Shown here one piece after another: positions 1 through 64,000 of a stretch of DNA of 64,000 nt. The notes under the pieces are model-generated. The model was given only the letters and a program-made list of their open reading frames with translations. It was not told the origin of the DNA and ran no database searches. A program made the translations under genes and the position numbers. The stretch spans positions 78,077-142,076 of the forward strand of contig JAYZXF010000017.1 of the NCBI GenBank assembly GCA_036141575.1, in the 5' to 3' direction. The stretch is from Pseudomonadota bacterium (GTDB taxonomy: Bacteria > Pseudomonadota > Alphaproteobacteria > UBA2136 > JAPKEQ01). Numbering within the stretch: the stretch's first letter is position 1; every line of letters starts with the position of its first letter.

Positions 1-732
1 TTTATTGATCATCAATCCAGTGGTTTGCAGTCTGCTGCGTTTATTAACCATGACACAAAAAAGGTGATTATTGGTTTTGCATGCCTCAATGAGGCAAACG
101 CAACAGGCATTAAAGAAGCTTATGAAGCTGTTGGTAAAAATAGCCTCACTCAGGTAGAGATGGCGACACTTGAAGTACAGTACGCTATTGCAAACCTGAA
201 ACGTCATGCAGAAACAAAAGATTACGATATTGTGATTGCAGGGCAAAGCCTTGGCGGAAATGTGGCGAGCGGTATTGGTATGGAAGTGCTGAAACAGTTT
301 GATGGCGTTGAAATTCATAGCTATGACCCGCCAGTACTCCGTGTGAAGCCAAATTCTGCAACGCATATGGATCCATCTCTCCATAAAACATATGTGATTG
401 AAGGCAGTATTATTTCAGCAGAAGGTAGCTTTACAGACCGTGCAGGCCAGCTGCTTGGTCATGTAGATAAGGGTGCCAGTCGTGTAGGGACAGAAATTAT
501 TCTACCCGCAGCAGAATTACCAGAAGGTTCTTTAGAGTGGCGCATTGCTGAACGATTTAGAAAAGCCAACCCAATGGCGCGTTATAATGAGCATACTGCT
601 GGCTCTTTATTTGATGCTGCTTCGCGTGCCCATATTACCGGGCAAGAGCTCAAGGTCAATATCCATGAAATTGATATGGAAACAGAGCGTGATAGAGAAG
701 ACGCCATGGTAGAAATGGGTGCAAGGGGTTGA
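1..732 (+). CDS. alpha/beta-hydrolase, lipase class 3-like (5' end outside window)
   Basis: Frame is open from base 1 (FIDHQSSG...). GxSxG nucleophile elbow in 'DYDIVIAGQSLGGNVA'. The TTG at 25 has no RBS, so the true start is probably upstream of the window. Confidence 0.6.
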   Translation, partial: FIDHQSSGLQSAAFINHDTKKVIIGFACLNEANATGIKEAYEAVGKNSLTQVEMATLEVQYAIANLKRHAETKDYDIVIAGQSLGGNVASGIGMEVLKQFDGVEIHSYDPPVLRVKPNSATHMDPSLHKTYVIEGSIISAEGSFTDRAGQLLGHVDKGASRVGTEIILPAAELPEGSLEWRIAERFRKANPMARYNEHTAGSLFDAASRAHITGQELKVNIHEIDMETERDREDAMVEMGARG

Positions 733-818
733 TCGTCTAAGCAATCATTCATATACCTTTTATATAACTGTATAAGACTCTCTTCGTTCCTTTCCTTATC
801 TAAGCGAGGTAACTTCCT

Positions 819-1184
819 ATGTCTGCTATTCTTGATCGTGCTGCACAGATGAATTGGAATATTCAGGATATCAATCTGGTTGGCGCGTCCTTCAACCAGA
901 TTCAGGCTTACTGGGGCCAAGATCTTCTGGCTCATGAACACACTTTTCCTGAGCGCCCGTTCGGCTGGAACGTGCATCTGCTCAAGTATGTTTTCACGCA
1001 CAGCAACTACCACAATGCCGTGAATGCGTTGCGCTACATGGTACGCTGCGGCTTGGTTGTTGATTGCGGGAACGGCCAAATCCGCTCTGCATCTGGCAGT
1101 GCTACGCGGGATTTTCTGAACACGATGGTTGGCGCGCCGCCACCGCTTCAAGGCTCAGGCGTTCAGCCAGCACAAATGCACTAA
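819..1184 (+). CDS. hypothetical protein (121 aa)
   Basis: ATG ORF with 'gagg' about 10 nt upstream. Followed by hairpin 1196-1216. Visibly GC-richer than its flanks. Confidence 0.5.
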   Translation: MSAILDRAAQMNWNIQDINLVGASFNQIQAYWGQDLLAHEHTFPERPFGWNVHLLKYVFTHSNYHNAVNALRYMVRCGLVVDCGNGQIRSASGSATRDFLNTMVGAPPPLQGSGVQPAQMH

Positions 1185-1195
1185 CGATGCAAAAA

Positions 1196-1216
1196 GGCTC
1201 CCCCAAATGGGGAGCC
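1196..1216. terminator. bidirectional rho-independent terminator
   Basis: GGCTCCCC-caaat-GGGGAGCC between convergent genes. Confidence 0.7.
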
Positions 1217-1232
1217 TTCTGCATGTGATCGA

Positions 1233-1637
1233 TTATCCTTCTGTTTTGTGCATCTTTTGAGTGATGCTATCTTTCAGAAGTTTGTAAATTTCAGCAACCA
1301 TGCGAATGCTGATCTTTTGGTCATCAGAGCGATTGTCATTATCGCTGATGATATCTGCGCTATTTTGCCAGTGCATATGGGTTTTGCTGGTTTCATGGAG
1401 CATGCTGGCCACATCTGCGCGTTTGATTTCAAAAATAGGCGCAACGTCCAGCGGATCGCCACCTGAGAGCAAGTAAACCTCAAGGGTTTGTCTGAGTGTC
1501 AGCATGGCAGCCGCAGCGTTGGCTTGATTGCTTTCATTGCCATATTTATGGCGCCAAAGCACACGCATCAGGTCTGTTGCGCGGCGCCTTTCAATATGCA
1601 TATGCAGAGAGTTGAGCATAATTGTGGGTTGAGTCAT
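1233..1637 (-). CDS. hypothetical protein
   Basis: ORF 1233-1667. The first in-frame ATG is at 1637 (MTQPTIML...) and the codon at 1667 is TTG. The start is uncertain. Ends at the shared hairpin 1196-1216. Confidence 0.45.
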   Translation of the reverse strand: MTQPTIMLNSLHMHIERRRATDLMRVLWRHKYGNESNQANAAAAMLTLRQTLEVYLLSGGDPLDVAPIFEIKRADVASMLHETSKTHMHWQNSADIISDNDNRSDDQKISIRMVAEIYKLLKDSITQKMHKTEG

Positions 1638-1774
1638 TGGAAAGTCCGTACAATGAGGAAACGTCAAAAGAGATGTGGTGTGGGCTGAATGTAACGGCCT
1701 TTGGCTCTTGCAGCAACTTCTTTTCCTGAAAACAAAATCACCCCACGTAAAACGCAGGGTGAAAAATCGATTTT

Positions 1775-2488
1775 TTAAGGGTAGATCTGATCTCTGAAAT
1801 ATTCACGAACAATCGAGACAATTTCAGCTTTCAGGTTCCAGTAGGACTTAACCTGCGGATTGCTTTCTGCCTCTGCATGTGCACGGCAATTGCGAACCAG
1901 ATCCAGCAAGTTTGTCAGCAGTTCATTCGGCGTATCGCCAGGAACATTCATCATGTTCACCAGCTTTTCAGCGCTTCCTGCGGTGGAGATAAAGCTCTCT
2001 AGCCGTGAGCGAGCCTTCTTGAGGCTCCAAATACTGCCATCAATGTCCAGTTCAGGGTTATGACCATCCTCAAAGTGTCTGAGGAAGGTGGTCATGTATT
2101 GATCCTGCATCTGGGTGCTTTCAGGCTCTTTATCGGCATTCTCATCAAAGATGGTAATGGTAAAGCCAAGCACCATACCCAGATCCACAAGGTCTTGGAT
2201 AATGGTATTGCACACCTTCAGGTTTTGCGTATCGCCCATATAGGCAAGTGCCATTTGCTTTTCCAGCATCAGGCTGAGAGAACCATACAGAAAATTCACA
2301 GCATCAGGGTCACCAGCAAACGGGTTGGTTTCGCCTTTTTCATGGCTTGCGACCAGTGTGTCCAGCGCCTTTCTTGCAGATTGGCGTTTCAAGGACGCGG
2401 TACCCATTTGATCGTGGTAGAACTCTATGGCAGCATCGCCAAGGCGTTCAAAAACCAAGTTTGTCAGTTCAAAGAGGTTTTGAGACAT
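1775..2488 (-). CDS. hypothetical acidic helical protein (237 aa)
   Basis: ATG at 2488 with 'gaaagg' upstream. Lies 11 nt after the stop of gene 2500-2877, so probably the same operon. Hairpin plus T-run downstream. Confidence 0.6.
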   Translation of the reverse strand: MSQNLFELTNLVFERLGDAAIEFYHDQMGTASLKRQSARKALDTLVASHEKGETNPFAGDPDAVNFLYGSLSLMLEKQMALAYMGDTQNLKVCNTIIQDLVDLGMVLGFTITIFDENADKEPESTQMQDQYMTTFLRHFEDGHNPELDIDGSIWSLKKARSRLESFISTAGSAEKLVNMMNVPGDTPNELLTNLLDLVRNCRAHAEAESNPQVKSYWNLKAEIVSIVREYFRDQIYP

Positions 2489-2499
2489 CTGAAAACCTT

Positions 2500-2877
2500 T
2501 CAGGAAGGATCAAAGATAGAGGAAAGGCGGCATGATTCATCATAGTAATCACACAGCTTTTTAAAGAAGCTTAGCAGCTTGTTATAGAGAGACTCGCCAC
2601 AGGTTCCCGGAGGGGGGAGCACTTTGAGTGTTTCACCAATCACTTGGACCATAAGCCCGATGCGTTCAATGTTGGTTCGGAACTCATCGTCTTTTTCAAA
2701 CATATGCTCAAACGCAGGATGTTTGGCTTTCAGTGCAAGCGCTTTATCCATTTTTACAATGGCCAAGTCCAGTTTCAAGCTCGCAACGCTAAAATCCTCA
2801 GCTTTGATGAGGGTGAGTGACTCTCCCCAGAGTTCAATAGACTCTGCAGCAATAGCCATAATGTCAGTGGTTGACAT
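2500..2877 (-). CDS. hypothetical protein (125 aa)
   Basis: ORF 2500-2889. The ATG at 2877 has GAGG 7 nt upstream and the ATG at 2889 has none. Promoter-like TTGACG-17-TAGGGT at 2928-2956. Confidence 0.55.
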   Translation of the reverse strand: MSTTDIMAIAAESIELWGESLTLIKAEDFSVASLKLDLAIVKMDKALALKAKHPAFEHMFEKDDEFRTNIERIGLMVQVIGETLKVLPPPGTCGESLYNKLLSFFKKLCDYYDESCRLSSIFDPS

Positions 2878-2927
2878 GGTGGGCCTCATAAGTTGGAGAA
2901 AAAGAAAAACAGATATTGAATAAAGCC

Positions 2928-2956
2928 ACCCTACGAGTGGAAAATGTATACGTCAA
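2928..2956 (-). promoter_or_regulatory. shared promoter-like motif TTGACGTATAC-N-TAGGGT
   Basis: On the minus strand: TTGACG (2951-2956), 17-nt spacer, TAGGGT (2928-2933). Upstream of 2500-2877. Confidence 0.45.
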
Positions 2957-2963
2957 ATGAAAA

Positions 2964-2985
2964 GCAGCCCTTGAAAAAGGGCTGC
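2964..2985 (-). terminator. rho-independent terminator
   Basis: GCAGCCCTT-gaaa-AAGGGCTGC, A/T-flanked. Confidence 0.75.
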
Positions 2986-2999
2986 TTCGAAAAATCGAT

Positions 3000-3419
3000 T
3001 TATTTGCCTCCAGGGTTCAGCAGACCAGTCAGAAAGTTTTCAAAAATTTTCTGTTGTTGGGCCACATAGGCCTGAGCCAGCATGCCGGCCATCACAGACA
3101 TGTTCTTCAGCTGCTGCAGTTGTGCAGAACCGAGGCCATTGGCTTTGACGGTTTTTTCGAAGTCTTCAGCGAACTCGTTCACAGCGGCTTTGGCTTCTTC
3201 AAACATTTCCAGTGGCGAACGCGGACCTTGCGCCAGAGCTTTCATCAGCTCAAGGAAGTCAACATCGTCACGCTTCAGATACTCTTCCAGCAGAGCAATC
3301 AGCTCTTCTGAGGTGGTATTGGCGGCTTCAAATTCGCCTTCGCTACCATGTTCCGTCATGCGGCGGGTTGTCTCTTGAATAGCTTCCAAAAGCTCTTCAT
3401 TTGTGCGGGTATCAGTCAT
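3000..3419 (-). CDS. hypothetical acidic helical protein (139 aa)
   Basis: ATG at 3419 preceded by GGAG. Terminator 2964-2985 directly downstream. Confidence 0.6.
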   Translation of the reverse strand: MTDTRTNEELLEAIQETTRRMTEHGSEGEFEAANTTSEELIALLEEYLKRDDVDFLELMKALAQGPRSPLEMFEEAKAAVNEFAEDFEKTVKANGLGSAQLQQLKNMSVMAGMLAQAYVAQQQKIFENFLTGLLNPGGK

Positions 3420-3449
3420 CAAACTCTCCAGTCAATGGGGTGAGGGAAA

Positions 3450-3474
3450 CAGGCTCTTACTTGTTAAGAGCCTG
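3450..3474 (-). terminator. rho-independent terminator
   Basis: CAGGCTCTTA-cttgt-TAAGAGCCTG. Confidence 0.7.
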
Positions 3475-3481
3475 AACAGAT

Positions 3482-3883
3482 TTAGCCAATGCCGTTGGCT
3501 TCCAGGAAGGCGTCGTAGTATTTGGCGCGCTCTTCAAACAGGGCTTTGGTCAAAATCACAAGCAGCTGCATGGTGCTATTAACCACCTGCAGTTCAGCTT
3601 CGCCAGCTTCGCCTCTGGCCTGCAGTTTTGCTTTTTCTTCTGCATATTCTGGCAGGAGGTATTCCAGCTGTTGCAGAACCTCAAAAGCTTCACCACTGAA
3701 AACGGTTTGTGCAAGGTTCGAGACGGTGGTATTGGGCAGAGCTACATACTCCTGACAAAGTGCAACCAAATTGGCCAGAGGCTCAATTGCGCCAGCATCA
3801 TCGTCGCGTTCTGCAGCAGCCATCATATTGGAGGCTTCCACTTGAATTTTTGCCATCAGCAGTTCAGGGGATTGTTCAGACAT
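3482..3883 (-). CDS. hypothetical acidic helical protein (133 aa)
   Basis: ATG at 3883 preceded by GGAG (spacing about 7). Terminator 3450-3474 downstream. Confidence 0.6.
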   Translation of the reverse strand: MSEQSPELLMAKIQVEASNMMAAAERDDDAGAIEPLANLVALCQEYVALPNTTVSNLAQTVFSGEAFEVLQQLEYLLPEYAEEKAKLQARGEAGEAELQVVNSTMQLLVILTKALFEERAKYYDAFLEANGIG

Positions 3884-3921
3884 AAGAATCTCCATTGTCT
3901 AAAAAAAGGGAAGGGTGATAG

Positions 3922-3950
3922 ATCAAAATCACCCCTGTTGTATACGCCAA
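3922..3950 (-). promoter_or_regulatory. related promoter-like motif TTGGCGTATAC
   Basis: On the minus strand: TTGGCGTATAC (-35 at 3945-3950), 17-nt spacer, TTTGAT (3922-3927). Upstream of 3482-3883. Confidence 0.3.
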
Positions 3951-4029
3951 GGTGTTGCATTGTCAAACTTAAATGGGAAATGAAAAACAAAAAAGCTCCC
4001 CAAATTGGGAAGCTTTGCTTTCGAGTGAT

Positions 4030-4263
4030 TTAGAAGGACTGGCCAATGGCTTTGGAAAGCGTGATGGTGTTTTCAGTCTGCTGCTGGATGAGTGCTGCAG
4101 CCAGCTTGGCTGGTGGCGTTGGTGCAAAGTTCACCATCAGGGCACTGCATTGACGCATAGGCGTAAAAACAAGTTGTTCTTGCGCTTGCCGTGTTACGTT
4201 GGCGTAAGCCTGCGTGTAAGTATGCATGGCTTGAAGAGTACCCAAAGGCGTAAATAGAGTCAT
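4030..4263 (-). CDS. hypothetical small protein (77 aa)
   Basis: ATG with 'gagagg' upstream. Hairpin 3994-4014 right after the stop. Preferred over the overlapping ORFs 3973-4257(+) and 4073-4462(-). Confidence 0.45.
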   Translation of the reverse strand: MTLFTPLGTLQAMHTYTQAYANVTRQAQEQLVFTPMRQCSALMVNFAPTPPAKLAAALIQQQTENTITLSKAIGQSF

Positions 4264-4380
4264 AGAACCTCTCTGTAAAACGGTATGGTGGGTTGTTAGG
4301 AGCGCAGAAAGTAGGGGAAAGCAGGAGATCTGTCAATATATAAAAACAGCCCCCTTGCGAGAGCTGTCTTTGATTTCGAT

Positions 4381-4953
4381 TTAACCGAGGCCTTGGCCTT
4401 CTTCTGGCCAGAGGCGTGCACTGGCGCGGTCGCAGTTGCCAACATGGGCTGCAAGCGGGCAAGAGACACGGTGGGTGTTGGTGTAATCATCACCTTCACC
4501 ATGGGTATATTTCAACGCGTTCCACTCATTATCAGTCAGTTCAAAATCATAAGTTTTCATGAGCTCAAGAATGATACGCTTCTTAATGAATTCCCAATAT
4601 TTTGGAACAACATGTTGAAGCTCTGTATGCCAGTGTGCCACGCGCGGATCAGTAGGGTCTGCAAATTTGAAGATCTTCTCAATGTCATGGAAGAAAAACG
4701 TAACCGCAGCACTGCCTTTGGTAAAAGGCAGTGGACGAATCTGTTCCATGCCGTCATAGGTCACATCGTTAATGCGAAGGCCTTCTGCAATATGGTCTGC
4801 ATAGCCGCCAGGCCAAGCTTGGTGGTTATGGGTAGAGCCTGGAGCAGTATGGAAGAGGTCGTGGAAATCACGGTAAATTTGCAAGAGGACATTCTGGCGC
4901 GGATCATTGATCTGCTGAATGAGCCCTTTAAGCTTTGTGTCTAACAGAGACAT
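4381..4953 (-). CDS. HD-domain phosphohydrolase-like protein
   Basis: 'GGYADHIAEGL' followed by 'FFFHDIEKIFK', the H...HD metal-binding pattern of the HD superfamily. AAGGAG lies 6 nt before the ATG at 4953. Confidence 0.65.
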   Translation of the reverse strand: MSLLDTKLKGLIQQINDPRQNVLLQIYRDFHDLFHTAPGSTHNHQAWPGGYADHIAEGLRINDVTYDGMEQIRPLPFTKGSAAVTFFFHDIEKIFKFADPTDPRVAHWHTELQHVVPKYWEFIKKRIILELMKTYDFELTDNEWNALKYTHGEGDDYTNTHRVSCPLAAHVGNCDRASARLWPEEGQGLG

Positions 4954-5034
4954 AAGCATCTCCTTGTATAAAACGTGTTCAAAGATTGAAGAGTTCTTTT
5001 TTTATATCGTGGCTTTAAACATGTGGCAATGAAA

Positions 5035-5058
5035 AAGCCCCTTTATAGGAAGGGGCTT
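5035..5058 (-). terminator. rho-independent terminator
   Basis: AAGCCCCTT-tatagg-AAGGGGCTT. Confidence 0.75.
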
Positions 5059-5107
5059 TATCTCGATTTAGCAGTACTGCGTATGGTCTCCTAAGGTAAG
5101 GGTGGGG

Positions 5108-5461
5108 TTAGCCGCGGGCCAGCTCAAGGAACGTGCGCATGGCTTCTGCCAGCGGGTTCAAACCAATCAGAGCACCAGGGTTCTCAGTTTTGGTTCTTTC
5201 AATCAGATCCTCAAGGCCTTTCAGGCCTTTTTCGCCGGTTGCCAAGGCATGTGCTGGCATACCAATCATAGTGGCAATCTCTTCAGCGCTCACTTCACCG
5301 CGGACAATCATGTTTTTCACTTCGGAAAACAGGCCAAGGGCGGCTTCTGCAGTTGCAGTGAGCATAGCAAGATTATCGGCTTTGAGTGCTTTACTGGCTT
5401 CACGTACAGCCATTTGGGCTGCACCAAGAAAGTTTTCAGCTTTAGCAAGATTCATATTCAT
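5108..5461 (-). CDS. hypothetical helical protein (117 aa)
   Basis: ATG at 5461 with GGAG upstream. Promoter-like TTGACG-17-TAGGGT at 5516-5544. Terminator 5035-5058. Confidence 0.6.
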   Translation of the reverse strand: MNMNLAKAENFLGAAQMAVREASKALKADNLAMLTATAEAALGLFSEVKNMIVRGEVSAEEIATMIGMPAHALATGEKGLKGLEDLIERTKTENPGALIGLNPLAEAMRTFLELARG

Positions 5462-5515
5462 AGGAATATCTCCTGAGAAAAAAGGAAAAAGAAACAGATT
5501 TATAAAACAGAGCTG

Positions 5516-5544
5516 ACCCTACGGGGCAGAGTCGTATACGTCAA
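5516..5544 (-). promoter_or_regulatory. shared promoter-like motif TTGACGTATAC-N-TAGGGT
   Basis: On the minus strand: TTGACG (5539-5544), 17-nt spacer, TAGGGT (5516-5521). Upstream of 5108-5461. Confidence 0.45.
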
Positions 5545-5576
5545 GCGTAATGCTGAAACTTGAAGATGATCAAAAT

Positions 5577-5603
5577 AATACCCAGCCATATAGGCTGGGT
5601 ATT
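5577..5603 (-). terminator. rho-independent terminator after the RbcS-like gene
   Basis: AATACCCAGCC-atata-GGCTGGGTATT. Confidence 0.75.
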
Positions 5604-5636
5604 TCAAGCTTAAGCTTTATTCCAAGAGATATGAAG

Positions 5637-5951
5637 TTAGTTCATTTCCAGTGGAATTTTCACAAGGAAGCTCTGACCGTATGTTTTCTTCTTCGGATCA
5701 AATCCGCTGAGTTTAACGTACGAGTACGGGAAGCGACGGCTGCAAGCATCAACCTGCGTCATCACCCAGCTCGCGCTGACTTCTTTGTGCTCTGGAATTG
5801 GCCAGATTTTCCAGTACACCTCTTCAGGTGTTGGTGCATCTGAGAACTCAATCATTGGCACTTGGCCTTCTGCAAGCATGTTTTGTGCTTGCATGTGCAC
5901 TTGGTTACTCGTCAGAGGCGGTAGGAATGAAAATGTTTCAAAACGTCTCAT
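5637..5951 (-). CDS. RuBisCO small-subunit-like protein (RbcS/CbbS family)
   Basis: 'RRFETFSFLPPL', 'YWKIWPIP', 'YVKLSGFD' and 'SFLV' match hallmark small-subunit motifs. Lies 15 nt downstream of the RbcL-like gene. Terminator 5577-5603. Confidence 0.85.
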   Translation of the reverse strand: MRRFETFSFLPPLTSNQVHMQAQNMLAEGQVPMIEFSDAPTPEEVYWKIWPIPEHKEVSASWVMTQVDACSRRFPYSYVKLSGFDPKKKTYGQSFLVKIPLEMN

Positions 5952-5966
5952 TGTTTTTATCCTTTC

Positions 5967-7670
5967 TTAGTCATCCAAACCTGGACGAGTGTCATCAGTT
6001 ACGGGTTTCAGTGGGGTTACAACTTTTGGCGCTGTTGTTGTTTCTTCAATCTTAGCACCTGTTGCTGCGTCACCTTTCACAACACCAAACAGGAAGGCTC
6101 CTTCGTTCCAGAATTCTAGAGCGGCTTTCAGTTCGCTGTTGTAGCGGGCTGCACGTTGTAGAATTGTACGACCGTCAACACTTAGGTTATGACCTTCACC
6201 ACGGGCTTGTGCAATGGCTTCAATCGCCGTACGGCAAGCTGTTGCACCGCTGCCTAGGCCCCAAGGGTGACCCATTACTGATCCACCACACTGGATGATC
6301 ATGTCATCGCCCATTGCGTCCATCAGGCGAGGGAAGTGCCATGGGTTGTGTCCACCACCCACAGCAGGCCATACAGTGGCACCACCTACAGAGGGTTGGT
6401 CAAACATGATACCTGTTTCAACAGATGTTTTTGGTGCATCTTCAACAAGCATATCAACAATACCTTTCACGTGACGGCGGTTACCCGTATCACCACGCAG
6501 TGGACTACCGATACTTACCATGTCACAACCTGTGAAGCGAAGAAGCTTCGCAATCAGGCCTTCTGTCATTGTTGCGCTCATGAGGCTACGTCCGCCCATG
6601 GCACCAATAATCACATCGTTGTTCTGACACCAGTTCACCATGCTTGCAAGAGCACTCCAGCCGACAGCAGAGCTATCAACAATCATCATGTTGATGCCAA
6701 GCTCTTTTGCATATTCTGCACGAGCTGTCATATCTTCAACTGTTGGGGCACTAATGTTCACAGCGTGGTATTTCACTTCGCCCGTTTCTTGCTGTGCAGC
6801 AAAGGCAGCTTCAGCCACAAAACGGAAGCGACGGCGCCAGCTATTGTCTGGCAGGCTGTGCATCATGGTTGGGTCGGCAGTCATATCTACACCGCCTTTA
6901 AGTGTTTCGTACACCGCACGGCCGTACATCTTAGGTGATAGGCCGTTCATTGGGCGCATTGTGCTACTTAGCAGTGGGCGACCGTACTTGCTGGCAAGGT
7001 CACGCATACCAATCACACCGTATGAAGGTGTTTTAAATGTACGTGCAAGCCCAACAGGAATGCGGGCATCAACAATACGTGCACCTGTAGATGTAATAGG
7101 GGCACTGATCACGCTAATAAGGCTGACCATAGAGCCTGCTTCTACCATTTCTTGTGGGATGATCAGGCTTACGTTAACTGTAGAGCTATCTACGCGCTTT
7201 GTTTCAAGCAGTTTTACTTGTGGCACTGTCTCGTGGTCTACAAGAGAACCTGTCCAGCTTTCCACCCAGTCACCGTTTGCTGCGCTTACAAGAAGGTTAC
7301 CGCATTCGTTTTGGCTGAATGTTGTGTTCTCGTACTGGTAGCTAACAAGGATGTCTTGTTCTGGGTTAAAGCCTTGGTCTTCCTTACGGCGACCACGTGA
7401 GTCTGGCTTTTCATCAGTCGTTGGGGCTGCTACGGCTGCAAATGATGTCGTGCCGCCTGTTAGGCTGTCTAGCGATACACCAAGAACCGTGGCGATTTTA
7501 ACCACGTTATCTAGAGAAGGGCTTACTTGTCCGCCAAGGATGCGTGAGAGCGTTGCCATCGACACACCAGACTGGCGAGACAGGTCAGATGCAGACATGC
7601 CGTTCTTTTCCAAAATCTTTTTTAGAGCCTCAGGTAGGTTGTAAGGGCTCTCTGTTGTTTTCTTTGTCAT
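5967..7670 (-). CDS. XRE-family HTH fused to a RuBisCO large-subunit-like (non-catalytic) domain
   Basis: N-terminal Cro/C1 HTH ('MSASDLSRQSGVSMATLSRILGG'), then collinearity with Form I RbcL ('KYGRPLL', 'YGRAVYETLKGG', 'CGGSVMGHPWG'). Catalytic motifs are replaced, e.g. DFTKDDE becomes DMTADPT at 6867-6896. The ATG at 7670 has 'aaggaaa' upstream. Confidence 0.85.
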   Translation of the reverse strand: MTKKTTESPYNLPEALKKILEKNGMSASDLSRQSGVSMATLSRILGGQVSPSLDNVVKIATVLGVSLDSLTGGTTSFAAVAAPTTDEKPDSRGRRKEDQGFNPEQDILVSYQYENTTFSQNECGNLLVSAANGDWVESWTGSLVDHETVPQVKLLETKRVDSSTVNVSLIIPQEMVEAGSMVSLISVISAPITSTGARIVDARIPVGLARTFKTPSYGVIGMRDLASKYGRPLLSSTMRPMNGLSPKMYGRAVYETLKGGVDMTADPTMMHSLPDNSWRRRFRFVAEAAFAAQQETGEVKYHAVNISAPTVEDMTARAEYAKELGINMMIVDSSAVGWSALASMVNWCQNNDVIIGAMGGRSLMSATMTEGLIAKLLRFTGCDMVSIGSPLRGDTGNRRHVKGIVDMLVEDAPKTSVETGIMFDQPSVGGATVWPAVGGGHNPWHFPRLMDAMGDDMIIQCGGSVMGHPWGLGSGATACRTAIEAIAQARGEGHNLSVDGRTILQRAARYNSELKAALEFWNEGAFLFGVVKGDAATGAKIEETTTAPKVVTPLKPVTDDTRPGLDD

Positions 7671-7840
7671 TAAATTTTCCTTATATGGTAGCGAGCTACC
7701 ATTACGGTTATTCATTTACCTATTAAATGTAGTATCGCACAGGCTGTGCTTTTGCACAAATGGAAATATTGCAGATGTGGAAGAATTTCAAGGGCTGAAA
7801 TCAAAAAAATATCAAAAAAATAAAGGTGACTTTGTTTTTG

Positions 7841-7868
7841 TTGACAAATTAAAGGTGGATTGTATGCT
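7841..7868 (+). promoter_or_regulatory. sigma70-like promoter for 7917-8381
   Basis: TTGACA (7841-7846), 16-nt spacer, TATGCT (7863-7868). Confidence 0.45.
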
Positions 7869-7916
7869 GCCCTGCAACATTTATCTTCTCTTTCTTTTTC
7901 TAGGAGTACTTAATCA

Positions 7917-8381
7917 ATGGTATTCAGCTTTCTTGAGCCGTTGCTGCCTTATGTTGGTTTGGGGTTTCAAATCTTTGGAATGTGGATTGCTGCCTCGTGG
8001 CTTATGGAGCAGGCCTTCCTTAAAGTAAACGCTTTTTATGAGGCCCGGCAGCCTGAAAGGGACAAAGAGCGCTACCGGAAAAGCTTAGACCATTTTGCCT
8101 GCTATGATGAAGACATTGTTTCTGGAAATGGTGAACACTACAACCGGTTAACCATTGTGGAGCAGATTACAAAAACGCCTCGTAAGCAGAATTCGCGTTT
8201 TAAGCCTGTTGTAACAGAGGTGCGCTATACGTTTCTGACCCTGGATGAATCCGAATGGTTTTGGGAGGAGACGATGGAAAAAATGACGGCAGAGTCAAAA
8301 CCATACTCTAAAGAGCGTGTTGAACGCATGCTCGCGCGTTATAAAGCTGGCAAAATTAGACATGTTGATGCTGCAAAATAA
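7917..8381 (+). CDS. hypothetical protein with N-terminal TM helix (154 aa)
   Basis: ATG preceded by 'aggag'. Sigma70-like promoter at 7841-7868. Confidence 0.6.
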   Translation: MVFSFLEPLLPYVGLGFQIFGMWIAASWLMEQAFLKVNAFYEARQPERDKERYRKSLDHFACYDEDIVSGNGEHYNRLTIVEQITKTPRKQNSRFKPVVTEVRYTFLTLDESEWFWEETMEKMTAESKPYSKERVERMLARYKAGKIRHVDAAK

Positions 8382-8510
8382 ACAGTATATGGCCCCCCTT
8401 TACAGGGCGGTCTTTTTCTTTTGTGGTTGACAGGTCTGGGAAATCCAGTATATTCGCCCATTCTGAAATACTTATTGAGTACCTGTTTACCTTTTTATTT
8501 GTCACCTGCT

Positions 8511-8657
8511 ATGGAGGATAACTTGCTAACACCTGTTGCATTTTGCGTTGGACTGGCTTTTGGATATTTCGTGCTTCCGCTTTTGCTTGCCGCTCGGGCT
8601 TTGCCTGACTCAAGCCTAAGCCTGATGCCCGAAAAGGACGAAGAAGGCACGCCTTGA
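8511..8657 (+). CDS. possible small membrane protein (48 aa)
   Basis: First ATG inside ORF 8421-8657. One hydrophobic helix. No clear RBS. Terminator about 8685-8706. Confidence 0.25.
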   Translation: MEDNLLTPVAFCVGLAFGYFVLPLLLAARALPDSSLSLMPEKDEEGTP

Positions 8658-8769
8658 TGCCTGTATGTGATTGAATCGAAATGGAAGTCGCCCTGTTGGG
8701 CGGCTTTTTTATTTGTGTTACGCTCTATAAGAAATCAGGTTGGTTATAAATGACTAAGGGAATATCTTA

Positions 8770-9582
8770 ATGAGACACACAGTATGGATTGCGTCGTTGG
8801 CGCTTTTGTGTGCAGTAAATGCGCAAGCTTCAGAAGGAATTGCAAGGCAAATTCAGTCTCTTAAAACAGCAATGGATGGGTTTGCAGCAACTGCAAGAGC
8901 GCAAATTGCGTCCAATACAGCGAGTATTACTGAAAACGTAAGAATTATTGACTCTTTTGAGACCTGTGCTGAAAGCGGGATGATGTATGCCCCTGATGAT
9001 GTGACAGCGAATGCAGATGGCTGTAAGCGCGTCACCTCAACACAAGCGCTCAATGAAATTGATGTGTCAAGCCAGCTTGTGGCAACAGGCCGGTGGCTAC
9101 ACCCTTATAACTTTAGTGAGCATTCATCAAATGGGTCTCCATCAAAACGTGGCCGTTCTTATGCGCAGATTTATCGTATTAATGATCCTGATAATTATAA
9201 CAACTACCTGATTTCTGGTAATCTTTTTGGTGGTGGTAGTCGTTCTCATGATGAGGGTCAGTTCAGTTGTTGGAATGCTAATACTTATGTAAAGATTGGT
9301 AGTGGTTGGGTTTCTACAAACGGTGATTCTATTAAAATTGAACAGCTTGCCAATGTGTCTAAAACGCGTGTGGCAGGCCATGTTTATAATGGCACATTCC
9401 AAAACCAAATTGCGATTGTAAAGCGTACATCTCATAGCTGTTATAATAACGGAGGGGATTTAAATATGGGAATGAAGGTTAATTACATTACGTATCACAA
9501 TGGTATGAATGCACGTGCATCTTATCATGATAGTGACTCGCGAGCTTCAACACTGCGTGTGACAAACATTATTGGTTTTTAA
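8770..9582 (+). CDS. secreted coiled-coil protein, 'EGxxRQxxSLK' family (F1)
   Basis: Signal peptide ...AVNAQA, then 'SEGIARQIQSLKTAMDGF', a Cys loop 'CAESGMMYAP...DGC', and a C-terminal domain paralogous to 12170-13015. Confidence 0.75.
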   Translation: MRHTVWIASLALLCAVNAQASEGIARQIQSLKTAMDGFAATARAQIASNTASITENVRIIDSFETCAESGMMYAPDDVTANADGCKRVTSTQALNEIDVSSQLVATGRWLHPYNFSEHSSNGSPSKRGRSYAQIYRINDPDNYNNYLISGNLFGGGSRSHDEGQFSCWNANTYVKIGSGWVSTNGDSIKIEQLANVSKTRVAGHVYNGTFQNQIAIVKRTSHSCYNNGGDLNMGMKVNYITYHNGMNARASYHDSDSRASTLRVTNIIGF

Positions 9583-9633
9583 ATTAATGGAAGTTCCTAT
9601 AAATAAGCATGAAATGGGAGGTTTATAGATTTC

Positions 9634-10206
9634 ATGAGTAAAGTATTTAAAGGGAGTGCAGCTGTTGGCGCTTTAATGGCGGCGACAAGTGCTGCTGCAC
9701 ATGACCACGACTTTCCGAACTTGAATTACGATGCCAATGCACCTGTGCCTGATGGCATGAGCGAGGTGTGCTCTCCAAGTGATCTGGAATACTTGCAGTG
9801 GCAAGCCAATGATTTTGTGGTTGATAATCAAGTTCAGTTTCAGCCTAAAGATGATGCGGCACAGGGCTATATGCAAGCTTATGCCGAGCTCCATGAAGGG
9901 GACAATGCATTTGAGGCTTATAAAGGTTATAGTGATCGTGCTTTTGAGCACTATAAAGAGTTTGATAATGTTGCTAAGCAGGTTGAGCGCGGCATGGTCA
10001 GCTATGATGAAGTAGATCAACAGATTCTTGGTCGTATTAATGAGCTTGGTCACCTTGAGCAGTTTTATATTAATTCTATTCAGGCTGAGAAGATTGCAGC
10101 AAACTTTGAAATGCAGTACGGCGAGGGGTCTTTTGCCCGTTACGCTGGTATGCAGGTTGAAGTGGAGCTTGGAGAGCTCAACTGCGATATTGAAGCTGAG
10201 CGCTAA
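9634..10206 (+). CDS. secreted acidic hypothetical protein (190 aa)
   Basis: Signal-peptide-like N-terminus 'GSAAVGALMAATSAAA'. Terminator 10224-10245. Confidence 0.6.
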   Translation: MSKVFKGSAAVGALMAATSAAAHDHDFPNLNYDANAPVPDGMSEVCSPSDLEYLQWQANDFVVDNQVQFQPKDDAAQGYMQAYAELHEGDNAFEAYKGYSDRAFEHYKEFDNVAKQVERGMVSYDEVDQQILGRINELGHLEQFYINSIQAEKIAANFEMQYGEGSFARYAGMQVEVELGELNCDIEAER

Positions 10207-10223
10207 AGGATTTATCTAAAAAA

Positions 10224-10245
10224 AAGCCACCCCGAAGGGTGGCTT
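10224..10245. terminator. bidirectional terminator
   Basis: AAGCCACCC-cgaa-GGGTGGCTT with A-run and T-run flanks. Confidence 0.8.
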
Positions 10246-10275
10246 TCTTTATTTACGTCGATTTGCTTTGGCGTT

Positions 10276-10851
10276 TTAGTCGTTGTTGCCGAATGGGTTG
10301 ACGCCGCCATCTTCACCAGTCTCGAAAGTCTGGCTGGTTGCGGCGCTGACCACCGGAGCACAGACGCTGCCGGGCTCTTTTTGCTTCGGGTCGACCTTGG
10401 CCGGGAAGTTCATCAGGCCGTAGACCAGGTTGCCGGGGAATTTCTCCAGCGAGTTGGTGTAGGCGACGCACTTGTCAATCAGCAGTTTCTGCGCATTGGC
10501 GAAGGTGGTCCGGCCGATTTCGATCTGATCCTGAATGGTTTTGTACAGGGTCATGTCGACTTCGGGGTTGTCTTCGGTCAGGGCCAGCAGCAGGGCGCTG
10601 GCACCGCCATCACCGTAGCGGTTCTGGAGTGCACCAGAAATCACTTCTGCGACCGCGTCCTTGTAGGCATCGGCCACGCCAGCGGATTCGGTCACCGACT
10701 GAGCGAACGCGTTGTATTTGATTTTGTTTTCATCGTAGGTGCCCATGATGCCATTCTCATGGCTGATGCCGGTGTTGTACGTGGAAATGGCCACGCCACC
10801 TGCCAGAGCCAGAGGGACTGCGACGATTGCTGCGATAATAAGACCTTTCAT
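10276..10851 (-). CDS. membrane-anchored protein, distant LemA-like
   Basis: ATG at 10851 (MKGLIIAAIV...) with GGAG 7 nt upstream. N-terminal TM helix. The C-terminal 'RTTFANAQKLLIDKCVAYTNSLEKFPGNL' resembles the LemA tail pattern (weak). GC-rich. Confidence 0.55.
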   Translation of the reverse strand: MKGLIIAAIVAVPLALAGGVAISTYNTGISHENGIMGTYDENKIKYNAFAQSVTESAGVADAYKDAVAEVISGALQNRYGDGGASALLLALTEDNPEVDMTLYKTIQDQIEIGRTTFANAQKLLIDKCVAYTNSLEKFPGNLVYGLMNFPAKVDPKQKEPGSVCAPVVSAATSQTFETGEDGGVNPFGNND

Positions 10852-10942
10852 GATGATTCTCCATGATGTGAAAGGTTGAGAAGGAAGGGTGAAAGCTTGG
10901 CCGGAAAACCGCCCAAGCAAGTATTATATTTCCTGTGTGCTC

Positions 10943-11998
10943 CTAGAGGAAACGCACGTCGTTGCGATGGAAGTAACGGGTTAGACCGAGACTTGCGCCC
11001 ATCCCAACAAGGAAAAGCATGACCAGAGCCCATGTTGGTGGGTTGATCTGGGATTTGAGGTAGGCAAACTGTTTCATCTGTGGGCGTACAAAGTGTGCGT
11101 CCACCTCTTCGGAGATGGCGTGCACAATTGCATGCGGGTCAGAAATAGTGCCAATGTTTTGAAGTTCATCACGCAGATACACTGCCATTTCTTCGTTGCC
11201 GTATCCGCCAGCCCAAGTGAGCACATGGGCCCAATTGATAGTGTCGGTTGCGTCAACACTCAGAATAACCACCACATCATTCTTGTTGAGACCATCCCAT
11301 GCGGCTTCAACTTTGAAGACATATTCACGGGATTTCTCTGTGGTGATGATCAGGTTCACGTTGGCCTGTTTACTTGGGCCAAGGTGAATCAGTTCCTGAT
11401 TCAGCAGATCTTGCCAGTGGTCAGCATCTTTCAAGCTGAAGCCTGAAGTCAGCACCCGGTGTGCACGGTAGTAGTCGAACACGCGTGGGTACTCAGGCAC
11501 GTCGGCCAGATGCTCATAGTCCAGCATTTGCGTTTTGTAGAGGCTGCCGTTGGCGGCCTGTACGTAGTTATCATAGGTGTGCTCAGTTGCAGCAGGTTCA
11601 CCAATAACCACTTCCGTGAAACGGGGTGGCTCTTTGGTTCCCTGACGGTTGATACGCCGAATGTTGAAGTCGCCAACATTGGTGTAAACACGCCAGTCAT
11701 AGTCGTGAGAGTGCTCATAGCATGTTTGGCAGGTCTGTTTACCGTCTTTGTCGGTGACACAATTGCATTGGTAGCTGTGTTCGCAGGAAACGCGAACACG
11801 CTTTTTGTCTGCAATTGAGCCGTTCCAAATTTCGGTATCAGCCATCATGCCTTTTTCGGTCAGCTTGTAGCCGCCAAAAACCAGCGCTGTCACGAGAACG
11901 AGCTGCATGAGGATTTCTTGCCAGTTCAGGTCATACTTCAATGCTTTTGCAATGAGAGGTGTGAGAAGGGGCAAGAGAAGAAGCCATGCAAGATACAT
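10943..11998 (-). CDS. membrane protein with Cys-rich extracytoplasmic region (351 aa)
   Basis: AAGGAG RBS. N- and C-terminal TM helices. Cys cluster 'SCEHSYQCNCVTDKDGKQTCQTCYEH'. Confidence 0.65.
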   Translation of the reverse strand: MYLAWLLLLPLLTPLIAKALKYDLNWQEILMQLVLVTALVFGGYKLTEKGMMADTEIWNGSIADKKRVRVSCEHSYQCNCVTDKDGKQTCQTCYEHSHDYDWRVYTNVGDFNIRRINRQGTKEPPRFTEVVIGEPAATEHTYDNYVQAANGSLYKTQMLDYEHLADVPEYPRVFDYYRAHRVLTSGFSLKDADHWQDLLNQELIHLGPSKQANVNLIITTEKSREYVFKVEAAWDGLNKNDVVVILSVDATDTINWAHVLTWAGGYGNEEMAVYLRDELQNIGTISDPHAIVHAISEEVDAHFVRPQMKQFAYLKSQINPPTWALVMLFLVGMGASLGLTRYFHRNDVRFL

Positions 11999-12169
11999 GT
12001 GTTTTCTCCTTAAAATGTACGAAAGATTACAGTAGTGATGAAATTGTGATCATCCCTTTAATGAAATTCAAGGTTTTGGGTGTTTTTTTTAGGAGATATG
12101 AGCTTGTGTGTTAACCTATAAGAGAAAGCAGGGTTATAAAAAAGAGGGGTCCCTTACAAAGTGAGGCAT

Positions 12170-13015
12170 ATGCTTAAAGTATCAGCATTAACTGCTGTGT
12201 GTGTGATTGGAATCGTGAATTATGTGCAAGCGAGTGAAGGAATTGCTCGTCAAGTACAAGCCTTAAAGTCCTCTATGGATAGTTTTGCTGCGACTGCTCG
12301 TGCTCAGCTTGCTGCTCAGGCGGTAAGCATTACAGAGAATGTACGTATGATTGACGCTTTTAAAACCTGTGCAGATAAAAACATGCTGTATACGCCTGAA
12401 AATCAGGCGGCAGATGTGGATGGCTGTTCTGCGATGTCTGGCTCTGGGGAAGTAAATGAAATTGATATGGCAACAGAGGTTGTGCCAACAAACCAATATT
12501 TTAATGTGGAACATGGCAGGGAGCAAACTGGAGGCGGTGGAGTAACTCGTGGCTCTCCTGCACGTATCTATCAGATTAATGACTCTGGAAATTATCAAAC
12601 ATATCAAGTTGTCGGTAATATCCGAGGCTGGGGTTGGCAATGGGATGATGAAGATCATGCTTATGACCATTGTTATGCTTATCAGCCTTATGTGAAAATT
12701 GGCGGGAGATGGCATGTCTCTGACTCTGATACTGTGACAATCCGTACTGTTGCAAACCAAAATAAAACCATTCTAAATGGCCGTATGGTGAATGGAAGTT
12801 TTGATAAAAGAATAGCTGTTGCTAAAGGAACAGCTTTCAGATGTGGTCGTCGTGGGGATACAAATGCTTTATATCAGATTTTTAATGATATGCGTAAGAG
12901 CCATGTGACTTGGTCTGATGCTTTAGCTTCTGGTCAAAGGGCTTGTTCTCATCATGACCCTCTTAATTGCAGAAATAGTGCATCGCTTGGTATACACTAT
13001 ATTGTTGGCTATTAA
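12170..13015 (+). CDS. secreted coiled-coil protein, 'EGxxRQxxSLK' family (F2)
   Basis: ATG at 12170 with GAGG upstream (the ORF track starts at GTG 12161). Signal peptide, 'SEGIARQVQALKSSMDSF', Cys loop 'CADKNMLYTP...DGC'. Full-length paralog of 8770-9582. Confidence 0.75.
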   Translation: MLKVSALTAVCVIGIVNYVQASEGIARQVQALKSSMDSFAATARAQLAAQAVSITENVRMIDAFKTCADKNMLYTPENQAADVDGCSAMSGSGEVNEIDMATEVVPTNQYFNVEHGREQTGGGGVTRGSPARIYQINDSGNYQTYQVVGNIRGWGWQWDDEDHAYDHCYAYQPYVKIGGRWHVSDSDTVTIRTVANQNKTILNGRMVNGSFDKRIAVAKGTAFRCGRRGDTNALYQIFNDMRKSHVTWSDALASGQRACSHHDPLNCRNSASLGIHYIVGY

Positions 13016-13114
13016 GTTAAAAATTAAAAAAGAACTACCCAATTTTAAAAAACGCCTTTAGGTTAGAGATATCTTAAATCTTCTTTAATGTTTCCTAACT
13101 GACGAGGCGTTATC

Positions 13115-14146
13115 ATGCGCTATACAGTTCCTGCTGGGCGCAATGAAGCGCCCTATGCCCTATGGCATGAAAAAAGCATACAGGCGCGAAGCTGGTATTT
13201 AGCTTTAGGTATGATGTATCCCGTGATTATATGTATTGCCCTTGGGCTGCATGGCGGGGTAGGAACCTTTATGAGTGCCATTTTCTACGCAGTCTTGCTT
13301 TTTGGTGTTTCTCGCTTTCAAGCCTATAAAACGGTGCGCTCAGCACCTGAAGAATTTGCGCGTAAGGCTATTCCTGAAACCTCACCTCAATATCGTCAGG
13401 CTCTCCTTATGATTGAGGAGCTTTGCCAGCGTGCAGGTGTGGATTGGAGGCCTCAGCTTATTGTGTTTGAAAGTGAAGGCTTTGACGGTTTTGCAAGCCA
13501 TCCCCCTGGACGGGACCCCTATATTATCCTGAGTACAGGTGCTTTTCTTTATGGGAAGAGAAGTGTACGTGCTGTGATCGCTCATGAGCTGTCTCATATG
13601 CTGCACGGGGATATGACCCTTGTTGAGAGGGCAACCATCCTGCATATGGTGACAATGGCTATGCTTGCTCTTATTTTGTCTGTTCCAATGGCTATGGCTG
13701 GTGGAGAGTCTGCTGACAGTGTTTTCTTTCTTGTGTTTTTATTGGGGTTTACCTTCATCTATTTACGTGGATTGAAGATTGCGCTCAATACGCACTCACG
13801 CTACCGAGAGTATTTGGCTGATGGTGGTGCTGCCGCTTTAATTGGCTGGGAAAACCGTATGGATATGGCGGTTGCACTGCACTGGACTTTTGTTGCCTTT
13901 AAAGAGCTTCTGAAAAAGAAGGTGAGGCAAGGGCAGCTCTACAAAGATTTCCGTCACCCTCAAACTGGGGCACCCCCTAGAGAAGGATGGCTTGAAGACA
14001 TGCAACAAAAAGCGCTGGATGCGATTGATGAAATGGAGGAAACCTCTTCCATTATGAATACGCACCCAACCAATAAAGAGCGCTATGCTGCGCTCGATAT
14101 TACCGAAGACGAGCTGAAGCAAGCTCTTGAGGATCATGCGCTATAA
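13115..14146 (+). CDS. M48-family (HtpX-like) zinc metalloprotease, membrane
   Basis: HExxH motif 'AHELSHMLHGD' flanked by TM helices. Terminator 14156-14177. Confidence 0.7.
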   Translation: MRYTVPAGRNEAPYALWHEKSIQARSWYLALGMMYPVIICIALGLHGGVGTFMSAIFYAVLLFGVSRFQAYKTVRSAPEEFARKAIPETSPQYRQALLMIEELCQRAGVDWRPQLIVFESEGFDGFASHPPGRDPYIILSTGAFLYGKRSVRAVIAHELSHMLHGDMTLVERATILHMVTMAMLALILSVPMAMAGGESADSVFFLVFLLGFTFIYLRGLKIALNTHSRYREYLADGGAAALIGWENRMDMAVALHWTFVAFKELLKKKVRQGQLYKDFRHPQTGAPPREGWLEDMQQKALDAIDEMEETSSIMNTHPTNKERYAALDITEDELKQALEDHAL

Positions 14147-14155
14147 AAAATCGAG

Positions 14156-14177
14156 AAGCCCCCTGTGTTGGGGGCTT
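14156..14177 (+). terminator. rho-independent terminator
   Basis: AAGCCCCC-tgtgtt-GGGGGCTT followed by TTT. Confidence 0.8.
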
Positions 14178-14326
14178 TTTATTTGCGCGCTGCTGAAGTT
14201 TTTTTTAAATAGTTTTTTTCATTGAAAGGTATAGAGCGGCTCTGTAAAGTTGACGCATTCTATAGAAAATATGTCTTCCGTTTTCTTATCCTTGATCTGA
14301 GGTGTTTCTATTTTTGTGAGGTCATT

Positions 14327-14827
14327 ATGCTTAAGACCTGTCTGCGCGGCTTTTTGCTGCTCTCTTTTCTTGTTCTGTCTGCTTGTGCCGTCGCTATTCC
14401 TGAAGAAGACTGGTATATCACTCTTGCCAAACGCAATACACAAAACGGTGTTGTTACCATTACTGAAGATGATGGTGGGCTGGTTTATCCGCGTATTCAT
14501 TACATTGAAAATGTGATTGAGGCCCGTAACCAAAGTGTACGTATTATTGCACCTGAATGCATTTCGGCTTGTACGATGTATCTTGGGGTCAGCAATGTGT
14601 GCACTGCGCCTTATACTCGCTTTATGTTCCATGGCCCTTGGGATAGTTCAGTAGCTAACTATACTGAAACGCCTGCATTTCAGCATACGTCACGTGCCAT
14701 TGCACGTTACTATCCAGCGCCTATCCGTAGAGCCTTTATGAAAAGTTATCGTCATTTGGGACCCTATGAGTTTCATACAATTACGGGCGAAGAGCTTATT
14801 GCCGCAGGGCATATAAGAGCCTGCTAG
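14327..14827 (+). CDS. lipoprotein, unknown function
   Basis: ATG at 14327 with GAGG 6 nt upstream. Lipobox-like 'FLVLSAC'. Confidence 0.6.
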   Translation: MLKTCLRGFLLLSFLVLSACAVAIPEEDWYITLAKRNTQNGVVTITEDDGGLVYPRIHYIENVIEARNQSVRIIAPECISACTMYLGVSNVCTAPYTRFMFHGPWDSSVANYTETPAFQHTSRAIARYYPAPIRRAFMKSYRHLGPYEFHTITGEELIAAGHIRAC

Positions 14828-14843
14828 ATGAATCGAACACAAC

Positions 14844-14867
14844 AAAGCCTCCCAAATGGGAGGCTTT
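14844..14867. terminator. bidirectional terminator
   Basis: AAAGCCTCCC-aaat-GGGAGGCTTT. Confidence 0.8.
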
Positions 14868-14886
14868 GCTTTATCGATGAAAAGAG

Positions 14887-15465
14887 TTACATGCGGAAGC
14901 GGGTTGCTTCTTTCACTGTGCCGTAGACCCATTGGAACCACATGATGCCAGCCAGAGCCGGCAGAACCCAGTCCATTTCATTGGTGATAGCGTCAGCATG
15001 AACATGGCCAGATGCGGTGGTCAGCCAAAAGGCAAACAAGCCTGCCATCAGGTAGAGCTCATTGGGCTCCATGGCACGCACGGCGGTAATTGCACTGGTA
15101 AGCGCAATGGCGCCAATCCAGATCATAGCAAAGATACCAGCGTTTCCGAAGGTGTTCAGCATGTAGCCAGTACCAAAGTAACCTGCAACACTGATCGCGA
15201 TGGTCAGCAAAAAGCGCAGGCCCAGATTCTCCAGACGGGTAATCTTGGCAATCAGGCGGGCAGCACTGCCAACAACCCAGTCCCAGCCGATCAGAAAGAT
15301 GGTTGGAACCAGCTCGCCAGATGTTTTGTGGCTGGTGGTTGGGCGTTCTTCATCCAGTGTGGTATTGCCGACCAAACGGTCAAATAGGATGAACGCGCCG
15401 ATGATCAGGCCCACAAGAAGGAGCACAAAAAGGAAGGGGTTTGAGAAAATCACAACAGACCTCAT
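14887..15465 (-). CDS. polytopic membrane protein (192 aa)
   Basis: Five or six hydrophobic helices. TTGACA-17-TATACA promoter-like sequence upstream. Shares terminator 14844-14867. Confidence 0.6.
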   Translation of the reverse strand: MRSVVIFSNPFLFVLLLVGLIIGAFILFDRLVGNTTLDEERPTTSHKTSGELVPTIFLIGWDWVVGSAARLIAKITRLENLGLRFLLTIAISVAGYFGTGYMLNTFGNAGIFAMIWIGAIALTSAITAVRAMEPNELYLMAGLFAFWLTTASGHVHADAITNEMDWVLPALAGIMWFQWVYGTVKEATRFRM

Positions 15466-15569
15466 AGGTTAGGGAAGCGTTAATTCAGATGATAGATACT
15501 TTTTGTATACGTATTATGTATTTAAATGTCAAGGGGAGGTGAGAAAACAAATAAAATCAGAAAAATCTA

Positions 15570-15598
15570 TTGACTTTTTATCCTACTTCACCTAAATA
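15570..15598 (+). promoter_or_regulatory. sigma70-like promoter for rplM-rpsI
   Basis: TTGACT (15570-15575), 17-nt spacer, TAAATA (15593-15598). Confidence 0.45.
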
Positions 15599-15704
15599 CA
15601 CAGAACATGTGCGAAAACCCTAGCTTTTTAGGGGTATAAGAAATTATATAAGTGGCACAAAAAATATTTGTTAAAACGACCATTATAAAAGAGTAAAGAC
15701 CGTC

Positions 15705-16169
15705 ATGAAACTGACTGAAAGTTTGAAACCTGCAAACGCTGAAAACAACTGGTACGTTGTTGACGCGACTGATGTGCCTCTAGGCCGTCTATCAACTGTA
15801 ATCGCATCACACCTACGTGGTAAGCATAAGCCTAGCTTCACTTCACACGTTGACTGTGGCGACAACATTGTTGTTGTAAACGCTGAGAAAGTACGTCTTA
15901 CAGGCCGTAAGATGGGCACAATGGAATTCTTCTGGCACACAGGCTTCCCAGGTGGAATCAAATCTGTGATCGCAGGTAAAGAACTTGAAGGTAAGCACCC
16001 TGAGCGTGTTGTTCAGCGTGGTGTGAAGCGTATGCTTCCAAAAACTAAGCTTGGTCGTGCTCAGTTTGGTCGTCTATACGTGTACGCGGGTACTGAACAC
16101 CCACATACTGCACAAAAACCTGAAACTCTTGATGTAGCCGGCATGGTTGCTAAGAAAAACCACAAGTAA
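15705..16169 (+). CDS. rplM: 50S ribosomal protein L13
   Basis: 'WYVVDATDVPLGRLSTVIASHLRGKHKPSFTSHVDCGDNIVVVNAEKV' is the canonical L13 sequence. Confidence 0.97.
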   Translation: MKLTESLKPANAENNWYVVDATDVPLGRLSTVIASHLRGKHKPSFTSHVDCGDNIVVVNAEKVRLTGRKMGTMEFFWHTGFPGGIKSVIAGKELEGKHPERVVQRGVKRMLPKTKLGRAQFGRLYVYAGTEHPHTAQKPETLDVAGMVAKKNHK

Positions 16170-16184
16170 GCGGGGAATAAGTAA

Positions 16185-16610
16185 ATGAGCATTGCACAAA
16201 ACATTAAAGCCGCTAACAAAAAAGCTGGTAAGTTTTACTCAACGGGTAAGCGTAAAGACGCTGTCGCTCGTGTATGGCTAACTAAAGGTAAAGGTGAAGT
16301 GACAATTAACGGTCGCTCTATGGAAACTTACTTTGGTCGTCCAGTATCTCGTATGATTGTTAGCCAACCTTTCCAAACTGTGGAAATGGAAGGCAAATTT
16401 GATGTGAACGTAAACGTACACGGTGGTGGTCTATCTGGCCAAGCTGGTGCAATCCGTCACGGTATCACTAAAGCGCTTATCGAATACGATGAGAGCCTAC
16501 GTCCAGCACTTAAAGCACGTGGCTTTATCACTCGTGACTCTCGTGTTGTTGAGCGTAAGAAATACGGTCTTAAGAAGGCTCGTCGTAGCCCTCAGTTCTC
16601 GAAGCGTTAA
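16185..16610 (+). CDS. rpsI: 30S ribosomal protein S9
   Basis: '[12 protein letters not shown]', '[19 protein letters not shown]', and a C-terminal '[12 protein letters not shown]'. Confidence 0.97.
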
Positions 16611-16634
16611 TCTTTCGAGACCGACACATTCAAA

Positions 16635-16655
16635 AACCTCCGCACTGCGGGGGTT
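16635..16655 (+). terminator. terminator after rplM-rpsI
   Basis: CCTCCGC-act-GCGGGGG followed by TTTTTTG. Confidence 0.75.
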
Positions 16656-16745
16656 TTTTGTTGCTTAAATATTTTCATTTGTATACAGTGTGGAAGATTT
16701 CATCTTTATCTGACTTTTTTCTCGACTCTAACGGAGGATATATCC

Positions 16746-16994
16746 ATGTCGAATCTTTGGACCCTTGTTGAAAAACAAGAAGCCCGTGCCACAAACCCCA
16801 ACCGTACCCGCGCTGAAGAACTGATCAGCCATGGCCAAAAAACGGGGCGCCTGTCCAACTCGGACTACCGTGACCTGAAGAGCGCACTGCGTTCTGGCAA
16901 TCTGTGCTATGAAGATTTCGGTGTTCACAAAGGCAATGTGAATGACTGGAATGCACGCTGGATGGGCGAAAACGGCTGTGGTCCTCGCGACTAA
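16746..16994 (+). CDS. hypothetical small protein (82 aa)
   Basis: ATG preceded by 'acggagga'. GC-rich relative to flanks. Terminator 17017-17042. Confidence 0.5.
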   Translation: MSNLWTLVEKQEARATNPNRTRAEELISHGQKTGRLSNSDYRDLKSALRSGNLCYEDFGVHKGNVNDWNARWMGENGCGPRD

Positions 16995-17016
16995 GCTGTG
17001 CGTAATCGAAAAAAAG

Positions 17017-17042
17017 AACCCCGTAGCTTATGCTGCGGGGTT
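17017..17042. terminator. bidirectional terminator
   Basis: AACCCCGTAGC-ttat-GCTGCGGGGTT (one G-U pair). Confidence 0.75.
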
Positions 17043-17055
17043 TCTTCTTGTCGTT

Positions 17056-17580
17056 TTATTTTCCGCGCACGTGAATGATGCGGATAATGGATGTGTCGCT
17101 CAGATCAGAGACATCGCCAAGCGACATGACTTGGCGCCGAATGAGGTTTCGAAGAAGTTCTTCTTCTTTATAGCTCACATCAATGAAAGGGTTGTGGCTG
17201 CTTCCAGCTTTGAAAAAAGTGCCGCCATATTGGTTGTCTTTGAGGGCAATATAAAAATATTTATGAGTCGCCGATTTCAAAAACTTCATTTCTTCAGATG
17301 TAAAGGGCACCAGTTCAATGCCGTTGTCCTTAGATTTTTCTGCCATGGCTTGCATGTAGCTTTTACCCTCTACCACACGGCAGATATTGGGTTTAAGTGC
17401 GCTATAGCCAGCGTTAATGACATCGCACAGTGCTTGCCACTCTCTCGGCGGAATGGGTTTAAGTTCATCGCCTTTGTGGGCATCGCGGTAATAACCGTGC
17501 TCTTCATTCACAAAGTAGAAACGCTGATGCGTATAAATGCGGGCGTAAACCAAAAGGGCGTCGTTGTTGAGTCGTTTCAT
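17056..17580 (-). CDS. hypothetical protein, 'WQxLC' paralog family (A)
   Basis: ATG at 17580 (MKRLNNDAL...) with GGAG upstream. Motif 'REWQALCDVI'. One of three tandem paralogs. Confidence 0.6.
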   Translation of the reverse strand: MKRLNNDALLVYARIYTHQRFYFVNEEHGYYRDAHKGDELKPIPPREWQALCDVINAGYSALKPNICRVVEGKSYMQAMAEKSKDNGIELVPFTSEEMKFLKSATHKYFYIALKDNQYGGTFFKAGSSHNPFIDVSYKEEELLRNLIRRQVMSLGDVSDLSDTSIIRIIHVRGK

Positions 17581-17676
17581 GGAGAGGCTCCAGAGAAAAA
17601 GAAAATCAAAGATATGAGTTGCCTTATTTTTACAAGGAGTAGAGAGGCTTGGCAAGGTGTTTCCTGCAAAACAAAA

Positions 17677-17692
17677 CAGCCCCGAAGGGCTG
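17677..17692 (-). terminator. rho-independent terminator
   Basis: CAGCCC-cgaa-GGGCTG. T-run on the minus strand. Confidence 0.7.
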
Positions 17693-17703
17693 TTTAGGTT
17701 CGT

Positions 17704-18276
17704 TTATTGGTCCCAGTAGACCCGCTGGTGCGGTTCTTGGCTCCAATAGTCTTCAAATGTGCCACCTGTATGGAGCAGGCCACGTTTGACGAGCTGCTGA
17801 ATGCCTTGTATCTCTGTGGGAGAAAGCTGGCTTTCGCGACGGCGAGGGGAACCTTCCTCTACCTCATAAAACCAGTGATAAATGCCCGTTTCCGGCTGAA
17901 AAATGAGAGCGCTTGCTTCACGGTGCTGAATGGCACGCAGAAGAGGAATCACGTTCTGTTCTTCTTTGCTGAAGGCGCGAGGGGTCACAAATGGTTCAGG
18001 GTTTGCGTGGATATAGTTCCCCAAAATAACCTGAAAAAGGGGCAGGCCTTCTACGTAACGGCCTTTTGTTGAGAGGGTTGTGAGTGCGTTACAAGCAAAG
18101 GCTTCGCACAGCACTTGCCAGTCTCGCAGGCTAATAGCAGGCAGTTTGGATTCACCAAGATGACCCTGCTTTTTAGGCTGGTTGATGTAAACGCCATGTG
18201 AGACTGTGATGAAGAATTGAACATCCATCTCATGGATGCGCTTCACCATTTCAGCAACCGCTTGAGATTGAGACAT
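17704..18276 (-). CDS. hypothetical protein, 'WQxLC' paralog family (B)
   Basis: ATG at 18276 (MSQSQAVAEM...). Motif 'RDWQVLCEAF'. Own terminator 17677-17692. Confidence 0.6.
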   Translation of the reverse strand: MSQSQAVAEMVKRIHEMDVQFFITVSHGVYINQPKKQGHLGESKLPAISLRDWQVLCEAFACNALTTLSTKGRYVEGLPLFQVILGNYIHANPEPFVTPRAFSKEEQNVIPLLRAIQHREASALIFQPETGIYHWFYEVEEGSPRRRESQLSPTEIQGIQQLVKRGLLHTGGTFEDYWSQEPHQRVYWDQ

Positions 18277-18364
18277 GTGAGATCCTTTCAGAAAAGGGAG
18301 GGAGATGTAAGATGTTGGGATTGTATTCAGTTTGGTGGTGTTATGCAAGTACACAAATGAAAAA

Positions 18365-18380
18365 CAGCCCCGAAGGGCTG
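18365..18380 (-). terminator. rho-independent terminator
   Basis: The identical CAGCCC-cgaa-GGGCTG hairpin. T-run on the minus strand. Confidence 0.7.
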
Positions 18381-18392
18381 GTAATAATCGCT

Positions 18393-19121
18393 TCAATCAT
18401 CTGCCGTCCAGAACGAAAAGATGCTCTGAGCTTCGAGGTGATAGTAAGGGGTCTTTTCACCAAGGGTGACAACGCCTTTATCAATCAGGCTTTGTAGAAT
18501 GACCATTTCATTCTCATCAAAGTCAAGCTCAACGCCCCAGTCGCCTGCAAACCAAACACCATGGTAGGGTTTGTTGTCTCTCCATTTATGGATCAGGCAG
18601 CAGGCATTCATATGCTCTGATGTAGAGTAAGCGTCATGGTCTTCCATGAGGTGAGAGGTGTCTTCGCCTGCATCCTCTGCGGCGTAGTACTCCTTAATGC
18701 ACCCCCGCTTAACATGCTGACCAGCAGGGAAGTGCCGTACGCGCGGGCCTGCGCCTGTCATGGCTTTAAGGAGCATGATCTCATCATTGCTGAGAGCTGT
18801 TGGCGAGGCTGGAGGCGGCGTTTCGGGCCTGTCGAGCGCGGACGCCTCAAGAATTTGATAGAATGTGGCGCCTTGCTCTTTCATGAGGCTAAGCTTCCAG
18901 TTACTATTTAAATGGGCGCGACCATCAGAGATGATTTTGCAGAGAAACTGCCACTCTTCAAGTGTAACGGGGAGTAGGTCGTCTTCATTGACGGGCACAT
19001 TTTCTTGGGTGTTCTGTGCAGCAAGTTTATATGCTCTTGTGTCTGACACAAAGTAGTAGCACAGCTGTTTTTCAATGCTGGCAACAATGTACTCTTCAAG
19101 GGCGATGCCTGAAAGTTTCAT
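18393..19121 (-). CDS. hypothetical protein, 'WQxLC' paralog family (C)
   Basis: Motif 'EEWQFLCKII'. Own terminator 18365-18380. Confidence 0.6.
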   Translation of the reverse strand: MKLSGIALEEYIVASIEKQLCYYFVSDTRAYKLAAQNTQENVPVNEDDLLPVTLEEWQFLCKIISDGRAHLNSNWKLSLMKEQGATFYQILEASALDRPETPPPASPTALSNDEIMLLKAMTGAGPRVRHFPAGQHVKRGCIKEYYAAEDAGEDTSHLMEDHDAYSTSEHMNACCLIHKWRDNKPYHGVWFAGDWGVELDFDENEMVILQSLIDKGVVTLGEKTPYYHLEAQSIFSFWTADD

Positions 19122-19257
19122 AAGAGAGCCTCCAAAAGAAAAAGGGAAAAGATAGATTTTGTGTATCCCTTTGTTACCTGAGAGGTTTTATTTTGCCAAG
19201 TGAATTATTTGAAAATGAGCATGGAAAAATCGGCATAGTTTGTGTATCATCCGGCTC

Positions 19258-20031
19258 ATGGCATACCACATTACCATCTTCACACAAGATAACACCAGCA
19301 GAGGCGGGCGTCATTTTAAGATCCGTAAACCTTTGTTTTGGATATGCTTAATGCTGTTTTTGGTGCTGCCATCTCTGGCGCATTACACAATTATTTTCCA
19401 CATTATGCCAACGTACGCCGTTAAAAAGGCGCAGGGTATGGAAGAAGAGATTACAGGCCTAGCCAGTGGTGTATATACTCTGGAAGAAGAGAACACTCTT
19501 CTAAAGGCGAGGCTCAAGAGCATTACAACAGAGCTTGAAGAAGAGCAGGCTGTACGTAGTGAGCTTGCAGCCCGCATTGCCATTGCTGAAAATGCGCGTT
19601 CATCTTTTGCCAATAAAGCCCAGCAGCTTGAGCAAGAAGTGATTGATCTACGTGCCAGCACCAAGTTTTACGAAGATATTCTAAACCCATCAGAAACAGT
19701 GGGTGAGCTTCAATGTTATAACATTACCACCAGTCTGAATAAGGGAACGCTTAAGTATGGCGTCAATTTCCTCCATCAAAACCAGAACAATACAACGTCT
19801 AAAAAATATAAAATTGTTGTCAATGTGATGAGTGGTGTGAAAGCATCAGATCTTGAAAATATGGAAATTCAAGACGGCGATGATGTGAAAGAAGTGAAGT
19901 TCAAGAAGTCTTACACAATGAAGGGCAGTCTCGATGTGACTTTGCCTGATAATAAGCTCCGCATGCTTGATGTGCGTGCTTACAAAGATGGGACAAATGA
20001 GCTTGTCGGTCATTGCTGGAAAGCTTTCTAG
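19258..20031 (+). CDS. membrane-anchored coiled-coil protein
   Basis: First ATG in ORF 19240-20031. One TM helix ('LFWICLMLFLVLPSLA') then a heptad-rich segment. The start is uncertain. Confidence 0.55.
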   Translation: MAYHITIFTQDNTSRGGRHFKIRKPLFWICLMLFLVLPSLAHYTIIFHIMPTYAVKKAQGMEEEITGLASGVYTLEEENTLLKARLKSITTELEEEQAVRSELAARIAIAENARSSFANKAQQLEQEVIDLRASTKFYEDILNPSETVGELQCYNITTSLNKGTLKYGVNFLHQNQNNTTSKKYKIVVNVMSGVKASDLENMEIQDGDDVKEVKFKKSYTMKGSLDVTLPDNKLRMLDVRAYKDGTNELVGHCWKAF

Positions 20032-20129
20032 CATATATAAAAATCATCTTTTACACGCTTCATTGCTTATGTATTGGTCCATACATGGCGCTCTTTATCC
20101 TGCAAAAATTGCTTTTTTATATATGCTAG
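20028..20129. repeat. perfect 16-bp inverted repeat pair
   Basis: CTAGCATATATAAAAA (20028-20043) and TTTTTATATATGCTAG (20114-20129), 70 nt apart. The left arm contains the TAG stop of 19258-20031. Confidence 0.8.
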
Positions 20130-20140
20130 AAATATATTAA

Positions 20141-20345
20141 AAGAAGTCTTCGTGGTGCTTCATAAACGAGTGCGTAGTGAAGCGGAGCCAAAACCTTAAG
20201 AGGTTTTGAGCGGTTTAAAGCATTTAAAAATAAGGCGGAGCATTATTTTTGAAAGTAAGGGGTTTAAACCAAGACCATGCTTTGCGAGTTATCGCCTTTT
20301 TGGAGCAGCGTAGCGAATGAAAAAAGCGAGAACATGAAGCAAAGA
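20141..20345. repeat. structured intergenic repeat family, copy A
   Basis: Roughly 80% identical by eye to B 58370-58545 over about 180 nt. Hairpin 20188-20208. Confidence 0.75.
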
Positions 20346-20467
20346 ATTAAGAAATCTCTGATTGGAATTTATCCGCATATTTGCTATATTAAGAAGGTTA
20401 AGGGACGCGCATTCTGTAGCGTTCTTGGGGAAAAATAACAATTATAATGCGTTAAGGGAAACACTTC

Positions 20468-21058
20468 ATGTGGCCATTTAAGAAGAAAGAGAACACAGGC
20501 TCACTCGACATTGTAGAAGAGCCAGGTCTACACGACGGACACTGCTATATGGCAGGGAGCATGCGTGTAACCGGTGATGTTGTCTTTTCTGGTACATTCC
20601 GTATTGACGGCCGTATTGACGGTAAAGTTGGCGTACATGCAGGTAAAAACGGCTCTGTGATCCTCTCTAAAGGGTCTGTTGTTAATGGCCCTGTGCAGTG
20701 TAGCAATTTGGTGTGTGACGGTGCAATCCTTGGCGATGTAAATGTTTCTGGACGCTTAGAGTTACGTGCAAGCGCAGTCATCCGCGGTTCTGTACAGTAT
20801 GGTTCAATCCACATTGCTGAAGGGGCTCGCCTAGAAGGTCGTTGTGTTCAGCATAGCTCAATTGCTAAAAACTCTGGCCCTGTTCTGCAAAAGAAAGCGC
20901 CAACGCATGGCGGTTTTGAAAAGGCAGCAGAACAGCTTTCACAGCAAACACCTCGCGTGGTTGCAGGAACATCTCTAAATACACAAGAAACGCAGCAGAA
21001 AACGGCTTCAACAGCTGAAGCGCCAGCAAGTTTCCTGAAAAAAGCGCAGAATTCTTAA
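20468..21058 (+). CDS. bactofilin (polymer-forming cytoskeletal protein)
   Basis: Repetitive beta-helix pattern 'VTGDVVFSGTFRIDGRIDGKV...NGPVQCSNLVCDGAILGDVNVSGRLELRASAVIRGSVQYGSIHIAEGARLEG', typical of the bactofilin/DUF583 fold. Confidence 0.8.
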   Translation: MWPFKKKENTGSLDIVEEPGLHDGHCYMAGSMRVTGDVVFSGTFRIDGRIDGKVGVHAGKNGSVILSKGSVVNGPVQCSNLVCDGAILGDVNVSGRLELRASAVIRGSVQYGSIHIAEGARLEGRCVQHSSIAKNSGPVLQKKAPTHGGFEKAAEQLSQQTPRVVAGTSLNTQETQQKTASTAEAPASFLKKAQNS

Positions 21059-21061
21059 AAT

Positions 21062-21580
21062 ATGGCGTTTATCCTACCATTCAAGGGAACGCTTCCAGCT
21101 ATTGATGAAACAGCTTACGTGGCGCCAAGTGCCACAATTGCGGGTGATGTCCACATTGGGGCAGGGACCAGCATTTGGTTTAATGTTGCCATTCGTGGTG
21201 ATGTGCATCATGTGCGTATTGGTGAAAACGTAAACATCCAAGATGGCACGGTTTGCCATGTAACAAACAAAAAGTTCTCTCTTGAAATTGGTGACCGTGT
21301 CACGGTTGGGCATGGCGCTATCTTGCATGGCTGTGTGCTTGAAGAGGAATCATTTGTTGGTATGGGTGCAATTGTTATGGATGGAGCGCGTGTAGAAAGT
21401 GGTGCTATGGTTGCTGCTGGTGCACTCGTTAGCCCGGGTAAGGTTGTTAAAAAGGGCGAGCTTTGGAGTGGAATGCCAGCGAAAAAGATGCGTGATATGA
21501 CACAAGATGAGATTGACTATCTTCCTTGGTCAGCTGAGCATTACAGGGTGCTTGGTGCTCAATATAAGTCTGAAAGCTAA
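21062..21580 (+). CDS. gamma-carbonic-anhydrase-like / hexapeptide-repeat protein
   Basis: 'AYVAPSATIAGDVHIGAGTSIWFNVAIRGDVHHVRIGENVNIQDGTVCH' follows the left-handed beta-helix YrdA/PaaY pattern. Confidence 0.85.
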   Translation: MAFILPFKGTLPAIDETAYVAPSATIAGDVHIGAGTSIWFNVAIRGDVHHVRIGENVNIQDGTVCHVTNKKFSLEIGDRVTVGHGAILHGCVLEEESFVGMGAIVMDGARVESGAMVAAGALVSPGKVVKKGELWSGMPAKKMRDMTQDEIDYLPWSAEHYRVLGAQYKSES

Positions 21581-21685
21581 AAAGACTTAAAGTTTAAATA
21601 CTTTACCCTGTCAGGAATGGCAGGGTTTTGCTTTTTCTACACACTATAAATACTCAGGGTAGTTAGGTTTAGGAGGAATCTGCAC

Positions 21686-22255
21686 ATGCGTGATCAAAAT
21701 GGATACAGATCCGTAAAAGGAGAAATGGTCGTTGGATTTACCAACGACGGTAAGATGTATTCTACTCCTTTTAAGGAACATGACCCAAACTATGTTGGGC
21801 TTTCACATGAGGATAAAACAAGAGAACGTTACGTTGTGACGTTTAAAGAGCATGAAGATGGTAAGCTTGTTGTAAATTCACTTACACGTGACGATGCCTA
21901 TACAGATGAGATTAAAGCAGCCTTTGCAAGAGGTGAGGCCACAGAGCGTGATGTTGAGTATCATGTTAAGCCTGAAGGAAAAGAAATTCATGGTATGCTC
22001 CTTAAAGAAGGTCATGAAATTACCATGGTAGATCCAGATAAAGCAGGGGATTACCAAGCACAGCGAGAATTCGATGAAATGCGCGCAGATTTTAGTCAGT
22101 CACAGGAAGCTTTCGGTGAAAAAGTCCCTGTCACTGTAGATATGAATGAAATGGTTGTGACTCAATCACGCCAACAGTGGAGTGAAAGGGTGCACGGTAC
22201 AGAAGACCGTGATGCTGGTAACCAGCCAACTCGAGAATTTGAACAGTCTATGTAG
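21686..22255 (+). CDS. hypothetical acidic protein (189 aa)
   Basis: ATG with 'aggagg' upstream. Shares the module 'EDGKLVVNSLTRD' with the next gene. Confidence 0.55.
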   Translation: MRDQNGYRSVKGEMVVGFTNDGKMYSTPFKEHDPNYVGLSHEDKTRERYVVTFKEHEDGKLVVNSLTRDDAYTDEIKAAFARGEATERDVEYHVKPEGKEIHGMLLKEGHEITMVDPDKAGDYQAQREFDEMRADFSQSQEAFGEKVPVTVDMNEMVVTQSRQQWSERVHGTEDRDAGNQPTREFEQSM

Positions 22256-22276
22256 GCCTTAGGGAGGAACAGTAAA

Positions 22277-23194
22277 ATGTCTGAAAAGCACACAATGGTT
22301 TTTGAAAGAGATCTGGATAACGGAACTTTTGAAGCTTTGCACAAAGGTACAATGGAGCAGCGCGCAAAAGCGACTGAAGGTCAGGCTATGTCTGCTGCTG
22401 ATGCTCCAAACAAAGATACCTATTACATTACTGGTTCTAAAGGTGAGGATGGTGCATTTGTTATTGATGAAATTCATCGCTCTGGTGCATCTACAGTACG
22501 TTTTGCTCAACGCATGCAAGCTGATGAAGGCCTAAGCCAAGACCGTAGAAATGAAGAGTTTGAAGCTTATACACATCCAGAACATGTTGATGTTGAAGGT
22601 GTACGTTTTTCTGTTGGTGGCCCCATGTCTGGTGAGGTAAAGGACCTTGAACTTGCGACCTCTGACAGAGCGTATAAAACATTTGAAAATGCGGAGAAGT
22701 ATCTAGAGACTGCTGCCGTACATATTAACCATGGTGTTGGTGAAGCAGTACATGCGAATCAAAAAGCAGAGCGAGAGGCACCTGGACATGTATTTGAGAA
22801 GCAAATTGCATTTGGTCTAGAGCAAGATGGCCAGCTGTTTGCTGAAGAAGTATATAGCCAAGATCATATGCCTGGTAGAGATGAGTGTATGATGCAGCTT
22901 GGAAGAGATCATGACGGTCAAGTTGTTGTGACTCAGCTTTCTCGTAAAAGTGCTGTTTCAGGTGAGGAACCTCAGCTACAAGATTCAGTACATTTTATGG
23001 GGCAAAAGTTTGAGGTCGGCCAGCCGGTTGGAGAGCTAGAAGCGCATGGTAACTTTAGCCCGGAGCAAGCTGAAAAAGTACAGGCAGTGATGACGAATAT
23101 GCGTCATAGCTACATTCGTACAACAGGTGAAGCCCCAGAGCTTAAGCCGGGACGTGAGATGGAAATGCAAGTTGACGACGGTATGTCTCGTTAA
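22277..23194 (+). CDS. hypothetical acidic protein (305 aa)
   Basis: ATG with 'gggagg' upstream. Modules 'EDGAFVIDEIHRS' and 'HDGQVVVTQLSRK'. Terminator about 23208-23232. Confidence 0.55.
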   Translation: MSEKHTMVFERDLDNGTFEALHKGTMEQRAKATEGQAMSAADAPNKDTYYITGSKGEDGAFVIDEIHRSGASTVRFAQRMQADEGLSQDRRNEEFEAYTHPEHVDVEGVRFSVGGPMSGEVKDLELATSDRAYKTFENAEKYLETAAVHINHGVGEAVHANQKAEREAPGHVFEKQIAFGLEQDGQLFAEEVYSQDHMPGRDECMMQLGRDHDGQVVVTQLSRKSAVSGEEPQLQDSVHFMGQKFEVGQPVGELEAHGNFSPEQAEKVQAVMTNMRHSYIRTTGEAPELKPGREMEMQVDDGMSR

Positions 23195-23321
23195 TATCAA
23201 AATATTCAAAAGGCCTGCTCGTCAGGCCTTTTTTACGCCGAGAAGCTATTGCTTGCGTCAATGGCACTTTAGGCGTACCCTTTTAACCAATAATTTTTAA
23301 CAAGAAGAAGGCACATCTCTT

Positions 23322-24377
23322 ATGGATAAAGCAGCTCTTAAAACCACCGCAGATAATCTGGTGAAATCAGGAAAAGGTATTCTTGCCGCTGATGAAAGCA
23401 CAGGCACAGCTGGTAAGCGCCTTGCGAGCATTGGTATGGAAAACACAGAAGATAACCGTCGTGCAATGCGCGATCTATTCTTTAGCACAAGCGGTGCAGC
23501 TGAATACATTAGTGGTGTAATTCTATTTGATGAGACTCTTCGTCAAGAACGCCTAGACGGCAAAATGACATTTGCAACAGATATGATGGCGCATGGTGTC
23601 ATTCCAGGTATTAAAGTTGACCAAGGTCTAGAAGATGCTTTTAAGCCGGGTGAAAAAGTAACAAACGGCCTAGATGGTTTACCTGAGCGTTTGGCTGAGT
23701 ACTTTGAGCTGGGTGCACGTTTTGCCAAGTGGCGCAGCGTATTTAGCATTACAGATACGCTGCCAAGTGCTGAGTGTGTTGAAGAAAACTGTGACCGCCT
23801 CGCGCGCTACGCAAAAATGTGCCAGCAGGCGGGTATTGTGCCAATCGTTGAGCCTGAAATGCTGATGGATGCCGCAGATGCTGTTCATACAATTGACCAA
23901 GCTTACGCAGCAACAACACGTGTGCATAAAGCACTCTTTGCTAAACTTAAAGAGCATGGTGTTTACCTTGAAGGTGTTCTGCTAAAGCCGAGCATGGTCA
24001 TTGAAGGTCATGTGTGCGACGTGTGCGCGACAACGCAGCAAGTGGCAGAGATGACTGTTAAATGCCTGAAGGAAAGCGTGCCTGCAGACGTTGCTGGTGT
24101 TGTGTTCCTATCTGGTGGTCAAACAGATATCCAAGCAACTGAGCACCTGAACTTGATGAACAAACTTGATGGTGACCTACCTTGGCCACTCAGCTTCTCT
24201 TACGGACGTGCACTTCAAGGTGCGGCTCTACAAGCTTGGGGCGGACGTGATGATGCTGTTGAAAACGCGCGTGCAACATTCCTGCACCGCGCTAAAATGA
24301 ACAGCCTAGCCACAAAAGGCCTGTACACTGCAGATAAAGAAGACGGCCTTTGCCTTGGCAAATGTGCGTGCGCTTAA
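23322..24377 (+). CDS. fba: fructose-bisphosphate aldolase, class I
   Basis: 'ILAADESTGTAGKRL', 'IVPIVEPE', 'LEGVLLKPSMV' (Schiff-base Lys context), 'FLSGGQ' and 'SFSYGRALQ' are collinear with class I aldolases. Confidence 0.95.
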   Translation: MDKAALKTTADNLVKSGKGILAADESTGTAGKRLASIGMENTEDNRRAMRDLFFSTSGAAEYISGVILFDETLRQERLDGKMTFATDMMAHGVIPGIKVDQGLEDAFKPGEKVTNGLDGLPERLAEYFELGARFAKWRSVFSITDTLPSAECVEENCDRLARYAKMCQQAGIVPIVEPEMLMDAADAVHTIDQAYAATTRVHKALFAKLKEHGVYLEGVLLKPSMVIEGHVCDVCATTQQVAEMTVKCLKESVPADVAGVVFLSGGQTDIQATEHLNLMNKLDGDLPWPLSFSYGRALQGAALQAWGGRDDAVENARATFLHRAKMNSLATKGLYTADKEDGLCLGKCACA

Positions 24378-24515
24378 GTTCTTAAAGAACACAGAAAAGG
24401 GGCCTCATGGGGCTCCTTTTTTATGAATAGCATTTCAGTTTGACAGCGTCGTAGTGAATCTTTACGATGAGGGTGTATCTCAATCTAATTCTTTCTTTTT
24501 CTAAGGACTAACCTC

Positions 24516-24902
24516 ATGCCTTTAGGTTTTGAACGGTGGGAAGACGCGACGCTAGAGCAGCTTTATGAAGCGATTATGACGTATTTTGACGTAGTGCTCA
24601 AAGAGGCTGAAGAGCTTGACTTTGAAATATTTAGCGTAAGCGAAGACGGAGCTGTGACCCATAAAGGGACCACCACTTTAAATTTGATGTTTGTTTGCCT
24701 TGCTGTAGACGTGCTGCGTAAACATCACCAGATGAGCAGTGCCAGTGTGGCTCATGCTCTGAGTGATCTTGGTTATAAGCCGTGCCGCGAGGCCGTGCTC
24801 AAACTCATTGATGCTTATGATGGTGACGGTGTTGAATCAGAGTTCAAAGTAAGCCGTGATCGCGTATTTGACGTGGCACGCCTTTTGAGCTCTGCAGACT
24901 AA
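24516..24902 (+). CDS. hypothetical protein (128 aa)
   Basis: ATG ORF. Terminator 24911-24934. Confidence 0.5.
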   Translation: MPLGFERWEDATLEQLYEAIMTYFDVVLKEAEELDFEIFSVSEDGAVTHKGTTTLNLMFVCLAVDVLRKHHQMSSASVAHALSDLGYKPCREAVLKLIDAYDGDGVESEFKVSRDRVFDVARLLSSAD

Positions 24903-24910
24903 ATCGAGAA

Positions 24911-24934
24911 AAGCCCCTTTTGTGTAAGGGGCTT
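24911..24934 (+). terminator. rho-independent terminator
   Basis: AAGCCCCTT-ttgtgt-AAGGGGCTT followed by TTTG. Confidence 0.8.
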
Positions 24935-25015
24935 TTTGTTTGACGTTACATGAGTGGCTCGCTATGTTGAAATCAATTCTGATCTCTTATCTTTTGTTTT
25001 CAAGGAGTTTTTCTG

Positions 25016-25381
25016 ATGCAGTTTTCACTTCCTCAGAAGATTAAATTCGCACTTTTTGACCGTAAAGGCAAAAAGGCGGCTAAACGTATCCAAGTGTTGT
25101 GTGAGACAACAATGGATTTGTATAAATCTGGCCCGGGTCATGATAAGGGCATGTTCTTCGTTATGAGTACTATGGGTTTATCTCATGCTGTTGCTGTGCT
25201 GAGAGCTCGCTTTGGTGATGATGAATCCTTGCGTATGTTACGTGCCCAGAGCTATGCCATTGACGGTGATGATGTGGACAAGATTATTGCCACCTTGGAC
25301 GGTGTAAAAGAAGGTAATGCGGAGCGTGAGGCCATTGTGATAAACCTGACGTTTTTGCGTAGTGCCTTTAATGGGCAGTAA
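25016..25381 (+). CDS. hypothetical protein (121 aa)
   Basis: ATG with 'aaggag' upstream. Its stop overlaps the next start (TAATG). Confidence 0.5.
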   Translation: MQFSLPQKIKFALFDRKGKKAAKRIQVLCETTMDLYKSGPGHDKGMFFVMSTMGLSHAVAVLRARFGDDESLRMLRAQSYAIDGDDVDKIIATLDGVKEGNAEREAIVINLTFLRSAFNGQ

Positions 25382-25764
25382 TGGAGGGTCGTATCCAAGA
25401 ACGCCATGTGAAGGCGCTGATCCATTGCGCCAATGAAGCGTTTCGTCTCGCGAAGCAGCATCATTATAGGTTTTTCATCCCGCCTTACAAAGACACGCAA
25501 GCCCTCATGCATTTGCATTTTGTGCCTTTCTTTTATGAAGGGGCAGTCAACATTATGGGTGAAGCATTTGTAGAGAAGGAGCTTGCGATTTGTTTCCAGT
25601 ATCGGGGCAAAGACGTGAAGACCTTCAAAAGAGCTTATCAACGCCATCTGGAAGAGTTTCCTGATAAAGAAACACCAGAAGCTATTGCTGCGGCATATGA
25701 AGCCTTAAACCTGCTTGGAGCTGTTCTTCAGTCTCCCCATCGAAAGAAAAAGTCCCGTCAGTAG
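25381..25764 (+). CDS. hypothetical protein (127 aa)
   Basis: Translationally coupled to 25016-25381. A hairpin overlaps its stop. Confidence 0.5.
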   Translation: MEGRIQERHVKALIHCANEAFRLAKQHHYRFFIPPYKDTQALMHLHFVPFFYEGAVNIMGEAFVEKELAICFQYRGKDVKTFKRAYQRHLEEFPDKETPEAIAAAYEALNLLGAVLQSPHRKKKSRQ

Positions 25765-25788
25765 CGGGACTTTTTAAATTTTGAAGGC

Positions 25789-26373
25789 TTAGAACTCTTC
25801 AGGCATGTCATCTGTGAGTGAGTCCATCATCGGCTCATTCATTGGTTCCATCATCGGCTCCATCATTGAGTCCATGTGAGTATCCATAGAAACTTTATCA
25901 GGTGTAAGACCTGTCATTTCCATCATGCTGTCTTCCATCATTTTAAGCTCTTTACTGATTTCTTCCATTTGCTCGCTTACGTCTTCGCCGCGTGCTTCAG
26001 CTTCTTCAAGCTCTTTTGCTTTTATAGCAAGTTCATCAAGAACCTTCATCATGTCGTCAACAATGCTCAGGCTGCTGTTCAGTTCATCTAGGCTACCTTG
26101 TAGGTTATCTAACTGTGGGCCACCAATGGCGTCTAGGCTAATTGGAGCAGGGATTTCATTGTTCATGTAAACGCTTTGTTTTGCTTCAAGCTGGCCAAGA
26201 GATTTTGAGAAAATATCAAGGTTAGACTCAAGGCGGGTAATTTCTTGCTGAGCAATTTCAATTTTTACTTTCTGGCTCATCATTGTGAAGAGCAGGTAAG
26301 CGACCGCAATTGAAAGTGCCAGAATAATCACAGATACAATATTAATTTGGCGCTTTTCTGATTCGTAAGACAT
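25789..26373 (-). CDS. membrane-anchored coiled-coil protein with Met-rich acidic tail
   Basis: N-terminal TM helix 'INIVSVIILALSIAVAYLLF', a coiled coil, and a C-terminal 'MDSMMEPMMEPMNEPMMDSL'. Confidence 0.55.
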   Translation of the reverse strand: MSYESEKRQINIVSVIILALSIAVAYLLFTMMSQKVKIEIAQQEITRLESNLDIFSKSLGQLEAKQSVYMNNEIPAPISLDAIGGPQLDNLQGSLDELNSSLSIVDDMMKVLDELAIKAKELEEAEARGEDVSEQMEEISKELKMMEDSMMEMTGLTPDKVSMDTHMDSMMEPMMEPMNEPMMDSLTDDMPEEF

Positions 26374-26485
26374 GGTTTATGTTCTTTTTCTTGTTCAAAA
26401 TTAGGTTTGTTACCATACTAGTAAAAACGAATTTTCTTAAAAGAACAAGCGCCAATAGATAAATTGGCCAAGGGGAGAGATAAAA

Positions 26486-26818
26486 ATGCTACTCACAACA
26501 ACACCTTATGTTGAAGGTTACACCATTCGCCGTTACGGCCCAATGGTAGCCAGTGAAGCGGTCATGGGTACCAACCTGTTTAAGGATTACTTTGCAAAAG
26601 TACGTGATATTGTTGGTGGACGCTCTGGTGCGTTCCAAAATGCTCTTGCAGATGCGCGTGAATCTATTCTTCATGAAATCCAAGTGCAGGCTCAGCAATC
26701 TGAGTGTAACGCCATTATCGGTATTGATATTGACTACGGTGAGGTATCAGGTGGTGATAAGACAATGCTTCTTGTTGCTGCAACAGGTACAGCGGTTTAC
26801 ATTGAGCCGATTACTTAG
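26486..26818 (+). CDS. ybjQ: YbjQ/UPF0145 family protein
   Basis: 'TTTPYVEGYTI...VVGGRSGAF...NAIIGIDIDY...LLVAATGTAV' follows the UPF0145 pattern. Confidence 0.8.
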   Translation: MLLTTTPYVEGYTIRRYGPMVASEAVMGTNLFKDYFAKVRDIVGGRSGAFQNALADARESILHEIQVQAQQSECNAIIGIDIDYGEVSGGDKTMLLVAATGTAVYIEPIT

Positions 26819-26827
26819 TTTTTTGTA

Positions 26828-27100
26828 GCTTGCTTCCTGTCTTTTATTTTTCAAATATAAAATTTGTAAAATAAAATTCAACGCAAGCTAGAGTCTTGGT
26901 TTAAAACCTTCCTTGTAAAAACAGTACTCCGTCCTGCTTTTAGCTTTTTTAAACCGCCCAAAACGCCTGAACGTTTTGGTTCGGCTACTCGCCTCACACT
27001 CTCATAGGCCAACACTTCTATTGTGTCCTAGTACTTTGCGGAGCAAAGCGCAGCCGGCGCTTAAGGGCGCCGAGCGCAAAGGTACAAAGTAGGGTAAGCT
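26828..27100. repeat. structured intergenic repeat family, copy C
   Basis: Hairpin 26842-26876. Segment 26958-27040 is the reverse complement of B 58331-58409. Hairpin CCAAAACG/CGTTTTGG at 26958-26979. Confidence 0.75.
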
Positions 27101-27295
27101 GCAGAGCAGCCGTGCCTTTGCAAGATATAAATAAGGTGTTAAATGGCAGGCAGTGTGTCTGTGCGCAGGGCACCGCCTCAACCTGACAGGCCGAGAGTCA
27201 AGAAAGGAAAAAATAACCAAAACAGCTCTTGTCACTTAGGCAGATACACGTTAGTTTATTCCACATTCAAAAGTTTCAAAAATAAGGGATAAGTC

Positions 27296-27544
27296 ATGCA
27301 TATCGAGTCTGATCACGATAGACAAAAAGTAAAAGAATATTTCAAGCAAGCGCTGAACGTAAACCGCAGTGTTGAAGAAGCAAAAGCTGAACTGAAAGAT
27401 ATTCTAGACGTTCTTAACGAACAGCATGAAATCAAGCCATCAATTGCACGTAAAGTGATTAAAGCTATGGAGAAGGGCAACATGCCTGAGATCCGCCATC
27501 AGAACGAACAGTTCGAAGATCTTTACCAAGCAGTGATTCGCTAA
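27296..27544 (+). CDS. hypothetical small helical protein (82 aa)
   Basis: ATG with 'aaggga' upstream. Terminator 27567-27589. Confidence 0.5.
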   Translation: MHIESDHDRQKVKEYFKQALNVNRSVEEAKAELKDILDVLNEQHEIKPSIARKVIKAMEKGNMPEIRHQNEQFEDLYQAVIR

Positions 27545-27566
27545 GGTTGAATTGATCTTGACTTAA

Positions 27567-27589
27567 AAAGGCGCCACATTGGCGCCTTT
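27567..27589. terminator. bidirectional terminator
   Basis: AAAGGCGCC-acatt-GGCGCCTTT. Confidence 0.8.
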
Positions 27590-27608
27590 TTAAATGCGAC
27601 ATATCCCT

Positions 27609-27902
27609 CTATTGTAGTGGTATGCATGAGGATCCATTAAAAAGCATGCCATTATTGGCACATGAGTGAGAATGGCTCTGATTACTCGAGATGCGATCAG
27701 CATCAGCTCTCAAACTTGAGAGTTCTGTATCTAAGACATCAAGCTGACCTGCCAGCACGGTCTTCCAGCTTTTTAGAGCAATACTGAGCGTATTCACTTG
27801 TCTTGAAAGGTTTTCTGTTTCTGCTTTTTGTGCAAGGGCGTCTGCAGGGAATGCCAGCAGTGCCGGTGCTGTAAGTAGAATAAAGGCTTTCTTGAGTTTC
27901 AT
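27609..27902 (-). CDS. secreted minimal member of the 'xxSRQxxxL' coiled-coil family (F8)
   Basis: ATG at 27902 (MKLKKAFILL... signal peptide). 'ENLSRQVNTLSIALKSW', coiled coil, and it ends right after the Cys loop 'CANNGMLFNGSSC'. Confidence 0.6.
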   Translation of the reverse strand: MKLKKAFILLTAPALLAFPADALAQKAETENLSRQVNTLSIALKSWKTVLAGQLDVLDTELSSLRADADRISSNQSHSHSCANNGMLFNGSSCIPLQ

Positions 27903-27916
27903 ATCATGCACTCTTT

Positions 27917-28579
27917 TTAGCATTGCGTGCCGCTTGTGCAGCTTGCAGTTGGGTTTGAGATATTATTTGTATTGGCGTAGTTTAGATAATTGACTGTTTC
28001 TTCCACAGACATAGCACCTGTTGTGGCTTCATTAGAGCCTGCAATATGTTGGCGCACTTCTGCAGCGGCTTGCGCTGCTGTCATGCCTGAACCTTGAAGT
28101 CTGTCCATCTCACCTTGCCAAAAATGTGCTCCAGCTTGGTCTGGTGCGCGGCCGAGCTCATCGCTATAAATTGCGCAAAGCTCAGGTGATGCTGTGCATG
28201 TGTTTTGTGTTGGAGTTGGTGCTGAGGCAACAGTTGGTGCTGAAGCTGATGGGGCAGGCGCTGCGCTGGCTGTTGGTAGCCCTATGCAGTGCGAACCATT
28301 ATAAAGCATATGGCTGTTGGCACAGTCATATGCATTACTTTGTTGCTGAAGCAATCTATCTGCCTCTGTTCTCAATCCCGAAATACTATTGCTGAGTGCT
28401 GTAAGCTCACTGTTTACATTTTGACGAAAGCCGTCAATGGTATTTCTAAGTGAGCCAACTTGCCTAGAAACACCCTCAACAGGCGTGAGCTGTGCTTGAG
28501 ATTCTAGCGTTGTAAGTAGTAGTGTTGGTGTAATAGCAAGTAATGCTTTTCTAAGTAATGCTTTTCTGTTTTTTGACAT
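27917..28579 (-). CDS. secreted coiled-coil family member with DUF4214-like C-terminus (F7)
   Basis: Signal peptide, 'VEGVSRQVGSLRNTIDGF', Cys loop 'CANSHMLYNGSHC', an Ala/Pro linker, then 'IYSDELGRAPDQAGAHFWQGEM' (DUF4214-type motif). Confidence 0.7.
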   Translation of the reverse strand: MSKNRKALLRKALLAITPTLLLTTLESQAQLTPVEGVSRQVGSLRNTIDGFRQNVNSELTALSNSISGLRTEADRLLQQQSNAYDCANSHMLYNGSHCIGLPTASAAPAPSASAPTVASAPTPTQNTCTASPELCAIYSDELGRAPDQAGAHFWQGEMDRLQGSGMTAAQAAAEVRQHIAGSNEATTGAMSVEETVNYLNYANTNNISNPTASCTSGTQC

Positions 28580-28801
28580 ATCTAACCCCTAATAGTTCCT
28601 TAAGGTCTTATAGGTGCCACAACAACTATAGGTATCACTTTGCTGACAGTGTGAAATTTTATAAATAGTACATGTGTTGTGCTATTTTAAAGCTTGCTAT
28701 ACAAAATTCTCTCATGTATATGTTGAAGTACGCATAAAAACGCTCTATTGTGAGCACACTAAATTTTGGTTTCTAAAGATATATAAAAAAGAAATAACCA
28801 T

Positions 28802-29917
28802 ATGAGCTTAACATTTGGATTTGTAAAAGAAACAGCAAAAGGCGAGTGCCGTGTGGCGATGACGCCTGAAGGCATTGGTAAGCTTCTTAAAAGCTACCCA
28901 GACGCAAAGGCTGTGATTCAAAAAGGTGCCGGTGAGGGCGCAGATTTTTCTGATGACGCTTACAAGAAGGCAGGCGCGATTCTTGTTGCCAGCGCAGACG
29001 ATATCTACGCGACATCTGACATTGTGGTGCGCGTAACGCCACCAGCAATGGGTGTGGCTGCACAAATGAAAAAAGGTGCACTTCTACTTGGTAACCTAGA
29101 CCCATTTAACAGCACGAAGCTTTTTGCAGCTCTTGCTAAAAATAAAGTGAACGCGCTGTCTATGGAGCGCATTCCACGCACAAGCCGTGCACAGGCAATG
29201 GACACGCTATCGTCTCAGGCCTCACTTGCAGGCTACCGTGCGGTTATTGAAGCCTCTAGCCTCTACAAAGGCTACTTCCCACTGATGATGACCTCAGCGG
29301 GGAGCTCTCGCCCAGCAAACGTGATTGTGCTAGGTGTGGGTGTTGCGGGCCTTCAAGCCATTGCAACAGCGCGCCGCCTTGGTGCTGCTGTACAAGCGTT
29401 TGACGTACGCCCTGAAGTGAAAGAGCAGGTAGAAAGCCTTGGCGCTAAGTTTATTGATATTGACCTTGGTGAAGATGGTTCAGGTGAGGGCGGTTACGCC
29501 AAAGAGCTGAGCGCTGATGCCAAAGCAAAACAGCAAGCGGCTCTACAAGAGGTTCTGAAGAAGGCTGACGTTGTTGTGACAACAGCGCTGATTCCAGGCC
29601 GTGAAGCCCCTGAGCTGATTACAGAAGACACTGTAAAAGGTATGAAGGACGGTAGCATTATTGTAGATATGGCTGCTGCTGCAGGCGGTAACTGTAAGCT
29701 GACTGAAGCAAACAAAATTGTGATTCGCCATGGTGTTAGCCTTGTGGGTCACACTAACTACCCAAGCATGGCGGCAACGGATGCCAGCCACTTCTACGCA
29801 GGTAACGTACTGAACCTTATGGCGCTCCTTGTGAAGGATGGCCGTCTGGTTTACGACCGTGAAGACGATATTGTTGATGCGGCTCTGAGCGTGTTTGAAG
29901 GGAAGGTGGAATCATGA
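28802..29917 (+). CDS. pntAA: NAD(P) transhydrogenase subunit alpha part 1
   Basis: AlaDH/PNT fold with Rossmann motif 'VIVLGVGVAGLQAIATARRLGA'. Collinear with PntAA. Confidence 0.93.
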   Translation: MSLTFGFVKETAKGECRVAMTPEGIGKLLKSYPDAKAVIQKGAGEGADFSDDAYKKAGAILVASADDIYATSDIVVRVTPPAMGVAAQMKKGALLLGNLDPFNSTKLFAALAKNKVNALSMERIPRTSRAQAMDTLSSQASLAGYRAVIEASSLYKGYFPLMMTSAGSSRPANVIVLGVGVAGLQAIATARRLGAAVQAFDVRPEVKEQVESLGAKFIDIDLGEDGSGEGGYAKELSADAKAKQQAALQEVLKKADVVVTTALIPGREAPELITEDTVKGMKDGSIIVDMAAAAGGNCKLTEANKIVIRHGVSLVGHTNYPSMAATDASHFYAGNVLNLMALLVKDGRLVYDREDDIVDAALSVFEGKVES

Positions 29918-30351
29918 TGATGCCTTGGTATTTCTTTGCAAGCTGGGCTGTTGTTGGTATTGCCATCTTTAACATTGCAGCAAAAAGCATTACAGGCCTT
30001 ACGCCAGCGCTGTTTAACATGCTCTACAGTGGTGTGGTGCTACTTGTGTCTATTAGCTACTTTGCGTTTAGACACTTTACAGGTGAGGCACCGTTTAACG
30101 TGCCAACAGATGCAAAAAGCTGGATGTATGTGATTCTTGCTGGTGTGGGTGTAAACATGATTAACCTTGGTTATGCCGAAATGTATGGCCGTGGTGTTGA
30201 AATTAGTATCGGTGCCAATGCCATTATTATGGCCAGCCTCGTAACCGCCACTCTTATTGGTGTATTTGTATTTAAAGAGCAACTGTCGATGATGAAAGGC
30301 CTTGGTTTATTCCTTGGTGTCATCGCCCTTATTTGCTTCATGAAAGGATAG
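29914..30351 (+). CDS. small polytopic membrane protein inserted in the pnt operon (EamA/DMT-like, weak)
   Basis: ATGA overlap with the pntAA stop. Its stop lies 2 nt before the pntAB ATG. Four or five hydrophobic helices. Confidence 0.6.
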
Positions 30352-30353
30352 AG

Positions 30354-30677
30354 ATGATGGAACTTTCAATGCTAACCGTACTGATTATGGTTTTTGTTCT
30401 GGCCTGCTTTATTGGTTACTTTGTTATTTGGAATGTAACGCCAGCGCTTCACACGCCGCTTATGGCTGTAAGTAATGCCATTAGTGGTATCGTTATTGTG
30501 GGTGCCATTCTGGTGGCAGGTACAGTGGTTTACACAGATGCTCAAGTGATGGGTATCGAGCTTTACAAAATTATCGGTTTCCTAGCGGTCTTCTTTGCAA
30601 GCATTAATATTTTTGGCGGCTTTACAGTCACGCGCCGCATGCTTGCGATGTTTAAATCTAAGTCAAAACCACGCTAG
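30354..30677 (+). CDS. pntAB: NAD(P) transhydrogenase subunit alpha part 2
   Basis: '[23 protein letters not shown]' and '[14 protein letters not shown]' are canonical PntAB motifs. AAGGA RBS. Confidence 0.9.
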
Positions 30678-30689
30678 GACATGGCTGCA

Positions 30690-30790
30690 AATGATCGCTT
30701 GCTCCACTTCCGTTGCTCATGTATCTCAAATACACTGCGCTACGGCTCTCGCAAGCCCTCATTTTCGCTCATGCCTACCATATTTTGAAA
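30690..30790. repeat. possible degenerate family copy (E) in the pntAB-pntB spacer
   Basis: 'gcttgctcc...tcaaata' and 'cgctacggctc' resemble copies C/D and B. Weak. Confidence 0.3.
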
Positions 30791-30824
30791 TGAAATTAAT
30801 ATTAAACTGAAAAGTTAATTTGAT

Positions 30825-32240
30825 ATGCTAAATAGTTATTTTGAAACAATTAAAAACACTTTAAATCTAAATGCAGATGCCTTTGCGCTGCTGTATCTAG
30901 CTTGTGGTGTTCTCTTTATTCTTGGCCTGAAAGGTCTCTCACACCCACGCAGTGCTCGCCGTGGTAACTTGCTTGCGATGCTCGGTATGGGCCTTGCGAT
31001 TCTCACAACGCTGATGCATCCAAGTGTCACTGACTACACATGGATCGTTGCGGGTATTGTTGCTGGTGCCATTGTGGGTGTGCCGATTGCCCTTAAAATT
31101 AAAATGACCTCTATGCCGCAGCTTGTGGCAATCCTCAACAGCTTTGGTGGTCTTGCTGCAGCCCTTATTGGTATCGGTATGCACTTTGCGCTGGCTGGTG
31201 ACACAGCAGGGGACCGCACAGAGATCTTTATGGGTGCATGGATTGGTCTACTTACATTCAGTGGTTCTATCATCGCTTTCTCTAAGCTGAGTGGCTACAT
31301 GAAGAGCGCAGCGATTACCTTCCCAATGCAGCACGTGTTTAACCTACTTGTTGGTTTTGCGATGATTGCAACGGGTGTGCTCTACATTCAGCACGGTGAT
31401 GTCAACATGCTGTACGCATTTGCAGCCATCGCTTTTGTACTTGGTATTCTCATTATTATTCCAATCGGTGGCGCAGATATGCCAGTGGTTGTGAGCCTTC
31501 TCAACAGTTATAGTGGTTGGGCAGCTGTGGCAACAGGCTTCACGCTTGAAAACACGCTTCTTATCATCACTGGTTCTGTTGTCGGGTCTTCTGGTGCCAT
31601 CCTGACGTACGTAATGTGTAAAGCGATGAACCGTAGCTTCTTTAACGTTCTGCTTGGCGGTTTTGGTGCTGACGATGATGCAGGCGCAGCAGCTATGGCG
31701 ACAGGTGGTACAGTTAAGCAAGCCAGCGCAGACGATGCAGCCTTCATGATGGAAAACGCAAACAGCGTGGTTGTTGTACCGGGTTACGGTATGGCGGTGG
31801 CGCAAGCACAGCATGCTCTACGTGAGGTGATGGATATTCTGGATGAGAAGAACATTAAAACACGCTTTGCCATTCACCCTGTTGCGGGTCGTATGCCAGG
31901 GCATATGAACGTTCTTCTCGCTGAAGCAGATGTACCATATGAGAATGTGGCTGAAATGGATAATATCAACGCAGACTTCTCAACAACAGATGTTGTGTTG
32001 GTAGTGGGTGCAAACGATGTTGTGAACCCTGACGCCAAAAATGTGAAGAGCAGCCCACTATACGGTATGCCGATTCTTGAAGCGTACAAAGCGAAGACAG
32101 TTTACGTTGTAAAGCGTAGCATGAACGCAGGTTACGCAGGCGTAGATAACGCACTCTTTACAATGGATAACACCTCTATGATCTTTGGAGACGCCAAGGA
32201 AGTTGCAGAACGCCTTGCCGCCGCTCTTAAGATGAACTAG
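30825..32240 (+). CDS. pntB: NAD(P) transhydrogenase subunit beta
   Basis: 'VVVPGYGMAVAQAQH', 'FAIHPVAGRMPGHMNVLLAEA' and 'VLVVGANDVVNP'. Confidence 0.95.
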   Translation: MLNSYFETIKNTLNLNADAFALLYLACGVLFILGLKGLSHPRSARRGNLLAMLGMGLAILTTLMHPSVTDYTWIVAGIVAGAIVGVPIALKIKMTSMPQLVAILNSFGGLAAALIGIGMHFALAGDTAGDRTEIFMGAWIGLLTFSGSIIAFSKLSGYMKSAAITFPMQHVFNLLVGFAMIATGVLYIQHGDVNMLYAFAAIAFVLGILIIIPIGGADMPVVVSLLNSYSGWAAVATGFTLENTLLIITGSVVGSSGAILTYVMCKAMNRSFFNVLLGGFGADDDAGAAAMATGGTVKQASADDAAFMMENANSVVVVPGYGMAVAQAQHALREVMDILDEKNIKTRFAIHPVAGRMPGHMNVLLAEADVPYENVAEMDNINADFSTTDVVLVVGANDVVNPDAKNVKSSPLYGMPILEAYKAKTVYVVKRSMNAGYAGVDNALFTMDNTSMIFGDAKEVAERLAAALKMN

Positions 32241-32256
32241 AGAGATACAAAAGAAA

Positions 32257-32280
32257 AAGCCCCTGCAATAGCGGGGGCTT
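32257..32280. terminator. terminator after pntB
   Basis: AAGCCCCTGC-aata-GCGGGGGCTT. Confidence 0.75.
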
Positions 32281-32703
32281 TTATCGATCTTCAATGATCC
32301 AGAAAAATTTAGCAATTTCTGGAATCGGTTGGCCAAGGAGGCGTCTTTCAATGATGTGATCTGGCGCGTGCCCACTTATTCCAAAGAAATGGCAGGCGTC
32401 AAAATAGCCCATAAATCTAAGAATAAGAAGATGCCCAACAAACAAAAAGAAAGAGGGGACAATAAAAACCATAAGGAGTGCTTCACTATACCCAACAAGG
32501 AGGCTAGAAAAAATAAGCATCACCAGCAAAACACCTTCACCATAGGTTTTATATTTGCGAACTTCGAGGCCTTTTCGAATGGTCTTTTTATATTCAGGGA
32601 TTTTATCCCACATAAGGATTGCTCCTGAGACTTGGAAAAGGAAAACATATTTGAATGACTCGAGTGTAGGGGAGATAGGCTGGAATGAAAAGGGGAAAAG
32701 CAA
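32281..32703 (-). CDS. possible membrane protein (up to 140 aa)
   Basis: AT-rich ORF with two or three hydrophobic segments. Start is unclear. The antisense ORF 32329-32628 competes with it. Confidence 0.35.
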   Translation of the reverse strand: MLFPFSFQPISPTLESFKYVFLFQVSGAILMWDKIPEYKKTIRKGLEVRKYKTYGEGVLLVMLIFSSLLVGYSEALLMVFIVPSFFLFVGHLLILRFMGYFDACHFFGISGHAPDHIIERRLLGQPIPEIAKFFWIIEDR

Positions 32704-32743
32704 AACACCCCGCTTTTAGGCGGGATGTTCTGGTTGTCGAGTG

Positions 32744-33022
32744 TCAGGCGATGGCCCGGGCGATGGCAAATACATTGTAGTAATGCGGAATATCATACTG
32801 TTTGCACAGGGCATCTGCACGATTCCTAACGTGCATGAACTTGAGGTTCATGGCGAGTGCGGCCAAACCGGCAATCACAGCAATAGAGTTGTTGAAGCCC
32901 ATGAAGCTCAGAGCCACACTGATGGTCGCAATAACCACCAGAATGTAGGCGACAGTTTGAAACAGAACGCCTTTGGCGATGGCGCGACGATCTTCCATGG
33001 GGATGGGGTGTGCGTTGGACAT
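32744..33022 (-). CDS. small 2-TM protein, 'LCK..GI.P' paralog family (P1)
   Basis: ATG at 33022 with AAGGAGG 5 nt upstream. Two TM helices. Tail 'ALCKQYDIPHYYNVFAI'. Confidence 0.65.
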   Translation of the reverse strand: MSNAHPIPMEDRRAIAKGVLFQTVAYILVVIATISVALSFMGFNNSIAVIAGLAALAMNLKFMHVRNRADALCKQYDIPHYYNVFAIARAIA

Positions 33023-33151
33023 GTTGTCCTCCTTTTGAAAACGGTGCACTGAGTGAGAAAGTACCTATCATATGGTGATAGTTCTTTGAGAATTCAAGAC
33101 TTTCATAGATAGCAACACCCCACATAAATGCGGGGTGTTGTAGAAGTTCGC

Positions 33152-33430
33152 TTATTTGGATGTGCTTTTGATGACAGCAAAAACGTTCCAGTGGGGCTTG
33201 ATGCCGCGCTCTTTGCAGAGTTGGACGTATTTCCGGTCATTGCGGTGCGCATCCATTTTGATGCAAAGCGCGACGCCAATGATGAAATAGGGCAGGTACT
33301 GGTAGTAAATGCCGAACATCCAGTTGCTGAGCAGGTAGAACAGGGTAAAGCCGACCAGCGCGTAGTACATCAACAGGGTGCGAACACCTTTATTGAGCAC
33401 TTTGCGCTCAGACTTCGTGAGCTTAGCCAT
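33152..33430 (-). CDS. small 2-TM protein, paralog family (P2)
   Basis: Tail 'QLCKERGIKPHWNVFAV'. N-terminal 'LNKGV'. Clear paralog of P1. Confidence 0.65.
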   Translation of the reverse strand: MAKLTKSERKVLNKGVRTLLMYYALVGFTLFYLLSNWMFGIYYQYLPYFIIGVALCIKMDAHRNDRKYVQLCKERGIKPHWNVFAVIKSTSK

Positions 33431-33442
33431 AGGGATGATCCT

Positions 33443-33751
33443 TTAAAGCTTGATGCGAAAGGCTTTTACACCTTGCCAGATTGTGAGCACAGGGTTCCAA
33501 CCATACGTTTTGCATACAGAAAAGAAGTCTGTCATGGTGAAAACGCATGCAGTGACAGTGCTCAAGGCGATGGCAAGCGTGATAGTGTTAATCTTCAGGG
33601 CTTCCCAAATGCTTAAATCTGCAATGAAGCACATGTACAGCATTGAGATTACTGTCACAATGCACATTGCATGGATAGAAGCGGCAAAAGCAAATAACCC
33701 TTGCTTGAAAGCCTTGAACTCATCTTGCGAGAGAACTTCAGAGAGTTGCAT
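33443..33751 (-). CDS. small 2-TM protein, paralog family (P3)
   Basis: 'FKQGL' N-terminal motif and tail 'SVCKTYGWNPVLTIW'. Lies 12 nt upstream of P2. Confidence 0.6.
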   Translation of the reverse strand: MQLSEVLSQDEFKAFKQGLFAFAASIHAMCIVTVISMLYMCFIADLSIWEALKINTITLAIALSTVTACVFTMTDFFSVCKTYGWNPVLTIWQGVKAFRIKL

Positions 33752-33873
33752 GAGTTATCCTTTCAGGATGAAAACGGTGAACAGAATAGGTCGTATGCAA
33801 TATATGGTTCTTAAAATCTTTGTTTTCAAGCCTATAAAAGCAAAACACCCCCGAAGGGGTGGCTTGCTCGCTT

Positions 33874-34158
33874 TTATAGCCAGTTTGGAAGACCAAACTT
33901 ACGGAACAAAATTGCAAGATTTTCATTCCCTTTAAGGCCATACTCTTGGCAAGCTTCTTTAAAAAAGATGCTGCGGAGTTTCCAGTGGAAGAAAGCGAGT
34001 TGCGCAGCGATGCATAGCAGGATGGTCAGTGTTGCGGTAAGGCTCAACAGACCGAAGTAATTGCCAGCCACCATCATGGCACTCAGCGCAGAGCTGAACA
34101 TAAACTGCATAATTTTCAACTCAATTCCTTGTTGGATGGAGCTTTCAGTAATTGTCAT
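33874..34158 (-). CDS. small 2-TM protein, paralog family (P4)
   Basis: ATG at 34158 with GAGG 6 nt upstream. 'IQQGI' and tail 'EACQEYGLKGNENLAIL'. Confidence 0.55.
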   Translation of the reverse strand: MTITESSIQQGIELKIMQFMFSSALSAMMVAGNYFGLLSLTATLTILLCIAAQLAFFHWKLRSIFFKEACQEYGLKGNENLAILFRKFGLPNWL

Positions 34159-34286
34159 AACTGTCCTCAACGGTAAACAGGGTGATTTTATTAAATTATG
34201 GTTATGGTTTATGATTTTTCAATGTGAGGTAGCAGAATCTTTTTGAGTTGTGCTAAACTTTGCCAACTAAAAAAGAAAGAATAAAT

Positions 34287-34601
34287 ATGTCTCTCAAGCT
34301 GGTTTACACAACATGTAGCGCACAAGATAACCCTCATGCATGGGCAGAGGACCTCATTGGCCAAGGCCTTGCGGCTTGCGTAAATATTTTGCCAACGGTC
34401 GATAGTGTTTACATGTGGCAAGGCCAAGTGGCTGATGCCCAAGAACGCCCATTGATTATTAAAACACGTGCTGATAAGATCGCGGCGCTGGAAAATGAGA
34501 TCAAACGACTCAGCCGTAATGAAAACCCAGCCTTCATGATTTTAGATATGACAGCAGGAGAGGAATTTGGCACATGGATGCATCAGGTATTGGGTTCATA
34601 G
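34287..34601 (+). CDS. cutA: divalent-cation tolerance protein CutA
   Basis: 'LVYTTCS...LIGQGLAACVNILPTVDSVYMWQGQV...PLIIKT' follows the CutA1 pattern. ATG at 34287. Confidence 0.85.
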   Translation: MSLKLVYTTCSAQDNPHAWAEDLIGQGLAACVNILPTVDSVYMWQGQVADAQERPLIIKTRADKIAALENEIKRLSRNENPAFMILDMTAGEEFGTWMHQVLGS

Positions 34602-35059
34602 ACCAGCTTGTACTGCAAGGCTTTTTTAGAGGGACAATCGTAGCAGCGACTCTCATTATACTTTGCACATTTGTGCATTTCTATACGTTTGCATCACTTA
34701 ATAAAGTGTTGAAAAAGATTGAGAAGAAGCATCACCTTAAGCAAACACTTGTTTTGCTCTTCGCACTCTTTTTCGCGCATAGCATTCAGGTTTGGTTATT
34801 CGCTGGCGGTTATATGATACTGATCAACGGTTTTGAAATTGGCCATTTTGTGACAGAGAGTGGTGATATGTATCACGCAGGCTTTGTTGATGCGTTGTAT
34901 TACTCTATCGTGACTTATACCTCTCTTGGCTTTGGGGATATTATTCCAACACAGGCAGTGCGCCTTCTTACAGGAATTGAGGCCTTGCTTGGTCTCTTGA
35001 TGATTGCTTGGTCAGCATCGTTTACATACATCTCTATGGAAAAACGCTGGCGCAACTAA
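34574..35059 (+). CDS. two-TM potassium channel (Ion_trans_2-like)
   Basis: Selectivity filter 'TYTSLGFGD' between two TM helices. Overlaps the cutA 3' end by 28 nt. Confidence 0.8.
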   Translation: MDASGIGFIDQLVLQGFFRGTIVAATLIILCTFVHFYTFASLNKVLKKIEKKHHLKQTLVLLFALFFAHSIQVWLFAGGYMILINGFEIGHFVTESGDMYHAGFVDALYYSIVTYTSLGFGDIIPTQAVRLLTGIEALLGLLMIAWSASFTYISMEKRWRN

Positions 35060-35085
35060 GCGTAGAAGCTAAAAAAGAAGAGCAA

Positions 35086-35676
35086 TTATTGCTCTTCTTT
35101 TTCAGCCTTATCAAGATCAGGATTATAATTTGTAATACTAAACAGCTTTTTAGCAAGCTCAGGAGAGCAGGGCACAACATCACCAGATGCGATAAACTTC
35201 TTCAGTTTATCCTTGGCAATTTCAAGTGTTGGTGAGTTAGAAATCAGTTTTGTGAAGACCATGTTCTGCAGCTCGTTGAAGCGCTTTGTCATCACGTGAC
35301 CCGCATACTCAAGCAGTTTAATAGCGATCATTGGGTGTTCGCTACGAATCTTCAGGAAGTCATCATACTCAAGCATAAAGTACTTGGCTTGACGGCTGAC
35401 CAGAATGGTTGCGTTACGCTCTTGTTGAAGTAGAAGGTTACCTTCTCCAAGCAGAAGAGGGGCTTCAAGGCTGGCAACTTTAAGGGCCGCAAGGCGGTTA
35501 GAATATTGAACTTTACGGTAAATTTCATAGTTACCACTAATCAGAAAATAGAGGTCACGATCTGTCTGACCATATTCGATCAGAATAGACCCCACTGGGG
35601 CGGTCTTCGCTTTAAAGTACGGCTTTAGAATTTGTCCTTCTTCTGGAGTAAGGCCTGGTATGAGCTTTTCAAGCAT
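35086..35676 (-). CDS. cyclic-nucleotide-binding domain protein
   Basis: cNMP-binding beta-roll pattern 'ILIEYGQTDRDLYFLISGNYEIY...LLGEGNLL...RNATILV'. No obvious HTH. Confidence 0.7.
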   Translation of the reverse strand: MLEKLIPGLTPEEGQILKPYFKAKTAPVGSILIEYGQTDRDLYFLISGNYEIYRKVQYSNRLAALKVASLEAPLLLGEGNLLLQQERNATILVSRQAKYFMLEYDDFLKIRSEHPMIAIKLLEYAGHVMTKRFNELQNMVFTKLISNSPTLEIAKDKLKKFIASGDVVPCSPELAKKLFSITNYNPDLDKAEKEEQ

Positions 35677-35886
35677 CTTGTTTTTCTATCCCGTATTCAA
35701 TTAACCTGCCCATGATATTATGTTTCTTTCTCCAAATATCCAAGTAAAAATTTTTAACCCTAAAGAGTGGTTGTGCCCTATATGCAACGGATTTTTGCGG
35801 TTTTCGTTGTCTAAGTGCTTGCCAAATATCAGACTTCGCTGCATATTGTTCTGACAAATAATACGAAATGAGTACTCTATTTTATT

Positions 35887-36465
35887 ATGACTGAAGATGT
35901 AATGACAATCCGCACCGAGCGGACACCTAACCCTAACAGCCTGAAATACAAGCTAGGTAAACTCATTTTGCCGGGCGGTAGCGCGAACTTTCCAACACCT
36001 GGAACAGCAGAACGCTCACCTCTTGCAAAGCGTTTGTTTACAGTGTCTGGCGTAACAGGTGTGTTTATTGGGAGTGATTTCTTCACCATTACAAAAGATG
36101 AAGAGTTTCTATGGCCGGCCATTAATGAAGGGATTGCTCCAGTCCTTGAAGAGTTCTTTGAGAGTGGGGACCCTGTACTGCAAGGTTCAGCGGAAGCACC
36201 AAAGCTAGAAGATATTGGCGATGGCGACGCGGACCCTGTTGTGATTTCTAAAATTAAAGAGCTGATTGATACGCAAGTGCGTCCTGCTGTGGCACAAGAC
36301 GGTGGTGACATTGTTTACCGTGGTTATGATGAAGGTATTGTTTACCTAGAAATGCATGGCGCATGTAGTGGTTGCCCAAGCTCTAGCGTAACGCTTAAGC
36401 AGGGGATTGAAACCATGCTTCAGCATCACTTGCCTGACGATGTGAAGGAAGTACGAGCAATTTAA
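35887..36465 (+). CDS. NFU1/NifU-type Fe-S cluster scaffold protein
   Basis: Nfu_N-like 'IRTERTPNPNSLKY' and NifU C-terminal domain 'VRPAVAQDGGDIVY...MHGACSGCPSSSVTLKQGIE'. Confidence 0.88.
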   Translation: MTEDVMTIRTERTPNPNSLKYKLGKLILPGGSANFPTPGTAERSPLAKRLFTVSGVTGVFIGSDFFTITKDEEFLWPAINEGIAPVLEEFFESGDPVLQGSAEAPKLEDIGDGDADPVVISKIKELIDTQVRPAVAQDGGDIVYRGYDEGIVYLEMHGACSGCPSSSVTLKQGIETMLQHHLPDDVKEVRAI

Positions 36466-36470
36466 AAAAG

Positions 36471-36484
36471 CGCCCTTGCGGGCG
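36471..36484. terminator. terminator after the NFU-type gene
   Basis: CGCCC-ttgc-GGGCG followed by T9. Confidence 0.7.
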
Positions 36485-36529
36485 TTTTTTTTTGAAAAGT
36501 TAATTTTTAAACTAAGCAAATAAAACAAG

Positions 36530-38041
36530 CTATCTTTCTATAGCTTGTTCTTGGTCTTCTAACCAATCTGAAACCCGTACAGAACCATCAGGATAAGCTT
36601 CCGCCATTGGAGTATGATAAAAGTAAACAGTCTCTTCTGGCGGTGCACCTTCTAAGCTTTCAAGCTGGCTTGTATCAAAGTCAAGGCATCCAGTAATATC
36701 TTGGGCAACACCTTTCAAATCACGAATATTGGTTTTGCCAGCATAGTAAGCGCCCTTGACTACCTGTGGTCCTCCTTCTAGAGACTCAAGTGGGGTACAA
36801 GAGCAATCAAAAGAGCCCTCAACAATTTCTGGGCAGCCTTTTAAGGTTGTAAGCTGTGTTTCTGACAGGTTCAAACCTTTATTGCGGACATCGCGCATAT
36901 CTGGTAGCTGCATAATCTGCTGGCCTTTGAGGTCAATCACATCTGGCACATGAATTGTACCGTCTTCATGCTCCGTGTAAGGCATCTGGAAGAAATCTAA
37001 AAACTCTTCAGCTGTACAAGCACCATGGCGAATATAAGAAGGGATGAGCTTTGCTTTTTCACCTGTGACTGGTGTGAGCGTTCCTTCATCATTTAGCTTA
37101 AACTCGCTGATTCCATCTGTTTGTATGTTATTGATCTTTTTAAAGCTGCCTGTTAGGCCTGCATTATGTTCTGCACAAAAAGCATCCATGGCTTTACAGA
37201 AGTACATATCACTAATGCCGTAATCCTTATCAGCCAGTAGAGCAACTTGGCCTTCATGGTTCATAAAAGGTTTCAGCAGGATGCGAGACCTGGGGTTATG
37301 AAGGTCAGGGTCGCTCTTTGTGGTTAGGTAAGCGATCATGCTGCCTTCTTCTGCGAGGGGAATCAGTTTATCTGCGTAACCATCTTCTGAGCGTTCATCA
37401 ATGCAGCTTGTCCAACGGCGTGCTGTGCTGGCGCGGGCGATGTCACCCGGGTTACGGCTTAAAACCACCATACCATCTTTTTGTAGACCGCCTGTCGCTT
37501 TAGACCAGTCTTTTAGGAGGTCATCTTCACCAAGGCGTCTGAGAAGTTTGCCAACTTTGGTATTGTTCTTACCGCCGTCATCTGTGGCAGTGCGCTCTTC
37601 CATGTTTGTTTCGTAGCCGTGCTCAGCAAGGGCGTCTGTTACTTTACGAGATGTGCGTGTCATGAAAGGTGAATCTTCCACCTCAAACTCAAAGTAAAGG
37701 CGGTCATTGCCTTCACCAAAGATTTTCTCAAGGTGAGGGGCGCGTGACATGGGCATATTGCGCACATGATTCAGCGTTTTAGATTCAATATTTTCTGGAA
37801 GGTCTGTTATTTCTTGCTGAATAGCCTCAGTGTCAAGTTCTGCCATAGATGTGAGGGCTTGAACCGAAGGAAGCTTGCCTCTGCTTTCTAAAAAAGCATC
37901 CGCATACGCGAGGCTGTAATCCATGAGGGCGTCTTTTTTCTCAGGAAAGTGAGCGCATGCCTCATCTACGCGGCGTTCAATTTCATCCGCGACCTCAAAA
38001 CCAAGAGCCGTAACCTCTCTGTTTTCTAAGGGTTTTTGCAT
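36530..38041 (-). CDS. hypothetical protein with C-terminal LRR-like ~22-aa repeats (503 aa)
   Basis: C-terminal 'LTTLKGCPEIVEGSFDCSCTPLESLEGGPQVVKGAYYAG...LESLEGAP'. The central domain is unknown. Confidence 0.6.
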   Translation of the reverse strand: MQKPLENREVTALGFEVADEIERRVDEACAHFPEKKDALMDYSLAYADAFLESRGKLPSVQALTSMAELDTEAIQQEITDLPENIESKTLNHVRNMPMSRAPHLEKIFGEGNDRLYFEFEVEDSPFMTRTSRKVTDALAEHGYETNMEERTATDDGGKNNTKVGKLLRRLGEDDLLKDWSKATGGLQKDGMVVLSRNPGDIARASTARRWTSCIDERSEDGYADKLIPLAEEGSMIAYLTTKSDPDLHNPRSRILLKPFMNHEGQVALLADKDYGISDMYFCKAMDAFCAEHNAGLTGSFKKINNIQTDGISEFKLNDEGTLTPVTGEKAKLIPSYIRHGACTAEEFLDFFQMPYTEHEDGTIHVPDVIDLKGQQIMQLPDMRDVRNKGLNLSETQLTTLKGCPEIVEGSFDCSCTPLESLEGGPQVVKGAYYAGKTNIRDLKGVAQDITGCLDFDTSQLESLEGAPPEETVYFYHTPMAEAYPDGSVRVSDWLEDQEQAIER

Positions 38042-38188
38042 GGCCCGTTTGTCCTTTTCCTCGGTTCCATAAGTAAATAAGAAGGAAAACTGCCTATTTC
38101 AAGGGCAAAGCAATAAAAACTGCACTTGAAAAAATGGCGGATAACTCCCATAATATAAGTTAATAAATAACTCAAGAGGGATGAGAAA

Positions 38189-38656
38189 TTGGCTCATATG
38201 GATAAGGGCGCTATCGACAGACGCGGACTAGATGAAAGTACAGTGAACAAGCTCACTGAGGCTTACCGTATGGGTTGGCTCCATAATGTCCTGTCTCGTA
38301 TTACTCCTCTTACAATGCGTCGTCGTGATGATTACCTTAACATGGCAGACCTGTTTATTGATACACCTGAAGCAGCTCACAAGCTGTTAGATCGCTTTGA
38401 TGCAGACCTAGAAATGTTCTGCTCAGTGGCAGAAATTCAAGTAACAGAGCACATGACAAGCAAAACGGTTTCAGATGAGCTGAAAGCGCACGTTGAACTC
38501 TACAACGACATTGCTGGTGTTCTTTACGGTAAGTTTAAAGGTGACGTTGAAAAGCGTGATCCTATTCAAAGTCTCGCAATGACGCCGATTACAACGGATA
38601 GCACAAACCCGTTTATTGCAGAATTCATGAAAGAGAAATTCCCGAAAAAAAATTAA
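38189..38656 (+). CDS. hypothetical protein (155 aa)
   Basis: TTG at 38189 has GAGGG 9 nt upstream. The alternative ATG is at 38198. Confidence 0.5.
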   Translation: MAHMDKGAIDRRGLDESTVNKLTEAYRMGWLHNVLSRITPLTMRRRDDYLNMADLFIDTPEAAHKLLDRFDADLEMFCSVAEIQVTEHMTSKTVSDELKAHVELYNDIAGVLYGKFKGDVEKRDPIQSLAMTPITTDSTNPFIAEFMKEKFPKKN

Positions 38657-38724
38657 ACGGCGCCTTTAAGCGAAGTTTTATGGTATCTGTCTCGTGTTGT
38701 GATAATAAACTCTGCGCTCAGATT

Positions 38725-38890
38725 TTTCTTTGCTTGCTTTCCATCTTTTATTTTTCAAACATAAAGTCCAATGCAAGCTCTTGGAAAGCGTGAAGCATTC
38801 AACAGCATGGGCATTTTCAAGATAACCTTCACGGGGGCTATCATTTTACAAATTTTACATTTGAAAAATGATAGGGTGAGAGTGAAGAAG
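38725..38890. repeat. structured intergenic repeat family, copy D
   Basis: The left part resembles the left of copy C ('gcttgctttccatcttttatttttcaaacataaa'). Hairpin 38827-38887 is the reverse complement of the B hairpin, with different complementary outer stems. Confidence 0.7.
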
Positions 38891-38895
38891 AATAA

Positions 38896-40164
38896 CTATC
38901 TAAAATATCTACCCGCATGCAGTGTGAGGCCAACACCGACACTCCCAAACGCATCACCTGTTACCACATGTGCATGTGGAAAAGGCTCAAGCAGGGCTGC
39001 ACGAATCATTGGGAGTTTTGTTGAGCCACCAGTGAGGAATACGCTTGAAATTTGTTCGGCTGTCACGCCTGCATCATCAAGAGTTTCCTGTACTGTACGC
39101 TGCAATGAGTCACACGAATCAGACAAGCTCGGGCGAAGGTGATTGTTGTTTGTTACAGGAACACTTAGGCCTTTTTCAACAAAGTTCATATCAAGAATAT
39201 TCTCATCAGATGCAGACAGGGCAATCTTGGTTTCTTCAACCTTCATGGCCAGCGTGTGGCCGCTTTCATCCTCAAGAACGTTCAAATAGCGTTCAAGCTT
39301 GTCAGGGTCTAATGCATGGTTGAGTGTGTCTTCAACAAGGCGTACTGTCTTTTGGTTATACAGCGTGTGAATTTTTGGCCATGTCGCCAGCGTAAAGAAC
39401 AGCCATGGCGCAATTTCAATATCTTTATCAGAAAACGGTGCACGCATAAGGCCTTTATGACCAAGCTCAGGCATTGCACACATCAGGCTGAGAGCTTTAT
39501 CAAAGTCTGTACCACCAATATGTACACCGTGGTTAGAAAGAATGTCTTCTGAGCGGTTCTCTTTGTGTTTATGCTCTGGTGACAGGCGAATCACTGTAAA
39601 GTCAGACGTACCACCGCCAAGGTCAATAATCAGAGCGAGTTCTTCTTTCTTGAGCGTATCTTCGTAAGTATAAGCAGCGGCCAGAGGCTCAGGCAGGAAG
39701 GTTACATCTTTAAAGCCTGTGCTTTTTACAATCTCTTCCAGCATGTTTTGCGCCTCAGCGTCAGCCTTAGCGTCCCCATCAATAAAGAAGACCGGTCGAC
39801 CAATAGTTGCACGCGTGAGCTCTTCACCTGCGGTGGTGTCTACATGCTTTTTAATGTCGGCAATAAAGCTCCCAAGAATATCTGTAAAGGCAACTTGGCG
39901 GTTTCCAATACGTGTGCTTTCACGGGCAAGGTCTGTCCCTAGAATACTTTTAAGAGCGCGCATAAAGCGTCCATCATCCCCGCGTGTGTAGGCTTTTACA
40001 GCTGATCGACCAAAGCTTCTTGTGCTGTCATCATCAATAAAAATGGCACTCGGAATAGTGTTTTCATCGCCTTCCAAGTTACAAAGTGTTGCTGTGCCGC
40101 CTGTGAATAGGCCTGCTGTTGAATTGGATGTGCCGAAATCAATACCGCAAACTGGGGACGTCAT
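38896..40164 (-). CDS. Hsp70-family actin-like ATPase (YegD-like)
   Basis: Phosphate-1 'GIDFGTSNS', phosphate-2 'IIDLGGGTSDFTVI', and adenosine motif 'VFLTGGSTKLPMI'. No substrate-binding domain. Confidence 0.85.
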   Translation of the reverse strand: MTSPVCGIDFGTSNSTAGLFTGGTATLCNLEGDENTIPSAIFIDDDSTRSFGRSAVKAYTRGDDGRFMRALKSILGTDLARESTRIGNRQVAFTDILGSFIADIKKHVDTTAGEELTRATIGRPVFFIDGDAKADAEAQNMLEEIVKSTGFKDVTFLPEPLAAAYTYEDTLKKEELALIIDLGGGTSDFTVIRLSPEHKHKENRSEDILSNHGVHIGGTDFDKALSLMCAMPELGHKGLMRAPFSDKDIEIAPWLFFTLATWPKIHTLYNQKTVRLVEDTLNHALDPDKLERYLNVLEDESGHTLAMKVEETKIALSASDENILDMNFVEKGLSVPVTNNNHLRPSLSDSCDSLQRTVQETLDDAGVTAEQISSVFLTGGSTKLPMIRAALLEPFPHAHVVTGDAFGSVGVGLTLHAGRYFR

Positions 40165-40188
40165 TTGATAAGCCTTTCTTTGGAAAGC

Positions 40189-40527
40189 ATGGAAACTATC
40201 AAAGTTTCAGGCGTTTGTCATGAGAAAGTTCTTAAAAACGGTGAAGACTTCTTCTTTGAAGTGCCCAAGCACCCTGCCAACAAAATGTTTGCAGATCGCT
40301 TGCAGCACCTTGGCTTTGAGCGTTCCCCTCTGATTGCTCATGACGATTGTGATCGGTTCTATATGCCTGAAGGCACAGACTTGGCGCAAGTCACGCTGGA
40401 ATATCAGGAATACTTCAAAGCTGGCGAAGCGCCGACACCAGCCATTGTTCCACTGGGGCACTTGTCGCCCACGGTACAGGATAAGTCTCGTGGTATGGAT
40501 GTCGAAGACTGGCCGCCTGAGAATTGA
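40189..40527 (+). CDS. hypothetical protein (112 aa)
   Basis: First ATG of ORF 40165-40527. Terminator 40545-40571. Confidence 0.45.
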   Translation: METIKVSGVCHEKVLKNGEDFFFEVPKHPANKMFADRLQHLGFERSPLIAHDDCDRFYMPEGTDLAQVTLEYQEYFKAGEAPTPAIVPLGHLSPTVQDKSRGMDVEDWPPEN

Positions 40528-40544
40528 TTTGAAAACGAAAATAA

Positions 40545-40571
40545 AGGCACCCCGTCAGAAACGGGGTGTCT
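40545..40571 (+). terminator. rho-independent terminator
   Basis: AGGCACCCCGT-cagaa-ACGGGGTGTCT followed by TTATTTTT. Confidence 0.75.
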
Positions 40572-40624
40572 TTATTTTTGTGGGGGACTCATAAACCTTT
40601 AAGGTTGTAAGGGAGGTTCCTGTA

Positions 40625-41143
40625 ATGGGAGAAACTTTAGGCTATATATCACTTATCCTTTATGTAGTCGCATTATTATTTCATAAGCCACGCCATAGCT
40701 TTATTTGCTTTATTATCGCGAATCTCTTCTTTATTGCACAATGTATTGTTTCAGAAATGTATGTTGCAGTTATGGGACCTATTGGGCTAACAGCTCTTAC
40801 TGTCTTTATTTTAAATGTTAAGAAGAAAAATTGGACTGCTTATGTAAAAGGTTATGCAACTTTTACTGTATGTGTTGGGGTGTATTTTGCGTCTAGTGTA
40901 AGTGAGTATATTGTTGTAAGTGCTATGTGTATAGATGCTCTATCTCGCCTAGGTAGAGACCATTTTTACCTATTTAGAACCTTGTCTTCTTTAGGAAATA
41001 TACTATGGTTTACATCTTTTTACATAGAGGGAGTAACTTCTATTATGTTGATGAGCGCTTTGATGGTTTCTTTAAATGTGATTTATATGGTCAGACATGC
41101 GTTGAGAGATGAGGTGCTCTTTAAGCAAAAGGTAAATGAATAA
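40625..41143 (+). CDS. polytopic membrane protein in an AT-rich segment
   Basis: Five hydrophobic helices. 60-nt lines hand-counted at 27-37% GC. Confidence 0.55.
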   Translation: MGETLGYISLILYVVALLFHKPRHSFICFIIANLFFIAQCIVSEMYVAVMGPIGLTALTVFILNVKKKNWTAYVKGYATFTVCVGVYFASSVSEYIVVSAMCIDALSRLGRDHFYLFRTLSSLGNILWFTSFYIEGVTSIMLMSALMVSLNVIYMVRHALRDEVLFKQKVNE

Positions 41144-41268
41144 AAGCATGAGATGTTTTTGCACCTCTATTCAATTTGAAAACATTTATTTTAGAGTGAG
41201 ATACCTGTAAGTTTTATATTTATAGTATACTACATAAATAGATGTAAACGTTTATGAGGTAATTTTTT

Positions 41269-42108
41269 ATGAGGTTATTTGCAATTGTATGTATGTGTTG
41301 CGCACTGTTTGTCAGTGTGGCAGCCGTTTCTCAAACACGTGCAGGTGAAGGACTTTCACGCCAACTTCAATCTGTAAAATCAATGCTTGAGAGTTTCCGT
41401 AGCCATATAGATGGTGAAATCGCTCGTGTGGATAGTGAAATTAATACAGTGGATAGCAGAGTAGATGCTGCAAATACTAGAATGGATACCATGGACGGTC
41501 GTATGGATGGTATAGACACTCAGATTGGTGGCCTAAACTCGAGTATTAATTCACACGATAACCGTATTACAGCCCTAGAAAATGGGGAAACAGGTGTGCA
41601 AGTTTACAGAAACTGTGCACAACGTAATGTGACATGGGGCAGTGGAAATTGCCGAGGTACGCAGGGGCCCATTCCTCATGGCACAAGTATAACGGTTAGA
41701 GACACCGTTCAAGGTGATATTTGTACAAATAGATATCAATATGTTGGCTATGCTGTGTATAGTTGTAATGATGGTGTGGTAACGCGTAACGGGCAAGCTT
41801 GTCAGCGAACAGATTTCTACAATGAAAATCTATGTGAATCTGGCAGTGGTGGCGATAGCTATGCAAACTGTCAAGGTACAACAAGGACATGGTCAGAAAC
41901 GTATAATGGTCTAACTTCAACCTGTTCTGGATCAATTGGTTCTGTGCCACATGGTACAACCGCTACAGCAACAGACCCTAGAACTGGTTGTGACCGTCGA
42001 GACTTCACAGGTGGATCATCGACTTGGCTATGTGATAATGGTACTCTCAGAAGACAAGGTACTGCAACATGTAGAACCTGGGGCAGCTGGGGTAGCGACT
42101 GTCGATAA
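41269..42108 (+). CDS. secreted coiled-coil family member with 2 x 4-Cys modules (F3)
   Basis: Signal peptide, 'GEGLSRQLQSVKSMLESF', an Lpp-like repeat 'VDSEINTVDSRVDAANTRMDTMDGRMD', and Cys modules at 41614-41802 and 41869-42072. Ends in 'DCR'. Confidence 0.75.
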   Translation: MRLFAIVCMCCALFVSVAAVSQTRAGEGLSRQLQSVKSMLESFRSHIDGEIARVDSEINTVDSRVDAANTRMDTMDGRMDGIDTQIGGLNSSINSHDNRITALENGETGVQVYRNCAQRNVTWGSGNCRGTQGPIPHGTSITVRDTVQGDICTNRYQYVGYAVYSCNDGVVTRNGQACQRTDFYNENLCESGSGGDSYANCQGTTRTWSETYNGLTSTCSGSIGSVPHGTTATATDPRTGCDRRDFTGGSSTWLCDNGTLRRQGTATCRTWGSWGSDCR

Positions 42109-42288
42109 TTGAATAAATGAAAGCAGAAAAGGAGGGCACATGCCCTCCTTTTTGCAACAGGGGATATATTTATTTTTCTTGAAGTATCAATGTATTGCAA
42201 TTTTTACTCACCTATTTGTCAGGGATATGTTTATTTAAAGTTGTGGTTATATATATAAATAAAATGTGATTTATAAAAGGGGTTTAAA

Positions 42289-43374
42289 ATGAGAGCTTTT
42301 CCGATAGTAATGATTTTATCCTGTTTAGTTTTACTAACAGGCGTAGCTGGTGCGCAGAGCACGCGCTCTGGTGAAGGTATTGCAAGGCAGTTAATGTCTG
42401 TTAAAAGTATGATTGAAAATTTTGCTGATAACATCCGCACACGTGTGCAGACCGTTGAAAATGAAATGGATGCGGTAGAAACACGTATGGATACAGTGGA
42501 AGCTGATGTTGCAAGCGTACTTGCAACCGTTGCAACACATGAAACACGGTTGAGCTCGCATGATTCATCTCTATCTGGCCATGGTCGCCGTATTCGAGCA
42601 CTCGAAGAGCGCGAGCCAACAGGTGGTGGAGGTAGTACAGCACCAACACCAAGTGCGTGTAACGGTAGAAACATGTCATGGGGAGGGGGATGTAGTGCTT
42701 ATGTACAATCTCTACCTGATGGGGGTGCTGTCGTTCTGAGAGATCAAGTTGCTGGTGATGTATGTACAAATAGACAGCAGTATGTTGGTCAAGTTCGTGT
42801 GGCTTGTAACAATGGTCAAATTTCTACAAAGAACGCCTCTTGTGAGCTGAGAAACGTTTATAACGCAACTCAGTGTAGTGGTGGCACAACACCAACACCG
42901 AAGAAGAGATGTGCAGCAAAAGATGTGAGCTGGAAGAACAATGCTGGTACAGTCACATGTCGTGGTAGAATTGTTGCAGCTGATCATGATTCAACACGTC
43001 GTGTAACATTTGATAACAACAATACAAAACCTGGTGGAAAACGTATTACTGGTGCAGCAAACTTTATTTGTGACAACGGTGTGTTCAAACGTACATCTAA
43101 GAACTGTAAAGAAACTGTTAACCCTGAGCCTCCTAAGCCTTGTGCAGGCAAGTCTGTGAGTTGGACTAGTAATGGTGTTACATGTCGAGGAACTGTTTCG
43201 AATACGCCACATGGTTTAACTTCAAGTGTAACAGACCCTAACCGAACACGAGAGTGTGAGAACATTATAGATACAACAGGTAGCGCAAGCTTCAGGTGTA
43301 CAAATGGATCGTTCAAGAAGGTCTCTGGCTCTTGCAGGCAGGTACGGAGTCGTCGAACAGGTGACTGTCGATAA
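42289..43374 (+). CDS. secreted coiled-coil family member with 3 x 4-Cys modules (F4)
   Basis: Signal peptide, 'GEGIARQLMSVKSMIENF', a coiled coil, and three Cys modules between 42658 and 43335. Ends in 'DCR'. Confidence 0.75.
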   Translation: MRAFPIVMILSCLVLLTGVAGAQSTRSGEGIARQLMSVKSMIENFADNIRTRVQTVENEMDAVETRMDTVEADVASVLATVATHETRLSSHDSSLSGHGRRIRALEEREPTGGGGSTAPTPSACNGRNMSWGGGCSAYVQSLPDGGAVVLRDQVAGDVCTNRQQYVGQVRVACNNGQISTKNASCELRNVYNATQCSGGTTPTPKKRCAAKDVSWKNNAGTVTCRGRIVAADHDSTRRVTFDNNNTKPGGKRITGAANFICDNGVFKRTSKNCKETVNPEPPKPCAGKSVSWTSNGVTCRGTVSNTPHGLTSSVTDPNRTRECENIIDTTGSASFRCTNGSFKKVSGSCRQVRSRRTGDCR

Positions 43375-43434
43375 GGACTCTATAAAAGAAAGCGGCGCAA
43401 GAGCGCCGCTTTTTTGTAACTCGAACGGCTCGCT

Positions 43435-43992
43435 TTATTTACATGGATCTGATGAGTAAGAACAAACTGGATTAGAAATAACAAAGTCACCATTACGACA
43501 AGTTACTGTAGCAGAGCCTGAAATATGGTTACCACAACGTGGGCGTGGGTGGGTAACTGTTGCAGTATCACCTTCATTGGCACCCCATGCAGTACTTGTA
43601 CATGTTGGATTACCATAGGCACCAGTCCATTGCACAGGTCTGCTTGTACAGCCAGACACTGTTCCAGAGCTGCCTGTCATATCATCGTGGGAAACGCAGC
43701 CTCGTCCATCTGCATCTGGGTGTGTTGGCCAGTGAATGCTTGGATCACCAGATGTATTGATACATGCTGTTCGTTGGTTCTCTCGTGTTTCAAGATTTGT
43801 TACACTGTTTTCAACGTTTGTCATGCGGGGTCTCATATCATTTGCAAATGCTTCCATCATATTTTTAAGAGATGTAAGCTGTCTGCTGATACCTTCACTT
43901 GTACGTGTCTGTGCATCAGAGTTAGAAATAACGATGAGGGATGCTGTTGTGAGAATTGCCGTAAAAATGAGGCAAGATTTTTTCAAATTCAT
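43435..43992 (-). CDS. secreted coiled-coil family member with 1 x 4-Cys module (F5)
   Basis: Signal peptide, 'SEGISRQLTSLKNMMEAF', loop 'CINTSGDPSIHWPTHPDADGRGC', and one Cys module. Ends in 'DPCK'. Confidence 0.72.
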   Translation of the reverse strand: MNLKKSCLIFTAILTTASLIVISNSDAQTRTSEGISRQLTSLKNMMEAFANDMRPRMTNVENSVTNLETRENQRTACINTSGDPSIHWPTHPDADGRGCVSHDDMTGSSGTVSGCTSRPVQWTGAYGNPTCTSTAWGANEGDTATVTHPRPRCGNHISGSATVTCRNGDFVISNPVCSYSSDPCK

Positions 43993-44104
43993 AATCTTTA
44001 TCCTTTACTTTTACCGGTTGATGCTACGCCTGTGTATGGGGGTGGTCAAATTAAAAAATGAAAAAGACCTAGAAAAATCTAGGCCTTATCACGTTTAAGT
44101 TGTT

Positions 44105-45106
44105 TTATTGAGGTTCACCATTATGCTCTTTAGAGAGTGGGTATTTTCCTTTTTTGTCTGGAATAGAGCCGTGGACAAGAATACCGTTTGCATAGTAAGT
44201 GTGGTCACCATCTAGCATAAGGTTGTAGAGGCGGCGGTCTTCTTCTTCCTGTGGGACAATCATGATGGATTCAATAAGCTGACGCTTGCCTTGTGCCATA
44301 ATGAGTGTTTGGCCAATTTCAAGCTGACCAATGTTACCAGAAAGTTGGTCGTAAGCTTCTTTCTCAGCCATATCTGGGTTAAGGGCCTTCCAGCCGTCTG
44401 TTGTCATAAGAGGGTGGTTATCTGTTGTAAAGGCAGTTTCACCGTTAATCTCAATAAGGTGCTGGTTTTTACCTTTGCGCAGAAGAGGGCGGTCAAGGTC
44501 TAGCACGGTGTTAATTGCACCGTCACGGCCCATCAGCTTATCACCAATTTTAACTTTATGAATTTCAAGGTCACTACCATCCGCCATAAGTACTTTTGTT
44601 TCAGCCGTAAAGCATGAGCCGCGGCAAACTGCTGCACAATTTTCCATACTATTAGGCGTTAGGTTTGTATTACAGCGGCAGGCACATCTCCACCCCACCC
44701 AAACTTGGTCGCTTGGGCATGTAGGAGGCGTGTAGGTGCCACCACCTGTTGGGCCTTCAATATCTGTATGTGTTACACAGTTATTGCTATCAGCATCTGG
44801 ATGGTTTGGCCAATACAGGCTTGTTGTTGATCTGTTATGGCAGAACGTTTGCCTATTAATAACTGTCTGGAGGTCTGAAATATCCGTTTGTGCTGTTGAG
44901 AGCTGTGTTTCTAGAGTGCTAATTCTAGAGCTCATGCCAGTAGACATGCTTTCCATCATGTTTTTAAGGGAGAGAACTTGCCTTGAAAGTGCTTCACCCG
45001 CACTTGTTTGTGCCCATACATTGGCAGCTAAAATGATTGTGCAAAGAGAGAGAAAGATTGCAATGGATTTAAGTATTTTACCCTTGAAAAACATAGTGGC
45101 CACCAT
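44105..45106 (-). CDS. secreted coiled-coil family member with C-terminal Hint/BIL domain (F6)
   Basis: 'AGEALSRQVLSLKNMMESM', loop 'CHNRSTTSLYWPNHPDADSNNC', then Hint blocks 'CFTAETKVLMADG', 'TTDNHPLMT' and 'HTYYANGILVHGS'. The start is at 45106 or 45094. Confidence 0.75.
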   Translation of the reverse strand: MVATMFFKGKILKSIAIFLSLCTIILAANVWAQTSAGEALSRQVLSLKNMMESMSTGMSSRISTLETQLSTAQTDISDLQTVINRQTFCHNRSTTSLYWPNHPDADSNNCVTHTDIEGPTGGGTYTPPTCPSDQVWVGWRCACRCNTNLTPNSMENCAAVCRGSCFTAETKVLMADGSDLEIHKVKIGDKLMGRDGAINTVLDLDRPLLRKGKNQHLIEINGETAFTTDNHPLMTTDGWKALNPDMAEKEAYDQLSGNIGQLEIGQTLIMAQGKRQLIESIMIVPQEEEDRRLYNLMLDGDHTYYANGILVHGSIPDKKGKYPLSKEHNGEPQ

Positions 45107-45197
45107 ATGTAGTTGTTAATTATTAACAATAGCTTATGCATACCTGCACAAAGGGTCAATATTTTTTATATAGAGTAGAAAAAGAAAGAGAGAAGCG

Positions 45198-45527
45198 TTA
45201 CTTCTTGATACTGACAACAAGACTGTTTGTCGGTGCATCTTTAAGCTCTTCTTCAAGGACGATGTTTGTCTTGAGTTTGCCCTCAAGGATGTCGCGTAGC
45301 ACGATCAGGCGCTCAATAGATGTATTACGATCAGTATCATCAGGAAGGGCAACCATAAAGTAATCTGCTTTTTGCTCTTTTGCAGCCTTTAGGAATGCAC
45401 GCAGAGACTTTGCATCATCCTGTGCCACCCAGTGGTTGCTCTTTTGATATTGAAGCGTGTAAGACTCAGCAAAAGAAACAAAAGGAGCCAGCACCAGAAC
45501 AGTCAGTAAAGTGAATGTACGTTTCAT
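45198..45527 (-). CDS. small secreted protein (109 aa)
   Basis: Signal peptide 'MKRTFTLLTVLVLAPFVSFA'. Confidence 0.55.
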   Translation of the reverse strand: MKRTFTLLTVLVLAPFVSFAESYTLQYQKSNHWVAQDDAKSLRAFLKAAKEQKADYFMVALPDDTDRNTSIERLIVLRDILEGKLKTNIVLEEELKDAPTNSLVVSIKK

Positions 45528-45565
45528 ATGCGGTGGCTCCTTGTTTTTATTCTTTAAATCCAGTG

Positions 45566-47452
45566 TTATAGCGCGTTCAGACGGAAGTCTGGACCAAACA
45601 CCTGGCGGAGTAGGTTGCCGTTTGGCTTCACACTCGCTTCAGCGCGCTTTTTAACAATATACTGGAATTCAAGGTCTTGACGCAAGCTTGCAGATAGCTG
45701 CTGTTGCATGGCTTCAACTTGAGAGGCCGTTGGGTTTGGCGTATTTTTAGCGTTTAGCTTAAGCAGAGCGTAGCCTGTAGGCGTTGCAACAGGGGTTGCG
45801 TAAAACTCATTTGCATCGAGGCTAAACAGCTTAAGTAGAGCTGCCGCGTTCACCCACTGAGGTGCATTTGTACGGCTGCGCGTTACACCCATCACAGTAT
45901 CAAGAGGCTTTGTCAGGTTTAGTTCACGCTCAACCTGAGCAAATGTCTTACCTGCTTTAAGGTCGCTCAATGCTTTGTTTGTTGTACGCAGTAGCTTTTC
46001 TGTACGTGCTTCATCCTGAAGGGTATCAATAATATCAATTTGAGACTCTTCAAAAGATTTTGTACGGCTTGGCGTTACAGCTGTTACATGCACAACATGT
46101 AGAACGCTCTCATCTGTAATAGGGTCAGATACATCGCCATTATTGAGGTTGAAGATTTCATCACGTACCACAGCAGCAAGTTCACGCTCTGCTTGAGTAA
46201 TGCTATCAACTTTAGTCACTTCAAGGTTAAGGGCTTCTGCAATAGCGGCAACACTTTGGCCTTCAAGAACCATGGCATCAATTTCGTTCAGTGCATTGTC
46301 AAACGCGTTTGCAGCTTTATCTTCAGACATCATCGCAATGATCTCTTCACGTACGTCTGCAAGGGCAGGGATAGCCGGCGCTTTCACTTCTGTCACTTCA
46401 ATAAGGTGGAAACCAAATGGTGTTTCAACTGGCTCAGATACCATGCCTGTTTCTAGAGAGAAGGCTGCATCAGCAAATTCAGCAACCATGTCATCACGTT
46501 TGAAGAAACCTAGGTCACCGCCTTTAGCTTTACTAATTGGGTCATTACTGAATTCAGTTGCAAGTTCAGCAAAGTCAGAGCCATCTTTAAGTTGTTGGTA
46601 TAGCTTTTCAGCTTCAACGTAGTCAGATACAAGAATATGACGTGCTTTACGCTCTTCTTCAGTTGTAAAGTCTGTTTTGTTGGCTTCGTAGTAAGCCACA
46701 AGCTCTTCTTCAGGGATGTCTATACCTTCAGCAAGCATGTCGTAAGAAAGAGTGATCACATCAGCGCTACGCATTTCAGGTACAACAAATGAAGCTGTGT
46801 ACTTGTTGTAGTACTCACGTTGAGCATCTTCAGTTGGCACGTCTACGTCTTTAATATCAGCTGTGTTGATGTAAAATACGCTGAGGTCTAGGCTTTCTAG
46901 GCCTGTTTTAGCCAGCTGTGCAGCTGTCTGCTCTGAAACAGGTAGGTTTAGAAACGCACCACTCATAAGAGACTTGGTGAGGTCTTTACGGATTTGCGCT
47001 TCAAAGCTTTCAGTTGTGTAGCCTTGCGCACGAACCAGGTTTTTATACACAGTTGCGTCAAACTCACCGTTTTCGCCGTTAAATGCGCCTGTGTTTACAA
47101 TGCTGTTGTGCAGCTGTTGGTTTGAAACACGCAGGTCAAGGTCGCTCGCAGCACCTGTAATGAGGGTATCTGTAATCAGGCTCTCTAGAACTTGTCTATC
47201 AATGCCAGCAGCGCTAATAAGCTGTGGCTCAAGCTTACGACGGTATTGTTTTTCAAGCGCCTGTACGCGATCTCTAAACTGGCGGTTTACGTCGTAAACA
47301 GAAATGCCTTCACCATTCACTTCAACAGCTGTTGTGTTGTTTGCGCCTGTGAAAAAGTCACTTGCACCCCAAGCCACAAAGCTAAGAGCCAGAATAATAA
47401 GGAAGGCTTTAAAGAAATTTGAATTTGAACTATTGCGTAGAGCTTCTAGCAT
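45566..47452 (-). CDS. ppiD: periplasmic chaperone / peptidyl-prolyl isomerase PpiD
   Basis: ATG at 47452 (MLEALRNSSN...). N-terminal TM anchor. Parvulin motif 'ARHILV...GGDLGFF...FGFHLIEV'. The upstream ORF extension to 47572 is rejected. Confidence 0.85.
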   Translation of the reverse strand: MLEALRNSSNSNFFKAFLIILALSFVAWGASDFFTGANNTTAVEVNGEGISVYDVNRQFRDRVQALEKQYRRKLEPQLISAAGIDRQVLESLITDTLITGAASDLDLRVSNQQLHNSIVNTGAFNGENGEFDATVYKNLVRAQGYTTESFEAQIRKDLTKSLMSGAFLNLPVSEQTAAQLAKTGLESLDLSVFYINTADIKDVDVPTEDAQREYYNKYTASFVVPEMRSADVITLSYDMLAEGIDIPEEELVAYYEANKTDFTTEEERKARHILVSDYVEAEKLYQQLKDGSDFAELATEFSNDPISKAKGGDLGFFKRDDMVAEFADAAFSLETGMVSEPVETPFGFHLIEVTEVKAPAIPALADVREEIIAMMSEDKAANAFDNALNEIDAMVLEGQSVAAIAEALNLEVTKVDSITQAERELAAVVRDEIFNLNNGDVSDPITDESVLHVVHVTAVTPSRTKSFEESQIDIIDTLQDEARTEKLLRTTNKALSDLKAGKTFAQVERELNLTKPLDTVMGVTRSRTNAPQWVNAAALLKLFSLDANEFYATPVATPTGYALLKLNAKNTPNPTASQVEAMQQQLSASLRQDLEFQYIVKKRAEASVKPNGNLLRQVFGPDFRLNAL

Positions 47453-47566
47453 GAGTATGTACCCTAATTTTTTATCTTGTTTCAGTAGCTTCTTATGAAA
47501 AGCCGTGGCATGATGCCAACGTTTATAAAAAAATACAACGCCAAACAATAAAAAAGGTGCAAAAAC

Positions 47567-48337
47567 GTGCAAGATTTTGTGAGACCTCTGCTCGCTGGAA
47601 ACTGGAAGATGAACGGAAACGTTGGCTTTTGGCGCCAGCTGACAAGAGATATTGCAGAAACAACGCTTGATTTTGATACCTTAGATATGATGGTGGCTCC
47701 ACCGTTTGTTGGTCTTGGCACAGTCTCAGATGAAATTTCAATGAACATGGGCACAAGCCTTGCTCTTGGTGTGCAAAACATTCATGCCGAGAAAGAGGGG
47801 GCTTACACGGGGGAAACCTCTCTACCGATGCTACGCGACTTTAAAGTCTCTTACGCCATTGTTGGCCATAGTGAGCGCCGTGAAATGTTTGGAGAGAGCA
47901 GCATTGATGTGGCAACCAAAGCTCGTGCGTCTCTTATGGCTGGTGTCAAACCTGTTGTGTGTATTGGTGAGCCGCTCTCTATCAAAGAAGGCGGTAAAAC
48001 AGAAGATTACATTCTGCATGAACTTGCAGAAAGCTTGCGTGGTGTGTTTATTCGCAGTGCAGATGATTTGGTTGTCGCTTATGAACCTGTATGGGCCATT
48101 GGCAGCGGGCACGCAGCAACACCGCATGATATTGCGCCAGTTATGCTGTCTATCCGCAATTACCTTATTAGCAAATATGGTGAAATGGGCTCTGGCGTAC
48201 GTATTCTATATGGTGGTTCAGTTAAGCCTGAAAACACTGAAGAGCTGATGGCGGTGCCAAATCTAAACGGCTTCCTTGTGGGTGGCGCAGCATTGAAATC
48301 AGAAAGTTTTCTTGGCATTGCTGAGAAAATGCGTTAA
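47567..48337 (+). CDS. tpiA: triosephosphate isomerase
   Basis: 'LLAGNWKMNG', 'AIVGHSERR', 'VAYEPVWAIGSG' and 'ILYGGSV'. GTG start. Confidence 0.95.
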   Translation: MQDFVRPLLAGNWKMNGNVGFWRQLTRDIAETTLDFDTLDMMVAPPFVGLGTVSDEISMNMGTSLALGVQNIHAEKEGAYTGETSLPMLRDFKVSYAIVGHSERREMFGESSIDVATKARASLMAGVKPVVCIGEPLSIKEGGKTEDYILHELAESLRGVFIRSADDLVVAYEPVWAIGSGHAATPHDIAPVMLSIRNYLISKYGEMGSGVRILYGGSVKPENTEELMAVPNLNGFLVGGAALKSESFLGIAEKMR

Positions 48338-48413
48338 AAAACAAACCGACTTATATAGATAAGAGATAAAAAATTAGCCTAAAACGGCAGAATAAAAGGA
48401 TTTAGAGAACATC

Positions 48414-48818
48414 ATGCTTTACGATATTCTTATGCTAGCTCAAGTTATTATTGCAGCTTTTCTTGTGATTGTAATTCTCCTACAACGTAGCGACGGTGGT
48501 ATGGGTGCCCTTGGTGGTGAAGGTGGCGGCGCGCTTATGAGCGGTAAAGCTGTTGGTGACACTCTGACACGCGTAACAACATGGCTTGGTGTAGCGTTTA
48601 TGGGTATTTGCCTTGTTCTTGCAACACAAAGCAGCGGTAAAGGCGCTGAAAGCAGTGTTGTTGACGCAATGGTCGCTGAAGAAGCTGCTATGGAAGAGAA
48701 GTCAATGACGCCAACTATTCCAGCAGCAGTAACAGACGCTGCCACTGATGCGAAGGACGCAATCGGTGGCCTACTAGAAGGCGCTGAAGCAGCTCCACTG
48801 AACCCAGTTGATCAGTAA
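48414..48818 (+). CDS. secG: preprotein translocase subunit SecG
   Basis: 'IAAFLVIVILLQRSDGGMG...LTRVTTWLGVAFMGICLVLA'. Conserved tpiA-secG synteny. Confidence 0.85.
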   Translation: MLYDILMLAQVIIAAFLVIVILLQRSDGGMGALGGEGGGALMSGKAVGDTLTRVTTWLGVAFMGICLVLATQSSGKGAESSVVDAMVAEEAAMEEKSMTPTIPAAVTDAATDAKDAIGGLLEGAEAAPLNPVDQ

Positions 48819-48845
48819 TTTTCTTTAAAAGACGAGGGATACACA

Positions 48846-49646
48846 ATGGCAACTCCAAAACTCGTCGATTTTTACGAAAAGAAATATGAAAATGAAGCAG
48901 GTCGGGATTACACAATCCCGACCTTTGATTTGGTTAAAAACCCACATAACCGTTTTGAAGCTACAGTGGATGCTATCCACAAGCACTTTAAAGGCGGTAA
49001 AATTCTAGAAGTGGGTGCAGGTAGCGGTATCGTTGCCTCAAGCCTTCTTAAAACAGGTTTAGAGTTTGAGAGTTACACGCTTTCAGATCTCTCTTCTCCA
49101 CGTATTGAAGCCGCGAAGCAAGCCATTGGTGATGAGCGCTTTACAACGGCTGTACTGGACGTAGAAGGGGATAATTGGCCATTTAAAGAAGATGAAAAGT
49201 TTGACTGCATCCTTGTTGTAGCCCTTATTGAGCATCTGATTGACCCAATCAGTGCGATGAGCCGCCTGCGTAATCACCTGAGTGAGGACGGCTTTATGTA
49301 CGTTCTTACGCCTAACGTGGCCCGCTGGGTGAAGCGTATTCGCCTGATGGGAGGATATTTCCCAGCAACGGCAAGCCGTGATGAAGGCCTCACAACATAT
49401 GACGGCAAGCCTGTAAGCTTGCATGATGAAGGACACATCCATTATTTCACATATCGCTCTCTTGATAAGCTGCTCACCCAATATTGTGGCTTTTCTCACA
49501 CAGTGAAGGCGCCATACTTTGAGGGGACCCGTATGGGACCTAAAGGATTTGAGTCATTTATGGCACGTCTATGGCCTGAGATGTTTGCAGAACTTGCCCT
49601 TGTCGCTTACAATAAAGCCAATGGGGAAGAGTCTGAAACAGCTTAG
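48846..49646 (+). CDS. class I SAM-dependent methyltransferase
   Basis: Motif I 'ILEVGAGSGIVA' and post-I acidic 'LSD'. Rossmann-like layout. Confidence 0.75.
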   Translation: MATPKLVDFYEKKYENEAGRDYTIPTFDLVKNPHNRFEATVDAIHKHFKGGKILEVGAGSGIVASSLLKTGLEFESYTLSDLSSPRIEAAKQAIGDERFTTAVLDVEGDNWPFKEDEKFDCILVVALIEHLIDPISAMSRLRNHLSEDGFMYVLTPNVARWVKRIRLMGGYFPATASRDEGLTTYDGKPVSLHDEGHIHYFTYRSLDKLLTQYCGFSHTVKAPYFEGTRMGPKGFESFMARLWPEMFAELALVAYNKANGEESETA

Positions 49647-50175
49647 TCTATTACTGGGAGCATCTGCTCTCCTTTCTGGCTGTTTTCTCCTGCCACAAGA
49701 AACTATTCAAACCCGTAACAACTTTGGTAACTATAACCATGCACGCGATACATTTGATCGTGTAGTTCTTGGTTATACCAGTCGTGATGATCTTGAAATG
49801 TTTGGTTTTGCGCCTGGGCGTGCAGCAAACGTCCATGTGTTGAACTATTTGCAAGTGGCAAACCGTTTAAGTCCGTTACTACGTGGTAACCTGCCGTACG
49901 GGGTTCAACAGTGTTTTAAAGCACAAGACCATTGCCAAGCTTATGTGGTTTCTGTCAACGATATCAATAAGAGACGTTACGGTAACCCAGCGTTTGACCT
50001 TATGAATTTCCAACGTAAAACCCGTACAACAGGGTGGAAAATGGAAGCGATGTTTGTGATGGTTGGCGATATTGTTGTGCATAAGAGTTGGGATGGTACG
50101 CCTGAAATTGAAGAGTACCGTAAACGTACAAACCCACTGGGTCCTTTCCAGAACGCCAGGGGGCTTATTCGTTAA
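49621..50175 (+). CDS. lipoprotein, paralog pair member 1
   Basis: ATG at 49621, lipobox 'ALLSGC'. Shares 'NRLSPLL...YVVSVNDI..RYGN...KSWDGTP...NPLGP' with 50186-50752. Confidence 0.65.
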   Translation: MGKSLKQLSLLLGASALLSGCFLLPQETIQTRNNFGNYNHARDTFDRVVLGYTSRDDLEMFGFAPGRAANVHVLNYLQVANRLSPLLRGNLPYGVQQCFKAQDHCQAYVVSVNDINKRRYGNPAFDLMNFQRKTRTTGWKMEAMFVMVGDIVVHKSWDGTPEIEEYRKRTNPLGPFQNARGLIR

Positions 50176-50185
50176 TCTTTAGGGC

Positions 50186-50752
50186 TTAAGTGCCTGGAAT
50201 CAATCCACCTACATTTTGCATAGGGCCAAGCGGTTTCACTTTTTTCTCGTACGCCTTAATAGATGGCGTTCCGCTCCAGCTTTTATAGACAACGATGTCA
50301 TCTACAAAGAGCAGTGTACTTGAGGCTTTCCAGCCTGAAATCTCTGTATTACGCCTAAATGCGAGGAAATCGACAACAATATTACCGTATCGATCACGTT
50401 GAATATCACTCACATCAACAACGTAACCAACACATTTCAGCTCTGCATCGAGGCATTTTTTAACACCTTTTGGTAGTTTGCTCTGGAATAGAGGGCTCAT
50501 GCGGTTAATCACGTCTACATAATTGAGAATCTCTATATTGGGAAGATTATCTAAATCAATATCAAAATTTAAGAAATCAGCTTTTGAAGTTTTATCCACT
50601 TCAATAAGGTCATACGCGGCTTTTGCCGCTTCATAGCTTTCCCAAATGCTATCGGTATGTGTGCTTTGTTGAGGAAGTACTCCTCTACAACCCGTAATAG
50701 AAAGGCCTAAAATCAAACACATAGCCAAACGGCTTGTTAAATACCTCTGCAT
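50186..50752 (-). CDS. lipoprotein, paralog pair member 2
   Basis: Lipobox 'LSITGC'. 'NRMSPLF...YVVDVSDI..RYGN...KSWSGTP...KPLGP'. Convergent with its paralog. Confidence 0.65.
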   Translation of the reverse strand: MQRYLTSRLAMCLILGLSITGCRGVLPQQSTHTDSIWESYEAAKAAYDLIEVDKTSKADFLNFDIDLDNLPNIEILNYVDVINRMSPLFQSKLPKGVKKCLDAELKCVGYVVDVSDIQRDRYGNIVVDFLAFRRNTEISGWKASSTLLFVDDIVVYKSWSGTPSIKAYEKKVKPLGPMQNVGGLIPGT

Positions 50753-50848
50753 ATAGCATTTTCTCCCTCTTATTCTACAATCTTATGTATGTGAACAAAA
50801 ATGGTTCTATATATGTCATTTTGGCACAGTGCTTGTATGTAAAATCAC

Positions 50849-52951
50849 GTGATGGCTATAAAAAGAACAAGAAATATCGTCCTAAGCGCTGTTTTAACGG
50901 CGGTTTTCTTGCATTCTGAAAGCCTTTACGCACAAAATTTCCCAGATAGCGCTCGTACAGAAAGCATTCTAAAGAGCTTAGAGCCTGTCAAAACACCTGA
51001 TGCAGACCTTGAGAGAAGCACGCTTCCAGATAAACCTGAGCCTATAGCCACACAACCAAAGGCACAGGAAAAGTCTGACAGCGAGCCACAAAAGGCTGAT
51101 ACAAAAGATGAAAAACTTCCTGACGTAGAGACAGAGGATATCAGTAGCGGTCTTGGTATCGCCAAAATTCAAAAAGCTGTGCCGTCTGAGCCTGAGTTTG
51201 AGGTAAAAACCATTGAGGTGAAGGGAAGTACTGTATTTGATGAGCGGGCACTTCGTCCATACCTTGCTGCGATGGAAGGAGACTGGCAAACCTTGTCTAA
51301 ACTTAAAGGCCTAGCCGACACACTGACACGCTTGTACCAATCTGAAGGGTACATTTTGTCGCGTGTGGTGGTGCCAGCGCAGGAAATTACATCTGGCCAC
51401 GTTGTTCTACAAGCGGTGGAAGGCAGCATTCAAGATATTCACTTTGTGGGTGATCTCCCAGAAGAGGGACGCTTGATCCAGAAGTATGCAGAAGAAATTA
51501 AAAAGTCAGTGCCTCTTAACATTAAGCAACTTGAGCGCTCAACGCTTCTTATGAATGACCTACCGGGTCTGAGCGCAAAGGCGGTACTTAGCCCTGCAAA
51601 AGATGTGACACAGCGTTTTGAAACGGGTGTAGATACAACGCAGCAAAGCTATAAGCTTCGTCAAACGCTCAAAGCGATGGGGCTTACTGAAAACCAAATT
51701 GGTAACTATGTGGATATTGTTGGCGCTGTACAGGCTGCTAATGTGAAGCAAGTTCAAGCGACAGACCTATCTCTCATCCTGCAAGGTATGGGTATTCCTG
51801 ATAACCAACGTAAGATTCTTGTAAAGAAAGCTGTTGAAGCTTCAGACCGTAACCGCTTGCAAAGCAATACACAGCAAGTGACAGAAGCACTCGTGTCTCT
51901 ATCTGACCTCAATATTTACATTGAGAGCAAAGAGAAAACAGCAAGCCTAGCCATTGATAACTTCGGAACCAAGTTTGTGGGCCCAATTCAAGTGACGGGT
52001 GCGCTGAGTATTGCCCATGACGATGAGGCCCGTAGTGAAACCTCTCTAGGCTTTAGTACATCTGCTGATATGAAAGAGATGAAGTTTGGTGAAATTAAGC
52101 ACAAACGCCAAATTGGCGATAAAGGAACCACTGTAGAAGGGACATACAGTATTGCACGCTCTGAGCCGGGCAGCACGCTTGCTGACCTTGAGTTTGAAAG
52201 TGCATCTGATGTAATTGGCGTAACGGTAGAACATCCTGTAATCCGTAGCCGTAGTAAAAACCTAAAGGTTCGTGCCACAGCTGATGCGCGTAGCAGTGAG
52301 GTGAAAACACTTGGTGACCGCTTTAGTAAAGATACCACGCGTAGTGTGCGCCTTGGTGCAACATATGACTTTGCTGATGAGTACAAAGGAATCAACCTTA
52401 TTGATGTGGAATTGAGTAAAGGCCTAGATATTCTTGGTGGTGACGATAGATCAACAACGTCACGTGCAGATGGCCAGCAGGACTACACAAAGGTTGCTGC
52501 TCAGCTTTCGCGTCTGCAACGACTTGGTAAGTTTACCAACCTTCTCGCCACTGTACGCGGTCAGTATGCCTTTAACCCACTTCTAGCGAGTGAAGAGTTT
52601 AGCTTTGGTGGCGCGTCTCAGGGGCGTGGATTTGACCCAGCAGAGCTTACGGGTGACCATGGTATTGGCGGTACACTACAGCTTTCGTATGACTTGCCAA
52701 TGTGCCGTAAGTGCCTGAAAGATATTAGTATGTACGGTTTCTATGATGCGGGTATGGTCTGGGAAGAAAATGGCGGTACTGGTGATGATAGAAGCTTTGC
52801 TTCAAGTGCGGGTCTTGGTGCAAGTATGAACTTTACAGATAAGCTTAGCGGTAAGATTGAGTTTGCCAAGCCTTTGGTTGGTTCGCGTGGCAATGATAGC
52901 GAAGATGCAAAAGCACCTGTGGTGTTAATGCGCCTAAAAGGACAATTATAA
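50849..52951 (+). CDS. two-partner secretion outer-membrane transporter (ShlB/FhaC/HecB family TpsB)
   Basis: Signal peptide. POTRA 'IEVKGSTVF...LYQSEGYILSRVVVPAQEITSGHVVLQAVEG'. C-terminal beta-barrel. Directly upstream of tpsA. GTG at 50849 or ATG at 50852. Confidence 0.85.
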   Translation: MMAIKRTRNIVLSAVLTAVFLHSESLYAQNFPDSARTESILKSLEPVKTPDADLERSTLPDKPEPIATQPKAQEKSDSEPQKADTKDEKLPDVETEDISSGLGIAKIQKAVPSEPEFEVKTIEVKGSTVFDERALRPYLAAMEGDWQTLSKLKGLADTLTRLYQSEGYILSRVVVPAQEITSGHVVLQAVEGSIQDIHFVGDLPEEGRLIQKYAEEIKKSVPLNIKQLERSTLLMNDLPGLSAKAVLSPAKDVTQRFETGVDTTQQSYKLRQTLKAMGLTENQIGNYVDIVGAVQAANVKQVQATDLSLILQGMGIPDNQRKILVKKAVEASDRNRLQSNTQQVTEALVSLSDLNIYIESKEKTASLAIDNFGTKFVGPIQVTGALSIAHDDEARSETSLGFSTSADMKEMKFGEIKHKRQIGDKGTTVEGTYSIARSEPGSTLADLEFESASDVIGVTVEHPVIRSRSKNLKVRATADARSSEVKTLGDRFSKDTTRSVRLGATYDFADEYKGINLIDVELSKGLDILGGDDRSTTSRADGQQDYTKVAAQLSRLQRLGKFTNLLATVRGQYAFNPLLASEEFSFGGASQGRGFDPAELTGDHGIGGTLQLSYDLPMCRKCLKDISMYGFYDAGMVWEENGGTGDDRSFASSAGLGASMNFTDKLSGKIEFAKPLVGSRGNDSEDAKAPVVLMRLKGQL

Positions 52952-53016
52952 ACAACTGACAGGCGGAAACATTAATAAAACCGCTTATAAGAACTTAAGG
53001 AAAGTAAAACATTAAC

Positions 53017-56000
53017 ATGCTGAAAATGTTGAGGGAAAGTAAGAGTCTAACGGCCCGTTATATCCGTGGTCTGCTTTCTGCTGTGCTGACATTTTCACCG
53101 GTACTTTCTTATGCTGGCCCAACTGGCGCGGCAGTTCAAAGTGGCAATATCATTATTTCTCAGCCAGATGCAGCAAGTACACTTATCCAGCAAGGTACCC
53201 ATAAAGGGATCATTAACTGGCAAGACTTTTCCATTGGTGCAGGTGAGAGTGTTCAGTTCCAAGTGCCTTCAGCTCAGGCAAAAACATTAAACCGTGTAAT
53301 CGGTCATAATGTTTCTGATATCCAAGGCGCACTCAGCAGTAATGGACAGCTTTATCTTGTAAACCCGAACGGGGTGATCTTTGGGGCTGGCTCTCGCGTA
53401 GATGCGGCAGGCCTCCTGGTTACAACTTCTAATGTTTCAGATGAAGATTTCCTAAATAACTTTTTGAATTTACAAGAGGCTTCTGAAGGTTCTGCCATTG
53501 TGAACAATGGTGATATCTCGATTAAAGATGGCGGCTTTGCCTTGCTTGTTGCCCCACAAGTGGTGAACAACGGAACCATTATTGCGCGCTTTGGTAAAGT
53601 GGGTATTGGTGCAGGTTCTAAAGGAACCATTGATCTTTATGGTGATGGGTTGATTCAGTTTGAACCATCAAGCGATGTTGCAAATCTTGTGAATAACGGC
53701 GTCATTCGCGGTGGTTATGTAGAGCTAACCGCAGCAGATGTAGACGCCCTCCTTAAAGGTGTTGTGCGTGTAAACGGTTTTGTAAGTGCAGACCATGTGG
53801 TGATTGAAGGGGGCGAAAACTCTATTGTACGCCTGAATGGTTCAGTCATAGCGCAGCGTGAAGCTGAGCAAATTGGTGGTCGCGTAGATGTACTGGGTGA
53901 CCTAGTTTCTCTACTTGAAAATACTGATATTGATGTTTCTGGTGAACTTGGCGGTGGTCAAGTCCATGTGGGTGGAGACTACCAAGGTAAAGGTACGCTT
54001 AAAACAGCTACAACTACATATATGACTGCAGGCGCAGAGATTGATGCCAGTGCTATCCGTATGGGTGATGGTGGTAAAGTGATTCTTTGGGCTGATGGCA
54101 CCACACACTTTGCAGGCGATATTGTCGCGACTGGTGGTTCTGATGGCGGTGATGGTGGTTTTGTTGAAACCAGTGGTAAGGGGCAACTTGCCTACCGTGG
54201 TGCAGTGGATGTAACTGCTGAAAATGGTGATATTGGTTCACTGCTTCTTGACCCTGAAAATATTACAATTTCATCTGATCCATTTACACCAACTGATCTG
54301 GCAGGTGGTGTGTATTGGTTTGACCCAAGCGCCGTTGGTGGTGTGAACACAACGGGTAGCAATGTGACTCAGATTAATGACCTGATTCCAGGCGTGGGTG
54401 GTTCTAATAACGCCACGCAAGGCTCTGCAGCTCTTCAAGCTGAACTTGTAGCAGCAGGCCTTAACGGTCGTGATGCGCTCGATTTTGATGGCGCAGATGG
54501 TTATGACATGGCCAACAATGCATCTATCAACACCTCAGGAAGTACCGACCGTATTATCCTCATTGCCTTTAGAACAGGCGCAGACGTAACAAGCCAGCAG
54601 TACCTGTATGAGCAGGGTGGTGGCTCTAACGGTTATGGTATGTATATTGAGGCAGGGCAACTTGTTGTCGCGGGTTGGCGTAACAGTAGCGGTAGCTGGA
54701 ACAACTACGCAACAACTGCAGTTACACCAAATACCACTTACGTGGCAGGTTTAAACCTAGATAACAACACCATGAGTGCATGGGTAAACGGCGATAAGTT
54801 CCAAACATATAACAACACCAATGGCCAAAATGCCCATAGTGGTGGTATTGACCTCGGTCGTAACGGAGATACCCGTGACGCTTCAGGGAGCCTTGGCGCT
54901 TGCTGTAACTTCCTTGGTCAGATAGGTGAAGTAATTCAGTACAACACAGCCGCAACAGATGCTGAAATGCAGGAAGTGTCTCAGTATCTTGCGCTTCAGT
55001 GGGGTGCAACGCTAGATTCACCAGGCACAGATTACACAATTTCACTTGAGAACCTAGAGGCACAGCTTGCTGGCGCAAACATTACCCTTCAGGCTGAAGA
55101 TAACATCACCATTGATGATATTGCTGATGATAGCCTAGACCTTGCCATGGACGGCACAGGCAGCTTTACACTGATTGCTGATAATGATGCAGACGGTGTG
55201 GGTACCATTAGTATGGACGCCTCAGACGCCATTGTGACCCAAGGTGGTGATATCACCATGACGGGTGCCGTGATTGATGTGAATAATATTACAAGTAACG
55301 GCGGTGACGTAACACTCAGCGCAACAGCAGCCCTTACAGCCGATGTAATTAATGCCGGTGCAGGTAACATTGCCCTGACAGCTGACAGCAATAACGATAG
55401 CGCAGCTGTGGCTCTTACAACGTCTGATCTGACTGCTGATGGCATTACGCTAACTGGTGGGTCGGATAATGATGATATTCTCAACCTCTCTGGCACCATT
55501 AGCAGTGGAGCGGGGGGCTTAAGTCTCAATAATTTTGCAAGTGGTGACCTCGATAACGCCACAATTGATACAAATGGCCAAGCCTTTAACAGTGCCATTA
55601 ACTTTACGCTAAGCGGCGCAGGGGTAAGTACGATTCAAACTGGCGGTGGTGATATTACGCATTCTGGAACCTTTGATGGTACGGAAGGACTTATTTTAAA
55701 CGCTGGCGCTGGTAATATTGACCTCAGTGGTGCAGCTGGTGGTGGTACAGCTCTAACCAGCCTCACAGCAACAGGTTCTACTATTCAGCTGGATGATGTG
55801 ACAACGGTTTGGCATCAAAACTATACGGGTGCAACCACAACCAATGGCGACCTTGCTGCCACGGGTGCAGGTAATGTGCGCTTTGTAAATAATGTTACGT
55901 TGGGTGCGGATACCAACATCACAACCAATACTGGAGATATTGACTTTGGCGGCACGGTTGATGGTGGGCAAGCGCTTGTGCTAAATTCGACATCTGGTGA

Positions 56001-57291
56001 TTTGATTACGACAGGTGACTTTGGTGGCGGTGCAGCACTGACATCTTTGAATGTGGGCACAGCCAATGCCGACCTACAAGAAGTGACAACAACGGGCGGC
56101 ATTACAGTTTCTGGTATTACAACATATAACGATGACCTTAACGCTGGCGGCGCATTAAATCTATCAGGTACAGGTACGCTTGCTGCTGATACAGTCTTCC
56201 AAAGTACGGGCGGCGGTATTGTAACGCTTGGCGGCACTCTTAATGGTGCCCAAAACCTAACGGTTACAACAGGTGGGCTTTTAAATCAGGGCGCAACAAT
56301 TGGGGGCGGTACACGCCTTACAAGCCTTACTTTAAATGGAGCAAACACACAGCTTACCGGTGATATCTACACAGCGAATGCTCTCAGCTTTGGCCTGAAT
56401 ACCAACCTTGGTGCACGTGTGGACTCTCTAGATACGGTCATATTTAACAACGCCCTAACGCTTGCGGGTGCAAGTACTGTTGTAGGAGCTAATGGTATTA
56501 CCTTTAACGATACCGTTAATGGGGCACAAGATCTAACTGTAGAAAGTTCAGCAGGTGACATTAGCTTTGCAGGTAATGTGGGGAATAGTTCTGCCCTGAA
56601 TACGCTGACAATTACAGATACAGGCAACCTTACATTTGGTGCCGATGTGACCCTTGCAGCGCTTGACCAGCAAGCTGGCCGTGCAACAACAAGCCTTGGC
56701 TCTAACTTTAACAGTACTGGTAACGTAGATATTCTTGGTGTGAATATTAATGGTGATATTCTCAGCGCTGGGGATGTGATGTTTAATGTAACAGGGAGCG
56801 TCACAGGTCAATTGTTTGCAAACAGCTTTGCACTCCAAGCAGAAAACAGTGACCAAACCGGTGAAGTGAATAGTATTGGCGGCTTGGATGCTCTAAAAGA
56901 GATTCAGTTTACGCAGTTTGGTGCAGGCCCACACTTGTTTAACGGCTTTATTCTACCGTATGAAACCATTATTCAAGCCACATCTACTGGATATGAAACA
57001 ACGCAAATTAACCGTGCGGGTCGCTCGCTATCTGGTGGCTTTGTAAGAACCATTTCAGATCTACCAGATCTTGAGATTCTTAAGAGTGCAGGGCGTGCAC
57101 GTGTAAGCCGCATTGCGCCAACAGATGCCAGCTTTGCTAAACTTGCTCTAGGTTCAGATAATAGCCTCGTTGTGAACCCTTTCCTTATGGACTTTAGAAG
57201 TGTGGATATTGAACCTGGCACAGAGCTCTTCTATAACCCATACCCATACCTAGAAAAGAGCGTGTGGAACTGGCTCTCTTACAGAGACTAA
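53017..57291 (+). CDS. filamentous-haemagglutinin-like TpsA exoprotein with internal LamG-like domain
   Basis: TPS domain 'INWQDFSIG...LNRV...LSSNGQLYLVNPNGVIFG', beta-helix repeats, and a ConA/LamG-like insert around aa 480-650 ('LYEQGGGSNGYGMYIEAGQLVV'). Confidence 0.88.
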   Translation: MLKMLRESKSLTARYIRGLLSAVLTFSPVLSYAGPTGAAVQSGNIIISQPDAASTLIQQGTHKGIINWQDFSIGAGESVQFQVPSAQAKTLNRVIGHNVSDIQGALSSNGQLYLVNPNGVIFGAGSRVDAAGLLVTTSNVSDEDFLNNFLNLQEASEGSAIVNNGDISIKDGGFALLVAPQVVNNGTIIARFGKVGIGAGSKGTIDLYGDGLIQFEPSSDVANLVNNGVIRGGYVELTAADVDALLKGVVRVNGFVSADHVVIEGGENSIVRLNGSVIAQREAEQIGGRVDVLGDLVSLLENTDIDVSGELGGGQVHVGGDYQGKGTLKTATTTYMTAGAEIDASAIRMGDGGKVILWADGTTHFAGDIVATGGSDGGDGGFVETSGKGQLAYRGAVDVTAENGDIGSLLLDPENITISSDPFTPTDLAGGVYWFDPSAVGGVNTTGSNVTQINDLIPGVGGSNNATQGSAALQAELVAAGLNGRDALDFDGADGYDMANNASINTSGSTDRIILIAFRTGADVTSQQYLYEQGGGSNGYGMYIEAGQLVVAGWRNSSGSWNNYATTAVTPNTTYVAGLNLDNNTMSAWVNGDKFQTYNNTNGQNAHSGGIDLGRNGDTRDASGSLGACCNFLGQIGEVIQYNTAATDAEMQEVSQYLALQWGATLDSPGTDYTISLENLEAQLAGANITLQAEDNITIDDIADDSLDLAMDGTGSFTLIADNDADGVGTISMDASDAIVTQGGDITMTGAVIDVNNITSNGGDVTLSATAALTADVINAGAGNIALTADSNNDSAAVALTTSDLTADGITLTGGSDNDDILNLSGTISSGAGGLSLNNFASGDLDNATIDTNGQAFNSAINFTLSGAGVSTIQTGGGDITHSGTFDGTEGLILNAGAGNIDLSGAAGGGTALTSLTATGSTIQLDDVTTVWHQNYTGATTTNGDLAATGAGNVRFVNNVTLGADTNITTNTGDIDFGGTVDGGQALVLNSTSGDLITTGDFGGGAALTSLNVGTANADLQEVTTTGGITVSGITTYNDDLNAGGALNLSGTGTLAADTVFQSTGGGIVTLGGTLNGAQNLTVTTGGLLNQGATIGGGTRLTSLTLNGANTQLTGDIYTANALSFGLNTNLGARVDSLDTVIFNNALTLAGASTVVGANGITFNDTVNGAQDLTVESSAGDISFAGNVGNSSALNTLTITDTGNLTFGADVTLAALDQQAGRATTSLGSNFNSTGNVDILGVNINGDILSAGDVMFNVTGSVTGQLFANSFALQAENSDQTGEVNSIGGLDALKEIQFTQFGAGPHLFNGFILPYETIIQATSTGYETTQINRAGRSLSGGFVRTISDLPDLEILKSAGRARVSRIAPTDASFAKLALGSDNSLVVNPFLMDFRSVDIEPGTELFYNPYPYLEKSVWNWLSYRD

Positions 57292-57305
57292 GTACAGAAC
57301 ATGCG

Positions 57306-57329
57306 AAAGCCACCCCGAAGGGTGGCTTT
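57306..57329. terminator. bidirectional terminator after tpsA
   Basis: AAAGCCACCC-cgaa-GGGTGGCTTT. Confidence 0.8.
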
Positions 57330-57342
57330 CTTTTTATATCGC

Positions 57343-58062
57343 TTACGCCGCCTGAGCGTGCATGCTGTCGAAGTGTTCTTTGCGCAGATATTCCAGCAGC
57401 GGCCCGAAGACGTGGTCTCCATAGGTCGTGCGGTTCTCTGAGTTGGAACGGACGGCATCGTGCACCAGATGGCAAGCTTCCAGGCGTGCTTGGACGTGAG
57501 GCTTGCGATCTTTGGCGTTGTAGATGCACTCATCATCAGAGCTCAACTGTTGTGTGTAACGGCTGTAAGCCGTCATCACGAAGTTGAAGCGCTGACGCAT
57601 CATGTACGACATCATGGGGTTGGCCAGATGCACCATGGCATCAGCAACCCAGTCGGCGAACATGAAGGGAATGGTGTGGTCGTTGCGGCTGATCAGGTTC
57701 TCGTACTTGTCGAGGTGTGCGGCCATGGCGGCATCAACGCGTTTCTGTTCAGCAAGCAAGCGCGCCCGACGGGTGTCTTCATTCTCTTGCATGTCATCTG
57801 CAATTTGTGCGCAGATAGCATTGGAGAGGGGAGACGGGGTTGGCACCACAGTGGGCATCGACAGCCGGCGCAGTGCGGCCATGATTTGGCGTTTGGTATT
57901 ATCCGGAACGCTCATGGCGTTATAGAACACTTCAACACCGTAGTAGGTGAAGGTTGCGGTGTTCTCCGGCAACTGCGTAACAGCCTGTTTGGCTTCCTCC
58001 AGAAGTTCATCCAGAGCGCGCTGAGTTTGGCCGTAGCCAGACCAAAGTTTCATGAGAGCCAT
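57343..58062 (-). CDS. hypothetical protein (239 aa), GC-rich
   Basis: Long ORF with a GGAGG-type RBS ('caggaggccgct' before the ATG). A 60-nt line hand-counted at 57% GC. Confidence 0.55.
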   Translation of the reverse strand: MALMKLWSGYGQTQRALDELLEEAKQAVTQLPENTATFTYYGVEVFYNAMSVPDNTKRQIMAALRRLSMPTVVPTPSPLSNAICAQIADDMQENEDTRRARLLAEQKRVDAAMAAHLDKYENLISRNDHTIPFMFADWVADAMVHLANPMMSYMMRQRFNFVMTAYSRYTQQLSSDDECIYNAKDRKPHVQARLEACHLVHDAVRSNSENRTTYGDHVFGPLLEYLRKEHFDSMHAQAA

Positions 58063-58159
58063 AGCGGCCTCCTGTGTCTAAAGTGAAGTTAAAGATAGTT
58101 CTAGTGAATAAATTATGGTGATGGTGAGGTGTTTATTCAAGATGTGTTGTTTTTTTACT

Positions 58160-58545
58160 CTTCACTTTCATTCCACCATTTTTCAAATTTAAAATTTGTA
58201 AAATGGTGGACCCCGTGAAGTAAGTCTTGGTGCGCAAGTTTTTAAGTATTTTAGGTCTGCTTACATCCCTAAAATAGCTCTTGTGCACCGCCGTAGCGTC
58301 TGAACGCTACGGCTCGCTTTTTCAGCTCGCGAAGTACTAGGAGATAACAGAGATATTGGCCTGATAGAGTGTGAGGCGAATAGCCGAGCCAAAACCTTAA
58401 GAGGTTTTGAGCGGTTTGAAGCAGTTAAAAATAAGACAGAGGATTATTTTTACTATAAATGCTTTAAACCAAGACTGTACTTTGCGGGCTATCGTCTTTT
58501 TGAAGTAGTGAAACGAATGAAAAAAGCGAGAGCGTAAAGCAAAGA
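58160..58545. repeat. structured intergenic repeat family, copy B (longest)
   Basis: AT-rich hairpin 58173-58209 inside the outer stem CTTCAC/GTGAAG (58160-58220). Hairpin GCCGTAGCG-tctgaa-CGCTACGGC. Hairpin 58389-58409. Internal 9-bp inverted repeat 58223-58231 / 58468-58476. Homologous to copies A, C and D. Confidence 0.8.
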
Positions 58546-58601
58546 GAGAAAAAGAGAGTCTAGGAAGCGCCAAGGTGCAGGCTTGATCTCCAACATATAA
58601 A

Positions 58602-58626
58602 AAAGCCACGCAATTGGCGTGGCTTT
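58602..58626 (-). terminator. terminator after the DEAD-box helicase
   Basis: AAAGCCACGC-aattg-GCGTGGCTTT. Confidence 0.8.
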
Positions 58627-58645
58627 TTCTGGGGTTTAGGAACCG

Positions 58646-60676
58646 TTAGTTAAACACAGCAGTTGGGCCTTTGGCACCTGTGCCGCCTTTAAAACGTGCT
58701 TTTTTGAAAGCTGCGTTTGAGCCAGCGCCTTTGCTACCTTTAAAGCTACCGCCTTTGCCCTTAAATGGCTTGTTGCCAGCAGATGAACGATCATCGCCAT
58801 CACGCTTATTGAAGCCACCGCTCATGCGCTTACCAGCTGGTGTACCGCGTCCGCGTGTACCGTAAGTGCGTGCGCCATCATCCTTTTTGAATGGGCTCTT
58901 TTTACGTGTTGAGTCTGTTTGCGTCATGCGCTTCTTCTGCTTGTCGTGCATTTTAGCTGGTGCGCGAGACTCACTGCGATCTTCTCCGAAAGAACGGTTA
59001 CCATCGCGGTCGCCGAAGCTGCGCTTCTTGTCGCCGTAAGAGCGGTTACCATCGCGGTCGCCAAAGCTGCGCTTCTTATCGCCGAAAGAGCGGTTACCAT
59101 CGCGGTCGCCAAAGCTGCGCTTCTTGTCGCCGAATGAACGGTTGCCATCACGGTCACCAAAGCTGCGCTTCTTGTCGCCGAATGAACGGTTGCCATCGCG
59201 TTCGCCAAAGCTACGCTTCTTGTCACCGTATGAACGGTTGCCATCACGGTCACCAAAGCTGCGCTTCTTGTCACCGTAAGAGCGGTTGCCATCGCGGTCA
59301 CCAAAGCTACGCTTCTTATCACCGAAGTCGCGCTTGTTACCAAACTCACGCTTGTCGCCAAAGTCGCGCTTTTCAAATGAACGCTCACCATCTTTACGGA
59401 AGCTCTTACGCTCGCCGTCTTTTTTGAATGAACGTCTGTCATCTCTATCGCCGAAGCTACGCTTCTTATCGCCGTATGAATCACGGTTACCATCTTTAGC
59501 GCCGTAGCCGCCTTTGCGGTGTGATTTTGCCTTACGATCTTGGAATGTACGCTCTTTGCGAGGCTTAGATGTTGGTGCGTTAGATGTTTCACCACCCCAT
59601 ACAAGGCGTTCAATTGCTTTCCACTTGCCGTTTTCTTTCTTGGTAATGTACGCCAGAGCGTGACCCGTAGCACCGGCACGTGCTGTACGGCCAATACGGT
59701 GGATGTAATCTTCTGGGCATTGTGGAAGGTCATAGTTAATCACGTGCTGAATGTGAGGAATATCAAGACCACGTGCCGCAACGTCTGTTGCCACAAGGAT
59801 TTGGTATTTCTCTTTTCTGAATGCATCTGTTACGCGCTCACGTTTGTTGTGACGAAGGTCACCGTGGATTGCAGCTGCTTTAAAGCCTTCTTTCTTCAGC
59901 TTATCAGCCATGCGCTCAGTGCCGTACTTTGTCTTTACGAACATGATGATTGAGCCTTCACGGCCTGAGAGTTCACCAAGCAGGTCGTCGTACTTCTCAG
60001 CATCAGTCACGCGTTTTGTTTGGTGATCAATGTTTTCAGCAGGCTTTGTTGTTGCGCCAATGGCAATACGCTCAGGGTTGTTGAGGTAGTTCTTCGCAAG
60101 AGACATGATGTTCTTTGGAAGTGTTGCACTAAATAGAAGCGTTTGGCGCTCGGCTGGCATGTGGCTCACAATTTCTTCAATCTGAATGCTGAAGCCCATG
60201 TCGAGCATGCGGTCTGTTTCATCAAGAACCAGGAAGTGGCAGTTGTTAAGCTTGAGGCTGCGACGGTTCAGGTGGTCGTTAATACGGCCTGGTGTACCAA
60301 CAATAATACGTGGACGGAATGAAAGGCTTTTCAGCTGTTTGTGCATAGAGTCACCACCAATAAGTAGGCATGTGTTAATGCCAGAGCGGTGAGGGAGGAA
60401 GCCTTTAATGTTGTCTTGTACCTGCGCGGCAAGTTCACGTGTTGGTGTCACAACAATAGCTGTGTCTTCTTCGTTTTCAAGGAGGTGGTTCACCATCGGA
60501 ATACCGAAAGCACCTGTTTTACCCGTACCTGTTTGGGCAGAACCAAGGATATCGCGACCTTGCATCGCGAAAGGAATTGTTTTTTCTTGAATTGGAGTTG
60601 GAGATTCAAAACCCAGTTTTGTTAGGGCATGAGTCAAATCTTCAGAAAGCCCAAGTTGGGCGAATGTTTGCGTCAT
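58646..60676 (-). CDS. DEAD-box RNA helicase (RhlE-like) with repetitive basic C-terminal tail
   Basis: Q-motif 'GFESPTPIQ', motif I 'AQTGTGKT', motif II 'DETD', 'SAT', and 'HRIGRTARAG'. The tail has 7 x 'GDKKRSFGDRDGNRS[YF]'. Confidence 0.92.
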   Translation of the reverse strand: MTQTFAQLGLSEDLTHALTKLGFESPTPIQEKTIPFAMQGRDILGSAQTGTGKTGAFGIPMVNHLLENEEDTAIVVTPTRELAAQVQDNIKGFLPHRSGINTCLLIGGDSMHKQLKSLSFRPRIIVGTPGRINDHLNRRSLKLNNCHFLVLDETDRMLDMGFSIQIEEIVSHMPAERQTLLFSATLPKNIMSLAKNYLNNPERIAIGATTKPAENIDHQTKRVTDAEKYDDLLGELSGREGSIIMFVKTKYGTERMADKLKKEGFKAAAIHGDLRHNKRERVTDAFRKEKYQILVATDVAARGLDIPHIQHVINYDLPQCPEDYIHRIGRTARAGATGHALAYITKKENGKWKAIERLVWGGETSNAPTSKPRKERTFQDRKAKSHRKGGYGAKDGNRDSYGDKKRSFGDRDDRRSFKKDGERKSFRKDGERSFEKRDFGDKREFGNKRDFGDKKRSFGDRDGNRSYGDKKRSFGDRDGNRSYGDKKRSFGERDGNRSFGDKKRSFGDRDGNRSFGDKKRSFGDRDGNRSFGDKKRSFGDRDGNRSYGDKKRSFGDRDGNRSFGEDRSESRAPAKMHDKQKKRMTQTDSTRKKSPFKKDDGARTYGTRGRGTPAGKRMSGGFNKRDGDDRSSAGNKPFKGKGGSFKGSKGAGSNAAFKKARFKGGTGAKGPTAVFN
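58988..59323 (-). repeat. 7 x 48-bp in-frame tandem repeat inside the helicase gene
   Basis: Units 58988-59035, 59036-59083, and so on to 59276-59323, each encoding GDKKRSFG[DE]RDGNRS[YF]. Degenerate relatives extend to about 59500. Confidence 0.9.
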
Positions 60677-60869
60677 ATCAATTTTCTTTCATGTGCGGCA
60701 GGATGTCTCCCTGCGGCATGTCTCAGTTTTGGGGTATGCGACCGAGAGCGAAAACGATTTTTATTAAGACGCAAGCGGTGGCATCAGTGGCATCTATTGC
60801 CGACTGGAATTATTTTTTGTTGAAGAAGGCGGGGGCACTTGCTCCCGCCTTTTCACAAAGGGAAACGAA

Positions 60870-61076
60870 TTAGTTTACCTGTAGGTTTGTCGCAGAAGTT
60901 TTGCCGCGACTCTCTTCAAGTTCAAATGATACTTTTTGACCATCTTCTAGAGTTTTCAGGCCAGCTTTTTCTAGAGCTGTAATGTGCACAAACACATCGT
61001 TGCCGCCGTCTTCAGGTTGAATGAAGCCGTAGCCTTTAGTTGTGTTAAACCATTTTACTGTGCCAGTTGTAGACAT
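60870..61076 (-). CDS. cspA: cold-shock protein (CspA family)
   Basis: '[31 protein letters not shown]'. Confidence 0.95.
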
Positions 61077-61261
61077 TATCTTAGTACTTTCTTTGCAGGA
61101 GAGGTATTTTCCTGCGGATCTTTAATTGATGAGTCTATTCTTGATCTTTTGGATTACCTTTACCCTGAGATCATTTTCCTAAAATAGGAGCCTGAAAAAA
61201 CTCTACTGACTCTGTGTATAGGCTATGTTGAATACAATTACAAGGGAGGAATGAAAATTAA

Positions 61262-61657
61262 TTATTCGCCCATGACAGAACTAATGAGTTCTACAACGCC
61301 AACAACGCCAAGCATATGGCCGTGTTCCGTTACAACAGGTAGGTGACGAATTTTATTTTTAGACATCAGAAGAAGAGCTTCTTGTGCGTCCGTTAAAGGC
61401 GGGGCAACAATCAAACTCTCTGTCATAATTTCATGAATGGAGATTTCGGCAGCTTCTTTACCAAACTTACCTACGGCTTTTACAATGTCGCTTTCGCTGA
61501 CCATGCCAACTAGGTCGCCGTTGTTTTCAGTTACAAGAATAGCCTTACGCTTCGTGTCCAGAAGTTTGTCGATAATATCGCTGAGCTTCTTATGCTCATT
61601 AATGGTCATCAGGCCCAGATTTTGTTTTTGGAGGACCTGGTCGAGAGTTGTACTCAT
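61262..61657 (-). CDS. CBS domain pair protein
   Basis: Two CBS repeats ('...AILVTENNGDLVGMVSESDIV...', '...IRHLPVVTEHGHMLGVVGVVEL'). Confidence 0.8.
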   Translation of the reverse strand: MSTTLDQVLQKQNLGLMTINEHKKLSDIIDKLLDTKRKAILVTENNGDLVGMVSESDIVKAVGKFGKEAAEISIHEIMTESLIVAPPLTDAQEALLLMSKNKIRHLPVVTEHGHMLGVVGVVELISSVMGE

Positions 61658-61665
61658 TGACGCGT

Positions 61666-61971
61666 TTACCTTTCTGCGCTTTTTACTTCGAGGGCATCAG
61701 CCATTCTTGTTATATCAGAAAATGAAATTTGTTTAACGCTGTCGTCGGCACGCTTTTCAATGTAGCCAATACCACGGCGGAAAATATCTTCTTTAAATTC
61801 TTTTAAAAGGGCGTCGCTTTTGCATTCAAACTGCATAATCCACCCGAATGGATTTTTATTACATTCTTCAAACCATGTACGAACAGGTGCATCAAAGCCA
61901 TGTTTGAACTCAACTTGAATAGTTTCAGTTCTTTCAACACGTTTGAGACGATTCCTGAAAACAGCTTCCAT
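61666..61971 (-). CDS. hypothetical protein (101 aa)
   Basis: ORF ending 8 nt upstream of the CBS gene start. Probably co-transcribed. Confidence 0.5.
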   Translation of the reverse strand: MEAVFRNRLKRVERTETIQVEFKHGFDAPVRTWFEECNKNPFGWIMQFECKSDALLKEFKEDIFRRGIGYIEKRADDSVKQISFSDITRMADALEVKSAER

Positions 61972-62151
61972 GCTTCGTTTTCGACCTTATTTAATTGAAT
62001 ACTCTGAAAGTGTAGCATCCCCTGACGGCATGACAATCTTTCCATATATATTTATGGGGGTAGAGAGTAATGAAAAACTCACGGTGTGTGTTATGTATGC
62101 AAAAAGCCCCTCGTTAGAGGAGCTTAATGCATTTTCGATTCCTGACAGGCT

Positions 62152-62868
62152 TTATTTGTTGCCAATCAGGCAGAGAAGCAAGATGAACTTGAAAGCATCA
62201 CTTTCAAAAACGCTGTCATCAATAGCGCCAATGATACCTGCGCCTGCAACGCATTCTTTCTGCTTGTCTGTCAGATTATTCCAACGCCCATAGTTGCCAC
62301 CTCGCTGTCTGCGATCGTAGCGACGGTCATAGCCAAGTTCACGAACTTCACCATTGCTGCAGTTGGTGGTATTGATCCGGCAGCTGGTGCGCACCTCATA
62401 GAGGTTGCCATTGCGACGGGCAAACTTGACCCACGCAGACTCACGGTTTCCGCGAATCCTATAATTGCGTTGGCTGATATAGCGGTCATCTGTATTGATG
62501 GGCTTGCGGGCCACGGTGCCGTTGCCAGTGTATGGCGTGGGCTCAGGTACAGATGTTGCGCCGCGAAGCTCTACCACGGTATTTTTGGCCGAACAGCGGC
62601 GGGGTTGGTCTAGTTGGCACCATGTGTAACGCTTGTAGCGAGACCCATTGGGACGCTCCCAAACAATATGCGCTGTTTCGTAGCGTTTGCCGTCTGTGGA
62701 GCTTCTGAACGTGCGATACCCTTCTTGCCGAATCAATTGGTGATTGGAATGAAGGCGCCAGTTGTAGATGCCGTTGTTGCCGATATTGGCGGCAGCACTT
62801 GTTGCAATGAATGCGGTTGCCAGGCTTGCAAGCACTGTGAGTGTTCTCAAAAAGCGCATGAAATGCAC
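62152..62868 (-). CDS. secreted hypothetical protein (238 aa)
   Basis: Signal peptide 'LRTLTVLASLATAFIATSAAA'. Arg/Tyr/Asn-rich body. Confidence 0.55.
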   Translation of the reverse strand: MHFMRFLRTLTVLASLATAFIATSAAANIGNNGIYNWRLHSNHQLIRQEGYRTFRSSTDGKRYETAHIVWERPNGSRYKRYTWCQLDQPRRCSAKNTVVELRGATSVPEPTPYTGNGTVARKPINTDDRYISQRNYRIRGNRESAWVKFARRNGNLYEVRTSCRINTTNCSNGEVRELGYDRRYDRRQRGGNYGRWNNLTDKQKECVAGAGIIGAIDDSVFESDAFKFILLLCLIGNK

Positions 62869-63021
62869 TCCTTTGTCTGAAAAATGAAAGAAGAGATAGG
62901 TGTATTTAAGAGTGTTATAGGCCTGAATACTCTTTTTTGCAAGGGCTTCGCAGATTGTGTGCCTATCTTCATCATAGGGTTACCTCAACCATATAGATGT
63001 AAGAAGATAGGGAGAATACAT

Positions 63022-64000
63022 ATGCCTGCTGTTGTTGTTGCGGCTGCTGGATACGCAGCTGCTCAAGGAGCTGCCGCTCTTGGACTCAGTGCAGCCACTG
63101 CTGCTTTTGCTGCTACTGCTGCCAGTACTGTGGTTGCAGCCTCTATGGCGCCAAGCAGAAGTGCATTAACTGGAAATCCTGGCCTTTCAACAACACTTAG
63201 AAGCAGCACCGAGAGCCATAAGGTGATTTATGGAACAGCCCGTACCGGTGGCGTGATTGTGCATATTAATACGGCAGATTCAACCGTGTACCCTGTTATG
63301 AATATAGAGGGGGAGGAAGAAGATTTCCTATATAAGCGTACCAACGGTATCCTTTATATGGTTGTGGCCTTTGCAGGCCATGAGGTTGAGAGTCTAGAGA
63401 CGATTTACCTTGATGGTATTCCCCTTACATTAGATGCAGAAGGAAATGTGACCAATACAGACTTTATTGGCCCAACAGATCAACATCTTGTGAATGTGAA
63501 GTTCTATACAGGGGAGAGTACTCAAACCGCAGATCCTGATATGATCCGTGATTTAGAGGAGTGGACAGACGCACACCGTCTGCAAGGTATCGCCTATGCC
63601 CGTATTAGACTTATCTATAATGATAAAGCCTACCCAAACGGTATTCCAAACATTACCGCTAAGATTAAAGGCAAGAAGCTTTATGACCCACGCACAGGCA
63701 GTACGGCTCACTCAGATAACTGGGCCCTTGCTGTAAGAGACTATCTAACGAACCCTACATATGGCCTTGGGTGTCATATCGATGAAATTCATGAAGACTC
63801 TATTATCGCCAGTGCAAATATCTCAGATGAGAGTATCCCCCTTAAAGAAGGAGGCACGATTAAGCGCTACACAGTGAATGGTGTTCTGGATACAGGGAAT
63901 ACACCGCTTATGCTCCTTGAAACTCTTACAGGGGCAGGTGCGGGTGCCTTGCCATATATTGATGGAACCTTCCGTGTGCTTGCTGGGGTATATGATATGC
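63022..64000 (+). CDS. phage tail / host-specificity (protein J, Phage-tail_3-like) protein, 3' end outside window
   Basis: My own translation; the ORF is absent from the track because it runs off the window. 'agggag' RBS. Ala-rich hydrophobic N-terminus, then 'VIYGTARTGGVIV', 'IYLDGIPL', 'WTDAHRLQGIAYARIRL', 'NITAKIKGKKLYDPRTG' and 'NWALAVRDYLTNPTYGLG'. Confidence 0.7.
   Translation, partial: MPAVVVAAAGYAAAQGAAALGLSAATAAFAATAASTVVAASMAPSRSALTGNPGLSTTLRSSTESHKVIYGTARTGGVIVHINTADSTVYPVMNIEGEEEDFLYKRTNGILYMVVAFAGHEVESLETIYLDGIPLTLDAEGNVTNTDFIGPTDQHLVNVKFYTGESTQTADPDMIRDLEEWTDAHRLQGIAYARIRLIYNDKAYPNGIPNITAKIKGKKLYDPRTGSTAHSDNWALAVRDYLTNPTYGLGCHIDEIHEDSIIASANISDESIPLKEGGTIKRYTVNGVLDTGNTPLMLLETLTGAGAGALPYIDGTFRVLAGVYDM

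Follow-up and report, generated by a model that had tools for sequence, protein, structure and literature searches.

CdiI of Escherichia coli EC93 is a two-TM protein. Tandem membrane-protein immunity paralogs adjoin the depolarising toxins of the Staphylococcus aureus T7SS (see also PMC12744356). Orphan immunity arrays are established from the T6SS/Rhs orphan immunity genes of Serratia and Pantoea (PMC10539506, PMC9796082), and so are variable arrays of bacteriocin plus immunity genes (10.1101/2022.05.27.493805). The pneumococcal blp bacteriocin-immunity region is such a variable small-gene array (10.1101/2022.05.27.493805, PMC4860687, PMC6422914). Here we describe an array of four, and probably five, tandem genes named P4, P3, P2, P1, and P0, which lies between cutA and pntB of an uncultured marine alphaproteobacterium, in a window of 64 kb (the whole stretch of DNA that was analysed). 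Like the orphan immunity arrays, it consists of tandem, highly divergent small genes on the same strand, whose content differs between close strains, and its members are predicted integral membrane proteins, as is the case for immunity against membrane-acting toxins; moreover, orphan immunity arrays can occur without a cognate toxin. Unlike these arrays, the locus has neither a toxin or toxin remnant nor a secretion-system gene nearby, shows no similarity in sequence or profile to any known immunity family, and has an own promoter and terminator for each gene (P2 excepted, see below). With blp, which includes small membrane immunity proteins, the locus shares a variable small-gene array at a fixed chromosomal site, differences between strains, and repeated regulatory sequences before the units, whereas blp is Gram-positive and has GG-leader bacteriocins, the BlpAB exporter, and BlpRH quorum sensing beside the array, none of which was seen here.

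The gene array and its products

The four small ORFs P1-P4 (92-102 aa) that a first, sequence-only reading of this DNA had reported are all present in the ORF list (Table 1). Products of 94, 102, 92, and 92 aa are likewise called by independent gene callers in Logan and NCBI assemblies, and a Shine-Dalgarno-like AGGA/GGAGG is located 5-10 nt upstream of each ATG of P1-P4, while a 101-aa form of P1 with a GTG start is unlikely compared with the 92-aa ATG form. Since P2 starts 12 nt past the stop codon of P3, both genes are probably co-transcribed and translationally coupled. P1 and P2 are indeed GC-richer (0.52 and 0.50, respectively) than the stretch 32281-32613 (0.40), and their GC3 of 0.63 and 0.73, compared to ~0.45 in the neighbours, looks foreign by base composition. 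The same stretch had been regarded as an AT-rich neighbour outside the array, a view that has to be given up, as it encodes P0, which has the same architecture with an RKGL...DACHFFGISG motif and probably is, judging from these sequence features, the fifth family member. On other assemblies P0 is called by the gene callers as a 110-aa protein from MWDK as well. The genes flanking the array are pntAB, cutA, and genes for a K+ channel, a cNMP-binding protein, and Nfu.

Table 1. Coordinates of the array genes, their anchors, and the putative expression signals (positions in the window; dG in kcal/mol)
Feature	Position	Strand	Characteristics
cutA	34287..34601	+	left anchor of the variable interval, conserved; divergent from P4; NCBIfam and Pfam CutA1 matches; syntenic in all related loci
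P4 promoter-like region and 5'UTR	34159..34235	-	TTGAAA-16-CATAAT at 34222-34195; ACCGTT ~34169-34174; SD GAGGA
P4	33874..34158	-	94 aa from ATG; array gene 1, adjoins cutA; membrane-hairpin family (predicted)
P4 terminator hairpin (putative)	33828..33873, core 33846-33861	-	followed by TTTTGCTTTT; dG -21.8, z -3.25
P3 promoter-like region and 5'UTR	33752..33830	-	CTTGAAA, CATATAT; CACCGTTT at 33772-33779; SD AAAGGA
P3	33443..33751	-	102 aa; family member
P2	33152..33430	-	92 aa; family member
Hairpin 3' of P2	33113..33140	-	perfect 12-bp stem, no clear T-run; dG -21.0, z -4.3; conserved on L051
P1 promoter-like region and 5'UTR	33023..33100	-	CTTGAAT, CATATGAT; CACCGTTT at 33039-33046; SD GGAGGA
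P1	32744..33022	-	92 aa from ATG; family member
P1 terminator hairpin (putative)	32701..32732	-	followed by TTTTGCTTTT; dG -21.4, z -4.8
P0	32281..32613	-	110 aa from MWDK at 32613; probable fifth member, most divergent, longer tail
Bidirectional terminator (putative)	32255..32282	.	common to P0 (-) and pntB (+); dG -17.1, z -4.6
pntB	30825..32240	+	right anchor of the variable interval, conserved; convergent with P0; Pfam PNTB; 94-99% aa identity in relatives

P0-P4 have a common layout of a basic polar N-terminus with a Gly, an uncharged two-lobed hydrophobic stretch, and a basic tail with a Cys, and no positions other than M1, one N-terminal Gly, and the tail Cys are the same in all 11 family sequences. 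The C-terminal tail strings originally quoted for P1-P4 are exact on re-reading, and the motifs drawn from the proteins are looser than proposed. The N-terminal [KQ][KQ]G[VLI] reduces to [KQS]-G-[VLIA] with a constant Gly (AKGV in P1 and NKGV in P2), and the tail motif C[KQ]..G[IWL][KN]P to C-x3-[GDQ]-[ILW] with a constant Cys, as D replaces G in P1 and G replaces P in P4. The proposed two hydrophobic helices are in agreement with one uncharged stretch of 34-53 residues per member, which has K/R-rich termini on either side, and with the AlphaFold models, which consist of two long helices connected by a turn of 3-4 residues. P1 is modelled with helices at residues 9-40, 45-75, and 84-91 (pLDDT 70) and P0 as a helical hairpin (pLDDT 79). 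For P3, hydropathy and charge give uncharged segments at residues 17-44 and 54-74. The tail motif C-x3-G-[ILW] is predicted to be helix-turn-helix-like. According to the positive-inside rule, both termini can be assumed to be cytoplasmic and the proteins to be inner-membrane hairpins.

The pairwise identity of P1-P4 is 16-24%, with P1-P2 as the best BLASTP pair (E 8e-4). Using leave-one-out profiles, each of P1-P5 (P5 being a subfamily of related strains) was the top non-training match among 713 window ORFs with E values of 1e-3 to 4e-7 (P4, 2.4e-6; P3, 3e-4; P2, 4e-7; P1, 7e-4), and P0, in which the invariant Gly and Cys are present, followed more weakly with 0.004-0.04. Thus, the proposed paralogy is real by these profiles, with the correction that the paralogs are very distant and that the set is larger than four. 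P5 and P6, which are added by related strains, are two further subfamilies, so that at least seven subfamilies with a mutual identity of <25% exist across the related contigs. Judged from these sequences, the family of 90-110-aa proteins is restricted to one lineage and extremely divergent. Since dN/dS is 0.09-0.36 in six ortholog pairs, the array genes can be regarded as protein-coding and under purifying selection. The single values are 0.09 for P4 (against strain B), 0.15 for P2 (against the Tara scaffold L051), 0.16-0.31 for P0, and 0.36 for P1 against its ortholog P0005, with which it has 78% identity. Within the orthologs, constraint is strongest on the polar termini (omega 0.04-0.33). 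For the TM hairpin, which is relaxed, omega is 0.2-0.58 and never exceeds 1, so that positive selection on a recognition surface inside the membrane is not indicated.

With the exception of P2, every unit is preceded by promoter-like boxes, a 5'UTR with ACCGTT, and a Shine-Dalgarno site of its own and is followed by a strong hairpin terminator. Eight upstream regions, which represent five sequence types and include another species, all have the promoter-like boxes and an invariant ACCGTT. The GC-rich hairpins previously noticed between the units could be recovered at three sites, with dG of -21 to -22 kcal/mol, z of -3.3 to -4.8, and a T-run at two of the three, and an Rfam search of 32000-34500 gave only sub-threshold, terminator-like matches. 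In the window, CACCGTTT occurs more often than expected (11 matches versus 1.75), and no wider CACCGTTT regulon was found: beyond the two copies in array 5'UTRs, the inspected copies are intragenic or, in one case, ~70 nt upstream of the gene of an Hsp70-like protein. Like integron cassette arrays, the locus has small ORFs in the same orientation, hairpin-forming spacers, and strain-variable content. Unlike in integrons, the hairpins are 26-32-nt GC-rich terminators instead of attC sites and every cassette has a promoter. The inter-ORF elements are considered terminators and not attC because each forms a short and perfect GC stem, with a T-run in two cases, and promoter-like boxes come next, before each ORF. 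No integrase domain was present among the ~45 window ORFs scanned or in the Pfam matches of the neighbours, which together represent a part of the ORFs of the window.

Strain variation of the cutA-pntB interval

Related strains have at least five configurations of the cutA-pntB interval, in a comparison that covers a handful of related contigs. The order is P4-P3-P2-P1-P0 in the window, P4-P5-P0 in strain B, the flanks of which are 97% identical to those of the window, P1'-P0' plus a gene for a 143-aa protein in strain C, and P5'-P0'' in species D (L011), while the Tara scaffold E (L051) carries P4, P2 behind a P5-type promoter, and P6 behind a P1-type promoter. P3 is missing from strains B, C, D, and E, and P0 is the only unit in every complete configuration seen. 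Units and flanks are joined differently: the P1-type promoter block precedes a different ORF, P6, on L051, and the P1 terminator block comes after P5 in strain B. Breakpoints are located at the stop codon of P1/P5, just 3' of the P4 terminator, at the Shine-Dalgarno site, and past codon 4 of P1/P6. In these alignments, ORFs are swapped between conserved regulatory flanks, and cassettes are gained, lost, and exchanged among strains. Homologous recombination in the conserved flanks appears to be the route of exchange. Furthermore, metagenome contigs terminate within the array. Between the window and strain C, dS is 0.28 for pntB, 0.45 for cutA, 0.30 for P1, and 1.67 for P0. The K+ channel gene beside the array is also mosaic (dS 1.6), and therefore recombination at this site need not be driven by the array. 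The contigs originate from seawater-type metagenomes (Tara, ANT), and sequences of this lineage are labelled at NCBI as 'Pseudomonadota bacterium', 'Alphaproteobacteria bacterium ANT-120', and 'uncultured Magnetococcales'.

Database searches and genomic context

Searches of Pfam, NCBIfam, PHROGs, and PADLOC with single members and with all 8-11 members gave no significant or recurrent match, and a profile search against PDB sequences gave no family relative. No match to a known family was obtained. The family is not a known housekeeping protein and TM helices are predicted for its members, which speaks against both refuting outcomes named in the sequence-only reading. Word-index homolog searches returned only the proteins themselves and near-orthologs, and an exhaustive HMMER search of 1.84 billion representative proteins added to these only three long repetitive proteins, two of which are spurious translations of repeats. 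This result means that there are no close relatives, because a true paralog, which scores ~25 bits, cannot reach significance at such database sizes. No match was found in JGI metagenomes scanned with the P0 profile and the P1-type UTR, no family relative in scans of IMG/VR viral sequences, GenBank phages, and PLSDB plasmids, and no match in a literature search by assembly and run accessions. The family tail motif matches over ~15 residues the repeat ends 'EFxxLCxxYGIxxG' of the 846-aa protein P0008 (E 4e-4). A membership in DUF4214 was rejected, as a full-domain match is absent and Pfam gives no DUF4214 for any member. Most of the scanned ORFs of the genome are without a Pfam domain, so that an orphan family is nothing unusual here. 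Orphan proteins are numerous in the window, which also holds an LRR-like repeat protein and an Hsp70-like protein. The family is new, and it is of a broadly known kind.

As already noted in the sequence-only reading, no cognate toxin is evident. The sole secretion system of the window is a TpsB/TpsA pair ~17 kb away, which has neither a recognisable toxin domain nor a small downstream gene. TpsA (TpsBA, 50849-57291) was rejected as a CDI toxin, since it has the TPS domain only, no VENN or toxin domain, a C-terminal part of 399 aa without a Pfam match, and a downstream gene on the opposite strand. The cNMP-binding neighbour was also considered as 'bacteriocin-type transport-associated' and rejected, as it reached 23.6 bits against a cut-off of 161 and has a cNMP domain only. 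Neither beside the array nor among the ~45 window ORFs scanned was there a toxin, a bacteriocin, a T6SS, a CDI toxin domain, a PCAT transporter, or a phage gene.

Possible functions of the array

We tentatively propose that the array encodes orphan immunity- or exclusion-type membrane proteins, which by analogy is the most likely of the readings considered here, at less than even confidence. The earlier suggestion of an immunity-type array holds in so far as the array is real and behaves like a conflict locus: its content differs between strains with 97% identical flanks, new subfamilies occur, and contigs break inside; the immunity function itself rests on analogy, and no member matched an immunity or defence family in Pfam, NCBIfam, PADLOC, PHROGs, or the PDB profile search. 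The repertoire is polymorphic and strain-variable (five configurations, seven subfamilies), which is a trait of immunity proteins. Each variant, located in the inner membrane, would counteract a single membrane-acting toxin made by a competitor or a single component of an invading phage. The constant N-terminal and tail motifs may serve as a common scaffold or docking surface, specificity would be set by the divergent sequence, and frequency-dependent selection might drive the turnover of cassettes in the population. An extended version would make the locus an integrase-independent modular cassette system, in which hyperdiverse hairpin ORFs are shuffled via homology arms in the flanks and single cells of a marine bacterial population each draw a different small set from a large protective repertoire at the population level, formed by a previously undescribed immunity/exclusion family with a defined turnover mechanism. 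As a whole this is unlikely. The putative homology arms would comprise the terminator including its GGGGTGTT arm, the promoter boxes, the 5'UTR element ACCGTT, the Shine-Dalgarno site, and even the first codons, and the protective proteins would counter membrane-targeting toxins or phages.

Alternatively, the proteins could be accessory small inner-membrane proteins without a role in conflict, for example stress proteins or factors that modulate or chaperone membrane complexes, which we regard as somewhat unlikely. The cytoplasmic N-terminus and tail would then dock to a common partner, while copy number and alleles drift by duplication, deletion, and local recombination. Constrained cytoplasmic termini together with a relaxed TM hairpin fit a short functional peptide that is anchored in the membrane, the flanking genes are housekeeping genes, P0 is never missing from a complete configuration, the neighbouring K+ channel gene has the same deep allelic divergence, and the common ACCGTT element suggests a common regulation. 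However, units come and go between strains with nearly identical flanks faster than expected for modulators of a core complex, and the at least seven subfamilies at <25% identity as well as the foreign-looking GC3 of P1 and P2 also argue against this explanation.

Class II holins and pinholins are 70-100 aa long, span the membrane by two TM helices in N-in/C-in topology, and end in a charged C-terminal tail. Size, two TM helices, predicted topology, and charged tail are found here as well, by hydropathy and charge and by AlphaFold, and these traits are generic and not specific for holins. Unlike class II holins, the array has no lysis cassette and no phage context, comprises five tandem paralogs, and gives no significant profile match. 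It is thus quite unlikely that the proteins are holin-like or membrane-permeabilising effectors, the oligomers of which would depolarise or perforate the inner membrane, for instance in abortive infection, programmed lysis, or the release of vesicles or GTAs, even though the basic C-terminal tail generically resembles that of class II holins and single members have weak matches to PHROG holin families (E 0.056 and 0.3) and SLATT_1 (E 0.06). All holin and SLATT matches are sub-threshold and none recurs across members, PADLOC found nothing, neither IMG/VR nor GenBank phages contain relatives, the adjoining genes include no endolysin, spanin, phage, or sensor gene, and five constitutive-looking promoters for lethal proteins would need a control mechanism, of which none is visible. 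Therefore, the initial comparison with a holin/antiholin set is not maintained, the two best PHROG holin matches coming from one member each of eight. A SLATT domain was rejected too: SLATT_1 reached 13.3 bits against a cut-off of 41 for P4 only, and the viral SLATT proteins that appeared in the Foldseek fold search scored poorly (E ~1.5, TM ~0.3). SMODS, SLOG, TIR, or similar sensor or enzyme domains are absent from the neighbours of the array.

Chlamydial Inc proteins have a two-lobed uncharged hydrophobic domain of 40-60 residues, occur in tandem, divergent, lineage-specific sets, and need a T3SS and an intracellular vacuole. The array resembles them in the hydrophobic domain (here 34-53 residues with a central polar turn and both termini polar) and in its tandem, extremely divergent genes restricted to one lineage; an orphan-rich window with LRR-like and Hsp70-like proteins, and a sister-strain contig of 1.26 Mb that would fit a small genome, are also consistent with secreted effectors that insert into host membranes. 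Such effectors would require an intracellular symbiont of a marine eukaryote and are very improbable, since, unlike for Inc proteins, no T3SS or T4SS gene is located in the 64-kb window, no observation points to an intracellular lifestyle, the contigs derive from seawater-type metagenomes, and the positive-inside pattern is exactly that of an ordinary bacterial inner-membrane protein. Double-glycine leaders end in GG, GA, or GS and are accompanied by an adjacent C39-peptidase ABC exporter. That the proteins are precursors of hydrophobic bacteriocin-like peptides, with an N-terminal leader of 15-18 residues cleaved after the invariant Gly, is extremely improbable, as the N-terminus recalls such a leader only loosely (invariant Gly, hydrophobic -4 in 7/7 subfamilies, most of which also have an acidic residue near -8), whereas position -2 is K, Q, or S and never G/A, no C39-peptidase ABC exporter is found among the scanned window ORFs, the predicted helix continues through the putative cleavage site, and exported microcins do not typically have a TM hairpin of 40 residues and a basic tail.

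If the array is neutral, its products would just be fast-evolving, lineage-specific small membrane proteins, and the main value of the locus would be one of caution, as divergent 90-aa paralogs score ~25 bits against each other and are missed by exhaustive searches. If instead the proposed protective function of the membrane proteins is true, a marine alphaproteobacterial lineage about which little is known would have a new family of small membrane proteins for immunity or exclusion. The locus would then also be a natural example of how a repertoire is renewed by recombination at promoter and terminator flanks without the machinery of a mobile element, and it could indicate undiscovered membrane-acting toxins or phages in the marine community.

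Small membrane proteins between pntB and cutA

The four minus-strand ORFs P1 to P4 between pntB and cutA lie exactly where the sequence-only reading had placed them, and the tail strings quoted there are also exact. The same products appear among the gene calls of independent Logan and NCBI assemblies, and a Shine-Dalgarno (SD)-like sequence is located upstream of every ATG. The stretch previously described as an AT-rich neighbour contains a fifth gene, P0, which starts with MWDK and is built like P1 to P4, with a basic N-terminus carrying RKGL, two hydrophobic segments and DACHFFGISG. No further family copies were found elsewhere in the window. All members begin with 15-26 residues rich in K/R and end in a K/R-rich tail; between these lies a single uncharged hydrophobic stretch, 34-53 residues long and interrupted by a polar turn at its centre. 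Following the positive-inside rule, both termini can be assumed to be cytoplasmic. AlphaFold (pLDDT 70 for P1 and 79 for P0) predicts two long helices with a 3-4-residue turn between them, a short Cys-bearing helix, a turn at G-[ILW]-x and another helix. The dN/dS values in family ortholog pairs are 0.09-0.36 vs. 0.02-0.10 for pntB, cutA and the cNMP-binding gene, and the ORFs are therefore protein-coding and fast-evolving.

Positions of the array genes and of further ORFs in the window
Feature	Position	Strand	Product
pntB	30825-32240	+	
P0	32281-32613		110 aa
P1	32744-33022	-	92 aa
P2	33152-33430	-	92 aa
P3	33443-33751	-	102 aa
P4	33874-34158	-	94 aa
cutA	34287-34601	+	
K+ channel gene	34574-35059	+	
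TpsB	50849-52951	+	POTRA + ShlB
TpsA	53017-57291	+	1424 aa, TPS domain only
HTH-RuBisCO ORF	5967-7715	-	582 aa; HTH at residues 31-84 (E 4e-13), RuBisCO domain at 234-536 (E 3.5e-62)
Hint ORF	44105-45106	-	333 aa; domain at residues 165-206
Repeat-bearing ORF	36530-38041	-	503 aa, no Pfam match
Transhydrogenase operon ORF	29914-30351	+	145 aa, no Pfam domain
Pfam-less ORF	1775-2488		
Pfam-less ORF	8770-9582		
Pfam-less ORF	16942-19121		
Pfam-less ORF	21686-23194		
Pfam-less ORF	41269-43374		

Pairwise identity among the members is just 16-24%, the best BLASTP pair in a five-sequence database being P1-P2 (E 8e-4), and because of this low identity leave-one-out profiles were built, in which each subfamily was removed from training and then ranked among the 713 stop-to-stop ORFs of the window. 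The left-out subfamily was the top non-training match for P1 (E 7e-4), P2 (4e-7), P3 (3e-4), P4 (2e-6) and the sister-strain member P5 (5e-7); support for P0 is weaker (E 0.004-0.04). In 11 sequences of seven subfamilies, no position is invariant other than the start Met, one Gly of the N-terminus and the Cys of the tail; paralogy is further supported by non-coding flanks shared among the cassettes. No relatives outside this lineage were found in word-index searches or by exhaustive HMMER over 1.84 billion representatives, where extra matches were repeats, and none were found in JGI metagenomes, IMG/VR, or GenBank phages and PLSDB plasmids; true paralogs reach just ~16-26 bits when scored with a profile built from the remaining members, far under significance at such database sizes, and distant members would therefore be invisible to these searches. 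Pfam, NCBIfam, PHROGs, PADLOC and PDB gave no known-family match, and fold searches returned generic helical hairpins only.

Cassette structure and turnover among strains

The upstream regions of P4, P3 and P1, as well as those of P5, P6 (a further subfamily) and the orthologs in other strains, contain -35-like (CTTGAA) and -10-like (CATATA/CATAAT) boxes, ACCGTT and the SD. ACCGTT is located about 10-25 nt upstream of the SD and is invariant in eight upstream regions, which represent five sequence types and include another species. P2 starts 12 nt past P3, and no promoter of its own is present in the window. The hairpins which the sequence-only reading had noted between units are present 3' of P4, P2 and P1 (-21 to -22 kcal/mol, z -3.3 to -4.8), sharing an GGGGTGTT arm, with T-runs in two of the three; these hairpins are therefore transcription terminators. 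P0 and pntB share a bidirectional terminator. The octamer CACCGTTT occurs at 11 window sites (e.g., 33039-33046, 33772-33779, 40236-40243) vs. 1.75 expected, a number reached in none of 100 shuffles. Two copies lie in array 5'UTRs and the others inspected are inside coding sequence; one inspected copy is ~70 nt upstream of an Hsp70-like gene.

The interval was recovered from relatives by exact-protein look-ups and one genome scan. It reads P4-P3-P2-P1-P0 in the window and P4-P5-P0 in strain B (GCA_035092365.1 and others; flanks 97% identical), where P5 is a new member of 102 aa. Strain C (loci L009/L054) carries cutA-P1'-P0' and an unrelated 143-aa membrane gene, and species D (L011, "Alphaproteobacteria bacterium ANT-120"; pntB 94% identical) carries P5'-P0''. 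A Tara scaffold (L051) contains P4, P2 behind a strain-B P5-type promoter, and the new member P6 preceded by a P1-type promoter and P1-type first four codons. Homology between window and strain B ends just past the P4 terminator and restarts exactly at the P1/P5 stop codon; metagenome contigs end in the array interior, and a syntenic "Magnetococcales" contig begins 103 nt ahead of cutA. Between window and strain C, dS is 0.28 for pntB, 0.45 for cutA and 0.30 for P1, whereas it is 1.67 for P0 and 1.6 for the K+ channel gene, and GC3 is 0.63 in P1 and 0.73 in P2 vs. ~0.45 in neighbours. Together, this shows that ORFs are gained, lost and replaced via recombination in conserved flanks, and that alleles of very different ages coexist side by side.

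The K+ channel gene adjoining cutA diverges among strains far more than its neighbours (52% amino-acid identity to species D, vs. 87-94% for cutA and pntB), and recombinational mosaicism therefore reaches past the small-gene array. The P0-pntB spacer varies as well, with the multi-TM 143-aa gene in strain C (L009 1155-1586 / L054 2663-3094) and a 42-aa ORF call in strain B (locus L004, 11290-11418), both absent from the window. In GCA_035092365.1, NCBI places an ORF of 96 aa (L004 10428-10718) antisense to P5, which is probably an annotation error; in two other assemblies the gene call on identical DNA is the family member of 102 aa.

Genomic context and possible roles

The array neighbours are housekeeping genes (pntAA, pntAB, pntB, cutA, K+ channel, cNMP-binding protein, Nfu). 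No Pfam domain was assigned at E<=0.01 to about two thirds of the ~45 window ORFs scanned. Sampling of the lineage is poor, NCBI titles of relatives conflict (Pseudomonadota, Alphaproteobacteria, Magnetococcales), and an orphan family within this lineage is not unusual. The window also encodes a fusion of an N-terminal Cro/C1-type HTH with a RuBisCO large-chain catalytic domain, whose architecture is unusual among RuBisCO-like proteins, and an ORF carrying an intein-like Hint domain of the Hom_end-associated type. The repeat-bearing ORF retains 79% identity in L011 and L012, and its C-terminus repeats a leucine-rich-repeat-like unit (L.G.P..V.G.F.C......L.SLEG.P). An extra hydrophobic ORF between pntAA and the PNTB_4TM gene is also present in strain B and species D.

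Only tentatively can the array be taken as an inner-membrane repertoire of orphan immunity or exclusion proteins, the reading that best fits the turnover, the depth of allelic divergence and the location in the membrane. This reading is weakened by the absence of a toxin partner: TpsA of the TpsB/TpsA pair, 17 kb from the array, has no recognisable toxin domain or VENN motif and no Pfam match in its last 399 aa, and no small gene follows the pair, the next gene being on the opposite strand. It is also weakened because positive selection was not seen, no region having omega >1 when hairpin and polar termini were compared in ortholog pairs, and because the constrained parts are the cytoplasmic termini (omega 0.04-0.33, vs. 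0.2-0.58 for the hydrophobic hairpin). Accessory small membrane proteins without a role in conflict, working via the conserved cytoplasmic motif, are a rather doubtful explanation, which nevertheless accounts for the data almost as well as immunity or exclusion. Holin-like effectors are improbable, Inc-like secreted effectors still more so and leader-peptide bacteriocins hardly credible, since each failed at least one defining test or lacks supporting context. Strain-variable arrays of small membrane proteins are already known as a general kind; the protein family is new, and the present data document its cassette-type turnover well.

Follow-up and report, generated by a model that had tools for sequence, protein, structure and literature searches.

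Spacer D, at positions 38657-38895 of the window (the whole 64-kb stretch of DNA that was analysed), lies between the convergent genes 38198..38656(+) and 38896..40164(-), and probably holds two independent members of a lineage-specific family of palindromic repeats, placed tail to tail and likely to be 3′-UTR hairpins. The right unit is intact and the left unit is internally deleted. Units were scored with two covariance models, R1, made from three copies with an A+T-rich apex (the AT-apex copies B1, C and D-right), and R2, made from ten units. The features of the locus are as follows.

38198..38656, plus strand: convergent gene 1, 152 aa from ATG (155 aa from TTG at 38189)
38710..38727, plus strand: probable remnant of an ancestral bidirectional terminator, CTCTGCGCTCAGA plus TTTTT, with just a 4-bp stem left
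38722..38789, plus strand: D-left, a repeat unit of the copy C subtype (R1 E 9.4e-5; R2 E 0.0038)
38790..38809, no strand: junction of the two unit tails, 20 nt, with a third GTGAAG at 38790-38795
38812..38897, minus strand: D-right, an intact repeat unit with its hairpin at 38827-38887, its apex at 38843-38869 and its inner stem at 38838-38874
38896..40164, minus strand: convergent gene 2, Hsp70 family (YegD-like; Pfam HSP70 3.6e-23), TAG stop at 38896-38898

The relatives used for comparison stand at about 95% nucleotide identity (GCA_035092365.1; loci L008, L090, L092 and L099), about 90% (the large contig of GCA_035092205.1; L093 and L104), about 78% (JGI 33000604xx; L011-L018) and about 75% (ERZ27267009; L091). 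The genes flanking D are syntenic in four lineages. Gene 1, for which Pfam and NCBIfam searches returned no match, is kept in four lineages, its orthologues are likewise called as 152 aa, and its third codon positions diverge more than the first two (99.3%, 99.3% and 94.1% identity at positions 1, 2 and 3 against the 95% lineage). The product of gene 2 is MEC9292349.1, which scores below the cut-off of NCBIfam PRK11678. A 123-aa ORF at 38771..39142 is spurious and drops from the annotation of the window.

Structure of the two units

The D-right hairpin (38827-38887) reads CTTCAC-GGGGG-CTATCATTTT-A-CAAAT-TTTAC-ATTTG-A-AAAATGATAG-GGTGAGA-GTGAAG, a two-tier structure of 61 nt. Its outer stem is CTTCAC/GTGAAG; the internal loop, read on the minus strand, is of 7 nt (5′ side) by 5 nt (3′ side); the inner stem is A+T-rich and consists of 15 bp with one mismatch, closed by a 5-nt loop, its arms (38838-38853 and 38859-38874) being 94% complementary. 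A 73-nt stretch folds as RNA with -19.8 kcal/mol on the minus strand (z -6.9; 0 of 200 shuffles as good) and -20.3 kcal/mol on the plus strand (z -5.7; no shuffle as stable), and D-right is a two-tier hairpin as DNA too (z -6.4 and -7.0). It scores 91.7 bits with R1 (E 2.6e-19) and 61 bits with R2 (E 9.3e-10). The hairpin is sense to the Hsp70-family gene and begins 8 nt past the TAG stop, which the 5′ end of the unit overlaps by two bases (AG). Terminal complementarity amounts to the 6-bp outer stem plus GATA/TATC, the 3′ box is degenerate (ATCTTGAAAATGCC, 38810-38823), and the tail past the unit (GGUUAUCUUGAAAAUG) is a poor U-tract; the hairpin tails in the spacer are GGUUAUCUUG on the minus strand and AAGAAUAACU on the plus strand.

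D-left, sense to gene 1, has a leader (ATTTTTCTTT), an outer stem GCTTGC/GCAAGC (38732-38737 and 38773-38778), an internal loop, an inner remnant (38745-38766) that is the 5′ half of the inner hairpin, and a 3′ box (TCTTGGAAAGC, 38779-38789) that includes TCTTGG at 38779-38784; about 15 nt are gone from the 3′ arm of the apex. The sequence-only reading, whose statements about the letters of D all hold on direct re-reading, had described 38745-38766 as a truncated module in the orientation of copy C. The orientation and the incomplete apex stand, but the feature is no mere 22-nt fragment, the whole unit being 38722-38789: both covariance models give a full-length alignment of 38722/38726-38784/38789(+) (E 9e-5 and 0.004), and 38723-38765 matches 26819-26861 of copy C (43 nt at 84%) in the orientation of C. 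The fold of D-left by energy alone is not significant (z -1.2), and the unit is probably a decaying copy or relic that contributes little.

The two units stand tail to tail, 20 nt apart, each sense to the gene that it follows. The 20-nt junction between them (38790-38809) has no second copy in the 64-kb window. Its GTGAAG (38790-38795) could pair instead with CTTCAC at 38827-38832, with a direct repeat, AGCGTGAAG/AGAGTGAAG.

The repeat family

The family has at least six units in the window, all non-coding and with no ORF inside them. R2 finds six units in the 64-kb window and eight in the relatives' loci, while R1, beyond the three copies from which it was made, recovers D-left, 20274-20350(-), 58474-58550(-) and, as a borderline match, 30691-30762(+). 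The inner hairpins of 20274-20350(-) and 58474-58550(-) are quite unlike those of the AT-apex copies. The members outside D, together with a related insertion, are as follows.

20264..20354, minus strand: copy A hairpin unit (R2 82.7 bits), which heads a long element to about 20150
26818..26904, plus strand: copy C hairpin unit (R2 85.9 bits), which starts at the TAG stop of the YbjQ gene
30677..30775, plus strand: related palindromic insertion E, 99 nt (R1 E 0.047)
58150..58235, plus strand: copy B1 hairpin unit (R2 74.9 bits), with the outer stem of D-right
58464..58554, minus strand: copy B2 hairpin unit (R2 85.9 bits), with a different apex

A unit alone is about 70-90 nt and follows one plan: a T-rich leader, an outer stem of 6-8 bp (CTTTGC/GCAAAG or a covarying variant), an asymmetric internal loop (7 nt and 4-5 nt), a variable inner hairpin, TA and a box. 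The TA follows the 3′ arm in nine of 12 units, and the box that comes after it, (G)TCTTGG(TTTAAA), is found solely beside such hairpins. The outer stem of copy C is 8 bp (TAGCTTGC/GCAAGCTA). The same unit recurs at unrelated loci with its flanks in register, at gene 3′ ends or in long spacers and not at promoters. Three units of the window are on the plus strand and three on the minus strand, under a GC skew that is uniformly positive; those in tandem gene contexts are two sense and two antisense.

Three copies of the 27-nt apex ATTTTTCAAATnTAAAATTTGTAAAAT lie in the window (26846+, 38843- and 58178+), where none is expected by chance, and they are identical except for one loop base. The three AT-apex copies align without gaps, with 98.4% of stem cells paired and eight of 21 pairs changed on both sides; none of 500 shuffles is as good, and partners displaced by 1-3 columns pair in 35-46% of cells. 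The changes are CTATC/GATAG, CCACC/GGTGG and CTTTT/AAAAT in the inner stem, which also has a conserved T-T mismatch, and CTTCAC/GTGAAG versus GCTTGC/GCAAGC in the outer stem, of which four of the six pairs are compensated over ten units. No G-U intermediates are present in the three AT-apex copies and two are present in the ten units. Compensatory changes in a DNA palindrome can come from template switching without selection on an RNA.

The family appears to be confined to the little-sampled lineage of the window, because its apex was not found in 185,579 representative genomes, where the apex pattern gave six single unrelated matches, or in JGI metagenomes, where a relaxed pattern gave 71 single matches, none with the family flanks. 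Several of the JGI matches belong to an unrelated palindrome of high-G+C organisms. Rfam 15 returned no match at gathering score and none on any unit at E up to 5, and a literature search on the motif strings found nothing relevant. The window is matched at 100% identity by Logan contigs of run SRR26496208, which come from the same strain; these short-read contigs break off within D-right, C and A, as repeated or palindromic DNA would lead one to expect. The closest named homologues of the DEAD-box helicase of the window come from Alphaproteobacteria and Rickettsiales MAGs.

Turnover in related lineages

At D, the 95% lineage keeps both units and has, in addition, 78 nt that are missing from the window, where the loss lies between two CATAAA repeats. 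In the 78% lineage (L011) the spacer is 144 nt long and the Hsp70-family gene ends in TAA, followed after 21 nt by an A+T hairpin (CTTTCATTTTTAAAATAAAAG) and then by a canonical bidirectional terminator (AAAAAAAACAGCGCATGAGCGCTGTTTTT). The short L011 hairpin is a near-perfect palindrome and a weak match to the family (R1 E 0.065; R2 E 0.4); it fits D-right, which has the same offset from the stop, and D-left about equally, and MAFFT pairs it with D-left, after the terminator T-run. Either of the D units may be the older one. The 90% lineage (L104) has no unit at D; its TAA stop is followed by a NUDIX gene and then by a canonical terminator (AAAAAGCGCCCAGAGGGGCGCTTTTC). No NUDIX remnants were found in D or anywhere else in the window, and R2 found no unit over 27 kb of the 90% lineage.

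Directly upstream of D-left, the sequence at 38710-38727 was compared with AAAAAAAACAGCGCATGAGCGCTGTTTTT of L011 and AAAAAGCGCCCAGAGGGGCGCTTTTC of L104 and is listed above as a probable terminator remnant; the terminator scan did not call it. The scan found no terminator-like site in 38657-38895, which bears out the earlier remark that neither gene has another obvious terminator. The canonical bidirectional terminators in the D spacers of the relatives suggest that the units displaced a terminator, and the units of the window would thus stand where relatives have an ordinary one.

The other loci also differ among the lineages. The stretch of about 400 nt that contains copy C, after the YbjQ gene, is shared by the window and the 95% lineage; the 90% lineage (L093) has a TAA stop and a canonical terminator (AAAAAGGCTGCCTACGGGCAGCTTTTTT) in its place, and the scan found no terminator after the YbjQ gene in the window. 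Copy A is absent from the 90% lineage (L093). The 95% lineage has an extra unit that abuts the stop of the DUF6776 gene, tail to tail with A, where the window has A alone; a tail-to-tail pair in L092 consists of 3847-3930(+) and 4157-4243(-). Copy B2 heads a long element to about 58300 and is tail to tail with B1. The 95% lineage (L090) lacks both B1 and the B2 hairpin, and the 75% relative carries a short B2 alone in place of the B1/B2 pair of the window. In the filled and the empty site alike, the insertion point of B1 comes after a T-run.

The cleanest case of turnover is element E, which is flanked on either side by TA (30675-76 and 30776-77) and, alone among the elements described here, has long inverted ends, imperfect at 76% over 25-26 nt. 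It falls within the final codons of the upstream pnt gene (30333..30677), where it creates a TAG stop; it is absent from the 90% and 78% lineages (L093 and L011) and identical in the 95% lineage (L092). The C hairpin has TA on both sides as well. Some absences resemble deletion of the hairpin from a retained body (L090 at B2; the window at the DUF6776 stop), and therefore part of the turnover may be palindrome instability, not transposition. No pair of filled and empty sites is clean enough to establish a TA duplication, D itself offers no such pair, the unit termini lack clear limits, and no transposase was found among the 30 ORFs of the window that were scanned. The sequence-only reading would have been refuted by a plain ancestral spacer with neither mobility nor structural conservation; the family shows turnover as well as structural covariation.

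Stop codons, constraint and a possible role at 3′ ends

All four units that abut a stop (C, D-right, L090 4699-4786 and L092 3847-3930) are preceded by TAG, as is E. TAG accounts for 14 of 60 stops among the called genes, and the unit-free orthologues of the YbjQ, Hsp70-family, DUF6776 and pnt genes end in TAA. Read-through or recoding of the TAG was considered and rejected: the frame stays open for 46 codons after the TAG of the Hsp70-family gene but closes after 13 at the YbjQ gene, inside the hairpin. There is no consistent extension past TAG, because the frame closes at C; the length of the spacer between stop and hairpin varies too. A promoter in the apex was likewise rejected (a 9/12 match, no better than in shuffles).

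A mechanism may be proposed in which the units spread as non-autonomous MITE-like DNA, with the TA of a stop codon or the neighbourhood of a terminator T-run as their preferred landing site. In the simplest reading, the TA of the stop would have joined the first G of the element as TAG. At D, the units would have displaced an ancestral bidirectional terminator, and each would now be transcribed as the 3′-UTR hairpin of its gene, where its likely role would be that of a barrier to 3′ exonucleases, of weak or factor-assisted termination, or of translation insulation after the stop. Elsewhere in the window, terminators are as a rule of the canonical G+C-rich kind, and the D units, with an A+T-rich stem, an internal loop and no U-tract, do not have the form of intrinsic terminators; there is no canonical terminator at D because the U-tract is missing. 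The proposal of a bidirectional terminator or insulator in the sequence-only reading is accordingly not borne out in its canonical form, a G+C-rich stem with a U-tract, but may be right to the extent that the units substitute for a displaced terminator.

The D spacer is identical to that of the 95% lineage at 237 of 239 positions (99.2%) and E at 133 of 133. In the same comparison, identity is 83.7-94.1% at third codon positions and about 95-98% in most other spacers. D and E together have two differences in 372 positions (99.5% identity), against a total of about 3% in seven other spacers and 6-16% at third positions. In what is a small sample, such identity speaks for constraint or, at the least, against unhindered decay; the high conservation of D could also be that of a locally low-divergence tract, as the neighbouring 152-aa gene is little diverged too. 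With 99.2% identity in the D spacer set against 84-94% at third positions, a role as a 3′-end hairpin, by analogy with REP, ERIC or Correia elements, is plausible.

A less likely but quite possible reading is that the units are selfish repeats without present function, tolerated at 3′ ends and conserved only by virtue of recent insertion or a low-divergence tract. The decay of D-left (z -1.2), the loss by the window of 78 nt of otherwise conserved spacer beside D-left, the frequent hairpin deletions and the even orientation of units in tandem contexts (2 to 2) are all in keeping with it. It sits less well with the two differences in 372 positions of D and E, where seven spacers differ by about 3% and third positions by 6-16%, and with the loss of a canonical terminator at two loci where the unit is the sole replacement.

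The long form and mobility

The units at D are the hairpin-plus-box part only of what can be a larger element. In A, B2, C and several copies of the relatives, the hairpin heads a long form of at least 210 nt; that of copy C reaches at least 27040. Behind the hairpin come a long-range stem (GGTTTAAAGC/GCTTTAAACC) and then an A+T hairpin. The long form also has a second covarying hairpin (CAAAACC/GGTTTTG versus GCAGNC/GNCTGC) and a conserved GGCTCGGCTAYTCGCCTCACACTC..AGGCC; 14 of its 39 consensus pairs are compensated, and it is kept down to the 78% relative. No terminal inverted repeats are evident in it, and its hairpin stands close to one end.

A bolder and quite unlikely proposal is that hairpin and long form together are a mobile "stop-and-terminate cassette", or else a single-strand transposon with a guide-RNA-like scaffold as its body. 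Such a cassette would home to stop-codon TA or terminator T-runs, bring TAG with it, displace the terminator and be kept by selection as a 3′-end module.

Still more doubtful is the suggestion that the units belong to a structured functional RNA, or else to a single-strand-DNA transposon of the IS200/IS605 type, with D as two left-end hairpins. The multi-hairpin long form of at least 210 nt, with its 14 compensated pairs conserved to the 78% relative, its hairpin near one end and no evident terminal inverted repeats, would suit either, as would the conserved T-T mismatch in the inner stem and the T-run before B1 in filled and empty site. However, no unit has an Rfam match at E up to 5, and no TnpA, TnpB or Y1 protein (Y1_Tnp) was found among the window ORFs scanned. 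Orientation is also evenly split (three plus, three minus) under a uniformly positive GC skew, and the TA on both sides of E and C is a better fit to a cut-and-paste MITE.

Other explanations for spacer D

If the structure at D were a locally evolved bidirectional terminator or insulator in an ancestral spacer that is not mobile, its position between convergent stops with no other terminator would be explained, as would the short AT hairpin of the 78% relative at an equal offset of 21 nt from the Hsp70 stop and the 99.2% conservation of the spacer against the 95% lineage. This is very unlikely: the stems are A+T-rich with no U-tract, whereas canonical G+C-rich terminators are found elsewhere in the window and in the D spacers of L011 and L104, unrelated loci carry the same unit, its flanks in register, and the 90% lineage has no unit at D.

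The sequence-only reading had also likened D to the terminal inverted repeats of a miniature element. In spirit this anticipated a mobile repeat, but D-left and D-right are independent units of different subtypes and not the two inverted ends of one element. That they are such ends, comparable to a REPIN doublet, is highly improbable even though the parts are inverted, with 21 nt at 81% complementarity 88 nt apart, and tail-to-tail pairs occur at three loci (D, B1/B2 and L092). The two have different outer stems (GCTTGC and CTTCAC), one of them is internally deleted, and each unit, with flanks of its own, forms a complete palindrome. No second copy of the 20-nt interior lies in the window, the spacing within pairs ranges from 20 nt to about 230 nt, and members of pairs occur singly at other loci or in relatives (A in the window against the pair of the 95% lineage, B2 in the 75% relative, the D hairpin in the 78% relative).

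Least probable of all is that the A+T-rich palindromic apex serves to bind some dimeric protein, whether a DNA-binding or a nucleoid protein, and that the hairpin potential is incidental. The 27-nt apex, near-identical in three copies while the stems just below it differ at eight positions, might speak for this. Covariation of those stems is nevertheless something that a duplex operator would not require, the apices of related units are quite different, and the sites are at gene 3′ ends or in long spacers and not at promoters. Fur, CRP, TyrR and IHF boxes, compared by eye with consensus sequences, do not fit the apex.

Comparison with known systems

The preferred reading of D, two independent family members at the 3′ ends of convergent genes, makes it a case of MITE/REP-like palindromic repeats, a familiar type of element and not a new mechanism. 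REP/BIME sequences of E. coli end up in the 3′ UTRs of transcripts, where they shield the upstream mRNA, and they can also attenuate transcription. Like REP/BIME and the RAYT-mobilised REPINs of gamma-proteobacteria, the units described here are palindromes that stand after stops or between convergent genes and form inverted pairs and mosaics. They differ in that the family unit is 61 nt or more, compared to about 35 nt for REP, and the 5′ GTAG before the stem is found in copy C only. Unlike a REPIN doublet, the D pair consists of different subtypes, pair members are single in relatives, and no RAYT was found in the window.

ERIC/IRU elements of enterobacteria and Yersinia, also imperfect palindromes, measure about 70-130 nt and lie in intergenic regions that are transcribed, but they have no sequence similarity to the family, and ERIC forms one long hairpin that has neither the internal-loop architecture nor the TCTTGG box. 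ERIC affects the stability of flanking mRNA in an orientation-dependent manner and RUP targets TA; the 3′-end roles proposed above are those documented for REP/BIME, ERIC and Correia elements (PMC2229807) and for structures directly past stop codons (PMC7518266).

The resemblance to integron attC sites lies in the two-tier hairpin (outer stem, unpaired spacer, inner stem and variable tip) after an ORF. The outer stems of the family are CTTCAC/GTGAAG, GCTTGC/GCAAGC and CTTTGC/GCAAAG, and not the RYYYAAC/GTTRRRY of attC; moreover the flanking genes are syntenic housekeeping genes and not cassettes, and there is no integrase among the ORFs scanned.

A structure just past stop codons has been described as a "ribosome termination structure" (PMC7518266). 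D-right is similar to this and to intrinsic terminators in being a stable hairpin 8 nt past a stop, at a convergent junction, in the place that a terminator has in relatives. It differs from intrinsic terminators in its A+T-rich stem, its 7 x 5 internal loop, the missing U-tract and a sequence common to unrelated loci. If such hairpins take over 3′-end formation, terminator predictors would miss many ends of transcription units in genomes of this kind. The repeats would also offer a handle for strain typing and be a cause of assembly breaks.

The closest published parallel is offered by QMITE1 and QMITE2 of Coxiella, MITEs that extend into the 3′ ends of functional genes including pntAA (PMC5896051); element E is likewise in a pnt gene. 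MITEs at gene 3′ ends (QMITE1/QMITE2, the Correia/NEMIS elements of Neisseria and pneumococcal RUP) and the present family are alike as short, non-coding, multi-copy stem-loops with TA at or near their ends, which insert at the extreme 3′ end of a gene, alter its last codons or stop, and are present or absent according to strain. The MITEs are defined by inverted ends of 20-30 bp, whereas the D units have 6-8 bp of terminal complementarity; the family hairpin has two tiers, the base conserved and the apex variable, and also heads an asymmetric element of at least 210 nt; the TA duplication is putative here, and no cognate transposase is known for the family. With these differences, a pattern familiar from Coxiella, Neisseria and enterobacteria, in which palindromic repeats colonise the last bases of genes, rewrite stops from TAA to TAG and replace canonical terminators, would now extend to an uncultured, probably host-associated alphaproteobacterium.

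Long structured repeat

The hairpin unit, a member of about 70-90 nt of a dispersed palindromic repeat family, also heads a long structured repeat of at least 210 nt, copies of which occur in the window and in its relatives.

Copies of the long structured repeat
Window, 20150-20354, minus strand
Window, 26818-27040+, plus strand
Window, 58300-58554, minus strand
L090 (95% identity lineage), 1613-1830
L090, 4572-4786
L092 (95% identity lineage), 3847-4062
L011 (78% identity relative), 11790-12000

Besides the hairpin unit, the long repeat contains a long-range stem (GGTTTAAAGC/GCTTTAAACC), an A+T hairpin, a second, covarying hairpin and a conserved GGCTCGGCTAYTCGCCTCACACTC..AGGCC. It has no match in Rfam, and may be an RNA gene or mobile DNA.

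Spacer D and its surroundings

In spacer D, which carries two hairpin units between the gene of a 152-aa protein and an Hsp70-family gene, the window lacks 78 nt that are present in the 95% lineage (window 38676-38684 versus L008 11488-11566), a stretch bordered by the direct repeat CATAAA. Since one segment of it, TTTGGAAAYGCAAAGTATTGGA.ATACTTAAG, is also conserved in the relatives at 78% and 90% identity, the missing stretch may function as a 3′ element for the 152-aa gene. In the 90% lineage, a NUDIX hydrolase gene (L104 4312-4836) separates the Hsp70-family gene from the 152-aa gene; neither the window nor the 95% and 78% lineages have it at this place. One further orf overlaps the spacer and is almost certainly spurious.

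38771-39142, plus strand, 123-aa orf that crosses the D hairpin and then runs antisense to the Hsp70-family gene

Element E at the end of a pnt gene

A related palindromic insertion, element E, lies elsewhere in the window.

30677-30775, plus strand, element E, palindromic insertion of 99 nt

Element E has imperfect inverted ends of 25-26 nt, is flanked by TA on the left and right, and sits within the final codons of the upstream pnt gene (30333..30677), whose C-terminus it alters and whose TAG stop codon it supplies. The 95% lineage has an identical copy; in the 90% and 78% relatives the element is absent.

The apex pattern, the 27-nt A+T-rich tip of the hairpin unit, also retrieved an unrelated repeat, the perfect palindrome ATTTTTCAAATC....GATTTGAAAAAT, from metagenome contigs of 53-66% G+C (L021, L027, L036, L040, L043, L045-L048, L050, L053, L056, L059, L061, L063-L065, L068, L073, L075, L080, L084 and L089). 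One flank of this palindrome is a short G+C-rich hairpin, often TCGCTTCGCGACGA, with variants in some contigs; the opposite flank in most contigs is ACCGAAAC with TTCACT-type repeats.

Other genes of the window

Canonical GCCCC/GGGGC terminators are frequent across the window, and Pfam gave no match at an E value of 0.001 or better for 19 of the 30 window orfs scanned. A two-partner secretion pair is located at 50849-57291. The C-terminal coding part of a DEAD-box helicase gene contains at least nine tandem 48-nt repeats (58935-59511, coding on the minus strand), and the length of the protein varies by lineage (676, 660 and 704 aa). At the cold-shock-domain gene immediately upstream of this helicase gene, the cspA thermoregulator model matches below its gathering score (60822-61168, minus strand; 50.2 bits versus 78, E value 8e-10), in a spacer 98.3% identical to the 95% lineage. 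The adjacent genes 41269-42108 and 42289-43374 (plus strand) have repeated segments in common (41347/42373 and 41698/42739) and probably encode paralogous coiled-coil, cysteine-rich proteins; the lineages diverge strongly around them, with 60% identity at 40625-41143. A RuBisCO-like large-subunit protein (5967-7715, minus strand) is form III/IV-like, with scores under curated cut-offs; its fusion to an N-terminal helix-turn-helix region (Xre/RstR-like) is unusual.

Follow-up and report, generated by a model that had tools for sequence, protein, structure and literature searches.

In animal collectins, tetranectin and langerin, a coiled-coil neck is followed by a C-terminal lectin head, and avidity is gained by oligomerisation. 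The mosaic adhesive trimer (MAT) fibres of Bdellovibrio bacteriovorus are proteins of ~1000 aa whose trimer shaft is beta-stranded and 'meandering', with a conserved ~130-aa beta-rich N-domain immediately behind the signal peptide (Caulton et al. 2024, PMC10769870); a subset has an S74 protease and chaperone, the protease being present in 13 of 21 (PMC10769870). Here, we analysed a window of 64,000 nt from an uncultured marine bacterium with a Magnetococcales-like MAG, for which a first-pass annotation had proposed an eight-member family joining a constant N-terminal part and a heptad stalk to exchangeable C-terminal domains. An HMM built from 42 N-termini of family members and run against all six-frame ORFs of the window recovered exactly eight members (F1 to F8, E 1e-16 to 1e-29) and no ninth below E 0.5, in agreement with all eight annotated ORFs. 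These are real genes, which are under purifying selection (gene-wide dN/dS 0.02-0.29; against the ortholog 0.16 for F5, 0.29 for F6 and 0.02 for F7) and mostly preceded by Shine-Dalgarno-like sequences, and the proposed layout describes a real family.

The family itself is undescribed, but its overall design is well known from other adhesive proteins. Its constant part matches no family in Pfam, NCBIfam, PHROG or PDB, and it belongs neither to the MAT fibres of Bdellovibrio nor to Lpp or the autotransporters. An exhaustive HMMER search found ~45 related clusters, none of which has an informative name; the few relatives with assignable origin are relatives of the marine MAG. The source genome holds at least 11 copies, and members range from 97 to 459 aa across the 49 that we compared.

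Export signal, N-terminal motif and stalk

All eight window members start with a Sec-type signal peptide, and nearly all members of the family have a basic n-region and a hydrophobic core, with a small-x-small|Q cleavage site predicted in 36 of 48; the signal is of the export type. The conserved motif, x[ST]EG[ILV][SA]RQ[VIL]xxLKxxMxSF, begins no more than nine residues, most often five, after the predicted mature N-terminus. It is present in all eight proteins, but the earlier description 'nearly invariant' was too strong, as only E, R and Q are the same throughout; its attribution to no described family held, profile searches giving no curated match. The notion of a constant 'anchor' did not, because the motif runs directly into a predicted helix instead of resembling a separate domain, and the neighbours of members in other genomes include no conserved partner gene. 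With no lipobox, transmembrane segment, beta-barrel or partner gene evident in the family, attachment to the surface is pure inference, and the proteins may reside at the cell surface, in the medium or in the periplasm. The number of mature cysteines is even in 47 of 49 members, suggesting an oxidising compartment; it is odd just in the two Hint bearers, which have eight plus the catalytic one.

The heptad stalk was confirmed. Residues 25-78 of F7 form a continuous helix in the AF2 monomer model, and 37 of the 39 members with a loop place its first cysteine 37, 44, 51, 58, 65 or 72 residues from the motif, i.e. 37+7n. Alignment indels in the stalk are blocks of seven, the stalks of F8 and the family member P0038 differ by exactly 21 residues, and these steps keep the heptad periodicity along the stalk; its length is quantised in heptads. 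The disulfide-type loop ascribed to all members is absent from F5 and F6, where the coil just runs longer. The core of the long F5 coil, as read from the sequence, consists mostly of Val, Ile and Met, Leu being scarce, a composition that favours trimers, and the only weak matches of the constant part are coiled coils, including the known trimers of reovirus sigma-1, P22 gp26 tail needle and Lpp. The stalk is thus probably a parallel homotrimeric coiled coil, although it may be a dimer or a monomer.

Exchangeable tips and the F8 Hint domain

F1 (8770-9582, plus strand, 270 aa) comprises a signal peptide, the motif, a 44-aa stalk, a Cys loop and a ~185-aa beta-sandwich tip (nt 9022-9579), which is modelled as a lectin/CBM-like jelly roll. 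Its paralog F2 (12170-13015, plus strand, 281 aa; the ORF also opens at GTG 12161) has the same tip type, the two being 36% identical after the motif region in a local alignment. A common domain in F1 and F2, earlier given as ~170 aa, is therefore present, but it is not confined to them, as P0042, P0064 and P0070 align weakly with it too. On the minus strand, F3 (27609-27902, 97 aa, or 104 from an upstream ATG, with the ORF reaching 27923) ends directly after the short Cys loop that follows its signal peptide, motif and stalk, and carries no tip. F4 (27917-28579, minus strand, 220 aa) continues from the same parts through an Ala/Pro/Ser linker into a putative DUF4214-type tip. Its own score against PF13946, 16.2 bits, lies under the cut-off of 23.2; F4 is 51% identical to P0046 over 202 aa, and DUF4214 was matched by four of the 49 members in a Pfam scan (best 3.7e-15).

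The cluster at 41269-45106 contains the other four of the eight. F5 (41269-42108, plus strand, 279 aa; family HMM E 4e-20) has a signal peptide (aa 1-21), the motif with a long coiled coil (aa 22-~112) and two Cys-rich beta modules (aa 116-189 and 201-278), ending in ...DCR. F6 (42289-43374, plus strand, 361 aa), also matched by the family HMM, is built alike (signal peptide aa 1-22, motif and long coiled coil aa 23-~113) with three modules (aa 124-196, 208-273 and 285-360) and the same ...DCR end. A GC-rich palindromic hairpin at 43389-43412, not assigned to a strand, lies between the convergent F6 and F7 and is likely a two-way terminator. F7 (43435-43992, minus strand, 185 aa), likewise a family HMM match, carries a signal peptide (aa 1-27, nt 43912-43992), motif and stalk (aa 28-76, nt 43765-43911), a disulfide loop C77-C99 (nt 43696-43764) and one module (aa 115-184, nt 43441-43650), and ends in ...PCK. 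A terminator-like hairpin on the minus strand just 3' of F8 (44064-44087) implies that F8 and F7 would be separate transcripts.

The module thus occurs in one, two and three copies in F7, F5 and F6, as the annotation had it, and in four in P0041. Calling it a 4-Cys module is incomplete: a core of four cysteines, with a conserved Trp between Cys1 and Cys2, is joined by a further pair, Cys3 and Cys6, which are jointly present or jointly absent, the middle module of F6 lacking them. AF2 predicts the F7 module with confidence as a beta domain (pLDDT 74-93 per 10-residue block, mostly 88-93), for which Foldseek found no structural neighbour in the PDB. A C-[RK] ending, mostly with Arg, occurs in 15 of 49 members.

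F8 (44105-45106, minus strand, 333 aa; NCBI-style start at 45094) has a signal peptide (aa 1-32), motif and stalk (aa 33-88, nt 44843-45010), a loop C89-C110 (nt 44777-44842), a 54-aa segment with six Cys (aa 111-164, nt 44615-44776), a Hint domain from Cys165 to ...VHGS314 (nt 44165-44614) and a conserved 19-aa tail (nt 44108-44164). The Hint assignment is upheld by PF05203 (50.2 bits, cut-off 32.1, 4e-13) and TIGR01443 (23.6 bits, cut-off 15.6), PT-HINT falling just below its cut-off (26.0 versus 27.7 bits). As in BIL/Hedgehog-type Hint autoprocessing domains, F8 retains the nucleophilic Cys165, TxxH (TDNH) and a C-terminal block ...ANGILVH; Cys165 and TDNH are also conserved in P0038. It differs from them in standing on a coiled-coil stalk, with just the conserved tail and no toxin or extein after it, and in its last residues: in both F8 and P0038, the domain ends in ...LVHGS, with His-Gly where the His-Asn needed for splicing and C-terminal cleavage would stand. 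With Gly replacing the C-terminal Asn, these two reactions are not expected in F8, leaving N-terminal cleavage only. From the kept Cys and TxxH, self-cleavage at Ser164|Cys165 via a thioester is predicted, and the Hint domain may be active in this sense; the product would be a stalk protein ending in ...CRGS, near the ...C[RK] end of module-tipped members.

Among relatives outside the window, P0077 matches H_lectin (PF09458, 29.7 bits, cut-off 24), and P0053 matches VOMI (PF03762, 25.7 bits, cut-off 25) and, more weakly, jacalin; no window member exceeds the cut-off of a curated lectin-type model. Together with the F1 jelly-roll model, these lectin-type tips fit the adhesin-like repertoire proposed earlier, and the window tips may be binding domains. 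The family comprises at least ten unrelated tip types and at least six stalk lengths, several of each within the source genome.

Mosaicism, also part of the first-pass annotation, is evident between close genomes, where tips, modules and whole genes vary. F8 and P0038 are 71% identical in the Hint domain including its tail and 46% in the stalk, with the middle segment swapped for a module. F2 is absent from an otherwise syntenic close relative whose PntA is 99.7% identical, and dS reaches 0.81 in the F1 tip, compared with 0.32 for the stalk of that gene and 0.02-0.15 for the genes around it. The genes combine this mosaicism with purifying selection, gene-wide dN/dS giving no sign of positive selection on tips.

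Proposed stalked binding proteins and rival explanations

The explanation that we favour, at about an even chance of being right, is that these are exported, disulfide-stabilised, lineage-specific stalked binding proteins, probably a trimeric coiled coil with modular heads. The coil would start almost at the mature N-terminus, end in most members in a disulfide-closed collar loop, and carry one or several small, beta-rich domains for binding at its far end. With several chains in a bundle, identical heads would come together, such that weak binding to sugars or surfaces becomes strong by avidity, and stalk length in whole heptads would set the reach of the heads. As independent folding units, heads could be added, lost or replaced through recombination and duplication, and each genome would thus hold a repertoire. 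Three observations sit uneasily with this explanation: the tipless F3, the lack of an evident anchor, and gene-wide dN/dS without positive selection on tips.

Alternatively, the proteins could be periplasmic struts or tethers of the envelope, akin to Lpp or to the OmpM/SlpA stalk, whose heptad length sets or senses spacing and whose tips bind peptidoglycan or outer-membrane parts; we consider this unlikely. Quantised stalk length, a Sec signal as the only export signal with no outer-membrane translocation device evident nearby, and weak coil-level Lpp matches (PF04728, E 0.23; 1eq7, 9rld) are consistent with it, as is the expectation, to our knowledge, that this lineage, like Alphaproteobacteria generally, does not have Lpp. 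The C-[RK] ends recall the basic Lpp C-terminus, but with Arg mostly in the last position a cross-link of the Lpp-lysine type is not possible, and lipobox and membrane anchor are absent. Moreover, the diversity of stalk lengths and tips is hard to fit with a uniform spacer, tips of the lectin, VOMI and jelly-roll kinds seem to face outwards, and gene presence differing between near-identical genomes would be unusual for a core envelope part.

Polarity could also be reversed, with the variable C-terminal domains and the reactive end made by the F8 Hint fastening the protein to various components of the envelope or matrix, and the conserved N-terminus exposed and working. Hedgehog Hint chemistry can join the polypeptide preceding the domain to a nucleophile, proteins of the surface-layer type often contain DUF4214, and the most conserved part does lie at the free mature N-terminus, yet a 20-residue helical start with three invariant residues makes a poor functional head, ligands are normally bound by the variable lectin-like domains, and F3 would be left without an anchor. 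We regard this arrangement as distinctly improbable.

A constant N-terminal delivery part followed by variable C-termini is also the layout of polymorphic toxins or bacteriocin-like effectors, in which Hint would act as releasing protease. The near-threshold PT-HINT score, a repertoire differing between close genomes and a two-partner secretion system 6 kb away agree with such a role, which we nevertheless judge very doubtful: Pfam scans of the 49 members matched no tip to a toxin family, and the 19 residues after the F8 Hint are too few for a toxin. Members stand mostly alone among housekeeping genes, with neighbours that differ at every locus examined and no conserved small downstream or adjacent immunity-type gene, and these small proteins carry a Sec signal and no T5, T6 or T7 targeting domain. 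An origin as chromosomal genes for tail fibres or needles, derived from a phage or GTA, is hardly credible, since the matches to tail adhesin and tail needle (phrog_17426, 4.7e-5, phrog_1219; PF16532, 4lin) involve only the coil region, all members have the signal peptide that virion proteins lack, no phage genes occur among the scanned neighbours, GC content equals the genome average, and a narrow pattern search of 2.9 million viral contigs found no relatives.

Comparison with described stalked proteins

The stalked binding proteins proposed here share with MAT fibres a paralog repertoire with exchangeable C-terminal tips, a common design and not common ancestry. The ~130-aa beta-rich N-domain is absent, the mature N-terminus leading into helix at residue 25 of the F7 model; the stalk is alpha-helical in proteins of 97-459 aa instead of a beta fibre, and S74 was unmatched in Pfam scans of the 49 members, so the annotation was right to draw the parallel as an analogy only. 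Trimeric autotransporter adhesins have a YadA-type C-terminal beta-barrel anchor, unmatched here in Pfam, and the opposite polarity, the variable part of our family being C-terminal.

Lpp, too, is short, exported and built as a heptad coiled coil whose core is rich in Val, Ile, Met and Ala, and profile matches to it are weak, the best being that of F3 to PF04728 (12.3 bits, cut-off 29.1). No lipobox Cys is present, as [LVI][ASTVI][GAS]C does not occur at signal-peptide ends, where small-x-small|Q cleavage is predicted instead; the C-terminus is usually Arg or another residue, not a cross-linked Lys, and the tips are large. T4 fibritin, reovirus sigma-1 and the P22 gp26 tail needle, which attach by the N-terminus and lead through a trimeric coiled coil to a C-terminal head, resemble the family in polarity and architecture, with agreement in coiled-coil composition only; the stalk has its best PDB matches in 6gaj (E 0.013) and 4lin (E 0.09), both insignificant.

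The Cys-rich modules recall Sushi/CCP domains of the complement factor H type in being ~60-70 aa long, beta-rich, Cys-paired and tandem, with a local 'C..G.....C.NG.[FWY]' resemblance. The matches are insignificant (CFHR1, E 0.37 over 22 residues; 5o35_C, Foldseek rank 2, probability 0.28, E 0.78) and Pfam gives no hit. Sushi/CCP domains pair Cys I-III and II-IV with Trp between III and IV. In the modules, the conserved Trp is instead found between the first two cysteines, and the fact that Cys3 and Cys6 go missing together points to disulfides arranged differently.

From animal collectins, the family differs in having no collagen region, C-type lectin domain or sequence kinship, and in being bacterial and lineage-restricted with heads that vary between paralogs. 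It would be a bold extension, and an unlikely one, to see in it a bacterial counterpart of collectins, i.e. exported homotrimeric stalked lectins with heptad-tuned reach and recombination-shuffled heads, by which a marine Magnetococcales-like lineage captures particles, prey or host surfaces, the F8 Hint thioester attaching the stalk covalently to an envelope or target nucleophile. We know of no description of Hint-thioester anchoring of a bacterial adhesin, so this chemistry, if true, would be new for one. The likeness to collectins, tetranectin and langerin lies in the order of parts, from signal peptide through trimerising coiled coil to a sugar-binding C-terminal head stabilised by disulfides, and in the avidity that oligomers would gain, and it extends to the H-type lectin and VOMI/jacalin-like heads that relatives bear.

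Family genes of the window and their relatives

An HMM trained on the N-termini of 42 proteins of the broader family, searched against all six-frame ORFs of the window, recovered eight members with E values from 6e-16 to 1e-29 and no ninth member below E 0.5, which confirms the set of eight family ORFs proposed in the first-pass annotation. Within 41269–45106, ORFs F5 (41269–42108) and F6 (42289–43374) lie on the + strand, convergent with F7 (43435–43992) and F8 (44105–45106) on the − strand, with terminator-like hairpins 3' of F6/F7 (43389–43412) and 3' of F8 (44064–44087). The other four proposed ORFs are likewise present: F1 (8770–9582) and F2 (12170–13015) on the + strand, F3 (27609–27902) and F4 (27917–28579) on the − strand. 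Most of the eight genes are preceded by Shine-Dalgarno-like sequences, and their GC content (0.42–0.47) is similar to that of the remaining window. Comparison with close-relative orthologs gave dN/dS values of 0.02–0.29, indicating that these are real genes under purifying selection. Locus tags in the window run from VX730_07895 to _08135, the family members all being labelled 'hypothetical protein'; at least three more are found elsewhere in the same MAG (VX730_05805, _07115 and _07730), implying at least 11 paralogs. The source lineage is uncultured, marine and near Magnetococcales, its closest relatives by PntB being 'Alphaproteobacteria bacterium ANT-120' and 'uncultured Magnetococcales bacterium' (94%), followed by 'Magnetococcales bacterium MED694' and UBA2136 (65%); a 1.26-Mb contig is available in one close relative.

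When the window's N-terminal profile was searched exhaustively with HMMER against 1.84 billion cluster representatives, 253 matched at E ≤ 1e-3. About 45 of the best 150 were complete in architecture, combining a signal peptide with a motif located at residues 15–50, and the remainder of these 150 were long repetitive coiled-coil proteins; at 50% identity the family comprises about 45 clusters. The few annotated members are named 'hypothetical protein' or, wrongly, 'YoxC', and literature searches found no published description of the family. In a word-indexed search of 5.8 billion protein sequences, one match was obtained with the N-terminal profile and none with the profile of the cysteine-rich module, while the F1 tip retrieved no more than two close orthologs, a near-empty result attributable to domains too short for E-values at that database size. 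No relative could be confirmed when GTDB genomes, viral contigs and JGI metagenomes were scanned with F7-type N-terminal patterns, a weak negative given how narrow these were. In other genomes the members are single genes, and no conserved partner or anchor gene was found around six of them, the neighbours being unrelated housekeeping genes.

In a close relative (PntA 99.7% identical), orthologs of F1, F3, F4, F5, F6 and F7 are 90–99.5% identical. F2 is missing from an otherwise collinear locus of this relative (GCA_035092365.1; window 12170–13015 against 13231–13420 of the syntenic locus L094), where a 351-aa gene is followed directly by an M48 peptidase gene. At L003, the syntenic locus of a more distant relative, one 474-aa gene (P0180) stands for both F5 and F6 and falls in the same 90% cluster as the four-module member P0041, and the only counterpart of F7 is a 111-aa ORF.

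The three genes directly 5' of the F5–F8 cluster (38896–41143), whose arrangement is syntenic in two relatives, encode a 422-aa Hsp70/actin-fold protein whose HSP70 matches stop at residue ~226, a 120-aa ORF with a dN/dS of 0.51, and, 5' of F5, a 172-aa multi-pass membrane protein that has no family match and is syntenic in close relatives only; a link between these genes and the coiled-coil family is possible but has no support. A two-partner secretion pair at 50849–57291, 6 kb from the cluster, consists of a 700-aa TpsB transporter (POTRA_2 and ShlB domains) and then a 1424-aa TpsA exoprotein (TPS domain), and gives the neighbourhood a further adhesin or exoprotein system, of the classical type. 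An unusual fusion at 5637–7715 (−), 582 aa long, joins an N-terminal Cro/C1-type HTH to a RuBisCO large-subunit catalytic domain (5967–7715); its amino acids are identical in the close relative (dN 0, dS 0.12), and it is adjoined by a 104-aa ORF whose ortholog matches RuBisCO_small. Four copies of an intergenic repeat of about 80–230 nt (20181–20345, 58328–58545, 26882–27040 and 38818–38895), two direct and two inverted, are 77–91% identical and without an Rfam match, and may be copies of a small mobile element or of a common regulatory or sRNA region. A 48-nt tandem repeat (58935–59511; 7–9 copies, 66–93% identity), encoding a 16-residue unit, sits in the C-terminal part of a DEAD-box helicase gene (58646–60676, −). 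Near-identical GC-rich hairpins (AAAGCCACCCCGAAGGGTGGCTTT and a variant) occur at 10223–10255, 57306–57338, 17673–17705, 18361–18393 and elsewhere, several at or just past gene ends, and are probably intrinsic terminators of one common family. Scanning the window against Rfam and for tRNAs gave no matches.

N-terminal motif and heptad stalk

Each of the eight proteins opens with a basic n-region followed by a hydrophobic core. A small-x-small|Gln site precedes the motif in 36 of 48 family sequences, the motif starting at most nine and most often five residues from the predicted mature end, and none of the family's signal sequences contains a lipobox. The motif reads x[ST]EG[ILV][SA]RQ[VIL]xxL[KR]xx[ML]xS[FY], with only E, R and Q invariant among the eight. 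Searches of Pfam, NCBIfam, PHROGs and, by profile, PDB sequences matched the constant part only to sub-threshold coiled coils (DUF1664, Baculo_PEP_C, DUF7310, XhlA, Lpp, reovirus sigma-1 and P22 tail needle), in agreement with the first-pass remark that the motif was not recognised as a described family. The same annotation had treated this part as an anchor distinct from the stalk. As the 4-3-4-3 spacing of hydrophobic residues can already be read within the motif, and as the AF2 helix of F7 (residues 25–78) runs through it uninterrupted, the motif looks like the stalk's opening turns and not like an anchor domain of its own. Overall, the first-pass observation is confirmed and extended and its interpretation partly supported: the undescribed family and its exchangeable tips are retained, and a separate anchor appears unlikely.

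The comparative stalk-length data are the strongest evidence that the stalk would form a coiled coil. In 37 of 39 loop-bearing sequences, the loop that closes the stalk has its first Cys at a distance of 37, 44, 51, 58, 65 or 72 residues from the motif Glu, gaps in the family alignment come in seven-residue blocks, and the stalks of F8 and its ortholog-like relative P0038 differ by exactly 21 residues; changes in length thus keep the heptad phase, as a coiled coil requires. In F7 the AF2 model shows the stalk as a single unbroken helix. The core of the long F5 coil consists mainly of Val, Ile and Met, with Leu scarce, and such cores favour trimers rather than dimers, so that a trimer is favoured for F5 by prediction from its sequence.

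The loop, present in six of the eight proteins (F5 and F6 excepted), has the form C-x(3-8)-[IML][YF][AW]P...[DN]xxGC or the short form C..[ML][LF][YF]NGSxC. Beyond residue 25, the number of cysteines is even in 47 of 49 family members, the odd counts belonging to the two Hint bearers, with eight plus the catalytic Cys each. Such parity is consistent with cysteines fully paired into disulfides in an oxidising compartment, which agrees with the predicted signal peptides.

Diversity of the tips

The tips, i.e. the domains after the stalk or loop, are very diverse across the family, and most match no curated model; those that do include DUF4214 (four members, best 3.7e-15, with the score of F4 itself under the cut-off), Hint (two members), an H-type lectin (P0077, above cut-off) and VOMI (P0053, above cut-off, and more weakly jacalin). 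F4 shares 51% identity with another family member, P0046, across 202 residues including the tip.

One, two and three copies of a module are carried by F7, F5 and F6, respectively. It is 62–79 residues long with invariant Cys, Trp and Gly positions, and modules without Cys3 (F6 module 2, P0041 modules 2 and 3) also lack the trailing Cys6, implying a Cys3–Cys6 bond around a four-Cys core. AF2 predicts the F7 module as a beta domain (pLDDT 74–93 by 10-residue block), which by Foldseek has no neighbour in the PDB (best E 0.59). Locally the module resembles factor-H CCP modules (sequence E about 0.4; Foldseek rank 2, probability 0.28); this is a lead only, and membership of Sushi/CCP was dropped since the matches are not significant and the cysteine logic differs.

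F8 carries a Hint domain (PF05203, 50.2 bits against a cut-off of 32.1) with an intein C-terminal block (TIGR01443, 23.6 against 15.6); Arg-Gly-Ser precedes Cys165 and the T-D-N-H block is kept. Without a C-terminal HN, Hint domains are expected to perform only the N-terminal acyl shift and cleavage, and because the F8 domain ends ...LVHGS instead, its activity should be limited to these steps. The stalk protein left after cleavage would end in ...CRGS, much like the ...C[RK] terminus of 15 of the 49 family members. Compared with P0038, the Hint domain is 71% and the stalk 46% identical, the 19 residues past the Hint domain are kept, and loop and Hint are separated by a six-Cys 54-mer in F8 and by a standard Cys-rich module in P0038.

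F3 ends directly past the loop. This tipless gene lies 14 nt 3' of the DUF4214-tipped F4, with which it shares 49% identity across 43 locally aligned residues of stalk and loop; F5 and F6 are also adjacent, and both are without the loop. Both pairs could form mixed coiled coils.

The F1 tip (9022–9579) has a dS of 0.81 relative to the close relative, compared with 0.32 for its own stalk and 0.02–0.15 for the flanking genes, and the spacer upstream of F1 is 96% identical; the tip allele is thus far older than the sequence around it, as recombination near the stalk/tip junction would produce. The divergence pattern suggests an imported or anciently diverged allele. Its low dN/dS (0.08) indicates allele exchange under constraint rather than rapid adaptive change. 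Positive selection on the tips is unsupported gene-wide (dN/dS 0.02–0.29), and most of the F1 tip's divergence lies at synonymous sites.

Interpretation and known designs

We infer function, oligomeric state and location as follows: the best fit is an exported, disulfide-stabilised, oligomeric coiled-coil stalk presenting one or more small binding domains C-terminally, with a reach that the stalk would set heptad by heptad and with heads that would act as exchangeable cassettes. The proteins could be destined for the cell surface, the medium or the periplasm, and our searches found no anchor or partner that would keep them on the cell; a role as periplasmic strut or tether is the main rival to the display of binding domains. 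Polymorphic toxins and phage fibres find little support.

The family lies outside every curated library and has expanded to 11 or more copies in an uncultured marine lineage with small genomes, on whose surface biology literature searches returned nothing. Among its domains are several small, disulfide-rich folds that have no PDB neighbour, and a Hint domain whose setting is unusual. A heptad-stepped stalk with plug-in heads would be a compact natural scaffold for multivalent display, which could be of interest for adhesion, ocean particle attachment and protein engineering. If the tips are recognition modules, repertoire differences between near-identical genomes would mark attachment targets. 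The family is new and uncurated, and its design is already known: membership of the collectin, tetranectin, fibritin, sigma-1 or MAT (Bdellovibrio mosaic adhesive trimer) families was rejected because the defining features tested failed, and the likeness to collectins, tetranectin, fibritin, sigma-1 and the Bdellovibrio MAT repertoire is one of working.
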